Made by a program: the position numbers and the translations under genes
Shown here: in pieces, positions 1 through 64,000 of the stretch
How positions within the stretch are numbered: position 1 is the stretch's first letter
How the letters are laid out: every line of letters begins with the position of its first letter
Notes under the pieces: generated by a model
What the model saw: the letters and a program-made list of their open reading frames with translations, nothing else
Databases searched by the model: none
Told to the model about the DNA's origin: nothing
DNA from: an uncultured Clostridia bacterium
GTDB lineage: Bacteria > Bacillota > Clostridia > TANB77 > CAG-508
NCBI GenBank assembly: GCA_944390285.1
Contig: CALXPN010000003.1
Location: 114,285 to 178,284, forward strand
DNA length: 64,000 nucleotides
Direction of reading: 5' to 3'

Positions 1-914
1 AATTTTAAATTTTGAGTAGATTTATATACTAATATATCCTTAAAATATTTTACTATTTCCCATAAATAATTATATAAGTCTTTTCCATCTTCTATTACTT
101 TATCTATCACTTCTAGTGCTTTTACTGTATCATAATCTAATATCGACTTTGCAATAGAATGTATATATTCTAATTTTGGAAGTCCTACTAAGTCTTTTAC
201 TTCATCTATCGTAATAATCTTAGATGCTTCTCCTTCTTGGCTACATCTTTCTAAGATACTTATAGCATCTCTCATATGCCCTTCTGAAAGAACTGCCATA
301 ATTTTTAATGCATTTTCTTCACAATTAATATTTGCTTTTCTGCAAATTATTTTTAATCTTTTTATTATATCATCATCTGGTATTTTTTTAAAATCAAATC
401 TTTGACATCTAGAAAGAATAGTTGTTGGTATTTTTTGTGGTTCTGTAGTTGCTAAAATAAATTTTACATGCTCTGGTGGTTCTTCTAATGTTTTTAATAA
501 TGCATTAAAAGCACCTGTTGAAAGCATATGAACCTCATCAATAATATATACTCTATACTTTGCTTTTGTTGGCAGAAAATTCACTTCATCACGAATAGTT
601 CTAATGTCTTCTACACTATTATTTGATGCTGCATCCATTTCAACTACATCTGTAAGAGAACCTTCTAATATCTCCTTGCAAATTTCACACTCATTACATG
701 GCTCTCCATTTTGAGGATTTAAACAATTCACTGCTCTTGCTAATATTTTCGCTGATGTTGTTTTACCTGTACCTCTTCCTCCATTAAAAAGATATGCATG
801 TCCAACTCTATTTGAAATTACTTGATTTTTTAAAGTCCTAGTTATATGTTCTTGACCAACCATTTCTGAAAATTTAAGGGGTCTAAAATTTCTATATAAA
901 GCTGTATATGACAT
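1..914 (-). CDS. dnaX: DNA polymerase III subunit gamma/tau, N-terminal ~305 aa; the 3' end runs off the window
   Basis: Reverse-strand translation from the ATG at 914 (RBS GGAGG 7 nt upstream) gives MSYTALYRNFRPLKFSEMVGQEHITRTLKNQ...GRGTGKTT...CNECEICK...: Walker A and zinc-finger motifs typical of DnaX. Not listed in the ORF track because it is partial. Confidence 0.9.
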   Translation of the reverse strand, partial: MSYTALYRNFRPLKFSEMVGQEHITRTLKNQVISNRVGHAYLFNGGRGTGKTTSAKILARAVNCLNPQNGEPCNECEICKEILEGSLTDVVEMDAASNNSVEDIRTIRDEVNFLPTKAKYRVYIIDEVHMLSTGAFNALLKTLEEPPEHVKFILATTEPQKIPTTILSRCQRFDFKKIPDDDIIKRLKIICRKANINCEENALKIMAVLSEGHMRDAISILERCSQEGEASKIITIDEVKDLVGLPKLEYIHSIAKSILDYDTVKALEVIDKVIEDGKDLYNYLWEIVKYFKDILVYKSTQNLK

Positions 915-954
915 GACTAACCTCCTTTTAAATTTTATTTTTATACATAAAATA

Positions 955-1075
955 TGACTTTCCTTAAGGAAGGCATGCGAATCACATAAATACACTACTT
1001 ATCGCTGCTTTCTTCCGAACCTGACGAGATTCATAGCTTTTTATTGAAGCATACCTTCCTTAAGAAAAGCCACTT
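955..1075 (-). ncRNA. ffs: Signal recognition particle RNA (small 4.5S type)
   Basis: Minus strand reads ...CGTCAGGTTCGGAAGAAAGCAGC..., matching the conserved SRP domain IV motif GUCAGGUCCGGAAGGAAGCAGC. A long closing helix is formed by ccttaaggaaggcatgc and gcataccttccttaag. The position immediately upstream of dnaX matches the Bacillus scr-dnaX synteny. Ends are approximate. Confidence 0.75.
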
Positions 1076-1200
1076 TAATTTCTAAATGATTATATAATGG
1101 ATTTCCTTATTTTGCAATAGTTTTTTATTAATATACTTAACTTATTTTTCTATATATCTTTTAATTAATTTTATTTATATACCTCATTCATTTTCTATTA

Positions 1201-1926
1201 CTAAATTCTTTTAAATACTATATTTGAAAAATCTGTAATTTCTTTTTGTGAAGTGCCTTCCTCTATAACAGTATCTATTGGCATATCTAAATTTAATGTA
1301 CCTTTATAATTAATATTATCACTTGTTGTTATTATTAAATCAAAACTAATATTAAACTTTATTTCATCTATTTTTAATCCTAAATTTGAAAGTAACCTTC
1401 CATCATATGTTATTTCTGCTGATTCATTTGACACATATGAACCCAAATCTTCTACAGATGCTCTGAAACCTAAAACTCCACCATTATTTGCAATTTCTAA
1501 TGATTTCATATCATCAATTATTGCACCTTTATATACTAGTCCTTCATAAAAATAATCTTGTTCACTATATGTATATAAATTATCTAAATCTCCTGTCGGT
1601 CTTAAAATTTTTATATTTCCTTTTTGAGGAGATTTGTTTAATAAAAAGTTTTCTATTTTAATTTCTTTTATTGTTTCATCTGTATCTATAGTTTTATCTA
1701 TATACATATATAAATCATTTACTTGTATGACATTTATATTCCAAATATTTTGTGGATCATCTACTACTCGTCCATCAACAGTGCTAACTAATAAAATTTT
1801 ACTAATTGAAAATGGTAAAATTTTTTCTCCTTCAACATCATACTTTACCATTATAGAAAAAACAATTGTAAGTATAATTATTATAAATAATATAAATAGA
1901 CACTTTTTAAATAGATTTTTTTTCAC
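1201..1926 (-). CDS. hypothetical membrane-anchored protein (N-terminal TM helix, 241 aa) inserted between tadA and the SRP RNA
   Basis: Long ORF with hydrophobic N-terminus LFILFIIIILTIVFSIMV; no recognisable catalytic motif. Confidence 0.5.
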   Translation of the reverse strand: MKKNLFKKCLFILFIIIILTIVFSIMVKYDVEGEKILPFSISKILLVSTVDGRVVDDPQNIWNINVIQVNDLYMYIDKTIDTDETIKEIKIENFLLNKSPQKGNIKILRPTGDLDNLYTYSEQDYFYEGLVYKGAIIDDMKSLEIANNGGVLGFRASVEDLGSYVSNESAEITYDGRLLSNLGLKIDEIKFNISFDLIITTSDNINYKGTLNLDMPIDTVIEEGTSQKEITDFSNIVFKRI

Positions 1927-2380
1927 TTTTGTTTCTCTCCCTTAAAAACTTAAAAAATTTCTTAAGTATTTTTTCACATTCTTCTTTTAATATATATTTT
2001 TCTACTTCTATTTTATGATTAAATTTATAATCTTCTAAAAGATTTAAAACAGATCCACAAGCTCCAGTTTTAGCATCATCTGTTCCTATATATATTTTTT
2101 TTATTCTAGACTGAATTAAAGCTCCAGCACACATCGAACATGGTTCAAGAGTTACATACATTTCACAGCCTAATAATCTCCATGAACCTAATTTTTGGCA
2201 AGCTTTTTTTATTGCTATAATTTCAGCATGACATGTTGAATCTTTCCTAGTTTCTTTTGTATTATGAGCTCTTGCTATTATTTTTCCATCTTTAACTATA
2301 ATTGCACCAACTGGCACTTCCTCTTTTTTTAATGCTTTTTGTGCCTCTTTTAGTGCTTCCCTCATATATTCTTCTTCCAA
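1907..2380 (-). CDS. tadA: tRNA-specific adenosine deaminase
   Basis: CMP/dCMP deaminase zinc motifs HAEIIAI and (T)LEPCSMCAGAL; ~155 aa; position upstream of scr/dnaX as in Bacillus. Confidence 0.85.
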   Translation of the reverse strand: MEEEYMREALKEAQKALKKEEVPVGAIIVKDGKIIARAHNTKETRKDSTCHAEIIAIKKACQKLGSWRLLGCEMYVTLEPCSMCAGALIQSRIKKIYIGTDDAKTGACGSVLNLLEDYKFNHKIEVEKYILKEECEKILKKFFKFLRERNKSEKKSI

Positions 2381-2425
2381 AACTAATTTCCTTTCTAGCT
2401 TAAAAGTTCACAAATTATTTATCAT

Positions 2426-2501
<76 letters not shown>

Positions 2502-2590
2502 ATTATGCAATTATTATACATAATTTTATAATAAAAATCAAGACTGATATACAGCCTTGATTTTTCTAGTATTTATAGTCTATTAAAATT

Positions 2591-3431
2591 TTAATCAGAA
2601 ATTCTTACAAAATTATATTCATTTTCTGTTGGATTTATAATTTTCATTAAATATCCTGAATATATTCCTTCTTCTCCTTCATTACTTGTTAAATCATTAT
2701 CTATTTTTACATTACATACATATTCTTCATTATAATTACTTATAATATGTATTGTAAAAGATATTTTAGAATTTAAAGTTTTTACATCAATTCCAGCTTG
2801 TGCTAAAATACTTCCATCAAATGAGATAGATGCATTTTCACTATTTACTTCACAACTTGTTAAAATGTTTTTGTTCACATATCCGAAGTGATATTGGATT
2901 TGAGCAATCCGTATAAAATATATTTTCATCATAATTTGCTACTTCATTTTTTTGATTAGAATTTAGTACATTAAATAAAATTCCATCATCTCTCCAATTT
3001 TCTAAATCTACATACTTTCCGCAATTTAAAGGATTTTTATAATTAAATATTTTTTCTCCTGTATCTGATTCTGATTCTATTTTTATATTATCTATAAATA
3101 ATTCATTTACTGTATTTTCTGCAGAAATTTCTTCTGATTTTGATTTATTATTTATAAAAATCTCAATATCTGTAAACTGACTTATATCTAAATTTTTAAG
3201 TTCTCCATTACTATTGTCTATTGCATTTGCACTACTATATAAAATTATTTTTTCTATTTTAAAAATTGGATTTTTATTTTCAGTAGCAAACCTTTCAGAT
3301 TCTTCTAAATAAATCATTTTTCCAGTTTCCCTTTGAAAAATATATTTATAAGTAAAAATAGAAACAACTAATAAAATAATATCTATTACTAAAATAATTA
3401 TATTTATTTTATTTACTTTATTTAATTTCAA
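2591..3431 (-). pseudogene. membrane-anchored protein split into two overlapping ORFs (2850..3431 and 2591..2932) by an apparent +1 frameshift near 2886
   Basis: Removing one C from the coding-strand context ACTT[C]GG joins ...CSNPISL to GYVNKNILTSCEVNS..., giving one ~280-aa protein with an N-terminal TM segment. Confidence 0.45.
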
Positions 3432-3449
3432 TTTTTTTCCTCTCTTTTA

Positions 3450-4808
3450 TTATAAATTATCATATAATGAAACCATTGTATCATATACCTTTTGTGCCCA
3501 ACCTTGATCACTTGCATATCGTGTGTTTACTCCTGTTACAGTAGGACCATTATAGAAGCTTCCTGTTGCACTTTCACCATTATATATTTCTGTTCCTGCT
3601 GGATTTAAATAATTTTTTACAAGTGATTTTGCAACTAGTTCTATTCCATATTGATAACTTTCAAACATATAAGATGATTCAAAAGCACTTGCATCATATG
3701 AACCATATCCAAATAAATTCTTTTTCTGCATAGCAATGTTTGAAGTTCCCCAGCCACTTTCATGTATTGCAATTGAAGCTAAAAATACACCATTTATATT
3801 ATATTTTTGTTCTGCCTCATAAAAAGCTGTTGCATTATCTTCAAAAATATGATTAACATCCCTTGAATCTCCTGAAAGAATTTTCTTAAAATCCTCTCTT
3901 GTAAGTCCGCTCACTTGATTTAATGGCATATCTATATTCACAGATAGTTTTATTCTTTTCTTTCTTGCTATTTCTGAAATACCTGGAGTTAAAGCTTCTG
4001 ATGTAAGATCTTCTCCTTTAACATATCCTTCCATTCCATCTATTGAGACTTTAGCCCATCCATTATTTTCTTCTAATAACTCTACATCTATGTCTCCATA
4101 TATCATACATATGATATTATTATTCTCTTCTGGTGATTCATAAAGATTTGTATCTACTGTAGTAAACATTTTGTCACCAATATGTACCTTTTTTTCATAT
4201 AAAAATTCTGATGTACCTTTTTCAATAATTAAGTTTACTGGTTCTGAAATTATTATTTCACTTATTATATTTTCATCAACAACCTCATCATTTTCATATG
4301 TTTTAATTATTGTTTGTTCTTTAGAACCCATTACCCCTTCTTGTATTGTTTTTTCTTCTCCTTTTGGTAATTGGTTGTTTTCAATGTATTCTGTTTCATA
4401 TTGCGTTTCTATTTGTGTTGTTATTATTTCTTTTTTTGTCAGTTCACTAATATTATTTGACAATACTCCCATTATATCTATAGTATTCTCATTTTCTTCA
4501 AAAGTATTTATTGGTACTTTTTCTTCCTCTGTTGTTGCAAAAATATAATTACTTTTTATTGATGTTGCAAATAAAATCAAAAATAAAATTCCTATAACAG
4601 CACCAATTGCATTAAATTTTTTATTTACAACATATATTCTATTAAATTTTATTTCTTCTTGTTCTTCAAATTGTTTGGCTCTAGCTCGTCCATATCGTAT
4701 ATCTTGTACTTCTTTGAAAAGGTCGGCAAGTTGTTTTGCATTTTTTAAATTATAATCTCTAGAATCTTCATTCATTATTTTACCTCCCTTTCCTTTAATT
4801 TTATCCAT
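3450..4808 (-). CDS. membrane-anchored peptidoglycan hydrolase (N-acetylglucosaminidase domain, probable SH3b-like domain); candidate T4SS cell-wall hydrolase (TcpG/Orf14 analogue)
   Basis: C-terminal VFLASIAIHESGWGTSNIAMQKKNLFGYG...YASDQGWAQKVYDTM is glucosaminidase-like (FlgJ/PF01832); N-terminal TM helix; GWAKVSIDGMEGYVKGEDL is SH3b-like. Confidence 0.8.
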   Translation of the reverse strand: MDKIKGKGGKIMNEDSRDYNLKNAKQLADLFKEVQDIRYGRARAKQFEEQEEIKFNRIYVVNKKFNAIGAVIGILFLILFATSIKSNYIFATTEEEKVPINTFEENENTIDIMGVLSNNISELTKKEIITTQIETQYETEYIENNQLPKGEEKTIQEGVMGSKEQTIIKTYENDEVVDENIISEIIISEPVNLIIEKGTSEFLYEKKVHIGDKMFTTVDTNLYESPEENNNIICMIYGDIDVELLEENNGWAKVSIDGMEGYVKGEDLTSEALTPGISEIARKKRIKLSVNIDMPLNQVSGLTREDFKKILSGDSRDVNHIFEDNATAFYEAEQKYNINGVFLASIAIHESGWGTSNIAMQKKNLFGYGSYDASAFESSYMFESYQYGIELVAKSLVKNYLNPAGTEIYNGESATGSFYNGPTVTGVNTRYASDQGWAQKVYDTMVSLYDNL

Positions 4809-4968
4809 TTATACAAATATATTTTATAATATTTGTCATTTCTTATCAATAGTTTTTTCTGGAAAATATATTACATTATTATTTCATTATTACATTTTCT
4901 TATATTCTTGATTTTATTTAAATATATATATATAATATATTTAATAACTTAGAATAGAGGTAATTTAT

Positions 4969-5127
4969 ATGGATATGGTAAGTGTTGTAATCAATATAAT
5001 AATAGGATTTGTAGTTGTATTTGGTACTTTAATCTTTTATGGTCGTTCATCTGGATGGTTTAAAGAAGGTGGCTTAGTATATGAATGGTGGCAAAACAAA
5101 AAAAATGGAAAAAAAAATAAAAAATAA
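4969..5127 (+). CDS. small hydrophobic protein (52 aa)
   Basis: ATG preceded by AGAGG; MDMVSVVINIIIGFVVVFGTLIFYG...; followed by hairpin 5141-5167. Too short for the ORF track. Confidence 0.3.
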   Translation: MDMVSVVINIIIGFVVVFGTLIFYGRSSGWFKEGGLVYEWWQNKKNGKKNKK

Positions 5128-5140
5128 TACTGCAAAATAA

Positions 5141-5167
5141 AAAAACTACATAAAAGTAGTTTTTTTA
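5141..5167. terminator. bidirectional intrinsic terminator hairpin
   Basis: aaaaaactac-ataaaa-gtagttttttt lies between convergent genes. Confidence 0.6.
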
Positions 5168-5169
5168 TT

Positions 5170-5872
5170 TTACCATTCTATATCTTCTATAGGTTTTGGA
5201 TTTTGATTTATTTCTATTTTTTGTGCAGTTCCATTTTTAAAGTTAATTACTTTATCTGCCATTGGAGCTATTGCACTATTATGAGTAATTATAATTACTG
5301 TCATATTTTCTTTCCTACAAGTATCTTGTAATAATTTTAAAATTTGTTTTCCAGTATTATAATCTAATGCTCCAGTTGGTTCATCACATAATAAAAGTTT
5401 AGGATTTTTAGCTATTGCTCTTGCAATTGCCACTCTTTGCTGTTCTCCACCTGATAATTGTGAAGGAAAATTTTTAATTCTATCTTTTAAACCTACTTTT
5501 TCGAGAACAGTTTTAGGATCTAATGAATCCTTGCAAATTTGTGTTGCAAGTTCTACATTCTCAATAGCTGTTAGATTTTGTATTAAATTGTAAAATTGAA
5601 ATACAAATCCAATATCTTCCCTTCTATATTTTATTAATTGTCTATTTGTTAATTTATCTATTCTTTTTCCATCTACAATTACATTTCCAGATGTTACAGA
5701 GTCCATACCACCGAAGTATATTTAGTGCTGTAGTTTTTCCTGCACCACTTGGCCCTACTATAACTACAAGTTCTCCTTTTTCTATTTGAAAATTAGTATT
5801 ATCTAGAGCCTTTATACTCACTTCGCCCATTTTATATTCTTTTACAACATTATTAAATTCAATATAAGACAT
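5170..5872 (-). pseudogene. ABC transporter ATP-binding protein (FtsE/LolD/MacB-type) interrupted by a +1 frameshift
   Basis: ORF 5654..5872 carries Walker A GPSGAGKTTALNIL; ORF 5170..5706 carries [14 protein letters not shown] and [12 protein letters not shown]. The coding strand reads ctt-C-ggt-ggt-atg where NILGGMD is expected, i.e. one extra C. Confidence 0.8.
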
Positions 5873-5884
5873 GTATTCTCCTTT

Positions 5885-6862
5885 TTAATTATTTTCTACA
5901 TTTACAGTCATGCTAAATTTAGCTATGGCATTATCTATTTCTGATTGAATAGTCTCTTGAGGTATTTCATCACCTGTTCCTGAATATTTTTCCATTACTC
6001 TTATAGAAGAAAATAGTAATGATTGAGATATATCTCCATCATCTACAAATTTTGGAAAAGTCAATGTTATTGTAGCTGTTTCTTGAGGACTTAAAACTAT
6101 TTCTGATAAATCTGTACGATTTCTTGTTTCATTTGGTAATACAAGTACTGCTTCATCAGTTTCTTGTCCATCTGCAATAACAATTGTATAATTTGATCTA
6201 TTTGTAAAAGTTACTTCATAGCTTTCAATACTATAGTTCACAATCTTACTAACAACATCTATTTTTAAATATTCATTTTCTGAAATTGCTTTTACATCTT
6301 CATAATAAATAAAATCACCAGCACTCATTTCTAAACCTGTATCTGTATCATAAAATGTTAGTTTTTCTGATGTATAAGTATATGTACTATTTGTAAGACC
6401 TGTTGCTAAAAGATCATCTGTATATTTTATTTCATATATATATAATCTTGTATTACCATATTTTATATTAGAATAATCTTGAATAGAATATTCTTTTGGT
6501 GTAGGCATTCTTACTAATACATGTTGCATAAATTCTTCTACATCATCATTAAAACCATATTTTCTACATTCTTCTGATAACATATTAAATGCTTTTTGAT
6601 AATTTCCTTCATTACAATATCCTACATATTCTGAAATTAAATCTTCTATTGGTTGTTCTAAAGAACTTGGTGTAGAAGCCCCAGAGTCTATAACAGATGT
6701 ATGTGGATCATAAGTTGTAGTTGCTTCTGGTTCTATATTTCTATTTTTAAGCATTATATTTATGAAAAATATAATAGCCCAAATTATAAGAATAATTATT
6801 AATATTCTTTTATACTTTCTCAAAAAATGTCTTATTTTTAATCTAACTTCTGTAAAATTCAT
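5885..6862 (-). CDS. exported/membrane-anchored protein (N-terminal TM), unknown function; T4SS-cluster component (VirB8/TcpC-like role possible)
   Basis: 325-aa ORF with an N-terminal hydrophobic helix and Ser/Thr/Tyr-rich extracytoplasmic part. Confidence 0.5.
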   Translation of the reverse strand: MNFTEVRLKIRHFLRKYKRILIIILIIWAIIFFINIMLKNRNIEPEATTTYDPHTSVIDSGASTPSSLEQPIEDLISEYVGYCNEGNYQKAFNMLSEECRKYGFNDDVEEFMQHVLVRMPTPKEYSIQDYSNIKYGNTRLYIYEIKYTDDLLATGLTNSTYTYTSEKLTFYDTDTGLEMSAGDFIYYEDVKAISENEYLKIDVVSKIVNYSIESYEVTFTNRSNYTIVIADGQETDEAVLVLPNETRNRTDLSEIVLSPQETATITLTFPKFVDDGDISQSLLFSSIRVMEKYSGTGDEIPQETIQSEIDNAIAKFSMTVNVENN

Positions 6863-6874
6863 ATTTTTTCCTTT

Positions 6875-7399
6875 CTAAATGACTGAGAAAGACAAATCAA
6901 AGTCATTTAAATCATTTTCTTGAATTACAAAATTCATTTCTCTTGACGAATCTTTTCCACTTAGTGGATTACTAATAGTTACCCATAATACATAGACTGT
7001 TCCATTTCTTTCTATATTTGTGTATTCCATTGAAGACATTGAAGGGAACTTTGTTTTTACATAATTTTCAAAATCTGCAAGTGTTTTAAAATAGTTTTGT
7101 TTAAACTCATCATATAACATATCATATGCTTCTTGATATTCTTCATTTTCTATAGCTTTCATAAAAGAAGATACATAATATTCCATTCTATCTCTTTCGC
7201 CCATTTCTCCTAAATCATTTTTTACCATGTTATTTACTTCTTCTTCTACTACAACTGCAATTTCTTCGTTTGTCATATTACTATAATCTATTGAATCTTC
7301 ATCTCGTGTAGTAAAAAAAGCAATTAAACCAAGTATTACAACAATAATTAATCCAACAATCACTATTTTGTTGTCTTTTTTCATTTTCATCATTTTCAT
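6875..7399 (-). CDS. small membrane-anchored protein (174 aa)
   Basis: ORF with N-terminal TM helix IVIVGLIIVVILGLIAFF. Confidence 0.5.
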   Translation of the reverse strand: MKMMKMKKDNKIVIVGLIIVVILGLIAFFTTRDEDSIDYSNMTNEEIAVVVEEEVNNMVKNDLGEMGERDRMEYYVSSFMKAIENEEYQEAYDMLYDEFKQNYFKTLADFENYVKTKFPSMSSMEYTNIERNGTVYVLWVTISNPLSGKDSSREMNFVIQENDLNDFDLSFSVI

Positions 7400-7415
7400 C
7401 TCCTTTTATAAAATT

Positions 7416-10085
7416 TTATTCTTTATCTGCTCCTGAAGATTTATATAAATTTGAATTTCGCACTAAATTATTGTACATTGCATCTATTAATCTATCTGAA
7501 TCTCCCTCATAACTTGCATGTTTTGAAAATGTTTCTGATATACTTTCTTCTCTTTTTAAATTTTCATATTCTTTAACAGCTTTATCTATACTATCTAAAG
7601 TTTCTGATGATCTACTATTTAAACCTGCTCTATCCATAATCATATCACTTGCTTTTATTGAAGCTCCACCTTTTAATAATGATGCATCTACAGATTTTAA
7701 AATATTTTCCATAGTTTGCACAGCACTATCTGAATCGTCTTCGGTTATATGATTGTTTTGCATAGATTCTGCTTCTTGTCCATTTGAATTTTGTAATTTT
7801 AATTTCATTATTAATTTTAATATTTGATTTTTCTTTTTTTCTAACTCTGATTTACTTGGTCCACTTGCTCTTGAAGCAATTCTTGCTTTAACTGCATCTT
7901 CTGTAAAGAAATCCGCTTTTTCTTTAGCTAAAGTATCTCTTTTGAAAACTGCTTGTTTTAATTTAGAGTATCTGTTTGCTTCTTCTTTTAATCTATCTGA
8001 CTCTAATTGCTTTCTCTCAGTTGCTTTCGCAAGTTCTGCTTCTCGTTCTTCTTTTTTCTTTAAGTCATCATTTATACTATCAATTTTACTTTGAGCTTTT
8101 CTTCTTTCACTCTTAGATTTCGCATTTGCCTTTTCCTCTTTTGCTTTTTCTAATTTTTCTTGTTCTTTTTGAACTGCTTCTTTTGCTTTTTCTAATTCCT
8201 GTTTTTGTTTTTTCGCTTCTTCATCTGCCTTTTTTGCTTTTTCTGTAGCATTCTTAGCTTCATCAGAATTTGCAATTTTTTCTGCCTCTTCTTGTGTAAT
8301 ATTTGATCCAAATCCTAACTTATCTACTTCATCTTGTGCATCTTTTAATTTCTCATTAACCTCTTCATAATCTTGTTTTTCTAATTCTTCCATATTGTCT
8401 TCTTCAAAACCTGCAAGTGTTTTTGTACTTGAATTAAAAAATTCTCTACTACCATCTGTAATACCTTTTCTTATTGCATTTGCTTCTAATAAACCTGTAT
8501 CACCTGCTGCATATGACATTGCCATTGCCATTCCACCTAAAGCAAGTGGTATGCTTTTTCTCACCTGTCCTCCTAGCTTTTTCGCAAATTTTTGTGCTTT
8601 ACTTCCTTTATACCTTCCTTGCAGAGTTTTTGCTTTATCTTTTGTTTTTCTCAATTTATCTGCTCCAGCAGTTTTAGCTTTTTGCCCTGCATCTAATACT
8701 TTTTTTCCTGCTTGAGTATTACCAACTTTTTTACCAAAATCTGATATTCTGTTTTTTGCATTAGAAACTTTATTTCCAACTGCTTGACCTGCTTTAGTTG
8801 ATTTAAGTTTATTAAAATCATCCCCTGCTGCCTTTATAAGAGAGCTACCTGAAGTTCTCATAGCATTAAAGCCTTTTCTTGCAGATGCACCTATTTTATT
8901 TGCATTATTTAATACTGCCATAGTAGCAATTGCACCTGCAGCCATAGATGTATTTCTATTATCATCATTAAATCCGAATATTCTTCTTACTACTTTTTCT
9001 CCATCACTTACAAATTTTAAACAAAGTATTGCCAAAACTCCATTTGCGAGTTTGTTAAATTCCGCTGTTTGTAATAAGTTTGGAAGACTTGTAATAGTAA
9101 CACTTGCAGCACCAGTTACAAGCTCAAATGCTGTTTTTATCAGAGCTATATATATAATACAATGAAATGGTTGAATTAATATAGTAAAAACAAATTCTTT
9201 TAACCAATTATTCAAAGCTTGTGCTCTTCCATCACCCATTTTATCTATTGAATATGTTAATGAAATTAAAGGTGAAATTATTATTAAAAAACCTACTTTT
9301 AACATACGATTTACATATGCAACAAAGAAAAATAGTGTTTGTATTACTATCATACAGTATACTCCAGTTGACACTAAACTAGTAATTCCCACTCCTAATG
9401 TAGCAGATTTTGCAAGACCATTCATCATACTATCTATATCTTCAGATGAAGTCATTGCACCTAATGCTCCTACTATTGCATCATTTAAATATATTAATCC
9501 TATTGCTAAATACTGTAATATAAATATTAGTGCCAAACTACAAGCCCAATCAAAAAGCATTTTTTTGTATTTTGCTTTATCTTCTGCAACAGAAGATATC
9601 GCCATTCTTATTCCTACATAAATCAAAATACATAATAAAATTACACTTGAAATTAGTCTTAAAACATAAAACCAAAATGCAACAGCTGTTCTAAATTTAT
9701 ATAAAAATGAATCTGTATCTAATCCACTTATATCAAAAAAGTTAATATCTAATATTGCATACTGGTTGAAAAAAATATGAAAAGGTGTAACATAAACACC
9801 ATCACTAAAACTTGAACTATCAGGTATTTTTCCTTCACTTATTGCTACTCCATGTATTATTAGATTCATAACAAATGCAAATCCTATTATTAATATTCTA
9901 GGTATCCATAATACTATTGATACTATTCCACCTGCTAAATTCGTAATTGCATTTAATGTTTCCTCATTTATAACACTTGCAGCATTAACAGTGTTTGAAA
10001 AAGTAAATTCAAACACTATAATAAAAATTATTAAAATAAGTAAAATCTTTTTTAAACATCTTTTCATTATAACAATTAACTCCAA
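7416..10085 (-). CDS. VirB6/TcpH/Orf15-like polytopic membrane protein, paralog 1 (889 aa), with K/E-rich coiled-coil C-terminal tail
   Basis: Multi-TM N-terminal half with conserved blocks LYKFRTAVAFWFYVLRLISSVILLCILIYVGIRMA and SLTYSIDKMGDGRAQALNNWLKEFVFTILIQPFHCIIY, shared with the ORFs at 10089, 12888 and 19732. Low-complexity KE-rich tail. Confidence 0.6.
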   Translation of the reverse strand: MELIVIMKRCLKKILLILIIFIIVFEFTFSNTVNAASVINEETLNAITNLAGGIVSIVLWIPRILIIGFAFVMNLIIHGVAISEGKIPDSSSFSDGVYVTPFHIFFNQYAILDINFFDISGLDTDSFLYKFRTAVAFWFYVLRLISSVILLCILIYVGIRMAISSVAEDKAKYKKMLFDWACSLALIFILQYLAIGLIYLNDAIVGALGAMTSSEDIDSMMNGLAKSATLGVGITSLVSTGVYCMIVIQTLFFFVAYVNRMLKVGFLIIISPLISLTYSIDKMGDGRAQALNNWLKEFVFTILIQPFHCIIYIALIKTAFELVTGAASVTITSLPNLLQTAEFNKLANGVLAILCLKFVSDGEKVVRRIFGFNDDNRNTSMAAGAIATMAVLNNANKIGASARKGFNAMRTSGSSLIKAAGDDFNKLKSTKAGQAVGNKVSNAKNRISDFGKKVGNTQAGKKVLDAGQKAKTAGADKLRKTKDKAKTLQGRYKGSKAQKFAKKLGGQVRKSIPLALGGMAMAMSYAAGDTGLLEANAIRKGITDGSREFFNSSTKTLAGFEEDNMEELEKQDYEEVNEKLKDAQDEVDKLGFGSNITQEEAEKIANSDEAKNATEKAKKADEEAKKQKQELEKAKEAVQKEQEKLEKAKEEKANAKSKSERRKAQSKIDSINDDLKKKEEREAELAKATERKQLESDRLKEEANRYSKLKQAVFKRDTLAKEKADFFTEDAVKARIASRASGPSKSELEKKKNQILKLIMKLKLQNSNGQEAESMQNNHITEDDSDSAVQTMENILKSVDASLLKGGASIKASDMIMDRAGLNSRSSETLDSIDKAVKEYENLKREESISETFSKHASYEGDSDRLIDAMYNNLVRNSNLYKSSGADKE

Positions 10086-10088
10086 TTA

Positions 10089-12872
10089 TTATTTTAAAGT
10101 TCCTCTAAGAGTTTGTATATTTGCAAGATCTTGTTTTAATGCAATTTTTTGTGTATTTATTTCTGCTTCTGTTTTAGCACCTTCTACTTCTTTTCTACTA
10201 ATTTGTTCATCTGCTTCTTTTATATATTTATTATATTGACCTTGTAAATCTGCAAGTTGTCTATCAACAATTTTTTTAGCATCTTTTTCAGTTGCTTTTG
10301 TTGCTTCATCTAAAAGATCTTGATATTGTCTCCTTAAATCTTCTACAGCTCTTTCTAAAGCTAAATCTTGAACTTTAGCTTTTGCAGCTTCTACTTGATT
10401 TAGTTCTGCAATTAATGCTTCTTTTTCACGCTCACTAAGTGTATCATCAGATAAATCTTTTTGAATTTTATTCATTTCTTTTTCACAATCTTTATAAAAT
10501 TCTTCTATATCTCTATCATTTCTTGAATCAACAAATTCTTTTGCTGTATCATCATCTGGAGCAATAAATTTCTCTTCTTTTCCATCCATATTTGATGTAA
10601 TATTTTTTGATTCTTGTAAAAATTCTTGAGATGTTTTTCTGCCTCCAGTTTCTATTCCTCCACCTGCTGGTATATAAGATTTTAATACATCTCCAACAAA
10701 AGTATCTGCTGATGTTCCTAGTTCTCCTGCATTTTTTATTGCACTATAAATTCCTTTTGACTGTGTAAAATCTGCAAGTTTTGTTGTTGAATTTTTAAGT
10801 CCATCTGTCATCTGATGTTCTTTAATACCATTGGCTACCAATGCATTATTTACTAAGCTTGAAATGCTTGCTGAAGGATTTTGAGCTGCAGTTTTTTCTA
10901 TAGTATTTTTAATTCTTGTTTTAACTTTTCCATCAACACCTGCCTGTTCTAATGCTTTTTCTAATTCCTTCATTATTTTATCTAATTCATCTTTTCCTTC
11001 ATATTTGTCTGCATTTGCTATTATTTCATTTAATTTTGATGCGGCTTCTGCTTTACTTGAAGCTCCTAAACTATCTAGTCTTGAAGTAACATCTGTTCTT
11101 AAAGTCTTTCCTGTACTTTTCAAGAATTCTGTTGTTCCTCTAAAAGTTGCAACACCTGTCATAAAAGATTCCATGCCTTTTCCACTCGCACCATAATATC
11201 CTGCACCTATAGCAAGTCCTGCTCCTATTCCAGCTGTTGTTTTTGCTATATTTCCAAGTTCTCTTAATGTTTCTGATTGCTGTGCTGCTTTTCTTACTGT
11301 ATTTACAGCACCTCTTGCCTTTGAAATTGTTTTATGTTTTTTGTTAAACTCTTCACTTCTATTCTTTTTTCTTTTTTCCTTTGCAATAGCAAGTCTTGCT
11401 TGTGCACGAGCCTCATTTTGGTTCATTCCTGCTTCTTGAAGTGCTTTTGCTCTTTCATTTATTTCCTTCTCAACTTCAGTATTTTTATGTGATACACCAT
11501 ATTTTTTGTTTTCAACTTTTTCTGCTTTTTTATCTAATATCTCTGTTCTAACATCAGATTTAACATCAGAAAAAGATTGTTTCTCCCCTGTATCTTTGTT
11601 TACATTATTTCCTCTCAACATTCTGCCTAATGCAATAGCTTCAACTCTAGCATTAGTAAGAGTACCCCCTGCTGTTCCACCAAAGTTTTTTAAACCATTT
11701 ACAGCTTTTCTAGTACTTTTACCTATATTTTTTGCTTTTGATGCAGCAATTGTCGCAACAGCCATACCAGCACCTAAAGATGTATCTTTATTATCATCAG
11801 CAAAAGCAAATATCTTTCTTACTAGATCTTCTGCTGTTCTTATAAATTTAACACATAATATTGCAATAATAGAACATGCTATCGCTTCTGTTCCTGACGC
11901 ATCTGTTAATAATTCTAATGCAACATTTATAAATGCCATATAAATAATACAATGAAATGGTTGAATTAAAATTGTAAAAATATATTCTTTAAGCCATGTA
12001 TTTAGTGCTTGTGCTTTTCCATCACCCATTTTATCTATTGAATATGTTAAAGTTATAAGTGGAGATATAATTGTTAAAAATGCAAGTTTTAACATACGAT
12101 TAAAATATGATACAAACAAACCAAATGTTTGGAACACAAGCATACAATATACAATTGTTGCAGCTATTGACTCTACAGCTACAATTTTTAGTCCAATTGC
12201 AGCTATTGCATCAATACTTTTACTCATATCTGTACTTGTAGCTGCACTTGCAACTTCTATTGCTCCTACAAGGGCATCATTTACATATATTGCAAATAAC
12301 ATTATATATTGCATAACAAAAATTATTGCTAAACTAACAACCCAGTCTACCATCATTTTTTTGTAAGATGCCTTTTGTTCTGCTGATACTGTAGATAATG
12401 CCATTCTTATTCCTACATATATTAAAATTACTAATAATATTGCAGATGCAATAGTTCTCATTGCATAATACCATAATGATATTGCAGTTCTAAATTTATA
12501 TAAAATAGAATCTTCACTTAATCCATCTAGATCAAAGAAATTTATATTTATAAGTTTTATTTTATTAAACAAAACATCATAAGGTGTCAAGCTTGTATGT
12601 GAGCCTTCATCAGATGCTGTTCCATCTTCAGCTCCTTCTATGTATGCAACACCTGCCATCAGAGTATTTACTGCAAAAGCAATTCCTATTGCTACTAATC
12701 TTATTGGTAATGTTAATAATCCAACAACAGAACCTAAAATACCTGTTATAAAATCTCCAGTAGAAGCATATGATACAGGTATAAAAGGATTTGAAGCACT
12801 TCCTATAAAGAAATTATTTAATACCAAAACTATTAGTATACAAATTAACAATTTTTTAAAAATTTTTTTCAA
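10089..12872 (-). CDS. VirB6/TcpH/Orf15-like polytopic membrane protein, paralog 2 (927 aa)
   Basis: Same conserved blocks (LYKFRTAISLWYYAMRTIASAILLVILIYVGIRMA; TYSIDKMGDGKAQALNTWLKEYIFTILIQPFHCIIY); divergent coiled-coil tail. Confidence 0.6.
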   Translation of the reverse strand: MKKIFKKLLICILIVLVLNNFFIGSASNPFIPVSYASTGDFITGILGSVVGLLTLPIRLVAIGIAFAVNTLMAGVAYIEGAEDGTASDEGSHTSLTPYDVLFNKIKLININFFDLDGLSEDSILYKFRTAISLWYYAMRTIASAILLVILIYVGIRMALSTVSAEQKASYKKMMVDWVVSLAIIFVMQYIMLFAIYVNDALVGAIEVASAATSTDMSKSIDAIAAIGLKIVAVESIAATIVYCMLVFQTFGLFVSYFNRMLKLAFLTIISPLITLTYSIDKMGDGKAQALNTWLKEYIFTILIQPFHCIIYMAFINVALELLTDASGTEAIACSIIAILCVKFIRTAEDLVRKIFAFADDNKDTSLGAGMAVATIAASKAKNIGKSTRKAVNGLKNFGGTAGGTLTNARVEAIALGRMLRGNNVNKDTGEKQSFSDVKSDVRTEILDKKAEKVENKKYGVSHKNTEVEKEINERAKALQEAGMNQNEARAQARLAIAKEKRKKNRSEEFNKKHKTISKARGAVNTVRKAAQQSETLRELGNIAKTTAGIGAGLAIGAGYYGASGKGMESFMTGVATFRGTTEFLKSTGKTLRTDVTSRLDSLGASSKAEAASKLNEIIANADKYEGKDELDKIMKELEKALEQAGVDGKVKTRIKNTIEKTAAQNPSASISSLVNNALVANGIKEHQMTDGLKNSTTKLADFTQSKGIYSAIKNAGELGTSADTFVGDVLKSYIPAGGGIETGGRKTSQEFLQESKNITSNMDGKEEKFIAPDDDTAKEFVDSRNDRDIEEFYKDCEKEMNKIQKDLSDDTLSEREKEALIAELNQVEAAKAKVQDLALERAVEDLRRQYQDLLDEATKATEKDAKKIVDRQLADLQGQYNKYIKEADEQISRKEVEGAKTEAEINTQKIALKQDLANIQTLRGTLK

Positions 12873-12887
12873 GCTCTCACCTTCTTT

Positions 12888-15800
12888 CTATCTATATTTT
12901 GCAAACATTTTTCTAGTGTCATTTAAATCTACAATAGGTCCAAACTCTGAAACTGCTCTTTTGCTTTTTTCCATTTTTAACTTTTTTGCATCAAGTCCTT
13001 TTTCTATTTCTTCTATTTTCTTTCTTTCCTCAATTTGCTCTTTAGTATATTTTTTTGTATTTGTAGCATAATTCTTATCTTTATATATAGCTTCATTATC
13101 TCTTGCATATTTTTTTACTAAAAGTTCATCATTATAGTAATCTATAATTGCTTCAGATTTTGCTTTTTTAGCTTTTGTAAATGGATATGCACCTTTACTT
13201 AATTCTATTTCTTCTGTTGCTACATTATTTAACTCTTCTAATTCTTTTCTCAAAAATAATACTTCTAATACTCTATCTGATTCTTCTGATGTTATTTCCA
13301 TAACATTTCCTTTAGTATCAGTAATATATCCACCTTTATCTTTTATATTTTCTACTTGATTTATTAAATTTTCTGCTGGATCATCAAAATCTGTATCAAA
13401 AGACATTTCAAATATTTGATCTAGTTTTCTCTTTCTTCTCTTAGTTTTATTTCCAACTTCATGTTTTGCTTTTTTCTTTTTAGCATAAGCACTATCATGT
13501 GTAACAGTTTTTGCAATTTCCATTCCAGATAAATATTTACTAATTTTGTCTGAAAATTCTTTTTGTTTTTCTTTTGTTAATGGTTTTATCTTTCTTGTTG
13601 ATTGCATTTGTTTATTTGTTTGAAATAATGAAATAATTTCTTTTGTATCTAATTGAGTATAATCAGTTACTTTCTTTTGCTCTTTTAAAGTTGCTACTGC
13701 ATCTTGTATTAATTTTTGATCAGTTTGTTTAATTCCATCTAAAGCTTGTTGTGCAACTTCTATTTTAGCATTTGCAATTTCTCCTTTTTTCTTTAAAGCT
13801 TTTGTTATTCCATCTTTTCCTGCTTTAAATACTACTTCTGCATCTTGATTTTTTTCTATAATTCCTGCCACAGCCAATCTAGAAGACAATTCTTTCATTG
13901 CATCATTTATTGTAGATTTACTTTCTAAATCTAATTTTTTTCCATTTGACATCTCTACTAAAATATTATCAATTTCTTTATCTATATATTTTCTATCTGT
14001 TTCTGTCAAACCTTTAGATTCTATAGCATCTTCAATTATTTCATCTTCAACAACATTGTTCTTCATTTTCGCATCTAATGCATTTTCAAATTCTTCTTTT
14101 ATTTTAAACTCATTTGAAGTATTTCCTTTTTTAGTTAAATTTCCTGTTGTAGGATCATATTTATATCCTAATGCATCATATAAATCTGTTTTATACTTAT
14201 CTTCACTTTCGGATACTTCTTGATTTTCTTGCTCCATCAAGAATTCCATTCTTGCTTGTGCTTCTGCTTTCATAACATGTAAAGTATCTATCTTAAATTG
14301 TTTTTCTTGCTCTTTTTGTTGTTTTTTATAATGATCGTTTAAATCTTCTAAACCTTGACCAATATTAGTATTTCTAATAAATTTTTTAGTTGACATTCCT
14401 GCACCTAGCATAGCTGCTGGTACAATTAATGAACCTGTACCTATTGCAGCTGCAAGAGTTCCTGCTGTTACTGCATTTAATTTTAATTTGCTATATAACT
14501 TAGGATGATTTTGTTTTAATCTATTTATCATATAAAGGTCACTTTCTTTTCTTGCTTTTTCAATTGCAATATCACTCATATTTTTTATTGCAGGTATTCC
14601 AAATCTAGAAAATGTGTATTTACCTTTATATCTATTTATAGTAGTAGGTCTTCCAAGTCCTTTATTAGTTAAATGTACTCCTGAAGCAAGTAACGCCATA
14701 CCTACTTTTGGATTTGCTACAATTGTACCCATACCTAGAAGCATACTTCCCATACCTGTAATAGTACCTGCTGCAATTCCAAATTGTTTTTTTAGCAATG
14801 CCTTATCTTCTTTAGTTAATCCAAATAAGTTTGTAGGTCGAAATTGATTATAAAAGCCATTTCCATCATTTACTTTTTTACCTGTTATATTATCTCTATA
14901 TGTAGTTCCAAAAACTCCTCTTTTTAATGACTTCAAATTTTGACCAAAACTTAAGTTTTTATTTAATACAAAATTATTTTCTACATCTAATAATCTTTCT
15001 AGATGCCCTTTAGCAATATCAAGATTTGTTGGAGTAGTTAAAGCTAAATATCTTGCCATATCTGCTTTTGCCATTTCATAATTTGTTGTTGCTTTTTTCT
15101 CTTCTTCTGGTGTTTTAGCCTTTTCTAAAGCAGTCTTAGCATCTTCTACATTTTTTTCTAATGTTTTTTTACCTGTCTGTAATAACTCTTTATCACTCTT
15201 ACCTGATATTGAACCAGCAGTTAATTTTTGTGCTTTTTTATCTGATGAATTTTTACTACCATTTTCATTTTTTTTACTTTTTTTAGTATTATTATTCTCT
15301 TCTGATGTTTCTGTATCTTCACTACTATCTGTTTGTTCTCTTTCTTCATCACTTGAAGCTGTTTCAGTATTTCTATTAGTTCTATTTCTTATTGCAGAAG
15401 CACCTTTTTTTATAGCTAATCCTCCTATAAAAGGTGCTGCAACAGCTGCTTTAGCTATTCCTTTAACTCCTGTTGCATATGGTGTATTTGTTAAAGTGCT
15501 TGCTGCCGCTTTTCCACCTATCATTATGCTTTGAGCAGTATCTTTAAATGCCTCCATTGCATTATTTGTATCGTCTACTAAACCACCTGTTGATAATCTA
15601 AATATTTTTCTAAATAATGCGTCAGCTTTTAAAGTATAATTCATTAATATTAATGCAACAATTATACCTGGTATTGATTCTAATGATAATACTAATGCTT
15701 GTGAAATAAATATAGCATAAATTAATGCATGCGCTGTTTGTATAATTACATTTAAAACAAATTCTGAAAGCCAGTTTTTAAAAGCTTCTTGTTTTCCTGT

Positions 15801-17000
15801 TAAAACTTTTTGCATTGCATAACCCACACCTACACCAGGTGCCATTATTGTTAGTACTACAATAGTAAAAAATCTCTTTAAATATACTAAAGTATATCTA
15901 AATGCAAAATAAACTAATGTCATATACATTATCATACCTGATAATCCATTTACTAATTTTGCATCATAAGCTCTTGTTCTAACTGCTTCATAAACTTTTA
16001 ATTCTATTTCAGAATTAGAATACTGTGTGCCTTCTTGACTATCATCATGAGCAAGTTGCATCATTTGTACCTCTGTTATTGAATGAGCAGTATCTTCTAT
16101 TACAGATACTAATTCTTCATTAACATAAAAAACAAACAACATTATATAATGCATTGAAAATAATATTATCATTCCAATAAGCCAATCCATTAGCATATTT
16201 TTATATACAGCTTTATCTGATGCTATTGTTGATGTTGCCATTTTTATACCAACTACAATTAAAACTACAAGCATTGCTGCTATTGCAAGTGTTCTTAAAA
16301 TATAATACCACATTGCAACTGTTTTTTTAATTTGTGTTATTATTGGTTCTGAAGCATCTGGATCTTCATATCTTGCTAAAGCTTCTTTATAAGCTTTACA
16401 ACCATCACAATTTCCGCCACATTCTGCACAACAAGATGCTCCATCTTCACCACAACATTCTTCAACACTTTTTTTACTTCCATCTTCATTTGTACATTTA
16501 CTACATTTCAATACTTGTCCAGTTCCTGAATATTTCAATTCTTCTTTACCTGGTTCTAATTCAAATATATTAGCATTTAATGCAGGTACATGATTATATA
16601 CAATTGCTTCTATTGTAACATTATTTGCTGAATCAGTTATTGCTGTTAAATCTGTATTACTTTCTATTATCTCTCCACTATTGCTCACACCTGCTACACT
16701 TTCTAATCCCCAGGTTAAAAGTTTTTCAAGTAATGCTGTCCAACCAACAAATACCATTCTAAATCCCATTGTAATTATACCTAATAACCAGTCTGCTATT
16801 TCACCAATTTTTGATAATAACCATTCAAATATACCTTCAGAAACTGTATATTGTCCTTTCTGAGTTCCAGCATAATAAAACTCTCCTTCCTCCAAATCCA
16901 ATTTTGCATAAGAAGAAGGCATAGCACAAAATGTTAATAATAAAGATATTGTTATTATTATTAAAATAATTTTTTCACAAAATTTTTTTAATTGTGCCAT
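12888..17000 (-). CDS. VirB6/TcpH/Orf15-like polytopic membrane protein, paralog 3 (1370 aa), with Cys-rich loop and very long tail
   Basis: Conserved blocks WYYILRTLAIAAMLVVLIVVGIKMA and GYAMQKVLTGKQEAFKNWLSEFVLNVIIQTAHALIY; Cys cluster KCSKCTNEDG...CCGEDGASCCAECGGNCDGC; ~800-aa KE-rich tail. Confidence 0.6.
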   Translation of the reverse strand: MAQLKKFCEKIILIIITISLLLTFCAMPSSYAKLDLEEGEFYYAGTQKGQYTVSEGIFEWLLSKIGEIADWLLGIITMGFRMVFVGWTALLEKLLTWGLESVAGVSNSGEIIESNTDLTAITDSANNVTIEAIVYNHVPALNANIFELEPGKEELKYSGTGQVLKCSKCTNEDGSKKSVEECCGEDGASCCAECGGNCDGCKAYKEALARYEDPDASEPIITQIKKTVAMWYYILRTLAIAAMLVVLIVVGIKMATSTIASDKAVYKNMLMDWLIGMIILFSMHYIMLFVFYVNEELVSVIEDTAHSITEVQMMQLAHDDSQEGTQYSNSEIELKVYEAVRTRAYDAKLVNGLSGMIMYMTLVYFAFRYTLVYLKRFFTIVVLTIMAPGVGVGYAMQKVLTGKQEAFKNWLSEFVLNVIIQTAHALIYAIFISQALVLSLESIPGIIVALILMNYTLKADALFRKIFRLSTGGLVDDTNNAMEAFKDTAQSIMIGGKAAASTLTNTPYATGVKGIAKAAVAAPFIGGLAIKKGASAIRNRTNRNTETASSDEEREQTDSSEDTETSEENNNTKKSKKNENGSKNSSDKKAQKLTAGSISGKSDKELLQTGKKTLEKNVEDAKTALEKAKTPEEEKKATTNYEMAKADMARYLALTTPTNLDIAKGHLERLLDVENNFVLNKNLSFGQNLKSLKRGVFGTTYRDNITGKKVNDGNGFYNQFRPTNLFGLTKEDKALLKKQFGIAAGTITGMGSMLLGMGTIVANPKVGMALLASGVHLTNKGLGRPTTINRYKGKYTFSRFGIPAIKNMSDIAIEKARKESDLYMINRLKQNHPKLYSKLKLNAVTAGTLAAAIGTGSLIVPAAMLGAGMSTKKFIRNTNIGQGLEDLNDHYKKQQKEQEKQFKIDTLHVMKAEAQARMEFLMEQENQEVSESEDKYKTDLYDALGYKYDPTTGNLTKKGNTSNEFKIKEEFENALDAKMKNNVVEDEIIEDAIESKGLTETDRKYIDKEIDNILVEMSNGKKLDLESKSTINDAMKELSSRLAVAGIIEKNQDAEVVFKAGKDGITKALKKKGEIANAKIEVAQQALDGIKQTDQKLIQDAVATLKEQKKVTDYTQLDTKEIISLFQTNKQMQSTRKIKPLTKEKQKEFSDKISKYLSGMEIAKTVTHDSAYAKKKKAKHEVGNKTKRRKRKLDQIFEMSFDTDFDDPAENLINQVENIKDKGGYITDTKGNVMEITSEESDRVLEVLFLRKELEELNNVATEEIELSKGAYPFTKAKKAKSEAIIDYYNDELLVKKYARDNEAIYKDKNYATNTKKYTKEQIEERKKIEEIEKGLDAKKLKMEKSKRAVSEFGPIVDLNDTRKMFAKYR

Positions 17001-17012
17001 CTTTTTTCCTTT

Positions 17013-18542
17013 CTAATATTGAAATTCTATTTCTGTATCATCATATTTCAATATTCCATTTTCAAATCCCTTTAATTCATAATCTTCTGTACCTGTTAAT
17101 ATTCTTCTTACAGTTCCTGTTTCTAAATTGTACACATACATTCCTTTTCCTTTTTTAGAATACAAGAAATTATTATTGTCTAGCCATAAATAAGAGTTTA
17201 TTGTATCTGATAATTCTCTATTTGGAGTATTATCAAATTTTGATATAAATTTCATTTCATAGATCAATCCATTATTATCAAGTTCTGGATATATATCATA
17301 ATTTGAATTTTCTCCTATTGAATCTTTTTTTTCTTGATCTAAAGTTTCTTTATATTCATTACATAATTTAAGTAAATTCTGATTTTTACTAACTCTTCTT
17401 TTTTCAGCTTCAAAAACTGAATCTATTTGGAGTCTTGCAACAAAATCAGTATTATCAAAATAATTTTCGACTCTTGATAGATTTGTTTTTATATTATTAT
17501 ATATATATATACCATTTAAATCATCACCATAATTTAGCTTTATTTCTACACCTTTCAACGGATAAGCTATAAATACTGATTCAGAGTCATAAGTATATTC
17601 ACTATAATCTAGCCATAGGTATGTAAGTTCATTCATAAATTCTAAAAAGTCTAATTCTTCATTTAAATATCTATCAGCTAAATCAAAAAAATCATCTGTA
17701 TCTGCTGTAGTTACTCTATATATTGAAATTTCTGTTTCTGTGAAAAACACGTATATATTTTCGCCTTTATAACCTAAGATTCCCAAATCTTCATCTTTAA
17801 AAGTAGGTTCTCCCATTAAATCTTCTACATTTTCAAGTTGCATTCCAGGATATGTATTATTTACAACATTTCCTTGATATTTATTTGTGAATATTACATT
17901 ATAAATCATATTATCAATTGTTCTAACCTCTAAACCTTCGTCAAAATATATATAATACTCATCAAAAATACTATCTCTTTCACCAAAATATACACCTGTA
18001 TTCCATGAATTATTAATACAATTTTGTAAAACCTCTGATTGAACTGTAATTTCTGTTTTTGAGATTTCTTTATATTCTCTCATACTAATTTGAGAATCCA
18101 TATATATAAAATAATCTTCTATTCCATTTATAATTATTGAATCTATTTTTCCATTTTTACAAATAACTTCTACTGTAATGTCATTTTTTTCATCTATCAT
18201 TCTAAAGTTTTTGTAATATAATACTTTTGCTGAATCTTCTAATAGTTCATTATAATATTCTTCATTACTTGTATTATCATCTTCATATGGTTTAACTTTA
18301 AATTCTAGATAAACATCTAAACTATAATTATTATCATTACTTTCTTCTTCGGAAATATATTTTGAGCCATGATATTCTATTACTTGTTTTATTGTAGTTA
18401 AATTATCATAAATAAGTTCTGGAGTTTGATTGCTTTCTAAAAAATTTTTAAATAAAAGCAATGATACTAATACTATAAATATTATAGCAATCAAAACTAT
18501 TACAATTTTTTTATTTATTTCAATATTTTGCTTTTCTTTCAT
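17013..18542 (-). CDS. exported protein (N-terminal TM/signal, 509 aa), paralog of 18559..19728
   Basis: N-terminal hydrophobic helix. Shared blocks with the next ORF, e.g. YHGSKYISEEESN vs YNTKYISEENN, and NVIFTNKYQGN...LGYKGENIYVFF vs NIIFSDEYDGN...LGYKEADYYLFF. Confidence 0.5.
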   Translation of the reverse strand: MKEKQNIEINKKIVIVLIAIIFIVLVSLLLFKNFLESNQTPELIYDNLTTIKQVIEYHGSKYISEEESNDNNYSLDVYLEFKVKPYEDDNTSNEEYYNELLEDSAKVLYYKNFRMIDEKNDITVEVICKNGKIDSIIINGIEDYFIYMDSQISMREYKEISKTEITVQSEVLQNCINNSWNTGVYFGERDSIFDEYYIYFDEGLEVRTIDNMIYNVIFTNKYQGNVVNNTYPGMQLENVEDLMGEPTFKDEDLGILGYKGENIYVFFTETEISIYRVTTADTDDFFDLADRYLNEELDFLEFMNELTYLWLDYSEYTYDSESVFIAYPLKGVEIKLNYGDDLNGIYIYNNIKTNLSRVENYFDNTDFVARLQIDSVFEAEKRRVSKNQNLLKLCNEYKETLDQEKKDSIGENSNYDIYPELDNNGLIYEMKFISKFDNTPNRELSDTINSYLWLDNNNFLYSKKGKGMYVYNLETGTVRRILTGTEDYELKGFENGILKYDDTEIEFQY

Positions 18543-18558
18543 TATGAACTCCTAAAAC

Positions 18559-19728
18559 TTATTCATTATTTAATGTATTAAAATTTAATGTTCCTTCTCT
18601 TCTTTGTTTTTCTGTTTTATCTATTAAATCTTCATTATATTTGAAAGTAATTAATCCATCTTTTACATATTTTCTTGTAACATCTGTAAAATAATAATTT
18701 GAATAAAGAGTAATTCCTTCTGGATTATTATTTTTAATATTTATTTCTATTCCTCTATTTGAATATAAAATATATGCATCTTGTGTTTCTGGATTATATT
18801 CATAATAATCATAAGCCTTCCAAGCTTTAACTAGTTTATTTACAAACTCTTCTAAATTTTTATCATCTAAATATTTTTCTAAAGCTTCTTCAAAAATATC
18901 ATTATACCTATATGCATATGAATAAACTGATACTTCGTCATCATAAAAGAATAAATAATAATCTGCTTCTTTATATCCTAAATAACCATCAGATACACTT
19001 CCAAAAGAATTATCAGGATTTATATTATATACTTCATCTAAAGACATATCTGCTCTAAGTTTTGTAGTTATATTTCCATCATACTCATCTGAAAAAATAA
19101 TATTTCTAACAGCACCTGTTGGTACATTTCTTATTTTTATAATTCCATCAAAATATGACGTATATCCATTTTCTAATGGTGTTCCATCACCTAGTTCATC
19201 TTCTATTTCTGAAAAATACATGCTTCTCATAAGTAATGTTTCTAAATATGAATTATCTATTCTTATTTCTGAATCCTCTACAATTCTACTAGTATCTACT
19301 TTTGTATATGATTCTCCATTAACTGTTTCATAAAAATCTTCCTTATTATTTATTTTTATAATATATTTTTCAGAAGTAGTATCATATTGTACATCAATAT
19401 TTATATCTTTTTCCTCATCAATTAAACTAAAACTTTCTTTTTTATAAAATGGTTTTAAATCATCTATAATATCAGTAAAATATTTTTCATTACTTTCACC
19501 ATTTTCATTAAATAAATCTTTGTTAAAAACTACATATATTATATTGTTTTCTTCACTTATATATTTTGTATTATAGCTCTCTAAGACTTCTTCAACAGTT
19601 TTTGGCTCTGCTATAATTTCTGCCTCAACAGAATTATTATCATTTTCTTTTAATTTTATTAATATATAAGTTGATATGCATAATATTATTAAAAGTAAAA
19701 TAAAAACAATAGGTATAATTTTCTTCAT
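18559..19728 (-). CDS. exported protein (389 aa), paralog of 17013..18542
   Basis: See previous entry; N-terminal TM IIPIVFILLLIILCISTYILI. Confidence 0.5.
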   Translation of the reverse strand: MKKIIPIVFILLLIILCISTYILIKLKENDNNSVEAEIIAEPKTVEEVLESYNTKYISEENNIIYVVFNKDLFNENGESNEKYFTDIIDDLKPFYKKESFSLIDEEKDINIDVQYDTTSEKYIIKINNKEDFYETVNGESYTKVDTSRIVEDSEIRIDNSYLETLLMRSMYFSEIEDELGDGTPLENGYTSYFDGIIKIRNVPTGAVRNIIFSDEYDGNITTKLRADMSLDEVYNINPDNSFGSVSDGYLGYKEADYYLFFYDDEVSVYSYAYRYNDIFEEALEKYLDDKNLEEFVNKLVKAWKAYDYYEYNPETQDAYILYSNRGIEINIKNNNPEGITLYSNYYFTDVTRKYVKDGLITFKYNEDLIDKTEKQRREGTLNFNTLNNE

Positions 19729-19731
19729 TTA

Positions 19732-20979
19732 TTATCCTTTCTTAAAGAAGTGAACATCTCTAAGTCCTTTTAAAGACGCTAAGTCTTTCATATTAAATAC
19801 TACTTTTACCATTCTTTCAACTGCTCCCATTGACATTAAAAATGCAATTGCAACAATAGGCGAATTACTTGCAATATTATTTGCTGTTAATACAAATACC
19901 ATATAAATCAATGCATGGAGTGGTTGAATTAATACATTCATAGTAAATTCCTGCATCCAATTTGAAAATGCTTGTGCTCTACCATCTCCTGCTTTATCTA
20001 TAGAATAAGTAATTGTTATTAATGGAGCAATAGCTATTAAAAATCCTACCATTAGAAATCTTTTTAAATATGTCCATAAAAATTTCATTTCCATAAATAA
20101 TAAGCACCAATACATAATTGACCAAAATGTCAAAGTCAATCCAGATAAACTAAATGTATAATTCAATGTTTGAGTACGAACATTATCTTCAAAAATTGTA
20201 ACTTCTCCACCATTAGTTTGAGCAGTAGCTTCAAGTATTTTTTGCTCTAAGTTATAAAATGTTTCTGTTAATTTCTCCCCAAATATTATAATAAAACTTA
20301 TAATATAAAGCATTAAAAACATTATTACAAAGCTTTCTACCCAAGCTATTAACATCTTTTTATATCTAGCTTGTTCAGATGCAACTGTAGATAAGCCCAT
20401 TCTAATGCCAATATAAATTAATACTAATAATCCTATTGCCATTGCTATAAATCTACAAACATAATAAACATTAGCTATAGATTTTTTAACTGCGGAATTA
20501 CTTTTATTGGCTTCTATTTCTAAATCACCAACTTTATAAGTTCCTTCTCCATCATCATATGTATTAAAATAATTGATATTAAATAATGCTACCCTATTAA
20601 ATACTGTCCTTTCAATTGTAAACCAATATTTTAGCTCTCCATTTTCTGTAGTATATGTTAGTTGTGACATTAATAAGTCCAGTTGAACAATAATTACATT
20701 AACAATTCTTGCTAAAATTCCAGTTATTACACCAATTATCGCTGTACCATAGCTTGAAGAAGTTGTTTGAACTTTTTGAGAACTGCCCTGTGTTTGAGAT
20801 GTAGTACCTTCTTCAAGAATTTCAGCAGATGCTGTATTTGATGGTGCAGCATTTTCTTCAGTATAAACTTCTTGACTTGTAGATTTTTCTCCATCTGGAT
20901 CACTAGCATAAGAATTGTTACATAATATGAAATTAAACAATAATAGTATAACTAATAGTATACTTACAAGTTTTTTCAT
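19732..20979 (-). CDS. VirB6/TcpH-like polytopic membrane protein, paralog 4 (415 aa, no extended tail)
   Basis: Conserved blocks VYYVCRFIAMAIGLLVLIYIGIRMG and TYSIDKAGDGRAQAFSNWMQEFTMNVLIQPLHALIY. Confidence 0.6.
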   Translation of the reverse strand: MKKLVSILLVILLLFNFILCNNSYASDPDGEKSTSQEVYTEENAAPSNTASAEILEEGTTSQTQGSSQKVQTTSSSYGTAIIGVITGILARIVNVIIVQLDLLMSQLTYTTENGELKYWFTIERTVFNRVALFNINYFNTYDDGEGTYKVGDLEIEANKSNSAVKKSIANVYYVCRFIAMAIGLLVLIYIGIRMGLSTVASEQARYKKMLIAWVESFVIMFLMLYIISFIIIFGEKLTETFYNLEQKILEATAQTNGGEVTIFEDNVRTQTLNYTFSLSGLTLTFWSIMYWCLLFMEMKFLWTYLKRFLMVGFLIAIAPLITITYSIDKAGDGRAQAFSNWMQEFTMNVLIQPLHALIYMVFVLTANNIASNSPIVAIAFLMSMGAVERMVKVVFNMKDLASLKGLRDVHFFKKG

Positions 20980-20992
20980 ATATTTTCCTCTT

Positions 20993-30468: not shown

Positions 30469-31348
30469 CTTGAGCTATAAGACCATTATCCTGAGTAATT
30501 TCCAAATTCGATATTTGCATTTGTTTATCAATATTTTTTAATTTTGTTAATGTTGGAAATTTGCTTTTTTTCATTTTTTCACCAGTTTTATGTAAAATAG
30601 TCTTAAAATTTACTCCTTGCAAATTATTTTGAACTTTCTCTTCTTTTCTTGTTTTTATAAAATCTCCTATTTTCTTTATTGATTCTATTCCAATTGCAAC
30701 TTTATTCATATCTATATTTTTTGCATAATCCGCTATTTTGGCAAATTTGTGTGGTAAATTACTAAAATCTAGCATTGCATTATAATCTATTCTATTTGTT
30801 GCTATAAGGAAAACCATGCCACCTATTGATAATGAATTTTTTGCTAATTTTTTTAATGATTCTGGTAATACATGATCACCCTCATTACTTTTTTTTGTAT
30901 TTACTTTCCCCATTTTTTCAATTTTTTTTATAATATGATGAAATTTACTATTTTGAAATTTTTCACTATCCTTTATGGGTTTTGCTACCTCTTTAATAAG
31001 TCCATATGATTTTTGAATTACCATTAATCCTTGAATTCCAAGTGTATTTATTGTACCTTTAATAACTTCAAATGGAAAATTTGCCAAAGATTTTAATATT
31101 CTGCTAGTAGGAATATTATTTATATTTTGCTGAACTGTTTCTATAACATCGTTTACACTATTCATATCTAATAAATTATTATAATTTATTACACCAGTTT
31201 TCATGAGTAAACATGTTGCTCCAAATCCAAGTCCAGCCATTGCTATTGGTAATATATAATCTTTTTTCGATTTTTTAGTTTCTTTATCAACTTCTGTAAT
31301 CTTCAAACTTATCACCCAATATCTTAAGTATTTTTTATATTTTATCAT
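30458..31348 (-). CDS. hypothetical membrane-associated protein (296 aa)
   Basis: ORF with a hydrophobic segment near the N-terminus. Confidence 0.4.
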   Translation of the reverse strand: MIKYKKYLRYWVISLKITEVDKETKKSKKDYILPIAMAGLGFGATCLLMKTGVINYNNLLDMNSVNDVIETVQQNINNIPTSRILKSLANFPFEVIKGTINTLGIQGLMVIQKSYGLIKEVAKPIKDSEKFQNSKFHHIIKKIEKMGKVNTKKSNEGDHVLPESLKKLAKNSLSIGGMVFLIATNRIDYNAMLDFSNLPHKFAKIADYAKNIDMNKVAIGIESIKKIGDFIKTRKEEKVQNNLQGVNFKTILHKTGEKMKKSKFPTLTKLKNIDKQMQISNLEITQDNGLIAQDER

Positions 31349-31584
31349 TATAAAAGTTTAGTTTCAATATAGAGTTGTATAAATATTTATTATTTATATA
31401 TTTTTTAGCTTAAATTTACAAGATATATTGAAATATTTGATTATATTCTCAATTGTGTGATATAATGCATGAAACTGTTAATAAAGGAAATTGTAACATT
31501 TATAAAAATAAATTAGTATTTTAAATGTTAAAACAAAAATTCTATTTTATAAAATAATAAAAATTATAAAGAAAGGTATTTAAA

Positions 31585-32184
31585 GTGAATAATAAGTTTG
31601 ATGAAAATGCTGTTGAATCCTGTATAAAAGCACTATTAATAGCAATGGGCGAAGATATAAATAGACCTGGTTTAAAAGAAACTCCCAGACGAGTAACAGG
31701 TTATTGGAAAGAACTTTTAGAAGGTGAAAACTACACTAATAAAGAAATTGCTGAAAAATTTAAAAAAGATTTTATTGTATCTCAAAATAATTTAGTTATA
31801 AAAGAAGTTAAAAATGTATATTCTCATTGTGAGCATCATTTAGCATTAATGTTTAATGGTATTGTTTATGTGGCATATATTCCAATAAAAGTTGAAAATG
31901 GTTATAAAGTTTTAGGATTAAGTAAAATTGATAGAATTGTAGATTTATGCTCTAAAAGATTGCAATTACAAGAAAAATTAGCTTCTGATATAGCTGAATG
32001 TATAGAAATAGCTACAGGCTCTAATCAGGTATATGTGCAAATACTTATGAATCATGGATGTGTTTCCGCACGAGGTCCAAAATCTGAAGGAATAACAGAT
32101 GTAACTTATATAAGTAATGCTTTAAAAAGTAATAGTGAAACTAGACAAGAAATAGAAACTAAGATATCAAATTTGATGAGATAG
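31585..32184 (+). CDS. folE: GTP cyclohydrolase I
   Basis: SHCEHHLALMFNGIVYVAYIP...VLGLSKIDRIV matches the FolE catalytic CEHH block; ~199 aa. Confidence 0.85.
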   Translation: MNNKFDENAVESCIKALLIAMGEDINRPGLKETPRRVTGYWKELLEGENYTNKEIAEKFKKDFIVSQNNLVIKEVKNVYSHCEHHLALMFNGIVYVAYIPIKVENGYKVLGLSKIDRIVDLCSKRLQLQEKLASDIAECIEIATGSNQVYVQILMNHGCVSARGPKSEGITDVTYISNALKSNSETRQEIETKISNLMR

Positions 32185-32478
32185 GTAAGTATAGAATTTA
32201 ATATCATCTATTATGGATTCCACTCGGCTAAAGCGATTTATCAGCCTAGTTTCTATTCTATTTCCATAGAGTCTCGCCTCTGACACAAGTGACTCTATGC
32301 AAACAAAATCATAGCATTTCTTTGTGCAAAATGCTACTCCATCCGGATAAACTATACTCCGAATAGAAATATTTCCTTTTTTATTTTTTATACTTTTGTG
32401 ACATATCTATTTTAAACCTATAAACTAACAAGTTTCAAGGTTTTATTCTACATTTCATTCAGTTTATAATCATACATT

Positions 32479-33318
32479 TTATCTGCTTCTATCTCTTTCT
32501 TTTGGCTCATAGCAATATACTTTAGTTATATCATCACTCAATTCGTCTCTTATATTTTTAACTGTTATTCCTTTAACTTTTTCAAGCTCATTTTCTAAAT
32601 CCTTAGATTTCCTTATAGGTCTTCCATTATATCTCATATGATAAATTTCTGCATTGTCACTAATTGTAAATACTGCCGGTTTTTTAGAATTTGCAATCTC
32701 TTCAACAAATTCTGTTATTTTGCTTCCAACAATAAGATCAGCCCAATCTTGCATATCTCCTGACGTTCTAAAAAAACTGGCTTGTGTAACATATAACTTT
32801 CCATTTCCGTTTTTAGCTTTTCCTGAAAATTCTTTTCTAGCACATGGATCAACACTTACTACTTCATATCCTTTTTCTGCAAGTTTTCTTCCTAGATGAC
32901 TACATCTTCCATCACCAACACATAAAATTCTTTTGTATTTACTTACAGGGTAGTTTTTGATTACTTCTTCATATACTTCATTTGCTGGTGTATTTATAAT
33001 TTCATACCAATCTATAAAATCTATAAATAGTTCTTCTGCTCTATTTTTATCTATCGATTTAGGAAGAATTACTCCAGTATCATGATAAGGATATCCCATT
33101 GTTACATCAAGCTCATTTATATATTTAAAAATAGTATAAACTAATGCTTGCAATTCATCAGGTGATAATCTATCTGGGTTTGTACATGTAACTTCTTTGC
33201 CAAAATTAATTAAACTTTCTCTAAATTTTACGACCTCTTCAATTTTTTTTCTTAAATCTATATCCATTTTTACCTCCAAATTGTATAATATTATATCATA
33301 ATATCTAAGGTTTTTCAA
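32479..33318 (-). CDS. hypothetical protein with Rossmann-like GxGxxG segment (ILCVGDGRCSHLGRKLAEKGYEVVSVD)
   Basis: ORF only; possible SAM/NAD-binding fold. Confidence 0.4.
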   Translation of the reverse strand: MKNLRYYDIILYNLEVKMDIDLRKKIEEVVKFRESLINFGKEVTCTNPDRLSPDELQALVYTIFKYINELDVTMGYPYHDTGVILPKSIDKNRAEELFIDFIDWYEIINTPANEVYEEVIKNYPVSKYKRILCVGDGRCSHLGRKLAEKGYEVVSVDPCARKEFSGKAKNGNGKLYVTQASFFRTSGDMQDWADLIVGSKITEFVEEIANSKKPAVFTISDNAEIYHMRYNGRPIRKSKDLENELEKVKGITVKNIRDELSDDITKVYCYEPKERDRSR

Positions 33319-33531
33319 GTTATGTAAACTCTATGATAACAAATATCAGATTTTAAGGTTTTATACATGTAATTATATATAATTAATTTTGTATGTAAAT
33401 TCATTTTTCCTATTTTCCGACATTAATTTTTTCATACTTTTATCCTGCTCATGTTTTTTTATATATTTGTATACAAAATTTAGTACGTTTTTTCTCCAAT
33501 CTTTTTCAGTATGTATTAAATAAGGAATTAA

Positions 33532-33547
33532 ACCTTCGGGTTATGAG
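33532..33547. repeat. attL core: 16-bp direct repeat accttcgggttatgag identical to 56400..56415
   Basis: Exact 16-mer match to the anticodon-loop/stem segment of the tRNA-fMet gene at the other end of the element. Confidence 0.7.
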
Positions 33548-33604
33548 TAAAGCTCGCAAAGCATTGGTAAATCTAGTTTCGAGCTGTATTTGTTGGTATA
33601 TTTG

Positions 33605-33686
33605 ATGTGCCCAATTTTTTGACTTTGTAAATTTATGTGATTTTGGTTCATTTTTGGACAGTTGTGTGCCCATTTCGAGCCCAATT
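33605..33686. promoter_or_regulatory. candidate integrase arm-type binding sites (GTGCCCAA/T repeats) at the left end of the element
   Basis: tgtgcccaatttttt (33607) and tgtgcccatttcgagcccaatt (33665). The same GC-rich motif recurs at 56281-56332 and is otherwise rare in this AT-rich sequence. Confidence 0.5.
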
Positions 33687-33765
33687 ATTTAGACTGTTAA
33701 AGCTTGTTTGCTACAGTCTAAGTATGCAAAATTTTTGAAGAAAATTTTGTAATTCATTTAGATTT

Positions 33766-34104
33766 ATGGAGGTTTTGATTATGAATAAAAAATGTTTTTG
33801 TTGTTTTAATAATATGAATACAAATAATAAAGATAATGAATTATTAAGTGATTGGTTGGAATTTAGATTTGAAAAATTAGAAACTAATTTAACTGAAAAA
33901 GATAGAAAACATGCTCTTAATTATGATACTTTTGGTGAAAAGATTCTTGATGTTATTCCAGACAAGGATTCTGATTATGTTTCTGATATTCTTGATGATT
34001 TTAGAGAGGAACTTCTAAATCATTGTGTTTATTGGAATGAGAAATATTATACGACTGGAATTAATGATGTTATTAAATTTATTGCTAATGCTTTAAATTC
34101 ATAA
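33766..34104 (+). CDS. hypothetical protein (112 aa)
   Basis: ORF followed by a terminator hairpin. Confidence 0.4.
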   Translation: MEVLIMNKKCFCCFNNMNTNNKDNELLSDWLEFRFEKLETNLTEKDRKHALNYDTFGEKILDVIPDKDSDYVSDILDDFREELLNHCVYWNEKYYTTGINDVIKFIANALNS

Positions 34105-34113
34105 CATATAAAA

Positions 34114-34152
34114 TAAAGTGGGCAATTTGAATTTTCATTGTCCACTTTAAAA
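34114..34152. terminator. hairpin terminator (aaataaagtgggcaa...ttgtccacttt), copy 1 of a duplicated terminator
   Basis: Stem-loop between convergent genes; its 25-nt 5' arm is identical to 36753-36777. Confidence 0.55.
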
Positions 34153-34156
34153 TATT

Positions 34157-36511
34157 TTATGTTTCTTCTATAATCTCATATCCAGCAATCTTATATCCTT
34201 TTATTCTTCTAAAATACATTTTTTCTAAAACTTTCATATTATCCAAATAATCATAAACAATTACTTTACTTTTATCTTCATGTTCTCGGTGAAGTCTTCC
34301 TACATATTGCAAGATTCTTCCTTTCCATGAAACTGGCATAGTCAAAAATAGTGTATCTAATCTACTATCATCAAAACCTTCTCCTATAGAACTACTTGTC
34401 GCCAATATTATTCTTGGTTTATTATTTTTATCAGCTTCATCAATAATGTCTCGAATTTCTTTTGCTTTTTTCTTTCCTATTGCTCCTTTATAAATAACAA
34501 CTGGAATGTTCATACCGTCTAATCCTTCTTTTAATATTTTCAAATGTTCTACCCTTTCTGTTAAAACAATAGGAATTCTACCCTCTAAAACACATCTCTT
34601 TATATCTTGAACTATCATATTATTCCTAAATATATTATGACACATGTCATTTAGGATTTCTGAAATTTGTATTTTGTCTTTTTCTTCAGTAGAAATATAT
34701 TTATAACCTGTACTCTTTACAATTACTACATGTTCCATTTCTTTATTTTGTTTTAATTCGCGATTTGCTACTCTAACTCTTATGTCTCCACATTGCATAT
34801 AAATAATTTTATGCCATCCATCTTTTCTTGTAGGTGTTGCTGTTAACCCATATACATATTTACTTCTTATAGCTTTCAATACTTTTTCAAAACTAAATGC
34901 TGCAACATGATGACATTCATCTATTATAACAAGCCCATAATCCTTAACTATATCATCTAAATTGTCTTTCTTAGCTAACGATTGAAAACTAGCTACATCT
35001 AATTTACCATTTAAATTTTCTTTACTCGCTCCAATTTGTCCTATTTCTTTTTTATTTATATTTAAAAAATAGGATAACCTTTCTTTCCATTGTTCTAATA
35101 AATTATTTCTATTTACTATAATCAAAGTATTTGTTTTTAACTCTGAAATAATTTTAGCTCCTATAACAGTTTTTCCAAAACCTGTAGTAGCACATAATAT
35201 TCCTGTTTCATATTTTAATAACTCATTTTTTACATTTTCCTGTTTTTTATTTAGTTTTCCTATAAATGTATAATCTGTATTAATTCCTTCCTCTCTTGTA
35301 TCTTTTATAATTAATTTGACATTGCTTTTTTCACATACTTCTTTAATTTTATCTATGCATCCTCTAGGTAATTTTAGAAATCTATCATCTTCCTCAAAAC
35401 AGCTTATGATCCTTGGTGTTTTATATATAGGTAGTCTTAATTTTTGTTTTTCATAAAATTCTGGATTAGTAAAACTAGCCAATCTTTTCAAATAAGATAC
35501 TTCGTTTGGTAACAATTTTAATTTTTTAACATAAATCATATTATCAAATATACATTCTACATTATTTACAAATTTAACTTCTCTTAAATTTTCTTTTTTA
35601 GACAATTCATCATCTTCTATCTGATCCACATCAGGCTCTTTATAATCATCTTCCCTATATTTATTAACAAAATTATAAACATCATCACTTTTAATTCTTT
35701 TTATATTTTCCAAAATTTCAAATTGATTTTTTTCTGGCTCAAAATATTTATTTACAAAAACTGTATTTCCACTCTTGCTACTTCCCCCCTGAAAAGGTAA
35801 GGCTATTAGATTGCCAAATCCACCCTTAGGCATTGTATCCTGGTTTGGAAATAACCTATCATATGAGTCCAAATCCAATGATTCTTTCTCCATCGTTTTT
35901 GTTAAAAGAATATTTCCCATTTTTCTAGCAATATTTGCTGGCATGCTTTCTTCAAAAAATATCCATACATGCGCTCCATTTCCAGATCGCGATTTTTCAA
36001 CATATATTGGTATATTTAGTTCATCACATATATTCCAAAATGCTAATACATCTTTCTCATAAGTCTTTTTATCAAAATCTATTGCTAGAAAATTACATAA
36101 ATCTCCCGGTAATAATGGGTAAATTCCGATTGTTATTTTTCCTTGTAAATGTTTTAATATAACATTTTCTGTTAAAGGTTGTAACTCTCTAAAACCACAA
36201 TTATTGCATTTAACTCTTGGTTTATCACATTTATATGTATTAAATTCATTTATACATACTGGTGAATACCCTGATTTTCCTGTTGTACTACTTGTCCACC
36301 TTTTTGCATAAATATCTATCCTCCCTTTAAATATTTCCATAAATATTTTTATTTTTTCTTCAGTTGAAATAGCTTTTGTTTCTTTAATTATTTCTTTTTC
36401 TTCTACTTTTCTGTCTAAATTCCCATACAATTTTTCTTTTAGTTCTTTATTTTCTTTTTCTAATTCTTTTAATCTTTCTATTAATTCTTTTTTTCCTAAT
36501 TTTTCTAACAA
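34157..36511 (-). CDS. archaeo-eukaryotic-primase (PrimPol)-like domain fused to an SF2 DEAD/DEAH helicase (784 aa)
   Basis: N-terminal AEP motifs DFD, SGNGAHVWIFF and ALPF; Cys-rich zinc-ribbon CDKPRVKCNNCG; helicase Walker A TTGFGKTVIGAKII and Walker B IIDECHH; helicase C-terminal block. Confidence 0.7.
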   Translation of the reverse strand: MLEKLGKKELIERLKELEKENKELKEKLYGNLDRKVEEKEIIKETKAISTEEKIKIFMEIFKGRIDIYAKRWTSSTTGKSGYSPVCINEFNTYKCDKPRVKCNNCGFRELQPLTENVILKHLQGKITIGIYPLLPGDLCNFLAIDFDKKTYEKDVLAFWNICDELNIPIYVEKSRSGNGAHVWIFFEESMPANIARKMGNILLTKTMEKESLDLDSYDRLFPNQDTMPKGGFGNLIALPFQGGSSKSGNTVFVNKYFEPEKNQFEILENIKRIKSDDVYNFVNKYREDDYKEPDVDQIEDDELSKKENLREVKFVNNVECIFDNMIYVKKLKLLPNEVSYLKRLASFTNPEFYEKQKLRLPIYKTPRIISCFEEDDRFLKLPRGCIDKIKEVCEKSNVKLIIKDTREEGINTDYTFIGKLNKKQENVKNELLKYETGILCATTGFGKTVIGAKIISELKTNTLIIVNRNNLLEQWKERLSYFLNINKKEIGQIGASKENLNGKLDVASFQSLAKKDNLDDIVKDYGLVIIDECHHVAAFSFEKVLKAIRSKYVYGLTATPTRKDGWHKIIYMQCGDIRVRVANRELKQNKEMEHVVIVKSTGYKYISTEEKDKIQISEILNDMCHNIFRNNMIVQDIKRCVLEGRIPIVLTERVEHLKILKEGLDGMNIPVVIYKGAIGKKKAKEIRDIIDEADKNNKPRIILATSSSIGEGFDDSRLDTLFLTMPVSWKGRILQYVGRLHREHEDKSKVIVYDYLDNMKVLEKMYFRRIKGYKIAGYEIIEET

Positions 36512-36752
36512 AGCTATTCCCTCCTTTTATGTCTATATATTATATACTATTTTCAAGATTTTATCAAATTATGTAAATTTAACTTTTTTGTGATAAAAGA
36601 TATACCCTTTTATTAATGATTTTTAAACATATTTGCTATCAGTTAGATATACCATATTTTTAACTTTATAAATTGTATACTTTGAGTCAGTTGACTATTA
36701 ATTTATAATTCAATTATTTTTGTCAAATTTAATTTCATAAGTTATAAAAATA

Positions 36753-36807
36753 AAGTGGGCAATTTGAATTTTATAATTATTCATTTTGCTCACTTTATTT
36801 ATAAATT
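36753..36807. terminator. hairpin terminator, copy 2 (aaataaagtgggcaa...ttgctcactttattt)
   Basis: Stem-loop downstream of the AlbA_2 gene, sharing 25 nt with 34114-34138. Confidence 0.5.
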
Positions 36808-36850
36808 CTGCAGTGTTCTCTGCAGAGCTCTGCAGAATTCTCTGCAGAAA
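36806..36850. repeat. four CTGCAG hexamer palindromes at 10-12 bp spacing (tctgcag tgt tctctgcaga gc tctgcaga att ctctgcaga)
   Basis: Direct reading; contains PstI/SacI/EcoRI-like sites in a row; lies between the AlbA_2 gene stop and its terminator. Confidence 0.5.
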
Positions 36851-36941
36851 ATTTTTATTTTTTCATTTTATATATATACTTTTTAATTATTGATTCATTA
36901 AGCGACATTTTTTAAAAAAATATCGCTTTTAACCGTCATTT

Positions 36942-38390
36942 TTATTGTTTTTGAAATTTATATTTTGTTCCTTCAGCCTTAATAATAAGATTCAAATCTA
37001 AAAGTAAAGAAATTAAATTAGTCGCCCTTGTATCTTTTATATTTAAAATGTTCTTTATATCCTCCCTAGAAAACATATTATTGTAACCCATTTTTTCAAA
37101 AATATTTCTTATTTGATTTATTGTACTATTTCTAATATTTGTATTTTGTATACTTTTATATAACTGTATAAAAAATAAATCCCTATCTGAAACAATATTT
37201 TTATTTTCATCCGTTTCATTTGTTTTATAATAGCCCTTATTAGGAAATATTACTGTAAATGATAGAGAATCAGAAATAAATTTTGGTTTTTGAATAGAAT
37301 CATTATAGCTCTCCAATATTCTACTTAATCCACTTCCTCTACGATCCATGTAATGTAATCTACTGAAAACATCTGCAATTACAATATTCCTTCTCATAGA
37401 TGGAATATTTTTTATCTCTAGATTTTGAATAAGACTGCCATCAAACATTCCTCCTGGTGAAGTAATTTCTAATCTATCATCAAACATATCTATATGAATT
37501 TCTGCGCCTAAAATCTGATAATCTCTGTGAATTAATGCATTTACTATTGCTTCCCTACGAGCAGTAATAGGATATTCCTCTAGTTCTTGTCTTTCCATTC
37601 CTACAACTTTCCAGGACATTTTAGAATTATTTTTTATAAAAGAATCTGCATTCTCTAATAATGCTATAATACTTCCATTATATTCCTTATCATCAATTGC
37701 ATCTTCTGCTATTATTCCCTTATTTAATCCTTTCCACCTAGTACATACAATTTTAGACTGCTTTAAGGGATTTTGGTCACTTAATAATAGTCCTGCATTT
37801 GTTAGTTCTTTTTCAGTGTTAGCTAATCCCAAAGAAAAAAAATCTTTATTTTCATCAAATTTTTTATTCGTTTTTTCTTTTATAGTCGCTGCTAGCAAAG
37901 TAAAACTTAAATCATTAATTTTATAATCTGTTGGTAATGCATCAAATGTTAAATTTTTTCCTTTTAATATAAGATTATTTAATATATGCTCTGGAGCGGG
38001 TATACTTTGATTTCCAGAACGAATAAAAGCTTCTTTTCTTCCATCTATTACTAAATAATAAGGAGTTGACGGTCCATCTCCTATTTTTAATTCTAAAAAA
38101 TCTTTTCCATTTTCAGTAAAAGAATTTATTTCATATCTAGGTAATGGTAAAATTCTAGCATTTATAATTTCAGTGATTTTTTCAGCTACTTGTTGAACAT
38201 TATCTAATCCTTCTAGTTCATGTGTACTGTCATCCACTCCGAATAAAATGATTCCACCTTTTGAATTAGCAAATGCTGATACTGATTTTAGCCAACTTTT
38301 AGGTCTTTTTTCTTCTAATGCAATTTTATAATCAATATTACTTGTCTCTGCTTTTTCATAATCTTTTATCTTCAAATTATATACCTCCAC
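36942..38390 (-). CDS. AlbA_2 (Schlafen-like divergent AAA) + HATPase_c_4 domain protein (putative ATP-dependent DNA-binding/defence-associated regulator)
   Basis: N-terminal KSWLKSVSAFANSKGGIILFGVDD block typical of the AlbA_2 'putative DNA-binding' domain; C-terminal HRDYQILGAEIHIDMFDDRLEITSPGG is a GHKL-type ATPase-like block. Confidence 0.6.
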   Translation of the reverse strand: MEVYNLKIKDYEKAETSNIDYKIALEEKRPKSWLKSVSAFANSKGGIILFGVDDSTHELEGLDNVQQVAEKITEIINARILPLPRYEINSFTENGKDFLELKIGDGPSTPYYLVIDGRKEAFIRSGNQSIPAPEHILNNLILKGKNLTFDALPTDYKINDLSFTLLAATIKEKTNKKFDENKDFFSLGLANTEKELTNAGLLLSDQNPLKQSKIVCTRWKGLNKGIIAEDAIDDKEYNGSIIALLENADSFIKNNSKMSWKVVGMERQELEEYPITARREAIVNALIHRDYQILGAEIHIDMFDDRLEITSPGGMFDGSLIQNLEIKNIPSMRRNIVIADVFSRLHYMDRRGSGLSRILESYNDSIQKPKFISDSLSFTVIFPNKGYYKTNETDENKNIVSDRDLFFIQLYKSIQNTNIRNSTINQIRNIFEKMGYNNMFSREDIKNILNIKDTRATNLISLLLDLNLIIKAEGTKYKFQKQ

Positions 38391-38499
38391 ATTATAATTT
38401 TAATATTATATTATCACTTTTATACTTTTATTACAACCAATTTTTATAAAAAATGTCGCTTATAAGCGATATTTTTGCATATAAAGCGACATTTTTTCT

Positions 38500-39261
38500 T
38501 TAAAATATACTCTCATATTTCAATGGTACAATATCTTCATAAAGCAAAACAAACTGTGAATTAACTTGTCTATTCTCATGATAATGACCAAAATACCATT
38601 TCTTAAATTCACATTTTTCTGAAACCTCTTGCAAATAATCTGTTAAATAATCCTTTTTATAGAAGCCACCACTAAGTATGGTTTGCACATTTGTAGGGCA
38701 ACAATGAGTTACAATGTAATCTATTTTATAATTTACTTTTTCTAAGTTATTTATTCCATTTTGCATTTCTTCCTCAGTTGGAAGTTCTAAATCCCACCAA
38801 GAATAATCTCTTATTCTAAAAAATGCTCCTCTTTTTCTATATGTATATATTTTTTCTTCTTCATCTAAATTTAGTATGCCATCTTGAATATCATGTGATT
38901 TAGCACCGCCAAATGCGAAAAACTTTTTATTATCTATATCAAATATTTCTCCTCGCATTAAATGTAGTACTGAATCTCTTATTTTATGTACTTTTCCACT
39001 ATGCCATTCTTCTACTGGATATTTATATAATCTTGTAAAATTTTCGTGATTTCCATCTACAAATAATGTGGTAAAGTTTCTTTCATTTAACCAATCTAAC
39101 CAATGTTTTTCATACATACTTTCTACTAAGTAATTCCATATTCCTCCAAAGTCACCACATATAATAACATAATCATTTTTAGTCATTTCATTTTGTATGG
39201 GGAATTTATCAATATCAAATCGTGAAAAATCACTGTGGCAATCACCTGTAATATAAATCAT
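38500..39261 (-). CDS. calcineurin-like metallophosphoesterase (253 aa)
   Basis: GDCHSD...ICGDFGG...VDGNHENF: the metallophosphatase motifs GDxHG/GDxxDRG/GNHE. Confidence 0.7.
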   Translation of the reverse strand: MIYITGDCHSDFSRFDIDKFPIQNEMTKNDYVIICGDFGGIWNYLVESMYEKHWLDWLNERNFTTLFVDGNHENFTRLYKYPVEEWHSGKVHKIRDSVLHLMRGEIFDIDNKKFFAFGGAKSHDIQDGILNLDEEEKIYTYRKRGAFFRIRDYSWWDLELPTEEEMQNGINNLEKVNYKIDYIVTHCCPTNVQTILSGGFYKKDYLTDYLQEVSEKCEFKKWYFGHYHENRQVNSQFVLLYEDIVPLKYESIF

Positions 39262-39288
39262 AATAATTCCTTTCTGTACTAAATTTAT

Positions 39289-39654
39289 TTATATTATACT
39301 ATATACTCTTTTCTTTAAAATTCCAATTAATATCCATATTATTAAGTTAACTATAAAAGATATTGATATAATATAAGTTAAATTTAGTTTATTAAAATTA
39401 TAACATAAAAAACTAATTAAAGCAGTATTAAAAATATAATTTATACAATATAATGTACATCCTAACCAACTTGGATGTTTTTCTTTTTCATAAATACTTG
39501 ATGTTAGAAAAAAAGAAAGCAAATGTAATATGGTTCCTCCAATAATTATATTAAAAATATCTGCATATGCACTTGTTTCGAAATACATTGCATATGGATT
39601 GGATAAGCAAAATTGTCTTATAAATACACTTAGTAAATTAAATACCTTATACAA
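39289..39654 (-). CDS. small 3-4 TM membrane protein (121 aa)
   Basis: Hydrophobic ORF between the phosphoesterase and the Zn-ribbon gene, same strand with short gaps. Confidence 0.45.
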   Translation of the reverse strand: MYKVFNLLSVFIRQFCLSNPYAMYFETSAYADIFNIIIGGTILHLLSFFLTSSIYEKEKHPSWLGCTLYCINYIFNTALISFLCYNFNKLNLTYIISISFIVNLIIWILIGILKKRVYSII

Positions 39655-39699
39655 ATACGACCTCCTTTATAAATTTTTAGGCATCTATGTAAAAGATGC

Positions 39700-40047
39700 C
39701 TATGTTATTCTTCTCTTAAATAATTGCCTAATTCGTTCAAATATACATTTTTTATTATTTTTTTGTTGGTAGTTTTCTAACCATTCAACATTATTATCTG
39801 TTATATAATAATGTGACCTACATGGTATATTAAAGTTTCCTATTGATGGTCTAAGTGTAATAGATTGTCCATCATATTTCATTATCCATCCATATTTTTT
39901 ATCTATTGGTGTTACAGTTTTTTCACCACATCCACATGCACATCTATGCACAATAACATTGCAGCTAAGGCACACATACAATATACCATTCTTTAAGTTT
40001 AAAGGAACTTTATCAACAAATTCAACTTTAAATTTATTAATCTTCAT
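39700..40047 (-). CDS. small Cys-rich zinc-ribbon protein (115 aa) partnered with the E2/E1 fusion; DUF6527-like
   Basis: CLSCNVIVHRCACGCGE...PCRSH; 11-nt overlap with the upstream E2/E1 gene, suggesting translational coupling. Confidence 0.5.
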   Translation of the reverse strand: MKINKFKVEFVDKVPLNLKNGILYVCLSCNVIVHRCACGCGEKTVTPIDKKYGWIMKYDGQSITLRPSIGNFNIPCRSHYYITDNNVEWLENYQQKNNKKCIFERIRQLFKRRIT

Positions 40048-41197
40048 GTACTATTTCTCCCATTTCTATTGAATAAACATTTTGACATTTACTATTAGCA
40101 TTTTCGTATATATTAAAATATTTTTTCCACTCAATAACAGCTATTGTTGCATTTAGAGCATTGCATTCTGCAATTTGAATATTTGTATTATATACATCGT
40201 CTCCATCCTCGTCAAAATCAATATATGTAGAAATTCTATCATAATTATTTTTGTCAAACACAGTAGTTCTTATCAGTCCATTTATAGTATCATTTATATT
40301 TTGTAATCCTATTCCAGTATCTATAAATGGTATTTTTTCTGATACAAGGTAATCTACTATTAAATTCCTTGCTATTCCTGAATCAATGCTTATAAATACA
40401 AAATCCATATCTTTTAATATATTGACATTTTCTTCATTAATAAATATGTCATGCTCTATTATATTCTTATACATATTTTGATATATTTCTTTAAAGTAGC
40501 ATACTTTTGATAAACTTTTTGTAAATATTTCTTTACTTGCTGCTCCTGGACTTCTAAAAGCATTATGTTGACAAAATACATCTCCATCAATCAAATGTAT
40601 TTCTTTGACATTAGTTTTTGAAACTAAATCAAGTATATATGTTCCAGTTCCTCCAAGTCCAATAATTGCTATTTTTTTATCTAATATTTTTTTATTGCAA
40701 TTATCAATTCCAGCCCTTGAAGAATTTGTGTCTACATATTGAAATACTGAATCTTCTTCTGTCACCACTTTTTTAAATGTTCTTGCCGTTACTGAATTAT
40801 CTTTATCTATAGCTCTAGAAGAAATTATGTTTATATAATTCACAAATTTTTCATAATAGTCTTTATAATTTTCATTTGGTTTATTTGAAAATGAGCGTTT
40901 TACATTTATTCCAGCCAAAATCGAATTGCTGACACTATGCTTTATTTGCTTGATTTCTGTACCATCTGCATTACAAGGTTGATCTCCTGAAAAATATATA
41001 ACATGGTCTCCATTATATTTAGCCTTATCACCTTCAAACGCAATTTTTGACACTAACGTACCATAATCTATTTCTCCATTTGCTTTCAAGTATGGAATAT
41101 GGGAAACAATCCCATATCCACTTTTTACATCTATTTCATATCCTTCATTCTGAAGTTTTTTTAAGTCATCACTATGATTTATTAGTTCTTGTGACAT
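40037..41197 (-). CDS. E2-like/E1 (ThiF/MoeB-type adenylyltransferase) fusion protein of a bacterial ubiquitin-like conjugation system
   Basis: C-terminal Rossmann block KKIAIIGLGGTGTYILDLV...IHLIDGDVFCQHNAFR (ThiF nucleotide-binding and Arg motif); candidate catalytic Cys in AECNAL; ~170-aa N-terminal extra domain with a conserved Cys (DQPCNADG), consistent with an E2-like fold. Confidence 0.65.
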   Translation of the reverse strand: MSQELINHSDDLKKLQNEGYEIDVKSGYGIVSHIPYLKANGEIDYGTLVSKIAFEGDKAKYNGDHVIYFSGDQPCNADGTEIKQIKHSVSNSILAGINVKRSFSNKPNENYKDYYEKFVNYINIISSRAIDKDNSVTARTFKKVVTEEDSVFQYVDTNSSRAGIDNCNKKILDKKIAIIGLGGTGTYILDLVSKTNVKEIHLIDGDVFCQHNAFRSPGAASKEIFTKSLSKVCYFKEIYQNMYKNIIEHDIFINEENVNILKDMDFVFISIDSGIARNLIVDYLVSEKIPFIDTGIGLQNINDTINGLIRTTVFDKNNYDRISTYIDFDEDGDDVYNTNIQIAECNALNATIAVIEWKKYFNIYENANSKCQNVYSIEMGEIVHED

Positions 41198-41429
41198 TTA
41201 TTCTCATCCCCTTCTTAACCATAACTACTTGTCCTTTAAGTAAAAAACCATTAGGTTTATTATTATTTCCTTTAAAATAAATTACAGTATAAATTACAGT
41301 TTCACTATCTTCATAATGTCCAAAAGCTAATTTTATAACTTCCTCATATGAAATTTTATCCTTTACTACCTCTTTTTCTTCACCATTAATGTAAATGGTG
41401 ATTTTATGTTTATTTTTTTCTTCTAACAT
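41172..41429 (-). CDS. ubiquitin-like beta-grasp protein (85 aa)
   Basis: KITIYINGEEKEVVKDKISYEEVIKLAF...GQVVMVKKGMRINV resembles ThiS/MoaD/prokaryotic Ubl; 26-nt overlap with the E2/E1 gene. No C-terminal Gly-Gly. Confidence 0.55.
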   Translation of the reverse strand: MLEEKNKHKITIYINGEEKEVVKDKISYEEVIKLAFGHYEDSETVIYTVIYFKGNNNKPNGFLLKGQVVMVKKGMRINVTRTNKS

Positions 41430-41651
41430 TTTTATTACCTCTTTTCTGTTATTTTTTCATCGATTGATTTAGGCATACAAAAAGACCTCCTTCTTAAAAA
41501 ATTTTAGAAAAGGTCTTTACATTTTATCCGATAAATGTTAGAATTATATCAATCGATGGTTTATTATAACTTTTAGCGGAGTAAAATAAACCTTTTCTAA
41601 TTAGTTAGGTTTTGCCGAACCTAACTTTTTTATGTTATTTTGAATAACAAA

Positions 41652-42224
41652 CTATATTATACTTTCATAAATATATTGCTTTCCTCCTGTTGGTGCATCT
41701 TCCATTCTTCTTTTTAACAACCCCAGTTTATATAAAGTTGTTGTCCTATTATTAATAACTTGAACAGTAGTATTTAATATATCTGCTAATGTTCTTGAAT
41801 CTGCTTTTTTCTTTTCATATAGCACTTTAAATATGTCTTTTAAACCATTACTACATTTACCAAGTATTTCATAAGTATCCTGTTCTAATAAATTTATACA
41901 GAATAATTCTTGTCTATCTAATGCTACATTAATATTTTCTCTAACTTCATTTTCTGCATTACTAATAATAATATGTTTTCCTATTAAATCAGCTTGTAAT
42001 CTTGAAATCGGAATACAAATCAAATCACTAGCCGCTGAAAAATCAATCATTGTAATTTGTTTAAAGTCCATAACTAAAACATCATCCATAGATTCATTCC
42101 ATTTTTTTAAAATTATATTTCTATAATTTCTAGCATTTTCATGTCCCCAAATTAGATTTTTGTTAGTTAATTCATATAAATTTATTATAAACATAAAATT
42201 TACTCCCTTTCTGGTAAATCTCAT
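41652..42224 (-). CDS. DUF4325 (STAS-like) domain protein with C-terminal HTH
   Basis: 190 aa; usual partner of the upstream histidine-kinase-like ATPase; wHTH-like TLADILNTTVQVINNRTTTLYKLGLL. Confidence 0.5.
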   Translation of the reverse strand: MRFTRKGVNFMFIINLYELTNKNLIWGHENARNYRNIILKKWNESMDDVLVMDFKQITMIDFSAASDLICIPISRLQADLIGKHIIISNAENEVRENINVALDRQELFCINLLEQDTYEILGKCSNGLKDIFKVLYEKKKADSRTLADILNTTVQVINNRTTTLYKLGLLKRRMEDAPTGGKQYIYESII

Positions 42225-42274
42225 TTTGTTTACGAGATTATTATACTAATATTTTTTCCATTTGTCAATATATT

Positions 42275-43132
42275 TTATAAATTTATGCAAAAATTCACAT
42301 GTGTTCCTTCTAAATCATAAATTTTCATACTTTCTCTTTGGTTTTTACCTCTTATATATTCAGAAGAATAAAATCCATCTCTTGAAATTATAAAGAAATT
42401 CATTTTTCTTTCTGTAGATAAATTATTTAAACAATAAAATCCATTTCCTCTAAATTTATCATCTTCACTGTTAATATAATTTTTTTCAGTGAAAATATAT
42501 TTCATAGTCTCTTCATTATTTTTAAAAACTCCTACGTATTTTTTGTTTTTTGCTAATGCTTCTTTAATTCCTATTCCAAAATCTGCAATACTAATCATCA
42601 ATTCCGATTGATATTTTTGCATTGCAAATATGCATCCATCTCTACTATTACTGTGATCTATAGCATTCTGAAAAATTTCTACTAATACTGTAAATATTTT
42701 ACTTATTTCGTCTTCTACTATATTTTTGTTTTTTAACCATGAAATTATTTTTTCTATAATTAATTCAACATCATCATTATTATGAATTACTTGAAGTGGT
42801 ATATATTCTTTATCATCACTAATATTAGGAACGCTATGTAATTTAGAAATTATATTTAATCCATTATATTTCACATTTGCAAATTTTTTAATGTAATCAA
42901 CAAATCCTGATATATGTAAATAATTTGATACATCTAAATTACGAGGCATTATGACTGACATTTTATTACAATTATTAAATTCCTTTTTTAATAATAATGT
43001 CATTGAAACAATACCAAATATATCTGCAAATTTAATTTCTGATATATCAATACAATTATCTATTTGTTTCTGATTTAAATCAATTATTCCTTTTAAGAAT
43101 CCTTTTTTATTCAACTTATATTCTATTTTCAT
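42275..43132 (-). CDS. GHKL/histidine-kinase-like ATPase (anti-sigma-factor-like ATP-binding protein)
   Basis: IFQNAIDHSNS...ISIADFGIGIKE matches the N-box and G-box of the HATPase_c fold. Confidence 0.55.
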   Translation of the reverse strand: MKIEYKLNKKGFLKGIIDLNQKQIDNCIDISEIKFADIFGIVSMTLLLKKEFNNCNKMSVIMPRNLDVSNYLHISGFVDYIKKFANVKYNGLNIISKLHSVPNISDDKEYIPLQVIHNNDDVELIIEKIISWLKNKNIVEDEISKIFTVLVEIFQNAIDHSNSRDGCIFAMQKYQSELMISIADFGIGIKEALAKNKKYVGVFKNNEETMKYIFTEKNYINSEDDKFRGNGFYCLNNLSTERKMNFFIISRDGFYSSEYIRGKNQRESMKIYDLEGTHVNFCINL

Positions 43133-43157
43133 TTTTCTTTGCTATTTTATATACCTC

Positions 43158-46100
43158 TTATTTCTTATATTCTTCCTCTTCCTCAGCAACCATTGCTAAA
43201 TTATTATTATTTTCTTCATCTGTAATATCATATTGTATATCATTATTTCCATCTTCATTTGAACTATTTATTCCAAAATACTTTTCAAAGAATTTCTTTA
43301 TCTTATCAATTATCGTTTGTTTCTTTTCTGCTCTATTGCCTCCTCCAAATCTTCTCATTGGTGGTAATATTTTTTCTATATCTGTACCTGTTGTTTTAAC
43401 TTCTCCATCTCTAAAGGAATTATCTAAGAATTTTCTTGTTTCTTTCTCATTTAAGTTTTCTTCCTTAATCAAATTTTCTAAATCTATTTCTTTTTGTTGT
43501 TTTACAAATTTAGCCCAATCTTTATAAACATTTGTATCTGCATTTATCTTTGAAATGAATTTGTCTATCAACTCTTTCTTTGAACGAAGTGCTAAACTTG
43601 ATTTTATTGCTTTCTCAATAGAACCTAATATTTCTTTATCTTCGCAATTTGAATCATGGTATTTAGCTACTAACATCAAAATATAATCTATATTTACTTC
43701 TACTTGCTTTACAAGTTCCATTTCAAATACTATATCTTCTTTAATACTTTCCTCTTCTTCTGGTCTTGATTTGTATTCTTCATATAAGTCAGTATATGTT
43801 CCAATATAGTCTTGAAAATCTCTTTCTGATAATATTTCATTTCCTGCAAATTTATCAAATGAAGATAATATGTTTCTAAGTCTTAAAATATTTCCCATTA
43901 GTACAATAAAGTCTTTCTTATTTTGTTCTCCTATTATCTGCACTCCTAAAGGATATTTTTGTATCAACATAGCTATTCTTTCTTCATACCCTATATGTTT
44001 TCTTCCTTTATCATCTTCATATCCATAATAATAATCTTCATAAGATTTTAATAATACGATTCCCTTTGCATTTTTATCTCCAAATAATGCAATAGCATCA
44101 TTTGTGGCTTCTTCTAAATCTCTAAAGCATACAATATTTCCATAAGCTTTTACAGAATTTAATATACGATTTGTTCTTGAATATGCTTGTATCAATCCAT
44201 GTTGTTTTAAGTTTTTATCTACCCATAGCGTATTTAATGTTGTTGCATCAAATCCCGTCAAAAACATATTTACTACTATTAGCAAATCCACTTCTCTATT
44301 TTTTACCCTATCGGATAAGTCTTTATAATAGTCTTGGAATCCATTCCCCTCTGATGAAAAATTTGTTTTAAATTTCTTATTATATTCCCCTATAGCAAAA
44401 TCTAAAAACTCTTTTGAACTTTGATCTAGTAAGTCTGTTTCAAATTCTTCATCTTCTAATATTCCATTACTATTATCTTCCTCATTAGGTGCATATGAAT
44501 ATATTGTTGCAATGGTCAAATCTTTATGTTTTTCTTCTAATTGTTTTTTGAACTCTAAATAATATTTTTTAGCCATTGGAATTGAACTTACAGCAAATAT
44601 TGAGTTAAATCCATTTACTCTTTGTCCCTTTAAATCATAGAATGAATTTCTTTTTGTTTTTTGGTCAAAATGGTCTATTATATATTCTACTATTTTACTT
44701 ACTCTTTCATGTGATGACAACGCTTCTTCTGTATTTATTGCTGCTACTTCTTTATCTGTCATTCCCTCTTTTTCTTTTACTGTATTTACATAGTCTATTC
44801 TAAATGGTAATACATTTCCATCATTAATTGCATCAACGATTGTATATGTATGTAATTTATCACCAAAAGCTTGCTCTGTTGTGCAAAAATTTGGATTTGA
44901 TTTATTTACAGCATTTTTGGCAAATATTGGAGTTCCTGTAAATCCAAACAAATGATAATTTTTAAAATTCTTAACTATCATCTGGTGCATGTCACCAAAT
45001 TGAGAACGATGGCATTCATCAAATATCAATACTAAATGTTTTTGATATGCTGGATGATTTTTATTTCTTTTTGCAAATTCGCTAAGTTTTTGTATTGTTG
45101 TAACTATAATTCTTGATGTCTCATCTTCTAATTGTTTTTGTAAAATCTTTGTATTTCTATTTCCATTTGCTGCACCTTTTTGAAATCTATCATATTCTTT
45201 CATTGTTTGATAATCTAAGTCTTTTCTATCTACAACAAACAGAACTTTATCTATATAATCTAAATTTGTTGCAAGTTGTGCTGTTTTAAATGATGTAAGT
45301 GTTTTCCCTGAACCTGTTGTATGCCATATATATCCACCTGCTTCAATGGTACCCATCTTTTTATAATTTGTAGAAACTTCTATTCTATTTAAAATTCTTT
45401 CTGTTGCAACTATTTGATAAGGTCTCATTACAAGTAACATGTTCTCTGATGTAAATACACAATATTTGGTTAATATATTTAATATTGTATGTTTTGAAAA
45501 GAATGTTCTTGTAAAATCAACCAAATCATGAATTATCTTATTATTACTATCTGCCCAATAAGAGGTAAATTCAAAACTATTACTTGTTTTTTTGCTTTTA
45601 TTTCTAGTACAATTCTTTTCTTTTACATGATTTTCTCTTGTTGTATTTGAATAATATTTTGTATTTGTACCATTAGAAATCACAAATATTTGTACATATT
45701 CATAAAGTCCACTTCCTGCCCAATAACTTTCTTTTTGATATCTATTTATTTGATTAAATGCTTCTTTTAAAGCAACTCCTCTTCTTTTTAATTCTATATG
45801 TACTAATGGAAATCCGTTTACAAGTATTGTTACATCATATCTATTTTTATAACTTCCATCTTTTTCTTCATATTGATTTATAACTTGTAGTCTATTATTA
45901 TGAATACATTTTTTATCTATTAATGTAATATTTTTACTTGTTCCATCATCTCTTTTTAGTACCTGAATATTATCTTCTTGTATCTTTCTTGTTTTTTCAA
46001 CTATTCCATCATTATTATTACAAATATTATCATTAAAGAATTTTTCCCATTCACTATCTGTGAATGTATATTTATTTAATAATTCTAATTGTTTACGCAA

Positions 46101-46286
46101 ATTTCTTATAAGTGTATTAGAATCGTGTATTTGTAAATAATCATAGCCTTGTTCTTGTAGCATTTCTATAAATTCTTTTTCTAATTCTGCTTCACTTTGA
46201 TATGAATCAGAACGTTTTTGCATTGGCTTATATTCAGTTACTACTGTTGAATTACTCATTTCCATTACTACATTATATTTACTCAT
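43158..46286 (-). CDS. hsdR: type I restriction enzyme R subunit
   Basis: 1042 aa; Walker A HTTGSGKTLTS; DEAD-box IFDECHRSQ; typical HsdR N-terminal nuclease region. Confidence 0.9.
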   Translation of the reverse strand: MSKYNVVMEMSNSTVVTEYKPMQKRSDSYQSEAELEKEFIEMLQEQGYDYLQIHDSNTLIRNLRKQLELLNKYTFTDSEWEKFFNDNICNNNDGIVEKTRKIQEDNIQVLKRDDGTSKNITLIDKKCIHNNRLQVINQYEEKDGSYKNRYDVTILVNGFPLVHIELKRRGVALKEAFNQINRYQKESYWAGSGLYEYVQIFVISNGTNTKYYSNTTRENHVKEKNCTRNKSKKTSNSFEFTSYWADSNNKIIHDLVDFTRTFFSKHTILNILTKYCVFTSENMLLVMRPYQIVATERILNRIEVSTNYKKMGTIEAGGYIWHTTGSGKTLTSFKTAQLATNLDYIDKVLFVVDRKDLDYQTMKEYDRFQKGAANGNRNTKILQKQLEDETSRIIVTTIQKLSEFAKRNKNHPAYQKHLVLIFDECHRSQFGDMHQMIVKNFKNYHLFGFTGTPIFAKNAVNKSNPNFCTTEQAFGDKLHTYTIVDAINDGNVLPFRIDYVNTVKEKEGMTDKEVAAINTEEALSSHERVSKIVEYIIDHFDQKTKRNSFYDLKGQRVNGFNSIFAVSSIPMAKKYYLEFKKQLEEKHKDLTIATIYSYAPNEEDNSNGILEDEEFETDLLDQSSKEFLDFAIGEYNKKFKTNFSSEGNGFQDYYKDLSDRVKNREVDLLIVVNMFLTGFDATTLNTLWVDKNLKQHGLIQAYSRTNRILNSVKAYGNIVCFRDLEEATNDAIALFGDKNAKGIVLLKSYEDYYYGYEDDKGRKHIGYEERIAMLIQKYPLGVQIIGEQNKKDFIVLMGNILRLRNILSSFDKFAGNEILSERDFQDYIGTYTDLYEEYKSRPEEEESIKEDIVFEMELVKQVEVNIDYILMLVAKYHDSNCEDKEILGSIEKAIKSSLALRSKKELIDKFISKINADTNVYKDWAKFVKQQKEIDLENLIKEENLNEKETRKFLDNSFRDGEVKTTGTDIEKILPPMRRFGGGNRAEKKQTIIDKIKKFFEKYFGINSSNEDGNNDIQYDITDEENNNNLAMVAEEEEEYKK

Positions 46287-46289
46287 AAC

Positions 46290-47494
46290 TTACTCCTTAT
46301 TTTCTACTTTTAATTCTTTGAAATTTAATAATTTATCTCTATAATATTCATATTGCTTTTGTCTTGCCTCTATTTCAGCAGGTAACCCCTCTGAAATATC
46401 ATTAGTTAATTTTTCAAATTTATCTAAAATTTCTACTATTTTTTGTTGAATCTCCAACGGAATCATTGGCACAGCAAATTCATTTAGCATAGGCTTTCTA
46501 ATAGAAGTAACAGATGAATTAAAAGATCTTTCCATTATATATTTGTAAAATTTAGCTTTCATATAATAATACACAAATTCTGTACTAAATTCGTTATTTA
46601 AAATATGTATTCTATATGCTCTTTGATGTAGTGCGTACTTTCCATTTATTAAATGAAATATCTTTCCGACTCCTACGCCATCACCAGAAGTAATTATTGC
46701 TTTTTCATCAAATTCATAAGTATCTTTATATCTAACTATAGGAGAACGAACATAAAAAGGGTATTTACCAATTTTTAATTCTTCGTTTGTATTACTGCTA
46801 CCTGTTCCTATTTCAGCAATATCTATTAATTTTATATATTCTATTTTTTGTCTATAGAAGTATCCGTGTGTGTGTGTGTGTGTACAGCGCCAAAGGTTTC
46901 ATTGTTTTCAAAATTTAATAGTTTGTCTCTATAATATTCATATTGTTTTTGTCGAGCTTTCAACTCGGCTGAAAGCTCGGCTGAAAGCTCGGCTGAAAGC
47001 TCGGCTGAAAGTAAGATGAAATCGTCCAAAACATGGACAATTTCATCTTGTACCTCCAACGGAGGTACAGCAATCTGAAGCTTTCTAAAATCACCCTGAT
47101 TTAATTTTGGTATATTTCCATGAATTAAACTTGTTACATTAATTGTTTGAATATAATGATATAAATATCTTAAAGAAACTCCTTCTATTTCTTCAATAAT
47201 ATGTGCATGATTATTTACCCATATTTTTCCTTCAGCCCATGTTACTATCGGATTTCCATTTTCATTTATAACAGAACCATCTTCTCCAACTAATACATAT
47301 TTTCCATCAAATATGTAGTCAGCTACATAATCTTGAATTCCATTAGCTCCGTAATATGGATATTCTCCTGCTTTTCTTGCAGACTTTGTAACAGGTTTCC
47401 TTTTATTATCTAATATGTTACAGCATTTTTCCAAATCTAAAAATTTTACACCATTTGGACATTTATTTTTTATTAAATCATCAATTCTTCCCAT
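46290..47494 (-). CDS. hsdS: type I R-M specificity subunit, split into two reading frames at a (GT)9 tract (TRD1+central region 46841..47494; TRD2+distal region 46290..~46898)
   Basis: Upstream ORF ends ...ARQKQYEYYRDKLLNFENNETFGAVHTHTHTDTSIDKK*. Downstream frame is open from 46898 and ends with the repeated conserved block EARQKQYEYYRDKLLNFKELK. The two frames differ by one, so (GT)8 or (GT)11 would fuse them. Confidence 0.8.
46866..46883. repeat. (GT)9 dinucleotide tract at the hsdS TRD1/TRD2 junction
   Basis: gtgtgtgtgtgtgtgtgt read directly; both hsdS frames are open across it. Confidence 0.9.
46964..47011. repeat. 4 x 12-bp tandem repeat (ctcggctgaaag) encoding SAEL x4 in the hsdS central conserved region
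   Basis: Direct reading; encodes LSAELSAELSAELSAEL, analogous to the TAEL spacer repeats of EcoR124I/II. Confidence 0.9.
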
Positions 47495-47495
47495 T

Positions 47496-49055
47496 TTACA
47501 CCTCTATCTCTGCAATTATTTTAGCTATTTCAATACGAAGTTTATTTTCTCTCTCAACAATTTCATCTATTTCTTTGTTTAATTCAACAATATCAATTTT
47601 TTCTCTTATATCTTCTTTTTCTACATAAGTTGCAACTGATAAATTATAATCATTTTGGGCAATTTCTTCATTCAATACTATTTTTGCAATATGTTCCTTA
47701 TCCACTCTATTTTTAAATATCTCTATAATATTATTTATATTTTCATCTGTTAATTTATTATTATTTGTTACCTTAACACATTCATTTGTTGCATCTATAA
47801 ATAATGTGCTATTATCTTTTTTACTTTTCTTTAATACCATTATACAAGTTGCTATACTTGTTCCAAAGAATAAATTATCAGGTAATTGAATAATACAATC
47901 TACAAAGTTATTATCAATTAAGTATCTTCTTATTTTTTGTTCTGCTCCACCTCTATATAAAATTCCAGGAAAACATACTATTGATGCAGTACCATTAGTT
48001 GCTAACCAAGATAAAGAGTGCATTATAAATGCAAAGTCTGCTTTTGATTTAGGCGCTAATATTCCTGCTGGAGAATATCTTGGATCATTTATTAGAAGTG
48101 GATTATCGTTTCCAGCCCATTTAATAGAATATGGTGGATTTGATACTATTACTTCGAATGGTTCATCATCCCAATGTTGTGGATTAGTTAATGTATCTTC
48201 ACAAGCTATATCAAATTTATCATACCCTATATCATGTAAAAACATATTTATTCTACATAAATTATATGTAGTTAAATTTATTTCTTGTCCATAAAAACCG
48301 TTTCTTACATTTTCTTTTCCTAGTATTTTAGCAGATTTTAAAAGTAATGAACCTGATCCACAAGCTGGATCATATACTTTATTAACAGATTTTTTACCTA
48401 CTACTGCAAGTCTTGTTAGTAATTCACTTACCTCTTGAGGTGTAAAAAATTCTCCTCCTGACTTTCCTGCATTTGATGCATACATAGACATTAAATATTC
48501 ATAAGCATCACCAAACGCATCTATTAAATTATCTTTATAATTATTTAATTTAATATCTGCAATACCGTTTAATATTTTTACCAATTTATCATTTCTTTTA
48601 GCTACTGTTGCTCCTAATTTATTACTATTTACATCTATATCGTCAAATAATCCTGCAAAATCTTCTTCACTTTCTGCTCCTTTTGCAGAATTTTCTATAT
48701 CATTAAATACTCTTTCTAACGTTTCATTTAAGTTTTCATCATTTTTTGCCCTTTTACAAACATTGCAAAATAATTCTGAAGGTAATATAAAAAATCCTTT
48801 TTCTTTTACTAATTCTTCTCTTTGTGTTTCTGCAATTTCATCTGGTAATTTTGTATAATCAAAATCTTTATCTCCAGCTTTTCTTTCTCCTTCATTTATA
48901 TAATCTGTTATATTTTCTGAAATATATCTATAAAACATCATTCCCAATATATATTGTTTAAAGTCCCATCCGTCAACAGAACCTCTCAAATCATCAGCTA
49001 TTGCCCATATCTTTTTGTGTAATTCTTCTCTTTCTCTCGTATTTTTGTTATCCAT
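47496..49055 (-). CDS. hsdM: type I R-M N6-adenine DNA methyltransferase subunit
   Basis: HsdM N-terminal domain; SAM motif DPACGSGSLL; catalytic NPPY (VSNPPYSIKW). Confidence 0.9.
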   Translation of the reverse strand: MDNKNTREREELHKKIWAIADDLRGSVDGWDFKQYILGMMFYRYISENITDYINEGERKAGDKDFDYTKLPDEIAETQREELVKEKGFFILPSELFCNVCKRAKNDENLNETLERVFNDIENSAKGAESEEDFAGLFDDIDVNSNKLGATVAKRNDKLVKILNGIADIKLNNYKDNLIDAFGDAYEYLMSMYASNAGKSGGEFFTPQEVSELLTRLAVVGKKSVNKVYDPACGSGSLLLKSAKILGKENVRNGFYGQEINLTTYNLCRINMFLHDIGYDKFDIACEDTLTNPQHWDDEPFEVIVSNPPYSIKWAGNDNPLLINDPRYSPAGILAPKSKADFAFIMHSLSWLATNGTASIVCFPGILYRGGAEQKIRRYLIDNNFVDCIIQLPDNLFFGTSIATCIMVLKKSKKDNSTLFIDATNECVKVTNNNKLTDENINNIIEIFKNRVDKEHIAKIVLNEEIAQNDYNLSVATYVEKEDIREKIDIVELNKEIDEIVERENKLRIEIAKIIAEIEV

Positions 49056-49152
49056 TTCTCTTACCTCTTATTTTATAATTTCTTATTATTTTATATCATA
49101 AAAAGTCATTTTTCACAATAATTCTGCATTATTTTACAATTTTCTTTTATTT

Positions 49153-50094
49153 TTATGTAATACAAATTACATCAACTTCATCTTTCAAAAACTTTCTAAC
49201 TTCTTTTAAGCAAAAATCATTGCAAACAACTTTAAATTTAGTATTACTAAAAGGACTACTATCTACCATATCATTAATCCAATCCATAATACTAAAATCA
49301 ACAAAAGGCATTGGAAAAATATATGTATATAAATCATCTTCCTTTTTGCAATATATTTCGTATATGTATCCTTTTACTCTATAAATATCTTCTCCAAATA
49401 TATTAATTATTCTATTTCTCATATAGTCTTCATCTAGAATTTTTTTGAATATTTCCCATATTTCTTTTTGATATATAATTATATAATTCTCGCTAAAATT
49501 TATATTTGCAAATTTTGGATGGTTTAGGAGCCATTCATCCTCTATAAATATAATTGCACCTCTAAAACCGTTTTTATTTCTATCTAATTCTTTATCTATG
49601 TACTTTAGTTCTCTTGGTGTAATATCTTTATGTAGGAAATAGACTATATAAGATCTTTTGTAAAAATCTTCATCATCTTCTTGCCACCATCTTTTTTCTC
49701 TTGACATGACACCAATAAATCTATTACCTCTTTTAGTATAGGTATTTACACTACACCTCCAACTTGGCTCAAAGTACCATCCAGATAATTGTACTTTACA
49801 AGAAACATCACTAATTCTTTCCATTCTCTTTTTATAAGTTTCATTTCTATTTATATTTCTATAGCCTAATCCTATTTTATTTAAATAGCTTTTGCCTTTT
49901 CTTCCTAATACAACTTTTCCATATAATCGTTCTACAAACTCACCCTTTGCTAAACTTGCTAATCTATTTTTATAATAATATTTTGAATCATAAAACAATT
50001 TAACATTTTCATTTGTAATAATTCCATATTCAGCTAAATACATTATAAAATTGAAATCTCTATTCCTTAAACATATCCTCTTTTCTTTTTCCAC
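49153..50094 (-). CDS. hypothetical protein (313 aa), possibly replication-associated
   Basis: ORF with RBS AAAGGAGGGAGGTGA; basic N-terminal region. No confident family assignment. Confidence 0.35.
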   Translation of the reverse strand: MEKEKRICLRNRDFNFIMYLAEYGIITNENVKLFYDSKYYYKNRLASLAKGEFVERLYGKVVLGRKGKSYLNKIGLGYRNINRNETYKKRMERISDVSCKVQLSGWYFEPSWRCSVNTYTKRGNRFIGVMSREKRWWQEDDEDFYKRSYIVYFLHKDITPRELKYIDKELDRNKNGFRGAIIFIEDEWLLNHPKFANINFSENYIIIYQKEIWEIFKKILDEDYMRNRIINIFGEDIYRVKGYIYEIYCKKEDDLYTYIFPMPFVDFSIMDWINDMVDSSPFSNTKFKVVCNDFCLKEVRKFLKDEVDVICIT

Positions 50095-50367
50095 TTAAAT
50101 CACCTCCCTCCTTTTTTACGTTTCTGCCTATCTTCCAACTTACTTCTATGCGACAGAAGACACAAGATTACCATCTTGTGCCTCCAGTCGCCCTTTCATG
50201 TATTTATATGTTTTTTCTGTTATGTACTCCCTACCTATGTACAATTTTTCAGTATTTAAAATATTCGTTTTTCTTTATTCTTAAGTATTTCTGTGTTTAT
50301 TAAAAAGTGTGATTTTTTGAAAGTCCAAAAAGTGTGACTAGTTGGATATTTTAAAATTGATTAATAA

Positions 50368-50991
50368 TCACACTTTTTTAAAATATTCTTTTGGATTTAT
50401 ATTACAAATATTTTGAATATTTCTTTTTTCTCCAATAAATATTTTTATATAATTTTCTCTGTCATTAATTCCTTCTAACATATAGCTTACATACTTAATA
50501 TTATCATCTGTAATCAGTCCACCATAAACAAATCCATTAAAAATATATCTTAAATCTCTATTATCTATATCCCAATTATTTCTTGGTACACTTACTTGTA
50601 CTCTAATAATAACTTCTTTATTAGCAAATAAACCTTTGTACTTTTCTCCTATTGCTTGGCAAGTATTTTCTAATCTTTTATTATTATATGGTGTTCTTAC
50701 TGGTGGCAACAATTCATGTATCTTAATTTTTAAGATTTCATTTGAATATTCACTTTCATACTGACTAATACCATCTTCTTTTCCTGGTAAGGGTTCTTCT
50801 CCTATTAATGGTCTTTTAAATTTTACACATTTATATATTGCATTTCTAAATAATTCTGTTCTGTATAAAACTTGATAAATATTGTGTTCGTTTGCATCAT
50901 CCTGCATATATTCATTTGCAACACTTAAAAACTCACCTAATCTTTTTCTAAAGTTATTTCTATCATATGTTGCAATTCCTCTTTCAAACAT
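50368..50991 (-). CDS. RusA-like Holliday junction resolvase domain protein
   Basis: WDIDNRDLRYIFNGFVYGGLITDDNI fits the RusA catalytic pattern D-x-D-N ... K/R ... DD. Confidence 0.5.
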   Translation of the reverse strand: MFERGIATYDRNNFRKRLGEFLSVANEYMQDDANEHNIYQVLYRTELFRNAIYKCVKFKRPLIGEEPLPGKEDGISQYESEYSNEILKIKIHELLPPVRTPYNNKRLENTCQAIGEKYKGLFANKEVIIRVQVSVPRNNWDIDNRDLRYIFNGFVYGGLITDDNIKYVSYMLEGINDRENYIKIFIGEKRNIQNICNINPKEYFKKV

Positions 50992-51081
50992 TTTTACCTC
51001 CTTCCTAGCTATTTTTATATTATCCTTCCAATTTATATTCCATCACTACTAAATAGCTACATTATTTTCGAACTTTATATT

Positions 51082-51948
51082 CTATAATCTTTTTCCATTG
51101 CATTCCACTCTATAGCACATATTAGATAATCTTGATATTATAGAATCTGTTGTTTTACATACTTTGTTCGGTATGCTTAATCTTTGTTTTAGATCTTCCA
51201 TATTATAATTTGTTGTTATAATAAATGGTAGCTCATTTATCAATCTTTCATTTATAATTGTAAATAATTTAGACAACAACCAATCATTCATTGGTTCTAC
51301 TCCTAAATCATCTATAACTAATAAATCTACTTTTGTATATAATTTTGTTAATTCACTTTCTGTATGATTCTTATAACATATAGCATACTTTTCCACTAAT
51401 TGTGTCAATGTTCCAAATATTACTGGTACATTATTTTTTAATAATTCATTACATATCGCCATTGAAATATGTGTTTTTCCTGTTCCATTTTTTCCTACAA
51501 ATATAATTCCTTTTTTCATATTATTAAAATCCGTTAAAAATTTTTGAGCTGCTAATTTTGTTTTTAGATTTTGCTCGTCTGTAATAAAATTCTCCAAAGT
51601 CTTTTGTTTAAATTGTTTTGTTATAAATTCTGTTCCATAATATTGTTTAATCTTTTTGTTGTATTCTTCTTTTCTATAATTCTCATATTGTTTCATCAAT
51701 TCTTCTTGCAGTTTTTCTTTTGCCTTATTTCTTTCTTCTATTGCCTGTTTACAATCACATTTTTCATTTTCTATAAATACATTTATAGTTTTATTTATTG
51801 GATTTAATATTCCTCTTGGTTTCAAAACTTTATTACAATATTTGCATCTAGTTTCTTTAGGTATATTTGCTTTTATTGGATAACCATTTCGCAAGATTTC
51901 TTCTAAACTATATAAAGTCTTTGATTTTTCCATAACTCTTTTCTCCAT
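51082..51948 (-). CDS. DnaC/IstB-like AAA+ helicase-loader protein with N-terminal zinc finger
   Basis: Walker A IFVGKNGTGKTHISMAI; Walker B DLLVIDDLG; N-terminal CKYCNK...CDCKQ. Confidence 0.7.
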   Translation of the reverse strand: MEKRVMEKSKTLYSLEEILRNGYPIKANIPKETRCKYCNKVLKPRGILNPINKTINVFIENEKCDCKQAIEERNKAKEKLQEELMKQYENYRKEEYNKKIKQYYGTEFITKQFKQKTLENFITDEQNLKTKLAAQKFLTDFNNMKKGIIFVGKNGTGKTHISMAICNELLKNNVPVIFGTLTQLVEKYAICYKNHTESELTKLYTKVDLLVIDDLGVEPMNDWLLSKLFTIINERLINELPFIITTNYNMEDLKQRLSIPNKVCKTTDSIISRLSNMCYRVECNGKRL

Positions 51949-52384
51949 CTTCTACACCTCCTTCTGTTTTTATTTCTTTTTTTAATTCTTTTTCTCTTTC
52001 TATATCCACATTTTTTACATCTTTTGTGGAATCCTTTTTAGTATGTAAGCCTTTCTCCTGTAGATTTTGATACTTATTCCAATTTTTTATTTTATAGCCA
52101 TATTCATCTTGTATAATCATGCTATATTCCTGAAAAATATCTAGTGCATTCTCGATACTTTTCTGATTTCTACCCATATGATGTGCTAATGTTTCTATGG
52201 TAAAAAACTTGTTTTCACTTATTTTTAAATATCCTCCAGATTCACAATTTGCTGCTATTGCTAAACAATTTATAAAAATTACAATAAGCCTATCTCCATC
52301 TTTTTTTCTTTTAATTTGTTTGATTTTTTCATTGTCAAAAAAATTGTTGTAAAACTTAAACCAATATCTTTTTCCTCCTTTCAC
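51908..52384 (-). CDS. phage replisome-organiser/DnaD-like N-terminal domain protein
   Basis: 158 aa, basic, directly upstream of the DnaC-like gene with a 41-nt overlap. Weak family-level resemblance only. Confidence 0.4.
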   Translation of the reverse strand: MKGGKRYWFKFYNNFFDNEKIKQIKRKKDGDRLIVIFINCLAIAANCESGGYLKISENKFFTIETLAHHMGRNQKSIENALDIFQEYSMIIQDEYGYKIKNWNKYQNLQEKGLHTKKDSTKDVKNVDIEREKELKKEIKTEGGVEDGEKSYGKIKDFI

Positions 52385-52420
52385 TAATAATCACCTACTT
52401 TCTTAGTAAAATACTTCTTT

Positions 52421-52660
52421 TTAAAAATTAGAAAAATCATATTTTACTTTTTTCTTTGGTTCTTCTAGACTGTCTTGAATATATTTGTCTAGAATTTCTT
52501 TCGTGAATAGTGTTTTAGATTCAATTTTGTAATATGGTATTTTCTTTTCTCTTACTAATTTACGAATTAGCCAATATGAAATACCCAAATATTCTGCTGC
52601 TTCTACTGAATCTAAAACTCTTTTTTCTTTTGTATTTTCATTTAATTTCTCACTATTCAT
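52421..52660 (-). CDS. xis: excisionase-family (MerR-like HTH) DNA-binding protein
   Basis: VLDSVEAAEYLGISYWLIRKLVREKKIPYYKIESKTLF is the Xis/HTH_17 pattern; divergent from the repressor gene. Confidence 0.6.
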   Translation of the reverse strand: MNSEKLNENTKEKRVLDSVEAAEYLGISYWLIRKLVREKKIPYYKIESKTLFTKEILDKYIQDSLEEPKKKVKYDFSNF

Positions 52661-52766
52661 ACTATCACCTCCTTCTTTATTCTCATTATGCGTACATAAT
52701 ATAATATTTTATTTGTTTTGTAAATACTTTTTTTGAGATTTTTTATGATTATTTTAGTTTTAAATG

Positions 52767-52795
52767 TTTACAAATAGTATTTTATTGTATATAAT
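52767..52795 (+). promoter_or_regulatory. near-consensus sigma-A promoter for the repressor gene (TTTACA-17 nt-TATAAT)
   Basis: tttaca at 52767-52772 and tataat at 52790-52795 with 17-nt spacing; RBS GAGGGGG at 52809 and ATG at 52827. Confidence 0.55.
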
Positions 52796-52826
52796 GTCCT
52801 TAATTAGTGAGGGGGAAATTTTTACA

Positions 52827-53807
52827 ATGGATAAGTTTAATTTTGGTAATCGTTTGAAACAATTGCGTAAATCATATGGTATTACACAAGCACAATTAGC
52901 AGAAAATTTAAATGAAAGAAGGGCTACTTTATCAAATTACGAAAATAAGAATGTGTATCCAGGATTTAATATGTTAATAAAATTGGCTGATTATTTTCAT
53001 GTTTCTGTTGATTACTTAACAGGAAGAACTGATGATTATGAAGTCAATAAACATGATAAAGAAGATACTTTTTATTGGGTTAAAATTTCTAAACCAATAC
53101 CTTATGAAAAAAATAAATATGGAATTTATGCTTTATCTAATGATACTGATATTGAATTTTATGATTTATCAGATTTGAAGAAAAAATATACTAGAATTTA
53201 TTTGCCTTTTTTAGGATGTGCACCTGATGCTAAATCTCATTTAAAAGAATGTTATGATTTTTTATCTGAATTTGGATTTTTAGGTGGTACTGAATATAAT
53301 GACCAGTATTTAAATGTTTCTATGTTTAAAAAACAATGGCCTGGAATTTATAAAATAAACAATGAATTTAATATTTCTACTATGGATTTTTTAGTAAATT
53401 TAGTTATGATGGATCCTAATCTATTTAGTAGTTCAAAAGAAGAAAAGGCTTTTGCTAAAGAGCATTCACTAATGGGCTATAGAGAAACAATTCATGATGT
53501 TGAATATTTAGCAACAGAAATGAAATCATTAGTAACTATTTTTTTACTTTACCCTAGTATATTTATATCTAGAACAAATGAGAAACTTAGAGGTATTAAC
53601 TTCTATTATGATAATTCTTATAAAAGAAGGTTTACTTTTACTTCTCTTCTTTCTTATATGTATTATGAACTAATAGAAGATTATATTAATGGGGATTATC
53701 CTTATAAATGCAATAAATGTAATAAATATTTTTTATCTAGAATAAAGGATAATCCTGAATTACCACATATTTGTGATGATTGTAAAAAACAAGGAGGTTC
53801 ATTATGA
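52827..53807 (+). CDS. XRE/cI-like repressor with C-terminal Cys-cluster domain
   Basis: HTH_XRE block FGNRLKQLRKSYGITQAQLAENLNERRATLSNYENK; C-terminal CNKCNKYF...HICDDCKK. The track ORF starts at 52764 inside the promoter; the start has been moved to the ATG at 52827, which has an RBS. Confidence 0.7.
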   Translation: MDKFNFGNRLKQLRKSYGITQAQLAENLNERRATLSNYENKNVYPGFNMLIKLADYFHVSVDYLTGRTDDYEVNKHDKEDTFYWVKISKPIPYEKNKYGIYALSNDTDIEFYDLSDLKKKYTRIYLPFLGCAPDAKSHLKECYDFLSEFGFLGGTEYNDQYLNVSMFKKQWPGIYKINNEFNISTMDFLVNLVMMDPNLFSSSKEEKAFAKEHSLMGYRETIHDVEYLATEMKSLVTIFLLYPSIFISRTNEKLRGINFYYDNSYKRRFTFTSLLSYMYYELIEDYINGDYPYKCNKCNKYFLSRIKDNPELPHICDDCKKQGGSL

Positions 53808-54289
53808 TAAAAATAATAGAATATGATTCGATCTATGATGAACAAATAAAAGACTTATTAATAGAATTACAAAATTATCTTATTGATATAGATGATTGGC
53901 ATACTCAAATTTTATCAGACAACTATCGCGAAGATTACTTTAAAATGGATTTAGAACTTATTAACAAACAGAATGGAAAAATATTTTTAGCAATTGAAGA
54001 TACTAAAATTATAGGATTAGTTCTTGGTGCTGTAAATCTAAATGATGAAATAGACAAACTAACAAATGATTGTGCTAAAACAGGTAATGTATTAGAACTA
54101 ATAGTTAAAAATTCTTCACGTGGTCATAGCATTGGAAAATTGCTCTTAAAAAAAATAGAAAATCATTTTAAAAGTATTAATTGTAAAAGAATAAACATTG
54201 AAGTTTTTGGTCCTAATAAAAGTGCTTTAGACTTTTATTTAAAGAACGATTACATAGTTAGAGATTATATTGTAAGTAAAAAAATATAA
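53804..54289 (+). CDS. GNAT-family N-acetyltransferase
   Basis: IIGLVLGAV...RGHSIGKLLLKKIE (acetyl-CoA-binding motif A-like); overlaps the repressor stop by 4 nt. Confidence 0.55.
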   Translation: MIKIIEYDSIYDEQIKDLLIELQNYLIDIDDWHTQILSDNYREDYFKMDLELINKQNGKIFLAIEDTKIIGLVLGAVNLNDEIDKLTNDCAKTGNVLELIVKNSSRGHSIGKLLLKKIENHFKSINCKRINIEVFGPNKSALDFYLKNDYIVRDYIVSKKI

Positions 54290-54319
54290 TACTTATTATT
54301 TATAGAAAAGGGTGATTAA

Positions 54320-54820
54320 ATGAAATCTAAATATATTAAACAAGGCATTATTTTTACTATTGATATGATGTTTCTTCCCTTGATTATAACTTTACTTTCA
54401 AATAATTGGGAACCCATAGCTAATTTCAATGATGGATTGCAACGTTTTATTACATATATTGCTATTTATGAGTTTTTAGCCTTTTTAATAAATAAAAATC
54501 AGCTAGACGCTAGGAAAGATAGTTTATTAATCTATATAACTATTTTAAAAGAAACATTATTATTCATTGAAAATCCTGGCTTTACAACTTTAAAAGATAG
54601 CATATTAAATAAAATAAATAAATTGAATGACAAATCATATTATTTCATTCATGAAGATGTATTAAAAGCCGTAAATTTAATAAAATTAGGTATATCTAAC
54701 AATAATTTAACAAATAAAAAAGCTTTTTTAGAAGCTGAATTAATTAATGTAGAACATCACTATGAATCAGAAGGTTTGTCTTGGAATAATACACTTTTAT
54801 TAAAGTTCTTAAAAAAATAA
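54320..54820 (+). CDS. hypothetical protein (166 aa)
   Basis: ORF only; hydrophobic N-terminal segment. Confidence 0.4.
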   Translation: MKSKYIKQGIIFTIDMMFLPLIITLLSNNWEPIANFNDGLQRFITYIAIYEFLAFLINKNQLDARKDSLLIYITILKETLLFIENPGFTTLKDSILNKINKLNDKSYYFIHEDVLKAVNLIKLGISNNNLTNKKAFLEAELINVEHHYESEGLSWNNTLLLKFLKK

Positions 54821-54858
54821 TATGTCTTCCCTACCACATGAAAGGAGGTGATGAAGGT

Positions 54859-56046
54859 GTGGTAGGAAATATCGAAAAACGTGGAGAGAATTCTTACAGA
54901 TTAAGAGTTTCTGGTGGATATACAGGAGAAGGAAAAAGAATTATTTATAAAAAGACAGTTCAAGCAAAAAATAAAAATGAAGCTAGAAAAGAATTAGCAT
55001 TATTTATATCAGAAATAGAAACTGGACAAGCTTTATCTGCTAAAAAGATGCGTTTTAGAGATTATGCTGATTTTTGGATTAACAATTATGCTATTCCAAA
55101 TTTATCTCCTAAGACTTATGAAAGATATAAAAGTATGTTAAAATCAAGAATTCTCCCCTATCTCGGCAACATGTATTTAGACAAAATTCAACCAATGCAA
55201 TTAATGTATTTATATCAAGAATTGAGTGAGGCAACTTATATTAGAAAAAATATCAAACATAAGTTATCTTCAAAAACTGTACTGGAACATCATAGATTAT
55301 TACATACAATGTTACAACAAGCTGTATATTGGCAAATGATTCCATATAATCCTGCATCAAGAGTAAGACCACCTAAAGCTAAAAAGCCAAATATTAATTT
55401 CTATGATGATGTACAAACAATAGCATTAATTAAAGCATTGGAAGGCGAAGAATTAAAGTTTCGAGTCATTATTCTATTAACAATCTTTACAGGATTAAGA
55501 CGTGGAGAAGTTTTAGGATTAGAATGGCAAGATGTAGACTTTAAGAATTCTTCAATCACTGTAAGACAGGCTAGTCAATATGTTTCTTCCATTGGTATCT
55601 ATACAAAAGGTCCCAAAACAGAAACATCAAACAGGGTTATTAGTATCCCTATCTCAATTACTAAACTTTTAAAAGCTTACAAAAGAAAACAGTTAGAACA
55701 AAGATTAAAATTAGGAGACAAATGGCAAAACACAAATCGATTATTTGTGCAATGGGATGGCTCTCCTATGCATCCAGACACAATTACAAAATGGTTTAGG
55801 CAGTTCCTAGAAGATAAAAACTTGCCACATATTACATTTCATGGCTTACGCCATACACATGCAACTTTGCTTATTGCACAAGGATTAGATGTTAAAACTG
55901 TTAGTAATAGACTTGGACATGCTCAAACATCTACAACATTAAATATCTATGCCCATGCGTTTGCGAAAATGGACAGAGAGGCATCAGATAAACTTGATAA
56001 TCTTCTTTATAGAGAAGATACAAAAAAATATTTTAAAGCCAATTAG
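54859..56046 (+). CDS. int: tyrosine-type site-specific integrase
   Basis: C-terminal catalytic box HGLRHTHATLLIAQGLDVKTVSNRLGHAQTSTTLNIYAH and upstream R (TGLRRGEV). The probable start is the GTG at 54859, 10 nt after AAAGGAGG; the track ATG at 54838 lies inside the RBS region. Confidence 0.85.
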   Translation: MVGNIEKRGENSYRLRVSGGYTGEGKRIIYKKTVQAKNKNEARKELALFISEIETGQALSAKKMRFRDYADFWINNYAIPNLSPKTYERYKSMLKSRILPYLGNMYLDKIQPMQLMYLYQELSEATYIRKNIKHKLSSKTVLEHHRLLHTMLQQAVYWQMIPYNPASRVRPPKAKKPNINFYDDVQTIALIKALEGEELKFRVIILLTIFTGLRRGEVLGLEWQDVDFKNSSITVRQASQYVSSIGIYTKGPKTETSNRVISIPISITKLLKAYKRKQLEQRLKLGDKWQNTNRLFVQWDGSPMHPDTITKWFRQFLEDKNLPHITFHGLRHTHATLLIAQGLDVKTVSNRLGHAQTSTTLNIYAHAFAKMDREASDKLDNLLYREDTKKYFKAN

Positions 56047-56280
56047 AGGCTTATCACATAAATTTATACAAAAAATTGAAAGGAAAAAATTCTATGAAAA
56101 ATTATAATAATAAAGAAGTAAATCAAGATATGGCAGTTTCTGCTTAAATACTTTTAATTAATTTCACAATTTTATATTTTACAATTTAAGCAGAAACAAT
56201 TTATTTCAAATAGAATTTAATCAAATATACTTTTAAATATCGAAAATTCAAGGTTTACCAGTAACCTTTTTACATAGATC

Positions 56281-56332
56281 TGTGCCCAAATGGTGCCCAA
56301 TTTATTTTATGTAACTTTTAATGGGCAAAAAT
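56281..56332. promoter_or_regulatory. candidate integrase arm-type sites at the right end (tgtgcccaaa, tggtgcccaattt, inverted atgggcaaaaat)
   Basis: Same GTGCCCAA/T motif as at 33605-33686. Confidence 0.5.
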
Positions 56333-56370
56333 AAAGAGTCCACAATCTCTTGCGACTCTAGTTAAATCTT

Positions 56371-56446
<76 letters not shown>

Positions 56447-56577
56447 ATGTTTAACAGAATTATTTTACTACAGAAAAAATAATTTGTCAACTCCTTTTAT
56501 ATATTTATATGCTTAAAATTTGAAATAATACCTAAATTTATCTAAATATTTATATTTTAAATTCTACTTTATGTATT

Positions 56578-57282
56578 CTATTCCTCTATAAACATAGCTT
56601 TTGCAATATATGGTAAAATTTTTTCAGTACTATACCAACCAGATGGACTTTTTTGTTTTTCTCCATTTGGATTTGATACATATATTTTATTTTTTCCATC
56701 TGTTGCTAAAAGTACCATATAATGTGACTTTTCTGTCCATCTTGTATCAGGTTTGTCCCAAACACAAATTAGAATTGGTTTATTTTCTTCTAAATGTTCT
56801 AATATATAATCTTTTCTAAAATAAATTTCAGAAAAACAGAAATCACTATTTTCTATCCCAATATTTTTTAAAGCATCAGACATATCATCACCATCTAAAT
56901 GTGGACTATATTTTATTCTTAAATCCTCTGGAGTAATATTTTTTCCATATCCACTTGCTATTATAGCTATACAAGTTATACCACAACCATTCTCCTCCAT
57001 TGTTCCTCCCCAATATGCTTTTTGTGCCCAACTAGCATTAGCACCTTGTATATATTCAATATACTCTTTTTTATTTTGTTCCTCTGTTATAAATATGCTA
57101 TTATATCCATCTTTTTCATTCTCTTCTATTTTGCCTATTCCATTATAATTTCTATTAGTAGATTCTCCTATATTAAATTTATAGCTAAAATTCACTTTTT
57201 CTTTCAAAACTAAAAACAATACTAGAATTATAATAACTATTAATAATTTAGATTTTTTTCTTTTACTATCTCTTTTTTTCAT
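56578..57282 (-). CDS. membrane-anchored papain/C39-like cysteine peptidase domain protein
   Basis: N-terminal TM; GCGITCIAIIASGYG resembles the catalytic Cys block of Peptidase_C39-like domains. Weak call. Confidence 0.4.
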   Translation of the reverse strand: MKKRDSKRKKSKLLIVIIILVLFLVLKEKVNFSYKFNIGESTNRNYNGIGKIEENEKDGYNSIFITEEQNKKEYIEYIQGANASWAQKAYWGGTMEENGCGITCIAIIASGYGKNITPEDLRIKYSPHLDGDDMSDALKNIGIENSDFCFSEIYFRKDYILEHLEENKPILICVWDKPDTRWTEKSHYMVLLATDGKNKIYVSNPNGEKQKSPSGWYSTEKILPYIAKAMFIEE

Positions 57283-57504
57283 ACAACTACCTCATATAAT
57301 AAAACTAATATTATTTTACAAAAAAGTTATTAATAATTTATTAATAGTTTATTAATCTTTTCTTAAAAATAAATAGTATAATAGCATAAATGATTTTTAT
57401 AATTATTTACATAATTTTAAATATTTTCATAAAATAGTAGAAATTTACATAAAAACGTGATATAATTATATAGTATTCTAAAAATATCAAAAAGGAGTAA
57501 AAAA

Positions 57505-57861
57505 ATGAATTATGTATTTATAAATTATCCTAAATGTTCAACATGTCAAAAAGCAAAAAAATTTTTAGATAAAAATAATATTAAATATACAGATAGACAT
57601 ATTGTTACAGATACCCCAACATATGAAGAATTAAAAAATATAATTGAAATAAGTGGTCTTCCTGTAAATAAGTTTTTCAATACTAGTGGACTATTATATA
57701 GAAGTATGAATCTAAAAAATGAATTAAAAAGCTTATCAGATGATGAGAAAATTCGTTTACTTTCTAGTAATGGAATGCTTATAAAAAGACCTATTCTTGT
57801 AAACAATAATACTATTTTGGTTGGATTCAAAGAAGAAGAATGGAACAAATTAAAAAAATAG
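57505..57861 (+). CDS. ArsC/Spx-family thioredoxin-fold protein (YffB-like)
   Basis: N-terminal CxxC (YPKCSTCQKAKKFL) and family-like length of 118 aa. Confidence 0.6.
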   Translation: MNYVFINYPKCSTCQKAKKFLDKNNIKYTDRHIVTDTPTYEELKNIIEISGLPVNKFFNTSGLLYRSMNLKNELKSLSDDEKIRLLSSNGMLIKRPILVNNNTILVGFKEEEWNKLKK

Positions 57862-57886
57862 TTCAAATTTTAATTACCCATAAAAT

Positions 57887-57928
57887 ATAAAAACCACTTT
57901 AATTATTATACTAATTAAAGTGGTTTTT
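57887..57928. terminator. bidirectional terminator hairpin
   Basis: aaaaccactttaatta-ttatac-taattaaagtggtttt lies between convergent genes. Confidence 0.6.
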
Positions 57929-57935
57929 ATTATTA

Positions 57936-59420
57936 CTAATTTGTTCTATATATACTATAATTACATATTTGTCCAGAATAATCTAGATTTTCAATTATAA
58001 AATCTCTTATCTCTACTGGTTCTTGCCAAAATACATCTTTTTCATCAGTTACTATTAAAAATTCAGTATTTTTTCTATTTCGTATATCTTCTTTTATTTT
58101 ATTTATTCCATCATATCCTAAATTACCATTAAATAATAAATCATATGCACCATGACTCTGTTTTAAATTTATCATTGGAACTGCTGCATCATATGATAAA
58201 ATCATTACATCTACACCATCTTCATTTCTGTTTTTAATATAATGTTCCATTTTTCTTGATTTCTCTAGTGTTTCATTATATACATACACTCCGAAAAAAT
58301 TGCTGTTTTTGTCATTTATAAATGTAGCATCTGATTCGCTAAAAATATTAAAAATTATTCTAAGTACTAATGCAAAGATTATTCCAATAGTTAACCATTT
58401 AATATTCTCAATATATTTTTCATCTGAAAATAAATTTTCAAAAATTAATATTCCAAATAAATAACATATAAAAATTATATATATAGGCATAACCATAGTA
58501 AAATGTGCAGAATTCATTATAGGATATACAATTAATGTGTTTCCCATTGAAAATATAAATAATAATGTTAAGTTTCTAAATTTTTCATCATCTATAACTT
58601 CTTTTAAAATTGTTTTTCTTTTTATTGCTATGAAAATATATAATCCTAAAACTATAAAAGGTATAAAAGAATAATATCCATATGCTATAAAAACATTATT
58701 ACTTTTTCCAAAATCTAATATTCCACCAAATGCATAATTCAAAAATCCTAATAAGTTACCATCTATATACATATATACTAAAATTAAAATTGTTGGAATT
58801 AAAAAGAAAAGGAATTTTTTAAACTGGTCTAACACAAACTTTTTAGAAAATTTATTTAAATATAATTCATAAACTATTATAGTTATGGCATATATTGCAC
58901 CTAAATTTTGTTTTGTAAAAAATATTAAAAATATCAAAATACCTTGCAAAAAATTATTACTTTTTTTAGATATATATAAATTCAAACCTATAAGTACAAA
59001 TAGCATTGCAAGCATATTATAATTTGCACCTGCTGTCATTATAGAAAATATAAATTCAACTATAAATGCCATATATATTATTAAAAAGTTTTTAGAAACT
59101 TTTAAATTTCTCAGGATTCTATAACATGCAATAAGAATTAGTATATATATTAAAATATTATATAATCTAAATACAAGCATATTTGCACCAAATATATTAA
59201 ACAATATATTTGCTATATAAAAAAATATTGGTGTTATTATAACATTTGCATCTACATATATTTTAAATCCATTACTCATTTTACAAATATTTTGAAAATT
59301 CCATAATTCATCTGCTACTTCTAATCTGTTTAAAAAAACTATATAAATTGCTATAAAAATTATTAAAATTACAAGTACAATATTTTGAAATTTATTTATT
59401 GTTTTGTTCATAAAAAACAA
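57936..59420 (-). CDS. polytopic membrane protein, possible GT-C (PMT/ArnT-like) glycosyltransferase
   Basis: ~11 TM segments over the first ~370 aa plus a soluble C-terminal domain. Family assignment is tentative. Confidence 0.35.
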   Translation of the reverse strand: MFFMNKTINKFQNIVLVILIIFIAIYIVFLNRLEVADELWNFQNICKMSNGFKIYVDANVIITPIFFYIANILFNIFGANMLVFRLYNILIYILILIACYRILRNLKVSKNFLIIYMAFIVEFIFSIMTAGANYNMLAMLFVLIGLNLYISKKSNNFLQGILIFLIFFTKQNLGAIYAITIIVYELYLNKFSKKFVLDQFKKFLFFLIPTILILVYMYIDGNLLGFLNYAFGGILDFGKSNNVFIAYGYYSFIPFIVLGLYIFIAIKRKTILKEVIDDEKFRNLTLLFIFSMGNTLIVYPIMNSAHFTMVMPIYIIFICYLFGILIFENLFSDEKYIENIKWLTIGIIFALVLRIIFNIFSESDATFINDKNSNFFGVYVYNETLEKSRKMEHYIKNRNEDGVDVMILSYDAAVPMINLKQSHGAYDLLFNGNLGYDGINKIKEDIRNRKNTEFLIVTDEKDVFWQEPVEIRDFIIENLDYSGQICNYSIYRTN

Positions 59421-59610
59421 TTAATTCTCCTTCCATCAGTATATACTTATTATACATATAAATTTTTCTTGGTCAATATTAAAAAAAATATTTACACAAA
59501 AAAATTTATGTGTTAATATAAAATAAATGGATATATACTAATTTTTGTTGAAAAAAGTAAAAAAATGGTATATAATATATTTATAAGTATAGTAAAAGGA
59601 GGATTTTATT

Positions 59611-60024
59611 ATGAATAGAAACGTAATCAAGGTTTTGGTAACAATATTACTAGCAATTGTATTAGTAGCTACAACAGTTACTATAGCAAATGCAACATCA
59701 GAATATAAAGCTAGTGAACAAAATGCTAAAGATATGTTCCAAAAAGCTACTGATAGTACTGGTACATCAGACGCTGCTACCTCAATAATTGGAAGTATAA
59801 TTACAATTGTTCAAATTATTGGTGTTGGTGTTGCTATTATCATGTTAATAGTTCTTGCTATCAAATACATATCAGCAGCTCCTGGAGACAAAGCCGAAAT
59901 CAAAAAACATGCCGTTGTTTACGTTGTAGGTGCAATCGTTTTATTCGCTGCAAGTGGTATCTTAGGAATCATTAAAAACTTTGCAAGTGCTTTCAATGTT
60001 GGCAATGAAAATGGTATGGGATAA
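59611..60024 (+). CDS. VirB2/TrbC-like pilin-family protein, orphan 7th paralog
   Basis: IKYISAAPGDKAEIKKHAVVYVVGAIVLFAASGIL: same motif and topology as the six tandem paralogs at 24.6-27.4 kb. Confidence 0.55.
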   Translation: MNRNVIKVLVTILLAIVLVATTVTIANATSEYKASEQNAKDMFQKATDSTGTSDAATSIIGSIITIVQIIGVGVAIIMLIVLAIKYISAAPGDKAEIKKHAVVYVVGAIVLFAASGILGIIKNFASAFNVGNENGMG

Positions 60025-60131
60025 ATTTAGTAAAATTCATAATAAAAGAATGCTTTACCTCAAAAAGTCGGCATTCTTTTATTATTTGGTTTTTATACTT
60101 TTGTATTTTACTTGCTATATTGCAAGTTTTT

Positions 60132-60770
60132 TTATTTTACTTTTATATATTCTTTTAAACTTTCAAATTTCTTATCTCCTATTCCACTTACATTTTTTAA
60201 ATCCTCTATATTTTTAAATTTTCCATTTTCTTCTCTATATGTAACTATTCTTTCTGCTAAGGATTCTCCTATTCCAGAAAGAGTTTGAAGTTCAGCTTCA
60301 CTTGCTGTATTTATATTTACTTTTGAATCATTACTACTTTCTCCAACCACTCCAGCTTCTGATAAATCTTCATTATTATTTTCTCCCTCATTTTCTATAT
60401 TATCATGAATACTTGGTACAACTATTTTTTGTCCATCTTCTAAATAATATGCTAAATTTATTTTACTTAAATCTGTATTTTCTGTAGTACCTCCTGCCAG
60501 TATTATCGCATCTTCTATTCTGTCTCCCTCTTCAATTTCCACTACACCAGGATTTTTTACTTCACCTATAACATATACTTTTATTTTATTTTTTTCATTT
60601 ATAATTTCATTTAAATTGTTATTTTCAATACTATTTGCGCCATCTACTATAAAATCTGAATAATCAAATTCTTCAAACTCTTCTTTTTTTATAAAAAAAT
60701 TATATACAATGATAATTAGTACTATTATTACAATTAAAATTATTTTAATTATATTCTTTTTTTCTTGCAT
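60132..60770 (-). CDS. comEA: competence protein ComEA (membrane-anchored HhH DNA-binding protein)
   Basis: N-terminal TM; C-terminal tandem helix-hairpin-helix VNINTASEAELQTLSGIGESLAERIV...LKNVSGIGDKKFESL. Confidence 0.8.
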   Translation of the reverse strand: MQEKKNIIKIILIVIIVLIIIVYNFFIKKEEFEEFDYSDFIVDGANSIENNNLNEIINEKNKIKVYVIGEVKNPGVVEIEEGDRIEDAIILAGGTTENTDLSKINLAYYLEDGQKIVVPSIHDNIENEGENNNEDLSEAGVVGESSNDSKVNINTASEAELQTLSGIGESLAERIVTYREENGKFKNIEDLKNVSGIGDKKFESLKEYIKVK

Positions 60771-60891
60771 AAAACACCTTCTTTCTTTTAACTTTTTTGT
60801 TTTCTATTTTGTAACTAATATTTTAAAATCATTTTATTGAAATTTATCGAATTTTATTATATTATGTTATAAATTTTATTTTGGAGGAATT

Positions 60892-62139
60892 ATGAAACTA
60901 AAGAAAAAAATTTTTATATTATTTTTTGTAATTATAATATTATTAAATATTTCCACTACAGTTAGAGCAGAAGAAATTGATATTAATTCAGAAGCAGGTC
61001 TACTTGTAGAAGTAAGTACTGGAAAAATTTTATATGAGAAAAATGCTGATAAAATTATGTATCCTGCAAGTACAACAAAAATACTAACAGCTATTTTAGT
61101 ATTAGAAAATTGTGAACTTTCCGATATGGTAACTGTTTCTCAAAACGCTATTTCAAATATTCCTAGTGGATATGTTACTTGTAATTTACATGCTGGTGAA
61201 GAAATTAGTGTAAATGATTTACTTTATGCTTTAATGCTACCTTCTGCAAATGATGCAGCTTTTGCACTTGCTGAACATGTAGGTGGTTCTGTAGAAAATT
61301 TTTCAGATATGATGAATGAAAAAGCAAAAGAAATTGGTTGTACAAATACTCATTTTGTAAATCCGAATGGAATTCATGATGATAATCATTATACTACAGC
61401 ACATGATTTATATTTAATGGCAAATTATGCTATGAAAAATGAAACTTTTAGAACTATAGTTTCCAAAACAGAATATGTACTTCCTGCAACAAATATGCAT
61501 TCACAAGCAGATAGAATTATGTATAATTCTAATGAATTATTAAATAACAATAGTAAAAATTATTATTATGAAAATGCAATTGGAATAAAAACTGGTACAA
61601 CTTCTAAAGCTGGTAGTTGCCTTGTAGCAGAAAGTTCAAAAAATAATATGGAACTTATTTCTGTTACTTTAAATGGTGGAACTACAAATGGATTAAATGA
61701 TAGATTTACAGATTCCAAAAAATTATTTGACTATGGTTATGAAAACTATAATTTTGATAATATTACTGAAAAAAATGCTACTATATCTACAACGGAAATT
61801 GAAAATGGAACAAAAGGCACAAAAAATCTAAGCTTAATTGCAGAAAACGATATTTCTGTATTACATAATATTAATTTAGATTTAAGTACAATAACACCTG
61901 AAATAACGTTAAATGAAAATCTTTTAGCTCCAATTTCAGAAGGAGAAATTGTTGGAACAGCTAAATACAATGTTGATGGAATTGAATATACCACAAATCT
62001 TTTAGCAGGTAGCAATGTTGAAAAAAAATTGGATATTAGTATAATAATTTTAATTTGTGGAATTTTACTTTTATTTATTTCTGTCAGAATTTTAAGAAAA
62101 AATAAAAAACATAGAAATAAGAGAAAATATAGAAAATAA
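60892..62139 (+). CDS. D-alanyl-D-alanine carboxypeptidase (low-molecular-weight PBP, DacB/DacF-like)
   Basis: SxxK (PASTTKILT), SxN (LPSANDAA), KTG (IKTGTT); signal peptide; C-terminal membrane anchor. Confidence 0.85.
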   Translation: MKLKKKIFILFFVIIILLNISTTVRAEEIDINSEAGLLVEVSTGKILYEKNADKIMYPASTTKILTAILVLENCELSDMVTVSQNAISNIPSGYVTCNLHAGEEISVNDLLYALMLPSANDAAFALAEHVGGSVENFSDMMNEKAKEIGCTNTHFVNPNGIHDDNHYTTAHDLYLMANYAMKNETFRTIVSKTEYVLPATNMHSQADRIMYNSNELLNNNSKNYYYENAIGIKTGTTSKAGSCLVAESSKNNMELISVTLNGGTTNGLNDRFTDSKKLFDYGYENYNFDNITEKNATISTTEIENGTKGTKNLSLIAENDISVLHNINLDLSTITPEITLNENLLAPISEGEIVGTAKYNVDGIEYTTNLLAGSNVEKKLDISIIILICGILLLFISVRILRKNKKHRNKRKYRK

Positions 62140-62159
62140 TTTTTGTAGTGATATTATAA

Positions 62160-62192
62160 ATGCTTGCTTTTAAAAAAGCAAGCATTTTTTGT
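62160..62192. terminator. bidirectional terminator hairpin
   Basis: aatgcttgctttt-aaaa-aagcaagcatttttt lies between convergent genes. Confidence 0.6.
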
Positions 62193-62199
62193 TTTTATA

Positions 62200-63381
62200 T
62201 TAATTATTTTCTAAATTACTTTGCATTTCTCGTACAAGATTTTTTGTTTCTTTTTTATCATATACAAAGAACCATAAATTATTTAATTTTTTAGATTCAC
62301 CTGGAAGTTGATTACTTATTATTGAATTTATATCAAATTCTACTGCATCAGGAATATATGGAAGCAACTCTTTAATTTCCATATTTGTTTCTATATTATT
62401 AAAAACAGTGTCTAGTATTTCTTTAGATTTAAATATATTTTTTATTACTAAAGTTTGTTTCAAAGTTTCTGAAATAAATTCTCTTTGAGTTCTCATTCTT
62501 CCATAATCATTATCACCATATTCTACTGGATATGATGTTCCATCATTATTATGTCTAAATCTTAGCAATTGCTCTGCTTTTTTACCATCTATTTTTTGCA
62601 TTCCCTGACTTAAATGAATATGAAGATCTTGGGTTGGGTCATCATAATCCATATCTATTGGAACATTAAAGTTTACTCCACCTATAATATCTACAATTTC
62701 TATTAAAGCATTATTATCTACAACAGCATAATATTCAACATCCATTCCTGTAATATCTGAAACTTTTTCTAAGAGTTTTTCTGGACTTTTAGAATATAAT
62801 GAATTTATTTTATCTGTTCCTTTGGCTGTATTTTGATTTTTTCCAACAAATGTATCTCTCGGTATAGAAAGCATATAAGCAGTCTGAGTTTTAGGATTAT
62901 ATGAACAAACTATTATTGTATCTGTAAGTGTTGAATCTAAATCTTTACTTACACCTAATAGAAGGACATTTTTTGTTTCTAAATTCTCAACCTCTTGTGG
63001 AGTTAATCCTAATATTGTTATTAATGCACCTCGTAATCCACCACCATTTTCTTGAGTTTTATAGTAAAGTAGTCCAATTAAAATACCTAAAATTACTATA
63101 ATAAATAAAAACAATTTTAATAAAAAATTTATTATAGAAAATTTCTTTTTATTTTTTTGATTTTTTTCTTTTTGATTTGCTATATTTTTATTAGTTTTAA
63201 TATTTTTTTCTTGATTATTTATTTCTACTTTTTTTGTCTTAGCTTTCTTCTTTTTTTCTGTTTTATCAATTTTATTTTTAGATTCTTTTTCCATCTTTTT
63301 TTGATCTTTGCGATCTTTTTTTCTTTTGTTATTATTGTTAATTCTATTCAAACTAAAGCACCTCGTTTTATTTGCTTGCAA
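62200..63381 (-). CDS. LytR-CpsA-Psr (LCP) family cell-envelope protein
   Basis: KNVLLLGVSKD...TDTIIV...SIPRDTFV matches LCP conserved blocks; Lys-rich cytoplasmic N-terminus plus TM. Confidence 0.75.
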   Translation of the reverse strand: MQANKTRCFSLNRINNNNKRKKDRKDQKKMEKESKNKIDKTEKKKKAKTKKVEINNQEKNIKTNKNIANQKEKNQKNKKKFSIINFLLKLFLFIIVILGILIGLLYYKTQENGGGLRGALITILGLTPQEVENLETKNVLLLGVSKDLDSTLTDTIIVCSYNPKTQTAYMLSIPRDTFVGKNQNTAKGTDKINSLYSKSPEKLLEKVSDITGMDVEYYAVVDNNALIEIVDIIGGVNFNVPIDMDYDDPTQDLHIHLSQGMQKIDGKKAEQLLRFRHNNDGTSYPVEYGDNDYGRMRTQREFISETLKQTLVIKNIFKSKEILDTVFNNIETNMEIKELLPYIPDAVEFDINSIISNQLPGESKKLNNLWFFVYDKKETKNLVREMQSNLENN

Positions 63382-63382
63382 A

Positions 63383-64000
63383 TTATTTTATTATTAAATT
63401 TAGAATAATATTGTTATTATAAAATAATCTGCCTAAATGTGACTCTTCTATTGCTTCTATAATTCCCCATGAACTTATTATTGGAGAAAGCATTGAAAAT
63501 ATTGCTAAACAAACATATATTATTATAAGTGATTTTAATATACCATAAATTAAACCACCTAATCTATTAAATGTACTTATAATTGGGAGCATTGCTATTA
63601 TATTTGTTGCAAATTTTATTATGATAAGTACAATTCTTGATATAACAAATAATAGAATCATTGTGCCAATTCTTACAAAAAATTGAGAAAGTTGAATTGC
63701 TACATAACTTGAAATATCTTTTTCAGCTTTAGCAACTGCTTCAGTAACATAATTGTTTACAATTTCTAATCCGCCTTCTGAAATATTCGTATTTTCTTGA
63801 CTTTTATTTTCTCCAGATAACATTTCTTCTGGTAACATATTTTTTATTGTCTCTGCTATATTTTCATCTATTTGTGTATTATTTATAATTGCATTTGATA
63901 CTGGTTTATATAAAACAAAAACTATAATTAATGATATTATAAAAGCTATTATTCCATATAATACAGATGTTAAACCTCTTCTATATCCAAGATAAATTGT
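63383..64000 (-). CDS. CvpA-family membrane protein (5' end beyond the window)
   Basis: The track ORF 63383..63838 starts at an internal Met; the frame stays open to the window edge (...TIYLGYRRGLTSVLYGIIAFIISLIIVFVLYKP...ETIKNMLPEEM...). Confidence 0.5.
   Translation of the reverse strand, partial: TIYLGYRRGLTSVLYGIIAFIISLIIVFVLYKPVSNAIINNTQIDENIAETIKNMLPEEMLSGENKSQENTNISEGGLEIVNNYVTEAVAKAEKDISSYVAIQLSQFFVRIGTMILLFVISRIVLIIIKFATNIIAMLPIISTFNRLGGLIYGILKSLIIIYVCLAIFSMLSPIISSWGIIEAIEESHLGRLFYNNNIILNLIIK

Follow-up and report, generated by a model that had tools for sequence, protein, structure and literature searches.

The 64,000-nucleotide stretch of Clostridia DNA analyzed here (hereafter the window) carries a type I restriction-modification operon, assignable by sequence similarity to the EcoR124 family, in which a dinucleotide tract, (AC)n, lies in the linker between helix D1 and the second TRD (TRD2) of the specificity subunit HsdS. 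By analogy with characterized enzymes of that family, we judge it fairly probable that this putatively hypermutable tract acts as a specificity switch between palindromic and asymmetric targets, and not as an off switch.

The genes are arranged in the order hsdM-hsdS-hsdR, all on the minus strand, a detail that we add to a first-pass annotation of this DNA; hsdM and hsdR are intact, and hsdS is split by the repeat. The hsdM gene (47496..49055) encodes an N6-adenine methyltransferase subunit of 519 aa with the Pfam domains N6_Mtase (E 1.8e-114) and HsdM_N (E 7.4e-22), and its stop at 47496 and the hsdS ATG at 47494 overlap by spacing. The 5' frame of hsdS (46841..47494; 217 aa; Pfam Methylase_S, E 1.9e-23) comprises the N-terminal conserved region, TRD1, the complete helix D1 and the (TH)n linker, and ends in seven out-of-frame residues, DTSIDKK, while the 3' frame (46290..46898; 202 codons; Methylase_S, E 9.4e-23) encompasses TRD2 and the distal conserved helix D2. 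The hsdR gene (43158..46286), whose ATG, located 4 nt past the hsdS stop, comes after an AAGGAG, encodes a restriction/translocase subunit of 1042 aa with the HSDR_N, SWI2_SNF2/ResIII, T1R_D3-like and EcoR124_C (E 8.7e-65) domains of Pfam. All three subunits of a type I system are thus present by domain content, and the predicted fold of an in-frame relative agrees with known HsdS structures. Promoter and terminator scans of the locus returned signals at background level only.

The tract itself, (AC)9 on the coding strand and (GT)9 on the plus strand (46866..46883), encodes the (TH)n linker when in frame, and it indeed separates TRD1 and the central conserved region from TRD2, as the first-pass annotation had described. 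It is the sole dinucleotide tract of at least 5 units in the window, and a GT run of even 12 nt appeared in 0 of 100 dinucleotide-preserving shuffles. Being located within an ORF, with a unit that is not a multiple of 3 and a length above the threshold of at least 5 dinucleotide units given in a survey of such loci (PMC7383803), it has the form of a contingency-gene simple sequence repeat (SSR). The upstream frame, starting at ATG 47494, stops at a TAG (46843-46841) that begins 23 nt past the tract, and the downstream frame, directly preceded by a TGA (46901-46899), stays open from 46898 until its stop codon (46292-46290) and is offset by 2 nt at n=9. Upon in-silico editing of the tract, full-length HsdS was obtained at n=5 (398 aa), n=8 (400 aa) and n=11 (402 aa), and truncated products at n=9 (217 aa, the state of the window) and n=10 (214 aa); that is, n = 2 mod 3 yields full-length HsdS, and n = 0 or 1 mod 3 a half-size TRD1-D1 protein. 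The frame boundaries noted in the first-pass annotation, and its contention that the loss of one unit or the gain of two would restore a single reading frame, are accordingly upheld. Separate translation of TRD2 at n=9 was considered and ruled out: the first ATG, GTG or TTG in the downstream frame is the GTG at 46574, and hence TRD2 is not independently translatable in the window state. In some relatives a TTG is present directly upstream of the tract.

The affinities of the system were investigated through each of its subunits. HsdM aligned with the HsdM of EcoR124II (7bst_D) over residues 6-518 with an E-value of 5.1e-190, as against only 8e-14 for that of the type IA enzyme EcoKI, and HsdR aligned with the HsdR of EcoR124I (2w00/4bec) over residues 6-831, plus the C-terminal domain, with an E-value of about 2e-275. 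With the S subunit of EcoR124II, the conserved regions of HsdS alone could be aligned, including the region of the D1 repeat discussed below, and the overall identity of HsdS to the proteobacterial type IC enzymes is about 24%. When the AF2 model of an in-frame relative (P0001) was compared with the PDB, 7bst_A was the top match by both TM-score (0.71-0.73) and sequence identity. The similarity of HsdM and HsdR, the four-residue repeat in D1 and the resemblance of D1 to D2 place the system, on sequence grounds, in the type IC (EcoR124) family.

Relatives of the locus were collected by protein searches, and a (TH)n stretch was detected at the equivalent junction in 102 of the 304 retrieved homologues, from metagenomes. 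Of these, 39 are in frame, 30 are in one out-of-frame state and 27 in the other, and the remaining 6 are represented only by ORFs of the C-terminal half; the counts of in-frame versus out-of-frame forms are biased by the design of the searches. Tract lengths of n = 9, 10, 13, 14, 15 and 16 were recovered at the DNA level, and across the family the AC tract ranges from roughly 6 to 18 units, of which the span 9-16 is DNA-confirmed. The allele of the window, taken at an identity of at least 90%, was recovered from 8 metagenomes with the in-frame n=14, from 3 with n=16, from 2 with n=15 and from 2 with n=9, and differing lengths occurred inside the same cohorts; BRZ, ONAT22 and SAYO22 are among the metagenomes that contain it. 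Loci L089 and L090 carry n=9, and sister alleles have n = 10, 13 or 16. This polymorphism was measured between assemblies and constitutes population-level evidence. Near-identical alleles with tracts of variable length, in and out of frame, and with intact downstream coding regions are the pattern of a contingency gene, so that what the first-pass annotation had listed as a candidate phase-variable tract is a real frameshifting SSR with many lengths and all three frames represented among its relatives. The tract-bearing homologues pair with several distinct TRD2s, and one of them (L011) with a different TRD1. Some HsdS homologues are "extended", with about 600 aa, and may resemble the three-TRD class described in PMC7383803.

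These data bear on two rival explanations of the split in the window. According to one, which we consider quite improbable, the tract is really in frame (e.g. n=8 or 11), and a consensus error of sequencing or assembly has produced the split. Repeats are error-prone in some long-read technologies, no other record of the exact 217-aa product was found, and in pattern scans of a metagenome contig collection and a genome contig collection the exact flanks of the tract were absent with any tract length. However, both out-of-frame states are abundant in independent assemblies spanning many samples and assemblers, the same n=9 recurs in L089 and L090, and a dinucleotide tract of 18 nt is on the short side for assembly to go wrong systematically; even with a wrong count in the window, the locus would remain a variable-length SSR switch. 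The other explanation, a one-way inactivating frameshift in a decaying system under loss, is scarcely credible, even though hsdS is split in the window and degraded cargo is frequent on mobile islands. Against it stand the full domain sets of the intact hsdM and hsdR, and a 202-codon TRD2 frame that has stayed open in DNA of 26% GC and differs from that of an in-frame allele (L001) by 6 synonymous and 1 non-synonymous changes in 192 codons. Furthermore, an open TRD2 frame of 189-203 codons with a conserved C-terminus was present in 20 of 20 out-of-frame loci examined as well as in the window, and the frameshift in relatives is always positioned at the repeat. The preservation of TRD2 alongside intact hsdM and hsdR argues that the frameshift is a reversible switch, not a sign of decay.

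What the switch would do depends on the properties of the truncated protein. In the AF2 model of P0001, helix D1 spans residues 146-184, and the tract falls in a linker of pLDDT<50 (residues 190-207) between D1 and TRD2. The 217-aa product of the window ends 27 residues beyond ...YYRDKLLNF, so that TRD1 and helix D1 are both retained in full. D1 and D2 are nearly identical, with a 16-residue stretch, ARQKQYEYYRDKLLNF, that is the same in both. With the cut falling after the entire D1, the truncated product is, according to the model, structurally complete for dimerisation.

Precedents for the activity of such half-subunits come from the type IC family itself. Truncated TRD1-D1 subunits, namely EcoR124I-delta50, EcoDXXI-deltaC and the natural NgoAV, form active homodimers that recognize palindromic targets (PMC3874165, PMC9577141): GAA N7 TTC for EcoR124I-delta50 and TCA N8 TGA for EcoDXXI-deltaC (PMC3874165), and GCAN8TGC for the 208-aa truncated HsdS of NgoAV, the fused form of which recognizes GCAN7STCA (PMC9577141). 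The similarity of D1 and D2 has been offered as a possible reason for the activity of type IC half-subunits (PMC3874165). Moreover, a REBASE survey places the SSRs of hsdS genes invariably between the TRDs and predicts that they alter specificity, as opposed to turning the system ON and OFF (PMC7383803).

In light of these precedents, we propose that slipped-strand mispairing would change n by whole units and thereby move hsdS among its three frames. At n = 2 mod 3, the full-length TRD1-D1-TRD2-D2 HsdS would be expected to recognize an asymmetric bipartite target. At n = 0 or 1 mod 3, as at the n=9 of the window, the half-size TRD1-D1 subunit would most likely pair with itself via D1, given the near-identity of D1 to D2, and the resulting homodimer would direct the same HsdM and HsdR to a palindrome composed of the TRD1 half-site, a spacer and the complement of that half-site. 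The activity and palindromic specificity that we infer for the truncated HsdS are drawn from EcoR124I-delta50, EcoDXXI-deltaC and NgoAV, three proteobacterial type IC enzymes whose HsdS proteins have only the low overall identity to the present one given above. As a more speculative effect, the truncated state might lower the expression of hsdR through the presence of about 550 nt of untranslated mRNA upstream of that gene.

The first-pass annotation had instead supposed that the tract toggles restriction and modification by the whole system, i.e. plain ON/OFF phase variation, in which only full-length HsdS builds an active enzyme and n=9 corresponds to neither restriction nor modification from the system. 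Its label of a classic phasevarion arrangement, a term for methylation changes that alter the expression of a set of genes, would be a putative one for this locus. The frameshift does remove TRD2 and D2 with no start codon for a separate TRD2, the atypical four-copy repeat in the helix of the window might fail to form a productive homodimer, and the roughly 1:1:1 spread over the three frames would also fit an OFF state of low cost. Nevertheless, type IC is the one family for which the activity of truncated TRD1-D1 proteins has been demonstrated more than once (PMC3874165, PMC9577141), the cut falls, in the model, after a complete D1 helix that is nearly identical to D2, and the SSR-hsdS survey argues for a switch of specificity (PMC7383803). 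The ON/OFF supposition thus finds no support in these comparisons, and we regard it as rather unlikely; since truncated type IC HsdS proteins are active, palindrome-recognising homodimers, the tract is likely to be a specificity switch.

A second repeat, overlooked in the first-pass annotation, is situated inside helix D1. It is a 12-bp tandem repeat of 4.0 copies on the minus strand (46964..47011; TRF period 12, 100% match, score 96) that encodes (SAEL)4, the translation across the array being LLSAELSAELSAELSAELKARQ. Among about 300 relatives, two SAEL copies were observed in 70 proteins, one copy in 11, and three or four never; between the window and L001 the region differs by a 24-nt indel. 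Mutants in the number of such repeats were reportedly described by Gubler and Bickle in 1991. The SAEL array is the counterpart of the TAEL repeat of EcoR124I/II, in which two versus three copies correspond to an N6 versus an N7 spacer (PMC3874165), and by this analogy it probably sets the length of the spacer, acting as a slower second repeat with 4 units here and 1 or 2 in relatives. As three copies are the apparent optimum for the D1 repeat (PMC3874165), and four exceed both this number and the copies seen in the approximately 300 relatives, the allele in the window could be impaired.

Among the known systems, a close parallel is NgoAV of Neisseria gonorrhoeae FA1090 (Adamczyk-Poplawska et al. 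2011, 2022, PMC9577141), which likewise consists of hsdM, a split hsdS1/hsdS2 and hsdR, is also EcoR124-like, and has an SSR at the 3' end of the TRD1-D1 part, where a change of one unit joins the frames and the truncated product is similarly half-size (208/410 aa there versus 217/400 here). The differences are that the NgoAV repeat is a poly-G homopolymer as opposed to the dinucleotide (AC)n; that its C-terminal portion is incomplete and has no activity when made separately (PMC3874165), whereas TRD2 here is intact and apparently under purifying selection; that the host here is a Gram-positive gut anaerobe with the locus on an integrated island; and that the specificities of NgoAV were measured, whereas those of the present system are predicted. 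In surveys of NgoAV, some loci were predicted to be without an active enzyme (PMC9577141). EcoR124I/EcoR124II and EcoDXXI share with the present system strongly similar HsdM and HsdR and the same gene order. Likewise, these prototypes have a 12-bp, four-residue repeat in D1 (TAEL in place of SAEL), a D1 resembling D2, and a half-subunit generated by a cut after D1. However, the truncations EcoR124I-delta50 and EcoDXXI-deltaC arose through laboratory deletions or Tn5 insertions in E. coli (PMC3874165), in contrast to the built-in SSR here, the repeat number in the prototypes is 2 or 3 as against 4 in the window, and their TRDs are unrelated in sequence to those here.

Examples from the catalogue of SSR-hsdS genes in REBASE (Atack et al., FASEB J 2019/2020, PMC7383803) are GCAA[n] in Haemophilus parasuis and Pseudomonas aeruginosa, AG[n] in Mycoplasmataceae and G[12] in Salmonella; they resemble the present family in that the repeat lies between two TRDs, has a unit that is not a multiple of 3 and varies among otherwise identical alleles, and the present family adds a variable SAEL array and an integrative island. 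The main text of that survey describes no (AC)n hsdS family and none from any Clostridia, the string "Clostridi" occurring 0 times in it. Alternative HsdS specificities per clone from one type I locus are also generated by SpnD39III/ivr of Streptococcus pneumoniae, the hsd loci of Mycoplasma pulmonis and the "epigenetic invertons" (PMC7672463), but these inverting systems use site-specific recombination between duplicated hsdS copies with inverted repeats. A shufflon of the inversion type was ruled out for the present locus, which has no second hsdS copy or invertase; the only integrase in its vicinity is that of the surrounding island, about 6 kb away.

That the operon sits on a mobile element, as the first-pass annotation had stated, was corroborated by comparison with contigs of the same species. 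Two of these (L108 and L112) are 98% identical to the window from 56357 and 56367, respectively, up to 64000, and to the left of this junction, at the 3' end of a tRNA-Met (CAT) gene predicted by ARAGORN (56371..56446, minus strand), they diverge from it completely, each with a different integrase and cargo. The hsd locus is therefore part of a strain-specific integrative island inserted at the 3' end of tRNA-Met, which forms its right-hand junction, and the island encodes a tyrosine integrase on the plus strand (54838..56046; Pfam Phage_integrase, E 1.2e-28, and Phage_int_SAM_3). A search for att sites, as direct repeats of the tRNA-Met region, recovered only the 16-bp ACCTTCGGGTTATGAG, at 56400 and 33532, which sits inside the anticodon arm, off the junction, and does not extend further. 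Look-ups of the genes on the left flank likewise pointed to no far boundary of the island. In a megablast of the locus against plasmids, the only match other than trivial ones was one of 75% to hsdR in Fusobacterium vincentii, in a record that at about 2.1 Mb is presumably chromosomal, and against phages there was no match; hence the island is not a catalogued plasmid or phage. A prophage identity for the large left-hand genes was rejected: their PHROGs matches were weak or absent, and Pfam favours type IV secretion genes instead.

No new principle is involved here, as SSR-switched hsdS genes, truncated type IC homodimers and spacer repeats of the TAEL type have all been documented previously. 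If the proposed mechanism holds, a mobile island would provide its host with a stochastically changing restriction barrier and methylation pattern; in abundant uncultured gut Clostridia, this would influence resistance to phages, the acquisition of foreign DNA and possibly also gene expression. With 1, 2 or 4 SAEL copies, varied tracts, all three frames and several TRD2s, the family is a natural set of variants in which to relate the geometry of type IC HsdS to target spacing. For genome annotation, hsdS genes called "split" or "pseudogene" at such tracts should not be counted as dead systems. A more far-reaching reading, which we put forward as possible though doubtful, is that the operon is a mobile generator with two dials in uncultured Clostridia of human and animal guts: a fast (AC)n tract would flip the target between palindromic and asymmetric, and a slower change in SAEL copy number (1, 2 or 4) would reset the spacer in both forms, resulting in six or more specificities per operon, with the (AC)n linker as a transferable module that can be recombined with various TRDs. 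If this were true, it would imply widespread SSR-based epigenetic and defence heterogeneity in gut commensals, of a kind that is invisible to surveys focused on inversions.

On the minus strand, hsdM (49055-47496; 519 aa; HsdM_N and N6_Mtase in Pfam) is followed after a gap of 1 base by an hsdS gene divided between two reading frames, and then by hsdR (46286-43158; 1042 aa; HSDR_N, SF2 motor, T1R_D3-like and EcoR124_C in Pfam), which starts 4 bases past the hsdS stop and is preceded by AAGGAG. The upstream hsdS frame (start 47494, stop 46843-46841; 217 aa; Pfam Methylase_S match) encodes a short N-terminal conserved region, the first target-recognition domain (TRD1), a long central conserved helix (D1) with LLSAELSAELSAELSAELKARQKQYEYYRDKLLNF, the stretch ENNETFGAV, and finally a tract of AC units, ACACACACACACACACAC (46883-46866), which is (GT)9 on the plus strand. 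With n, the number of AC units, at 9, this frame reads ...HTHTHTDTSIDKK past the tract, and its stop codon starts 23 nt beyond it. The downstream frame, which also matches Methylase_S, runs uninterrupted from 46898 across the tract to its stop codon (46292-46290), and encodes the second recognition domain (TRD2) and the distal conserved helix (D2), ending in ...EARQKQYEYYRDKLLNFKELKVENKE.

Editing the tract in silico gave products of 398, 400 and 402 aa at n=5, 8 and 11, and of 217 and 214 aa at n=9 and 10; the coordinates and frame arithmetic of the first-pass annotation, by which loss of one GT or gain of two yields a full HsdS, are thus correct. No ATG, GTG or TTG occurs in the TRD2 frame before 46574, and hence TRD2 is not synthesized separately in the window. 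The tract is the sole dinucleotide repeat of at least 5 units in the 64-kb window (26% G+C), and a GT run of even 12 nt was absent from all shuffles of the window, confirming that its presence is far beyond chance.

Judged by its sequences, the operon is a type IC (EcoR124-family) system. Among solved structures, HsdM aligns over its whole length with that of EcoR124II (E 5e-190) and only at E 8e-14 with that of EcoKI, HsdR matches that of EcoR124I (E ~2e-275), and HsdS aligns with that of EcoR124II in its two conserved helices. An AlphaFold model of P0001, a 96%-identical in-frame relative (mean pLDDT 86.9), likewise has EcoR124I HsdS (7bst_A, TM 0.71-0.73) as its top HsdS structure by both TM-score and sequence identity. 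In this model D1 spans residues 146-184, and the tract falls in a disordered linker (190-207, pLDDT<50) ahead of TRD2.

The family assignment bears on what the switch might do. Type IC HsdS proteins cut off after the first helix are still functional: EcoR124I-delta50 and EcoDXXI-deltaC act as homodimers with the targets GAA N7 TTC and TCA N8 TGA, respectively, and the similarity of D1 and D2, making them interchangeable, has been suggested as a possible cause (PMC3874165). A natural system of this sort is NgoAV of N. gonorrhoeae, in which a poly-G tract ends a 208-aa hsdS1; the truncated form methylates GCAN8TGC, and loss of one G creates an hsdS1-hsdS2 fusion with the target GCAN7STCA (PMC9577141). 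In their REBASE survey, Atack et al. detected simple sequence repeats (SSRs), invariably located between the TRDs, in 7.8% of hsdS genes and argued that these switch specificity rather than turning the enzyme ON or OFF (PMC7383803). The 217-aa product of the window retains TRD1 and the D1 helix in full, and D1 and D2 have an identical 16-residue stretch in common. Based on these truncation precedents, the survey and the retained TRD1 and D1, we consider it reasonably probable that the n=9 product would form a TRD1 homodimer enzyme recognizing a palindrome, and the n=8 or n=11 product a TRD1-TRD2 enzyme with an asymmetric target. The first-pass annotation had instead taken the out-of-frame state to silence both restriction and modification; the same literature and the intact TRD1 and D1 favour a change of specificity, and a true OFF state at n=9 appears rather unlikely. 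As pure speculation, the stop at 46841, which leaves ~550 nt untranslated ahead of hsdR, might lower hsdR expression in the truncated state.

A second repeat, absent from the first-pass annotation, lies inside D1: a perfect 12-bp x4 tandem array (46964-47011, minus strand; TRF score 96) encoding (SAEL)4. EcoR124I/II have a counterpart, the TAEL repeat, in which two versus three copies set the spacer at N6 versus N7 (PMC3874165). In a set of ~300 relatives, SAEL is present twice in 70 and once in 11, and never three or four times; the window differs from its 96%-identical allele at the array by exactly 24 nt, and two near-identical alleles (loci L089 and L090) have one copy. Hence, the copy number is polymorphic, and the array of the window is the longest seen. 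By analogy, a four-copy helix, if functional, is expected to give the recognition sequence a longer spacer, and the variable repeat would add a spacer-length dimension to the tract switch.

Relatives of the split gene help to tell an accidental tract from a switch. With the in-silico fused HsdS as query, a search recovered P0001, which is full length, comes from 8 metagenomes and has (AC)14 in its DNA, and remoter relatives (75-77% identity) with (TH)3, (TH)4 or (TH)5 where P0001 has its tract. The 217-aa product recovered many half-size proteins that end just past the tract in one or the other alternative frame (...HTHTDTSIDKK and ...HTHTRILL), and many more were found among the members of ten 90% clusters. 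Altogether, 102 of the 304 retrieved proteins carry the tract, with T/H runs of 5 to 11 residues: 39 are in frame, 30 and 27 are in the two shifted frames, and the other 6 are downstream ORFs whose calls start at the tract. Several different TRD2s accompany the tract, and locus L011 combines it with another TRD1. In DNA, tract lengths of n=14 (in frame), 15, 16 and 9 are seen for the window's own allele and of n=10, 13 and 16 for sister alleles, and samples within the same cohorts differ in tract length. A one-off error in the tract does not fit this recurring variation and the shifted-frame relatives. The TRD2 frame is open (189-203 codons, with a conserved C-terminus) in the window and in all 20 out-of-frame loci examined, and of the 7 TRD2-half codons at which the window departs from the in-frame allele, 6 have synonymous changes; these observations, with tract lengths in multiple frames, do not fit decay of hsdS. 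The proposal that the hsdS repeat is phase-variable is thus supported at the population level by relatives in all three frames with TRD2 kept intact, and the tract lengths across assemblies fit a reversible, selected contingency repeat.

Several other features of the relatives deserve mention. P0230 and P0233, variants of the window's allele in the P0001 cluster, differ at the tract edge, one having an additional Q past the tract and the other an in-frame deletion of GYFYRQKIEYIKLID, which suggests that the tract also promotes local rearrangements. Many homologues are extended HsdS proteins of 576-617 aa (P0008-P0011, P0015-P0018 and others; full query cover at 45-62% identity), which may correspond to the three-TRD class of Atack et al. 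Among species-representative genomes, gut MAGs of uncultured Clostridium or Clostridia have the nearest HsdM genes, and one of them, L011, has an (AC)16-split hsdS with different TRDs; a 200-aa ORF of unknown function (6564-7166) separates this hsdS from hsdM, and separate translation of the TRD2 half could begin, in this lineage, at a TTG located shortly before the tract. The sister-allele loci L093-L101 have a MobC/NikA-like gene upstream of hsdM and a 358-aa gene with a weak AAA_13 match (e.g. L093 4241-5317) between hsdS and hsdR, the position held by the anticodon-nuclease gene prrC in the type IC EcoprrI locus.

On the right-hand side of the operon come a DnaC/IstB-like gene, an HTH regulator, a GNAT, a tyrosine integrase (54838-56046) and tRNA-Met (56371-56446). 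The chromosomal PBP5 gene beyond it (60892-62139) has 99%-identical copies in metagenome assemblies only, its nearest named relative being from a 'Clostridia bacterium' MAG (61%). Two contigs of the same species, L108 and L112, are 98% identical to the window between positions 56357 and 56367, respectively, and its end, and diverge completely left of the tRNA-Met 3' end, each with a different integrase and cargo. Therefore, the operon lies on a strain-specific island integrated there, in agreement with its earlier placement on a mobile element. The tRNA-Met 3' end (window 56357-56446; L108 ~5174-5453; L112 ~5067-5487) is an integration hot spot, with three integrase-bearing islands in three strains: the hsd operon in the window, an AAA_5/AAA_2 ATPase pair in L108 and a Mob_Pre mobilisable element in L112. 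A 16-bp direct repeat, ACCTTCGGGTTATGAG, at 33532-33547 and 56400-56415 matches the tRNA-Met anticodon arm, the similarity not extending further; its copy at 33532 is the only candidate far end and might delimit an island of ~22.9 kb, the strain-mapped junction being instead the tRNA 3' end.

Directly downstream of hsdR, a minus-strand cluster (39289-43132), situated between it and the helicase genes, encodes a 115-aa DUF6527 protein, a 386-aa DUF6791+ThiF E1-like protein with PADLOC 'E1-E2' matches, and ORFs of 190 aa (faint CARF-like match) and 285 aa (weak HATPase_c match); a Metallophos protein with a PDC-S10 match adjoins it. The cluster looks like a candidate defence module of the ubiquitin-like-conjugation type. 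In the gap between a primase-helicase gene (34157-36511) and a helicase gene (36942-38390), a tandem and palindromic repeat (36807-36848; TCTGCAGAATTCTCTGCAGAGC x1.9, period 12 or 22) might serve the island as an origin or iteron-like site. Further left, type IV secretion genes are part of a long co-directional minus-strand block (5170-25024), with a VirB4/TraG-like ATPase at 20993-22987, a protein of the PrgI family at 24269-24604 and a weak T4SS-pilin match at 10089-12872; the block's very large ORFs (1370, 927 and 889 aa) gave no significant family matches, weak ones aside. The block is probably a conjugation module belonging either to the same large element or to one next to it.

The arrangement in the window belongs to a documented kind, exemplified by the poly-G tract of NgoAV and the SSRs of the REBASE survey, and stands out chiefly through its abundance among uncultured gut Clostridia and the natural series of alleles that it makes available.

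What the first reader, a model, noticed from the sequence alone, without database searches (positions are those of the whole stretch)
46964..47011. Four tandem SAEL-encoding 12-bp repeats in the hsdS central conserved region
The HsdS spacer between TRD1 and TRD2 contains ctcggctgaaag x4, encoding (LSAE)4. In EcoR124I versus EcoR124II, a change from two to three TAEL repeats at the equivalent position changes the spacer of the recognition sequence from N6 to N7. Copy-number change by slippage here would alter target specificity independently of the (GT)n on/off switch. That gives two stacked variation mechanisms in one gene.
Basis: partly seen in the sequence, partly recalled or inferred. Interest (0 to 1): 0.55.

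Follow-up and report, generated by a model that had tools for sequence, protein, structure and literature searches.

The report
Spacer-length repeat in a restriction specificity gene
A perfect four-copy 12-base repeat sits in the helix that sets the distance between the two DNA-reading domains of a type I restriction enzyme's specificity subunit. Near-identical strains carry two copies instead of four, so this is a real but already well-known kind of specificity dial.

Summary
Positions 46964-47011 hold (CTCGGCTGAAAG)x4, a perfect repeat. On the minus strand it reads (CTT TCA GCC GAG)x4 = (LSAE)4, inside the central conserved helix of an hsdS gene. The hsdM-hsdS-hsdR operon belongs to the EcoR124 (type IC) family.

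The repeat aligns exactly with the TAEL repeats of EcoR124, with two extra units. Three metagenome contigs differ from the window by one substitution over 2.77 kb of hsdM+hsdS. Apart from that they differ only at this repeat (2 versus 4 units) and at the neighbouring (AC)n tract (13-14 versus 9). Among 57 close relatives, 52 have 2 perfect copies, 3 have two units with one substituted, and 2 have 1 copy. Only the window has 4. Across 263 wider relatives the helix length comes in steps of 4 residues (5/9/13/17), and the window (21) lies outside that range.

The (GT)9 tract is probably not an on/off switch. It leaves a 217-aa half-subunit (TRD1 plus helix), a form that is active as a homodimer in EcoR124I, EcoDXXI and NgoAV. 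The pairing of a tetrapeptide repeat with a downstream frameshift tract is already documented in gonococcal NgoAV.

Verdict: a real feature and a new member of a known kind. The effect on specificity is inferred, not shown.

The parts
46964..47011 (-). Perfect tandem repeat (CTTTCAGCCGAG)x4 in gene sense, encoding (LSAE)4, residues 162-177 of HsdS. It is the tetra-amino-acid spacer module of the central conserved helix.
   Evidence: TRF, shuffle control, codon view, alignment to the EcoR124 TAEL repeats.
46916..47059 (-). Central conserved region (CCR): one continuous predicted alpha-helix, residues 146-193, containing the repeat and the ARQKQYEYYRDKLLNF motif.
   Evidence: AlphaFold2 model with helix 146-193 and pLDDT 93-95 over residues 141-190. 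Fold matches are all HsdS subunits.
47060..47494 (-). Target recognition domain 1 (TRD1) of HsdS, residues 1-145.
   Evidence: Pfam Methylase_S PF01420, E=1e-46; structure model.
46866..46883 (-). (AC)9 dinucleotide tract, (GT)9 on the plus strand, in the linker after the CCR. It sets the reading frame of TRD2. n = 8, 11 or 14 gives the full-length protein. n = 9 gives a stop at 46841.
   Evidence: TRF, frame simulation, tract lengths 9/12/13/14 in related loci.
46841..47494 (-). The open reading frame as it stands: a 217-aa half-HsdS (TRD1 + CCR + short out-of-frame tail ...HTHTDTSIDKK).
46290..46865 (-). TRD2 plus the distal conserved region (DCR, about 46290-46460), out of frame in this strain and lacking a start codon in its own frame until 46574.
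   Evidence: Three-frame translation, ORF list, 76-nt CCR/DCR direct repeat D2.
47496..49055 (-). hsdM (519 aa), EcoR124-type methyltransferase subunit.
   Evidence: Pfam HsdM_N + N6_Mtase. 636 bits to EcoR124 M versus 54 bits to EcoKI M.
43158..46286 (-). hsdR (1042 aa), EcoR124-type restriction/translocase subunit, intact.
   Evidence: Pfam HSDR_N, SWI2_SNF2, T1R_D3-like, EcoR124_C. 919 bits to EcoR124 HsdR.
47013..47049 (-). Hairpin-forming palindrome (16-bp stem, 5-nt loop) immediately 5' of the repeat in gene sense. Role unproven.
   Evidence: Inverted repeat I2, ssDNA folds.
46953..46979 (-). Second hairpin, formed by a unit junction of the repeat and the 3' flank (CGAGCTTTCA / TGAAAGCTCG). 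Role unproven.
   Evidence: Inverted repeats I3-I5, folds.

Best explanation
The repeat is the tetra-amino-acid (here SAEL/LSAE) spacer module of the central coiled-coil helix of a type IC (EcoR124-family) HsdS specificity subunit.

Each 12-bp unit adds four residues, about one helical turn, to the helix that holds the DNA-reading domains apart. In EcoR124I/II, EcoDXXI and NgoAV each added unit lengthens the non-specific spacer of the recognition sequence by 1 bp.

Units are gained and lost by replication slippage or unequal recombination between the identical units. In this lineage the usual state is 2 units. This strain has expanded to 4, which needs at least two steps, in a background otherwise almost identical to 2-unit strains.

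A separate and much more unstable (AC)n tract just downstream sets the frame of TRD2. With (AC)9 this strain makes only a 217-aa TRD1+helix half-subunit. By analogy with EcoR124I-NT, truncated EcoDXXI and NgoAV, two such half-subunits should pair through their repeat-bearing helices. With HsdM (and HsdR) they should recognise a palindromic bipartite target.

The predicted result of 4 units is a target whose spacer is 2 bp longer than in 2-unit relatives in the same frame state.

Shown: the anatomy, the homology, the copy-number polymorphism, and the frame states. Inferred: the slippage mechanism, the activity of the half-subunit, and the +2 bp spacer.
For: Family assignment:
- HsdS matches Pfam Methylase_S, and HsdR carries the EcoR124_C domain.
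- The best solved-structure hit for HsdS is EcoR124 HsdS, E=3e-29. HsdM scores 636 bits and HsdR 919 bits to the EcoR124 subunits.

Position of the repeat:
- LDDFILL-SAELx4-KARQKQY aligns with [12 protein letters not shown]2-NMRKKQY, with an 8-residue gap in the repeat.
- The repeat lies in a confidently predicted continuous helix, residues 146-193.

Copy-number polymorphism:
- Contigs L011, L012 and L014 encode an identical HsdM. Over 2.77 kb of hsdM+hsdS they differ from the window by 1 substitution, a 24-bp indel in the repeat and the (AC)n length. L013 has 3 substitutions.
- One-unit alleles occur in two different backgrounds.
- In related lineages, 3 of 10 clusters at 90% identity hold clean unit-number variants, for example LTAEL x1, x2 and x3 within cluster P0211. 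Two more clusters mix the 13 and 17 spacing classes with differing sequence.

Helix-length pattern:
- CCR length is quantised in steps of 4 residues: 5, 9, 13, 17. The partner DCR helix is fixed at 17 in 152 of 159 sequences.

Unit turnover:
- All units in the window lineage use GCC, and all units in the other lineages use GCA. This is concerted evolution, as expected from repeated gain and loss of units.

(AC)n tract:
- Lengths are 9, 12, 13 and 14 in related loci. Both full-length and truncated alleles are common.

Literature:
- PMC3874165: TAEL 2 versus 3 units gives N6 versus N7; truncated type IC HsdS forms homodimers.
- PMC6789123: in NgoAV the LEAT repeat number and a frameshift jointly set the methylated motif.
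- PMC2877798: residues 1-215 of EcoR124I HsdS dimerise and recognise GAAN7TTC.
Against: - No methylome or activity data exist for this organism.
- Four units is outside the range seen in 263 relatives.
- Four units is very rare in enterobacterial EcoR124-like genes. Of about 965 plasmid records, one clear case was found, and there hsdS is disrupted by IS3. A 4-unit helix may therefore be poorly functional or may relax specificity.
- The gene is frameshifted, so the expansion could have happened under relaxed constraint.
- No 3-unit intermediate was found in this lineage.
- Copy number was read from assemblies, not from reads.
Confidence: 0.7

Rival explanations
1. The 4-unit allele is a neutral or harmful slippage product in a specificity gene that is effectively switched off or decaying. 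It has no working specificity of its own, and the helix is too long to give a defined target.
For: - hsdS is out of frame at (AC)9.
- A CCR spacing of 21 residues is found in none of 263 relatives.
- The one clear 4-TAEL allele among about 965 enterobacterial plasmid records is in an IS3-disrupted hsdS.
- My recollection of Gubler and Bickle 1991 (EMBO J 10:951, not readable here) is that altered repeat numbers relaxed specificity.
Against: - hsdM and hsdR are intact. HsdM is identical in protein sequence to that of in-frame strains.
- Truncated TRD1+CCR alleles are abundant in this lineage, on contigs from many samples.
- Complete natural half-size genes with a DCR-type tail exist (P0137, P0163, P0260).
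- Such half-subunits are active in three studied type IC systems (PMC3874165, PMC2877798, PMC6789123).
- In a homodimer both helices lengthen together, so no CCR/DCR length mismatch arises.
Confidence: 0.2
2. The 12-bp repeat is a fast contingency locus that switches within populations at rates comparable to the (AC)n tract, as the phrase 'two stacked variation mechanisms' implies.
For: - The units are perfectly identical, and two strong hairpins flank the tract.
- A 2 versus 4 difference occurs between strains that differ by one substitution in 2.77 kb.
- Within-cluster copy variants occur in several lineages.
Against: - Of 57 close alleles, 52 have 2 perfect copies, 3 have two units with one substituted, 2 have 1 copy, and only the window has 4. 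The (AC)n tract differs among almost all of them.
- With only 2-4 units of 12 bp, slippage is expected to be much rarer than in a 9-14 unit dinucleotide tract (general knowledge of repeat instability).
Confidence: 0.08
3. The four copies are an assembly or sequencing artefact, and the true sequence has two.
For: The window's own 217-aa product and its HsdR are 'not on record' as called genes in the contig index. The allele could therefore not be cross-checked in an independent assembly.
Against: - A 48-bp array is shorter than a typical read, and assemblers tend to collapse tandem repeats rather than expand them.
- All four units are perfect and in frame.
- The same kind of variation (1, 2, 3 units) is seen in independent assemblies of related lineages.
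Confidence: 0.02

Closest known systems
EcoR124I / EcoR124II (type IC, E. coli plasmid R124)
   Same: Same family: HsdM 636 bits, HsdR 919 bits, HsdS E=3e-29. Both carry a perfect 12-bp tandem repeat encoding a tetrapeptide (TAEL versus SAEL) at the same position of the central conserved helix. Copy number differs between otherwise near-identical alleles.
   Different: EcoR124 has 2 or 3 units and no frameshift tract after the helix. Here the unit is SAEL, the states seen are 1, 2 and 4, and the 4-unit allele sits in a truncated gene. The spacer change is proven for EcoR124 and only inferred here.
NgoAV of Neisseria gonorrhoeae (type IC)
   Same: The same two-layer design. NgoAV has 0-3 LEAT tetrapeptide repeats in the central region plus a downstream simple-repeat frameshift that truncates HsdS after the helix (at about residue 201). 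Together they determine the methylated motif: GACN6TGC, GACN7TGC, GCAN8TGC (PMC6789123).
   Different: The frameshift tract is poly-G in NgoAV and (AC)n here. The tetrapeptide, the TRDs and the host differ. NgoAV's range is 0-3 units, and here 4 is seen.
EcoR124I-NT and truncated EcoDXXI half-subunits
   Same: The product consists of TRD1 plus the central conserved region (217 aa here, residues 1-215 in EcoR124I-NT). That form dimerises to give a palindromic specificity whose spacing follows the repeat number (PMC2877798, PMC3874165).
   Different: Those truncations were engineered or transposon-induced. Here the truncation is set by a reversible dinucleotide tract. Activity was not tested.
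Phase-variable hsdS genes with a simple repeat between the TRDs (survey by Atack et al. 2020, PMC7383803)
   Same: A simple repeat lies immediately after the TAEL(n) coiled-coil. The survey predicts a switch between full-length and TRD1-only HsdS.
   Different: That survey deliberately excluded repeats with units divisible by three, so the 12-bp layer was not analysed. It lists AG[n], GCAA[n] and G[n] examples rather than this (AC)n lineage.

Membership tests
Type IC restriction-modification systems (EcoR124 family) | Three-subunit hsdM-hsdS-hsdR system with HsdM and HsdR much closer to the EcoR124 prototypes than to other type I families | tested here: met
   The order hsdM-hsdS-hsdR lies on the minus strand. 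HsdM scores 636 bits to EcoR124 M versus 54 bits to EcoKI M. HsdR scores 919 bits to EcoR124 HsdR and carries Pfam EcoR124_C.
Type IC restriction-modification systems (EcoR124 family) | [quoted passage not shown] | tested here: met
   (LSAE)4 is aligned to the TAEL repeats of EcoR124. The family trait is stated in PMC10030836 and PMC3874165.
Type IC restriction-modification systems (EcoR124 family) | Central and distal conserved regions similar enough for half-subunits to pair | tested here: met
   A 76-nt direct repeat at 76% identity links CCR and DCR (D2). Both contain ARQKQYEYYRDKLLNF. Only the sequence similarity was tested, not the pairing.
Type IC restriction-modification systems (EcoR124 family) | Subunit complementation or antibody cross-reaction with EcoR124 (the classical family definition) | not testable with these tools
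   Requires genetics or biochemistry.
Repeat-number specificity change (EcoR124I/II type) | Copy number of the 12-bp unit differs between otherwise near-identical hsdS alleles | tested here: met
   2 versus 4 units with 1 substitution in 2.77 kb. One-unit alleles exist.
Repeat-number specificity change (EcoR124I/II type) | The recognition-sequence spacer changes by 1 bp per unit | not testable with these tools
   Needs methylome or cleavage data for 2-unit and 4-unit strains.
Phase-variable hsdS by frameshifting simple repeat (NgoAV type) | Simple repeat with a unit not divisible by 3, of switching length, inside the ORF between the TRDs | tested here: met
   (AC)9 at 46866-46883. Atack et al. 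set a threshold of at least 5 dinucleotide units (PMC7383803).
Phase-variable hsdS by frameshifting simple repeat (NgoAV type) | Tract length varies among strains and gives both in-frame and out-of-frame alleles | tested here: met
   Lengths 9, 12, 13 and 14 in loci. There are 28 full-length and 18 truncated close relatives, with TH runs of 2-11 residues.
Phase-variable hsdS by frameshifting simple repeat (NgoAV type) | The truncated product is active and gives a palindromic specificity | not testable with these tools
   Only the architecture of the product was shown: TRD1 plus the complete helix.

The most novel reading that the evidence does not exclude
The hsdS gene on this mobile element may be a combinatorial specificity generator with more states than any described type I system. 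One layer is a helix-length dial, flanked by conserved hairpins that would promote unit gain and loss, with states 1, 2, 4 and presumably 3. The other layer is a three-state (AC)n frame switch. Its states are full-length HsdS, the N-terminal half alone, and the N-terminal half plus an ATG-initiated C-terminal half. On this reading the 4-unit helix is tolerated or selected specifically in the symmetric half-subunit dimer, where both helices lengthen together. That would give a natural test of how the coiled-coil register sets DNA spacing.
Probability: 0.15. Interest if true: 0.55.

Novelty: new member of a known kind. Interest (0 to 1): 0.33.

Why it matters
The rule that four residues of helix equal one base pair of spacer rests on a few enterobacterial and gonococcal enzymes with 0-3 units. 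How the coiled coil absorbs the change in register is still an open point (stated in PMC3874165).

This lineage offers natural, almost isogenic 2-unit and 4-unit alleles, and also 1-unit alleles in a related (GCA-codon) lineage. All come in both full-length and half-subunit forms, and the lineage is widespread in metagenome samples. Methylomes of these strains would extend the rule beyond three units and into the symmetric dimer.

The locus also fills a gap left by the published survey of phase-variable hsdS genes, which excluded repeats divisible by three. In practice it means that strains with identical hsdM and hsdR genes can still have different methylation targets and different barriers to gene transfer.

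Tried and rejected
1. The single scans of genome contigs and metagenome contigs with CTTTCAGCCGAGTTGAAAGC gave only one chance hit each, in a Bryobacteraceae MAG and a soil contig. The pattern proved too specific: most related lineages use GCA rather than GCC in the unit and CTG rather than TTG after it.
2. A scan of viral contigs with the two-unit pattern found nothing.
3. The third homologue search, with a 56-aa query meant to rank alleles with 3 or more units, returned only short fragments under 100 aa and no 4-unit allele.
4. Exact look-ups of the window's 217-aa product and of its HsdR found no called gene on record. The 4-unit allele could therefore not be confirmed in an independent assembly.
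5. The organism was not identified. The closest hsdM DNA among plasmid records is from Fusobacterium vincentii (75% over 63% of the gene) and Cetobacterium somerae (66%). That is only a hint, together with 26% G+C.
6. Gubler and Bickle 1991, on engineered repeat numbers including four, is not in the library. It is cited from memory only and not used as evidence.
7. I considered whether the plus-strand ORF over the repeat (46870-47019, 49 aa) is a gene. I rejected it as a mirror of the repeat with no support.
8. I looked for a second hsdS copy in the window that could pair or recombine with this one. There is none (tblastn).

Full report
**1. The observation**

Tandem Repeats Finder reports a period-12 array at 46964-47011 with 4.0 copies, 100% identity and score 96. 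That is the highest score among its 119 rows for the window. The unit occurs four times in the window, all in this array. Dinucleotide-preserving shuffles give 0.01 expected matches, and none of 100 reaches four.

**2. What the repeat lies in**

The gene is on the minus strand. The order is hsdM (47496-49055, 519 aa), hsdS (46290-47494) and hsdR (43158-46286, 1042 aa).
- Pfam finds Methylase_S in both halves of HsdS, HsdM_N + N6_Mtase in HsdM, and HSDR_N, SWI2_SNF2, T1R_D3-like and EcoR124_C in HsdR.
- Against solved structures, HsdS hits EcoR124 HsdS best (E=3e-29).
- HsdM scores 636 bits to the EcoR124 M subunit, against 54 bits to EcoKI M.
- HsdR scores 919 bits to EcoR124 HsdR.

This is a type IC system. 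In gene sense the unit is CTT TCA GCC GAG, so the protein reads LDDFIL-(LSAE)4-LKARQKQYEYYRDKLL. phmmer aligns this stretch to [27 protein letters not shown] of EcoR124, with an 8-residue gap placed inside the repeat. The window therefore carries two more units than the two-unit EcoR124I form, at the homologous position. An AlphaFold2 model of the encoded product (mean pLDDT 86.7) places residues 146-193, including the repeat, in one continuous helix with pLDDT 93-95. All of its significant fold matches (E <= 0.001) are HsdS subunits or related specificity modules.

**3. The state of the gene**

The (GT)9 tract at 46866-46883 is (AC)9 in gene sense. It lies in the linker after the helix.
- Simulating tract lengths shows that n = 8, 11 or 14 gives a full-length HsdS of 400-404 aa.
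- n = 9 ends the protein at 217 aa, consisting of TRD1, the complete helix and a short tail.
- In the n = 0 (mod 3) state found here, the TRD2 frame has a stop just upstream of the tract and no start codon until 46574. TRD2 should therefore be silent.
- In the n = 1 (mod 3) state, seen in L013 and L014 with (AC)13, an ATG 24 nt upstream of the tract opens a 206-aa TRD2+DCR ORF. It has no obvious ribosome-binding site.

**4. Comparative test of copy number**

Four metagenome contigs encode an HsdM identical to the window's.
- Over the 2.77 kb of hsdM+hsdS, three of them (L011, L012, L014) differ from the window by a single substitution, a 24-bp indel in the repeat (2 units against 4) and the (AC)n length (14 or 13 against 9). 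L013 has three substitutions.
- A second allele group (P0001, eight contigs, 98.7% identical in hsdS) also has 2 units, with (AC)14.
- Among 57 SAEL-type proteins with at least 85% identity in TRD1, 52 have two perfect units. Three have two units with one point-mutated. Two have one unit (P0249, P0265), in different backgrounds. Only the window has four.
- The DNA of a one-unit allele was checked (L015).

Four units cannot arise from two in a single slippage or unequal-exchange step, so at least two steps are implied (inference). No 3-unit intermediate was found.

**5. The wider family**

In 263 relatives, the number of residues between the LD.F and R..QY anchors of the central helix is quantised: 5 (5 sequences), 9 (21), 13 (190) and 17 (47). 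None has 21, the window's value. The partner distal helix has 17 in 152 of 159 sequences. EcoR124I corresponds to 13.
- Within clusters at 90% identity in related lineages, 3 of 10 clusters hold clean unit-number variants. Cluster P0211, for example, contains one, two and three LTA(E/Q)L units. Two more clusters mix the 13 and 17 spacing classes but with differing sequence.
- In enterobacterial plasmids, a 4xTAEL query finds about 500 records in the identity band expected for 2 units and about 230 in the band for 3. One clear case has 4 units: E. coli plasmid NZ_CP122941.1, with a perfect (CTTACCGCTGAG)x4. Its hsdS is cut by an IS3 element.

Four units is therefore rare in nature, though not unique.

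**6. Evidence for turnover of units**

All units of the window lineage read GCC at the alanine codon. All units of seven other loci representing six other alleles (L015, L016, L017, L022, L024, L025) read GCA. The flanking codons differ as well: TTG AAA GCT CGA against CTG AAA GCA AGA. Units that are identical within a lineage but differ between lineages are the signature of concerted evolution. That is what repeated loss and re-duplication would produce. By contrast, the (AC)n tract differs almost everywhere. It is 9, 12, 13 or 14 in the loci, TH runs span 2-11 residues in proteins, and there are 28 in-frame and 18 truncated close alleles. The 12-bp layer is therefore a slow dial, and the dinucleotide layer is a fast switch.

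**7. How it most likely works**

Established knowledge of type IC enzymes:
- One extra TAEL unit moves EcoR124 from GAAN6RTCG to GAAN7RTCG. Hybrids with EcoDXXI follow the same rule (PMC3874165).
- In NgoAV, 1 versus 2 LEAT units gives GACN6TGC versus GACN7TGC. The frameshift-truncated form gives the palindromic GCAN8TGC (PMC6789123).
- Residues 1-215 of EcoR124I HsdS dimerise and recognise GAAN7TTC (PMC2877798).

By analogy, the window's 217-aa product should form a homodimer through its helix and recognise a palindrome of the TRD1 half-site. Its spacer should be 2 bp longer than in 2-unit truncated relatives. If the tract slips to n = 2 (mod 3), a full-length enzyme with a +2 spacer is predicted. 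These steps are inferred and nothing here measures specificity.

The main rival is that the 4-unit allele is a non-functional by-product in a switched-off gene. Supporting it are the rarity of four units and the IS3-disrupted E. coli parallel. Against it are the intact hsdM and hsdR, the abundance of truncated alleles, and the existence of complete natural half-size genes in this lineage (P0137, P0163, P0260).

**8. Comparison with what is known, and novelty**

The tetrapeptide repeat is a textbook trait of type IC HsdS. Its combination with a downstream frameshift tract has been described experimentally for NgoAV. Atack et al. also noted it, and they left repeats divisible by three unanalysed (PMC7383803).

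New here are the lineage itself (SAEL unit, (AC)n tract, low-G+C host, mobile-element context), a near-isogenic 2 versus 4 pair, and a natural 4-unit allele in a half-subunit state. I rate it a new member of a known kind, with moderate-to-low interest. The homology and the variability are right. 'On/off' and 'independently' are probably wrong, and the design is not new.

**9. Limits**

The organism is unknown (one search gives only a Fusobacteriaceae hint). The 4-unit allele was not seen in a second assembly. No read-level or methylome data were available.

Noticed in passing
window 47013-47049 and 46953-46979: Two strong hairpin-forming palindromes bracket the repeat tract. Upstream is a 16-bp stem coding QDEIVHVLDDFI. 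Downstream is a 10-11-bp stem formed by a unit junction and the 3' flank. ssDNA folds give z = -7.1 and -6.4. Both hairpins persist in eight other loci representing seven alleles, the downstream one in a different register in the GCA lineages. They are absent from the E. coli EcoR124-like gene. They use codons that are G+C-rich for this 26% G+C window (GTC, GAC). They could promote slippage, or they could be a by-product of coding.
   Followed up: partly
L013 2893-3513 (equivalent to window about 46290-46907, minus strand): When (AC)n is 1 (mod 3), an ATG 24 nt upstream of the tract opens a 206-aa ORF covering TRD2 plus the distal conserved region. The tract may therefore have three outputs: full-length, N-half only, and N-half plus C-half. 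No clear ribosome-binding site is present.
   Followed up: partly
window about 20000-56500: The hsd operon sits in what looks like an integrative mobile element carrying a defence island.
- Tyrosine integrase 54838-56046, next to a tRNA at 56374-56446
- Cro/CI-type HTH protein 52764-53807
- Replisome organiser plus IstB/DnaC-like ATPase 51082-52384
- VirB4-like conjugation ATPase 20993-22987
- PrimPol-helicase 34157-36511
- E1/ThiF-like protein 40037-41197, with a DUF6527 protein 39700-40047
- A protein at 36942-38390 with weak matches to pAgo and SIR2-associated models

Related loci have relaxase or MobC genes next to hsdM.
   Followed up: partly
window 36807-36848: Four closely spaced copies of the palindrome CTGCAG (TCTGCAGA-like) lie in an intergenic region between the genes at 34157-36511 and 36942-38390. 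The array looks like an operator or iteron.
   Followed up: no
L020 (E. coli plasmid NZ_CP122941.1, 24085-24270): This EcoR124-family hsdS has four perfect TAEL units (CTTACCGCTGAG x4). It is the only clear 4-unit case among about 965 plasmid records. Its TRD2 is interrupted by an IS3 transposase, so it too is a 4-unit allele in a truncated gene.
   Followed up: partly
proteins P0008-P0011, P0015-P0018, P0034-P0053 and others (relatives, about 560-617 aa): Many relatives are 'extended' HsdS proteins carrying three conserved helices, and therefore apparently three TRDs. This resembles the three-TRD HsdS class mentioned by Atack et al. (PMC7383803).
   Followed up: no
proteins P0137, P0163, P0260 (relatives, about 194 aa): These are complete natural half-size hsdS genes: TRD1 plus a helix ending in the distal-type tail (…KLLTFKELKVNE). 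A deletion between the 76-nt CCR/DCR direct repeat (window 46321-46396 and 46911-46986) would produce this form.
   Followed up: partly
relatives: The central-helix length is quantised in steps of four residues (5/9/13/17), while the distal helix is almost always 17. The most common state (13) is therefore one turn shorter than its partner helix, and the window's 21 is one turn longer.
   Followed up: yes
window 24269-27450: A run of seven small minus-strand ORFs of 111-137 aa each lies downstream of the conjugation genes. They were not characterised.
   Followed up: no
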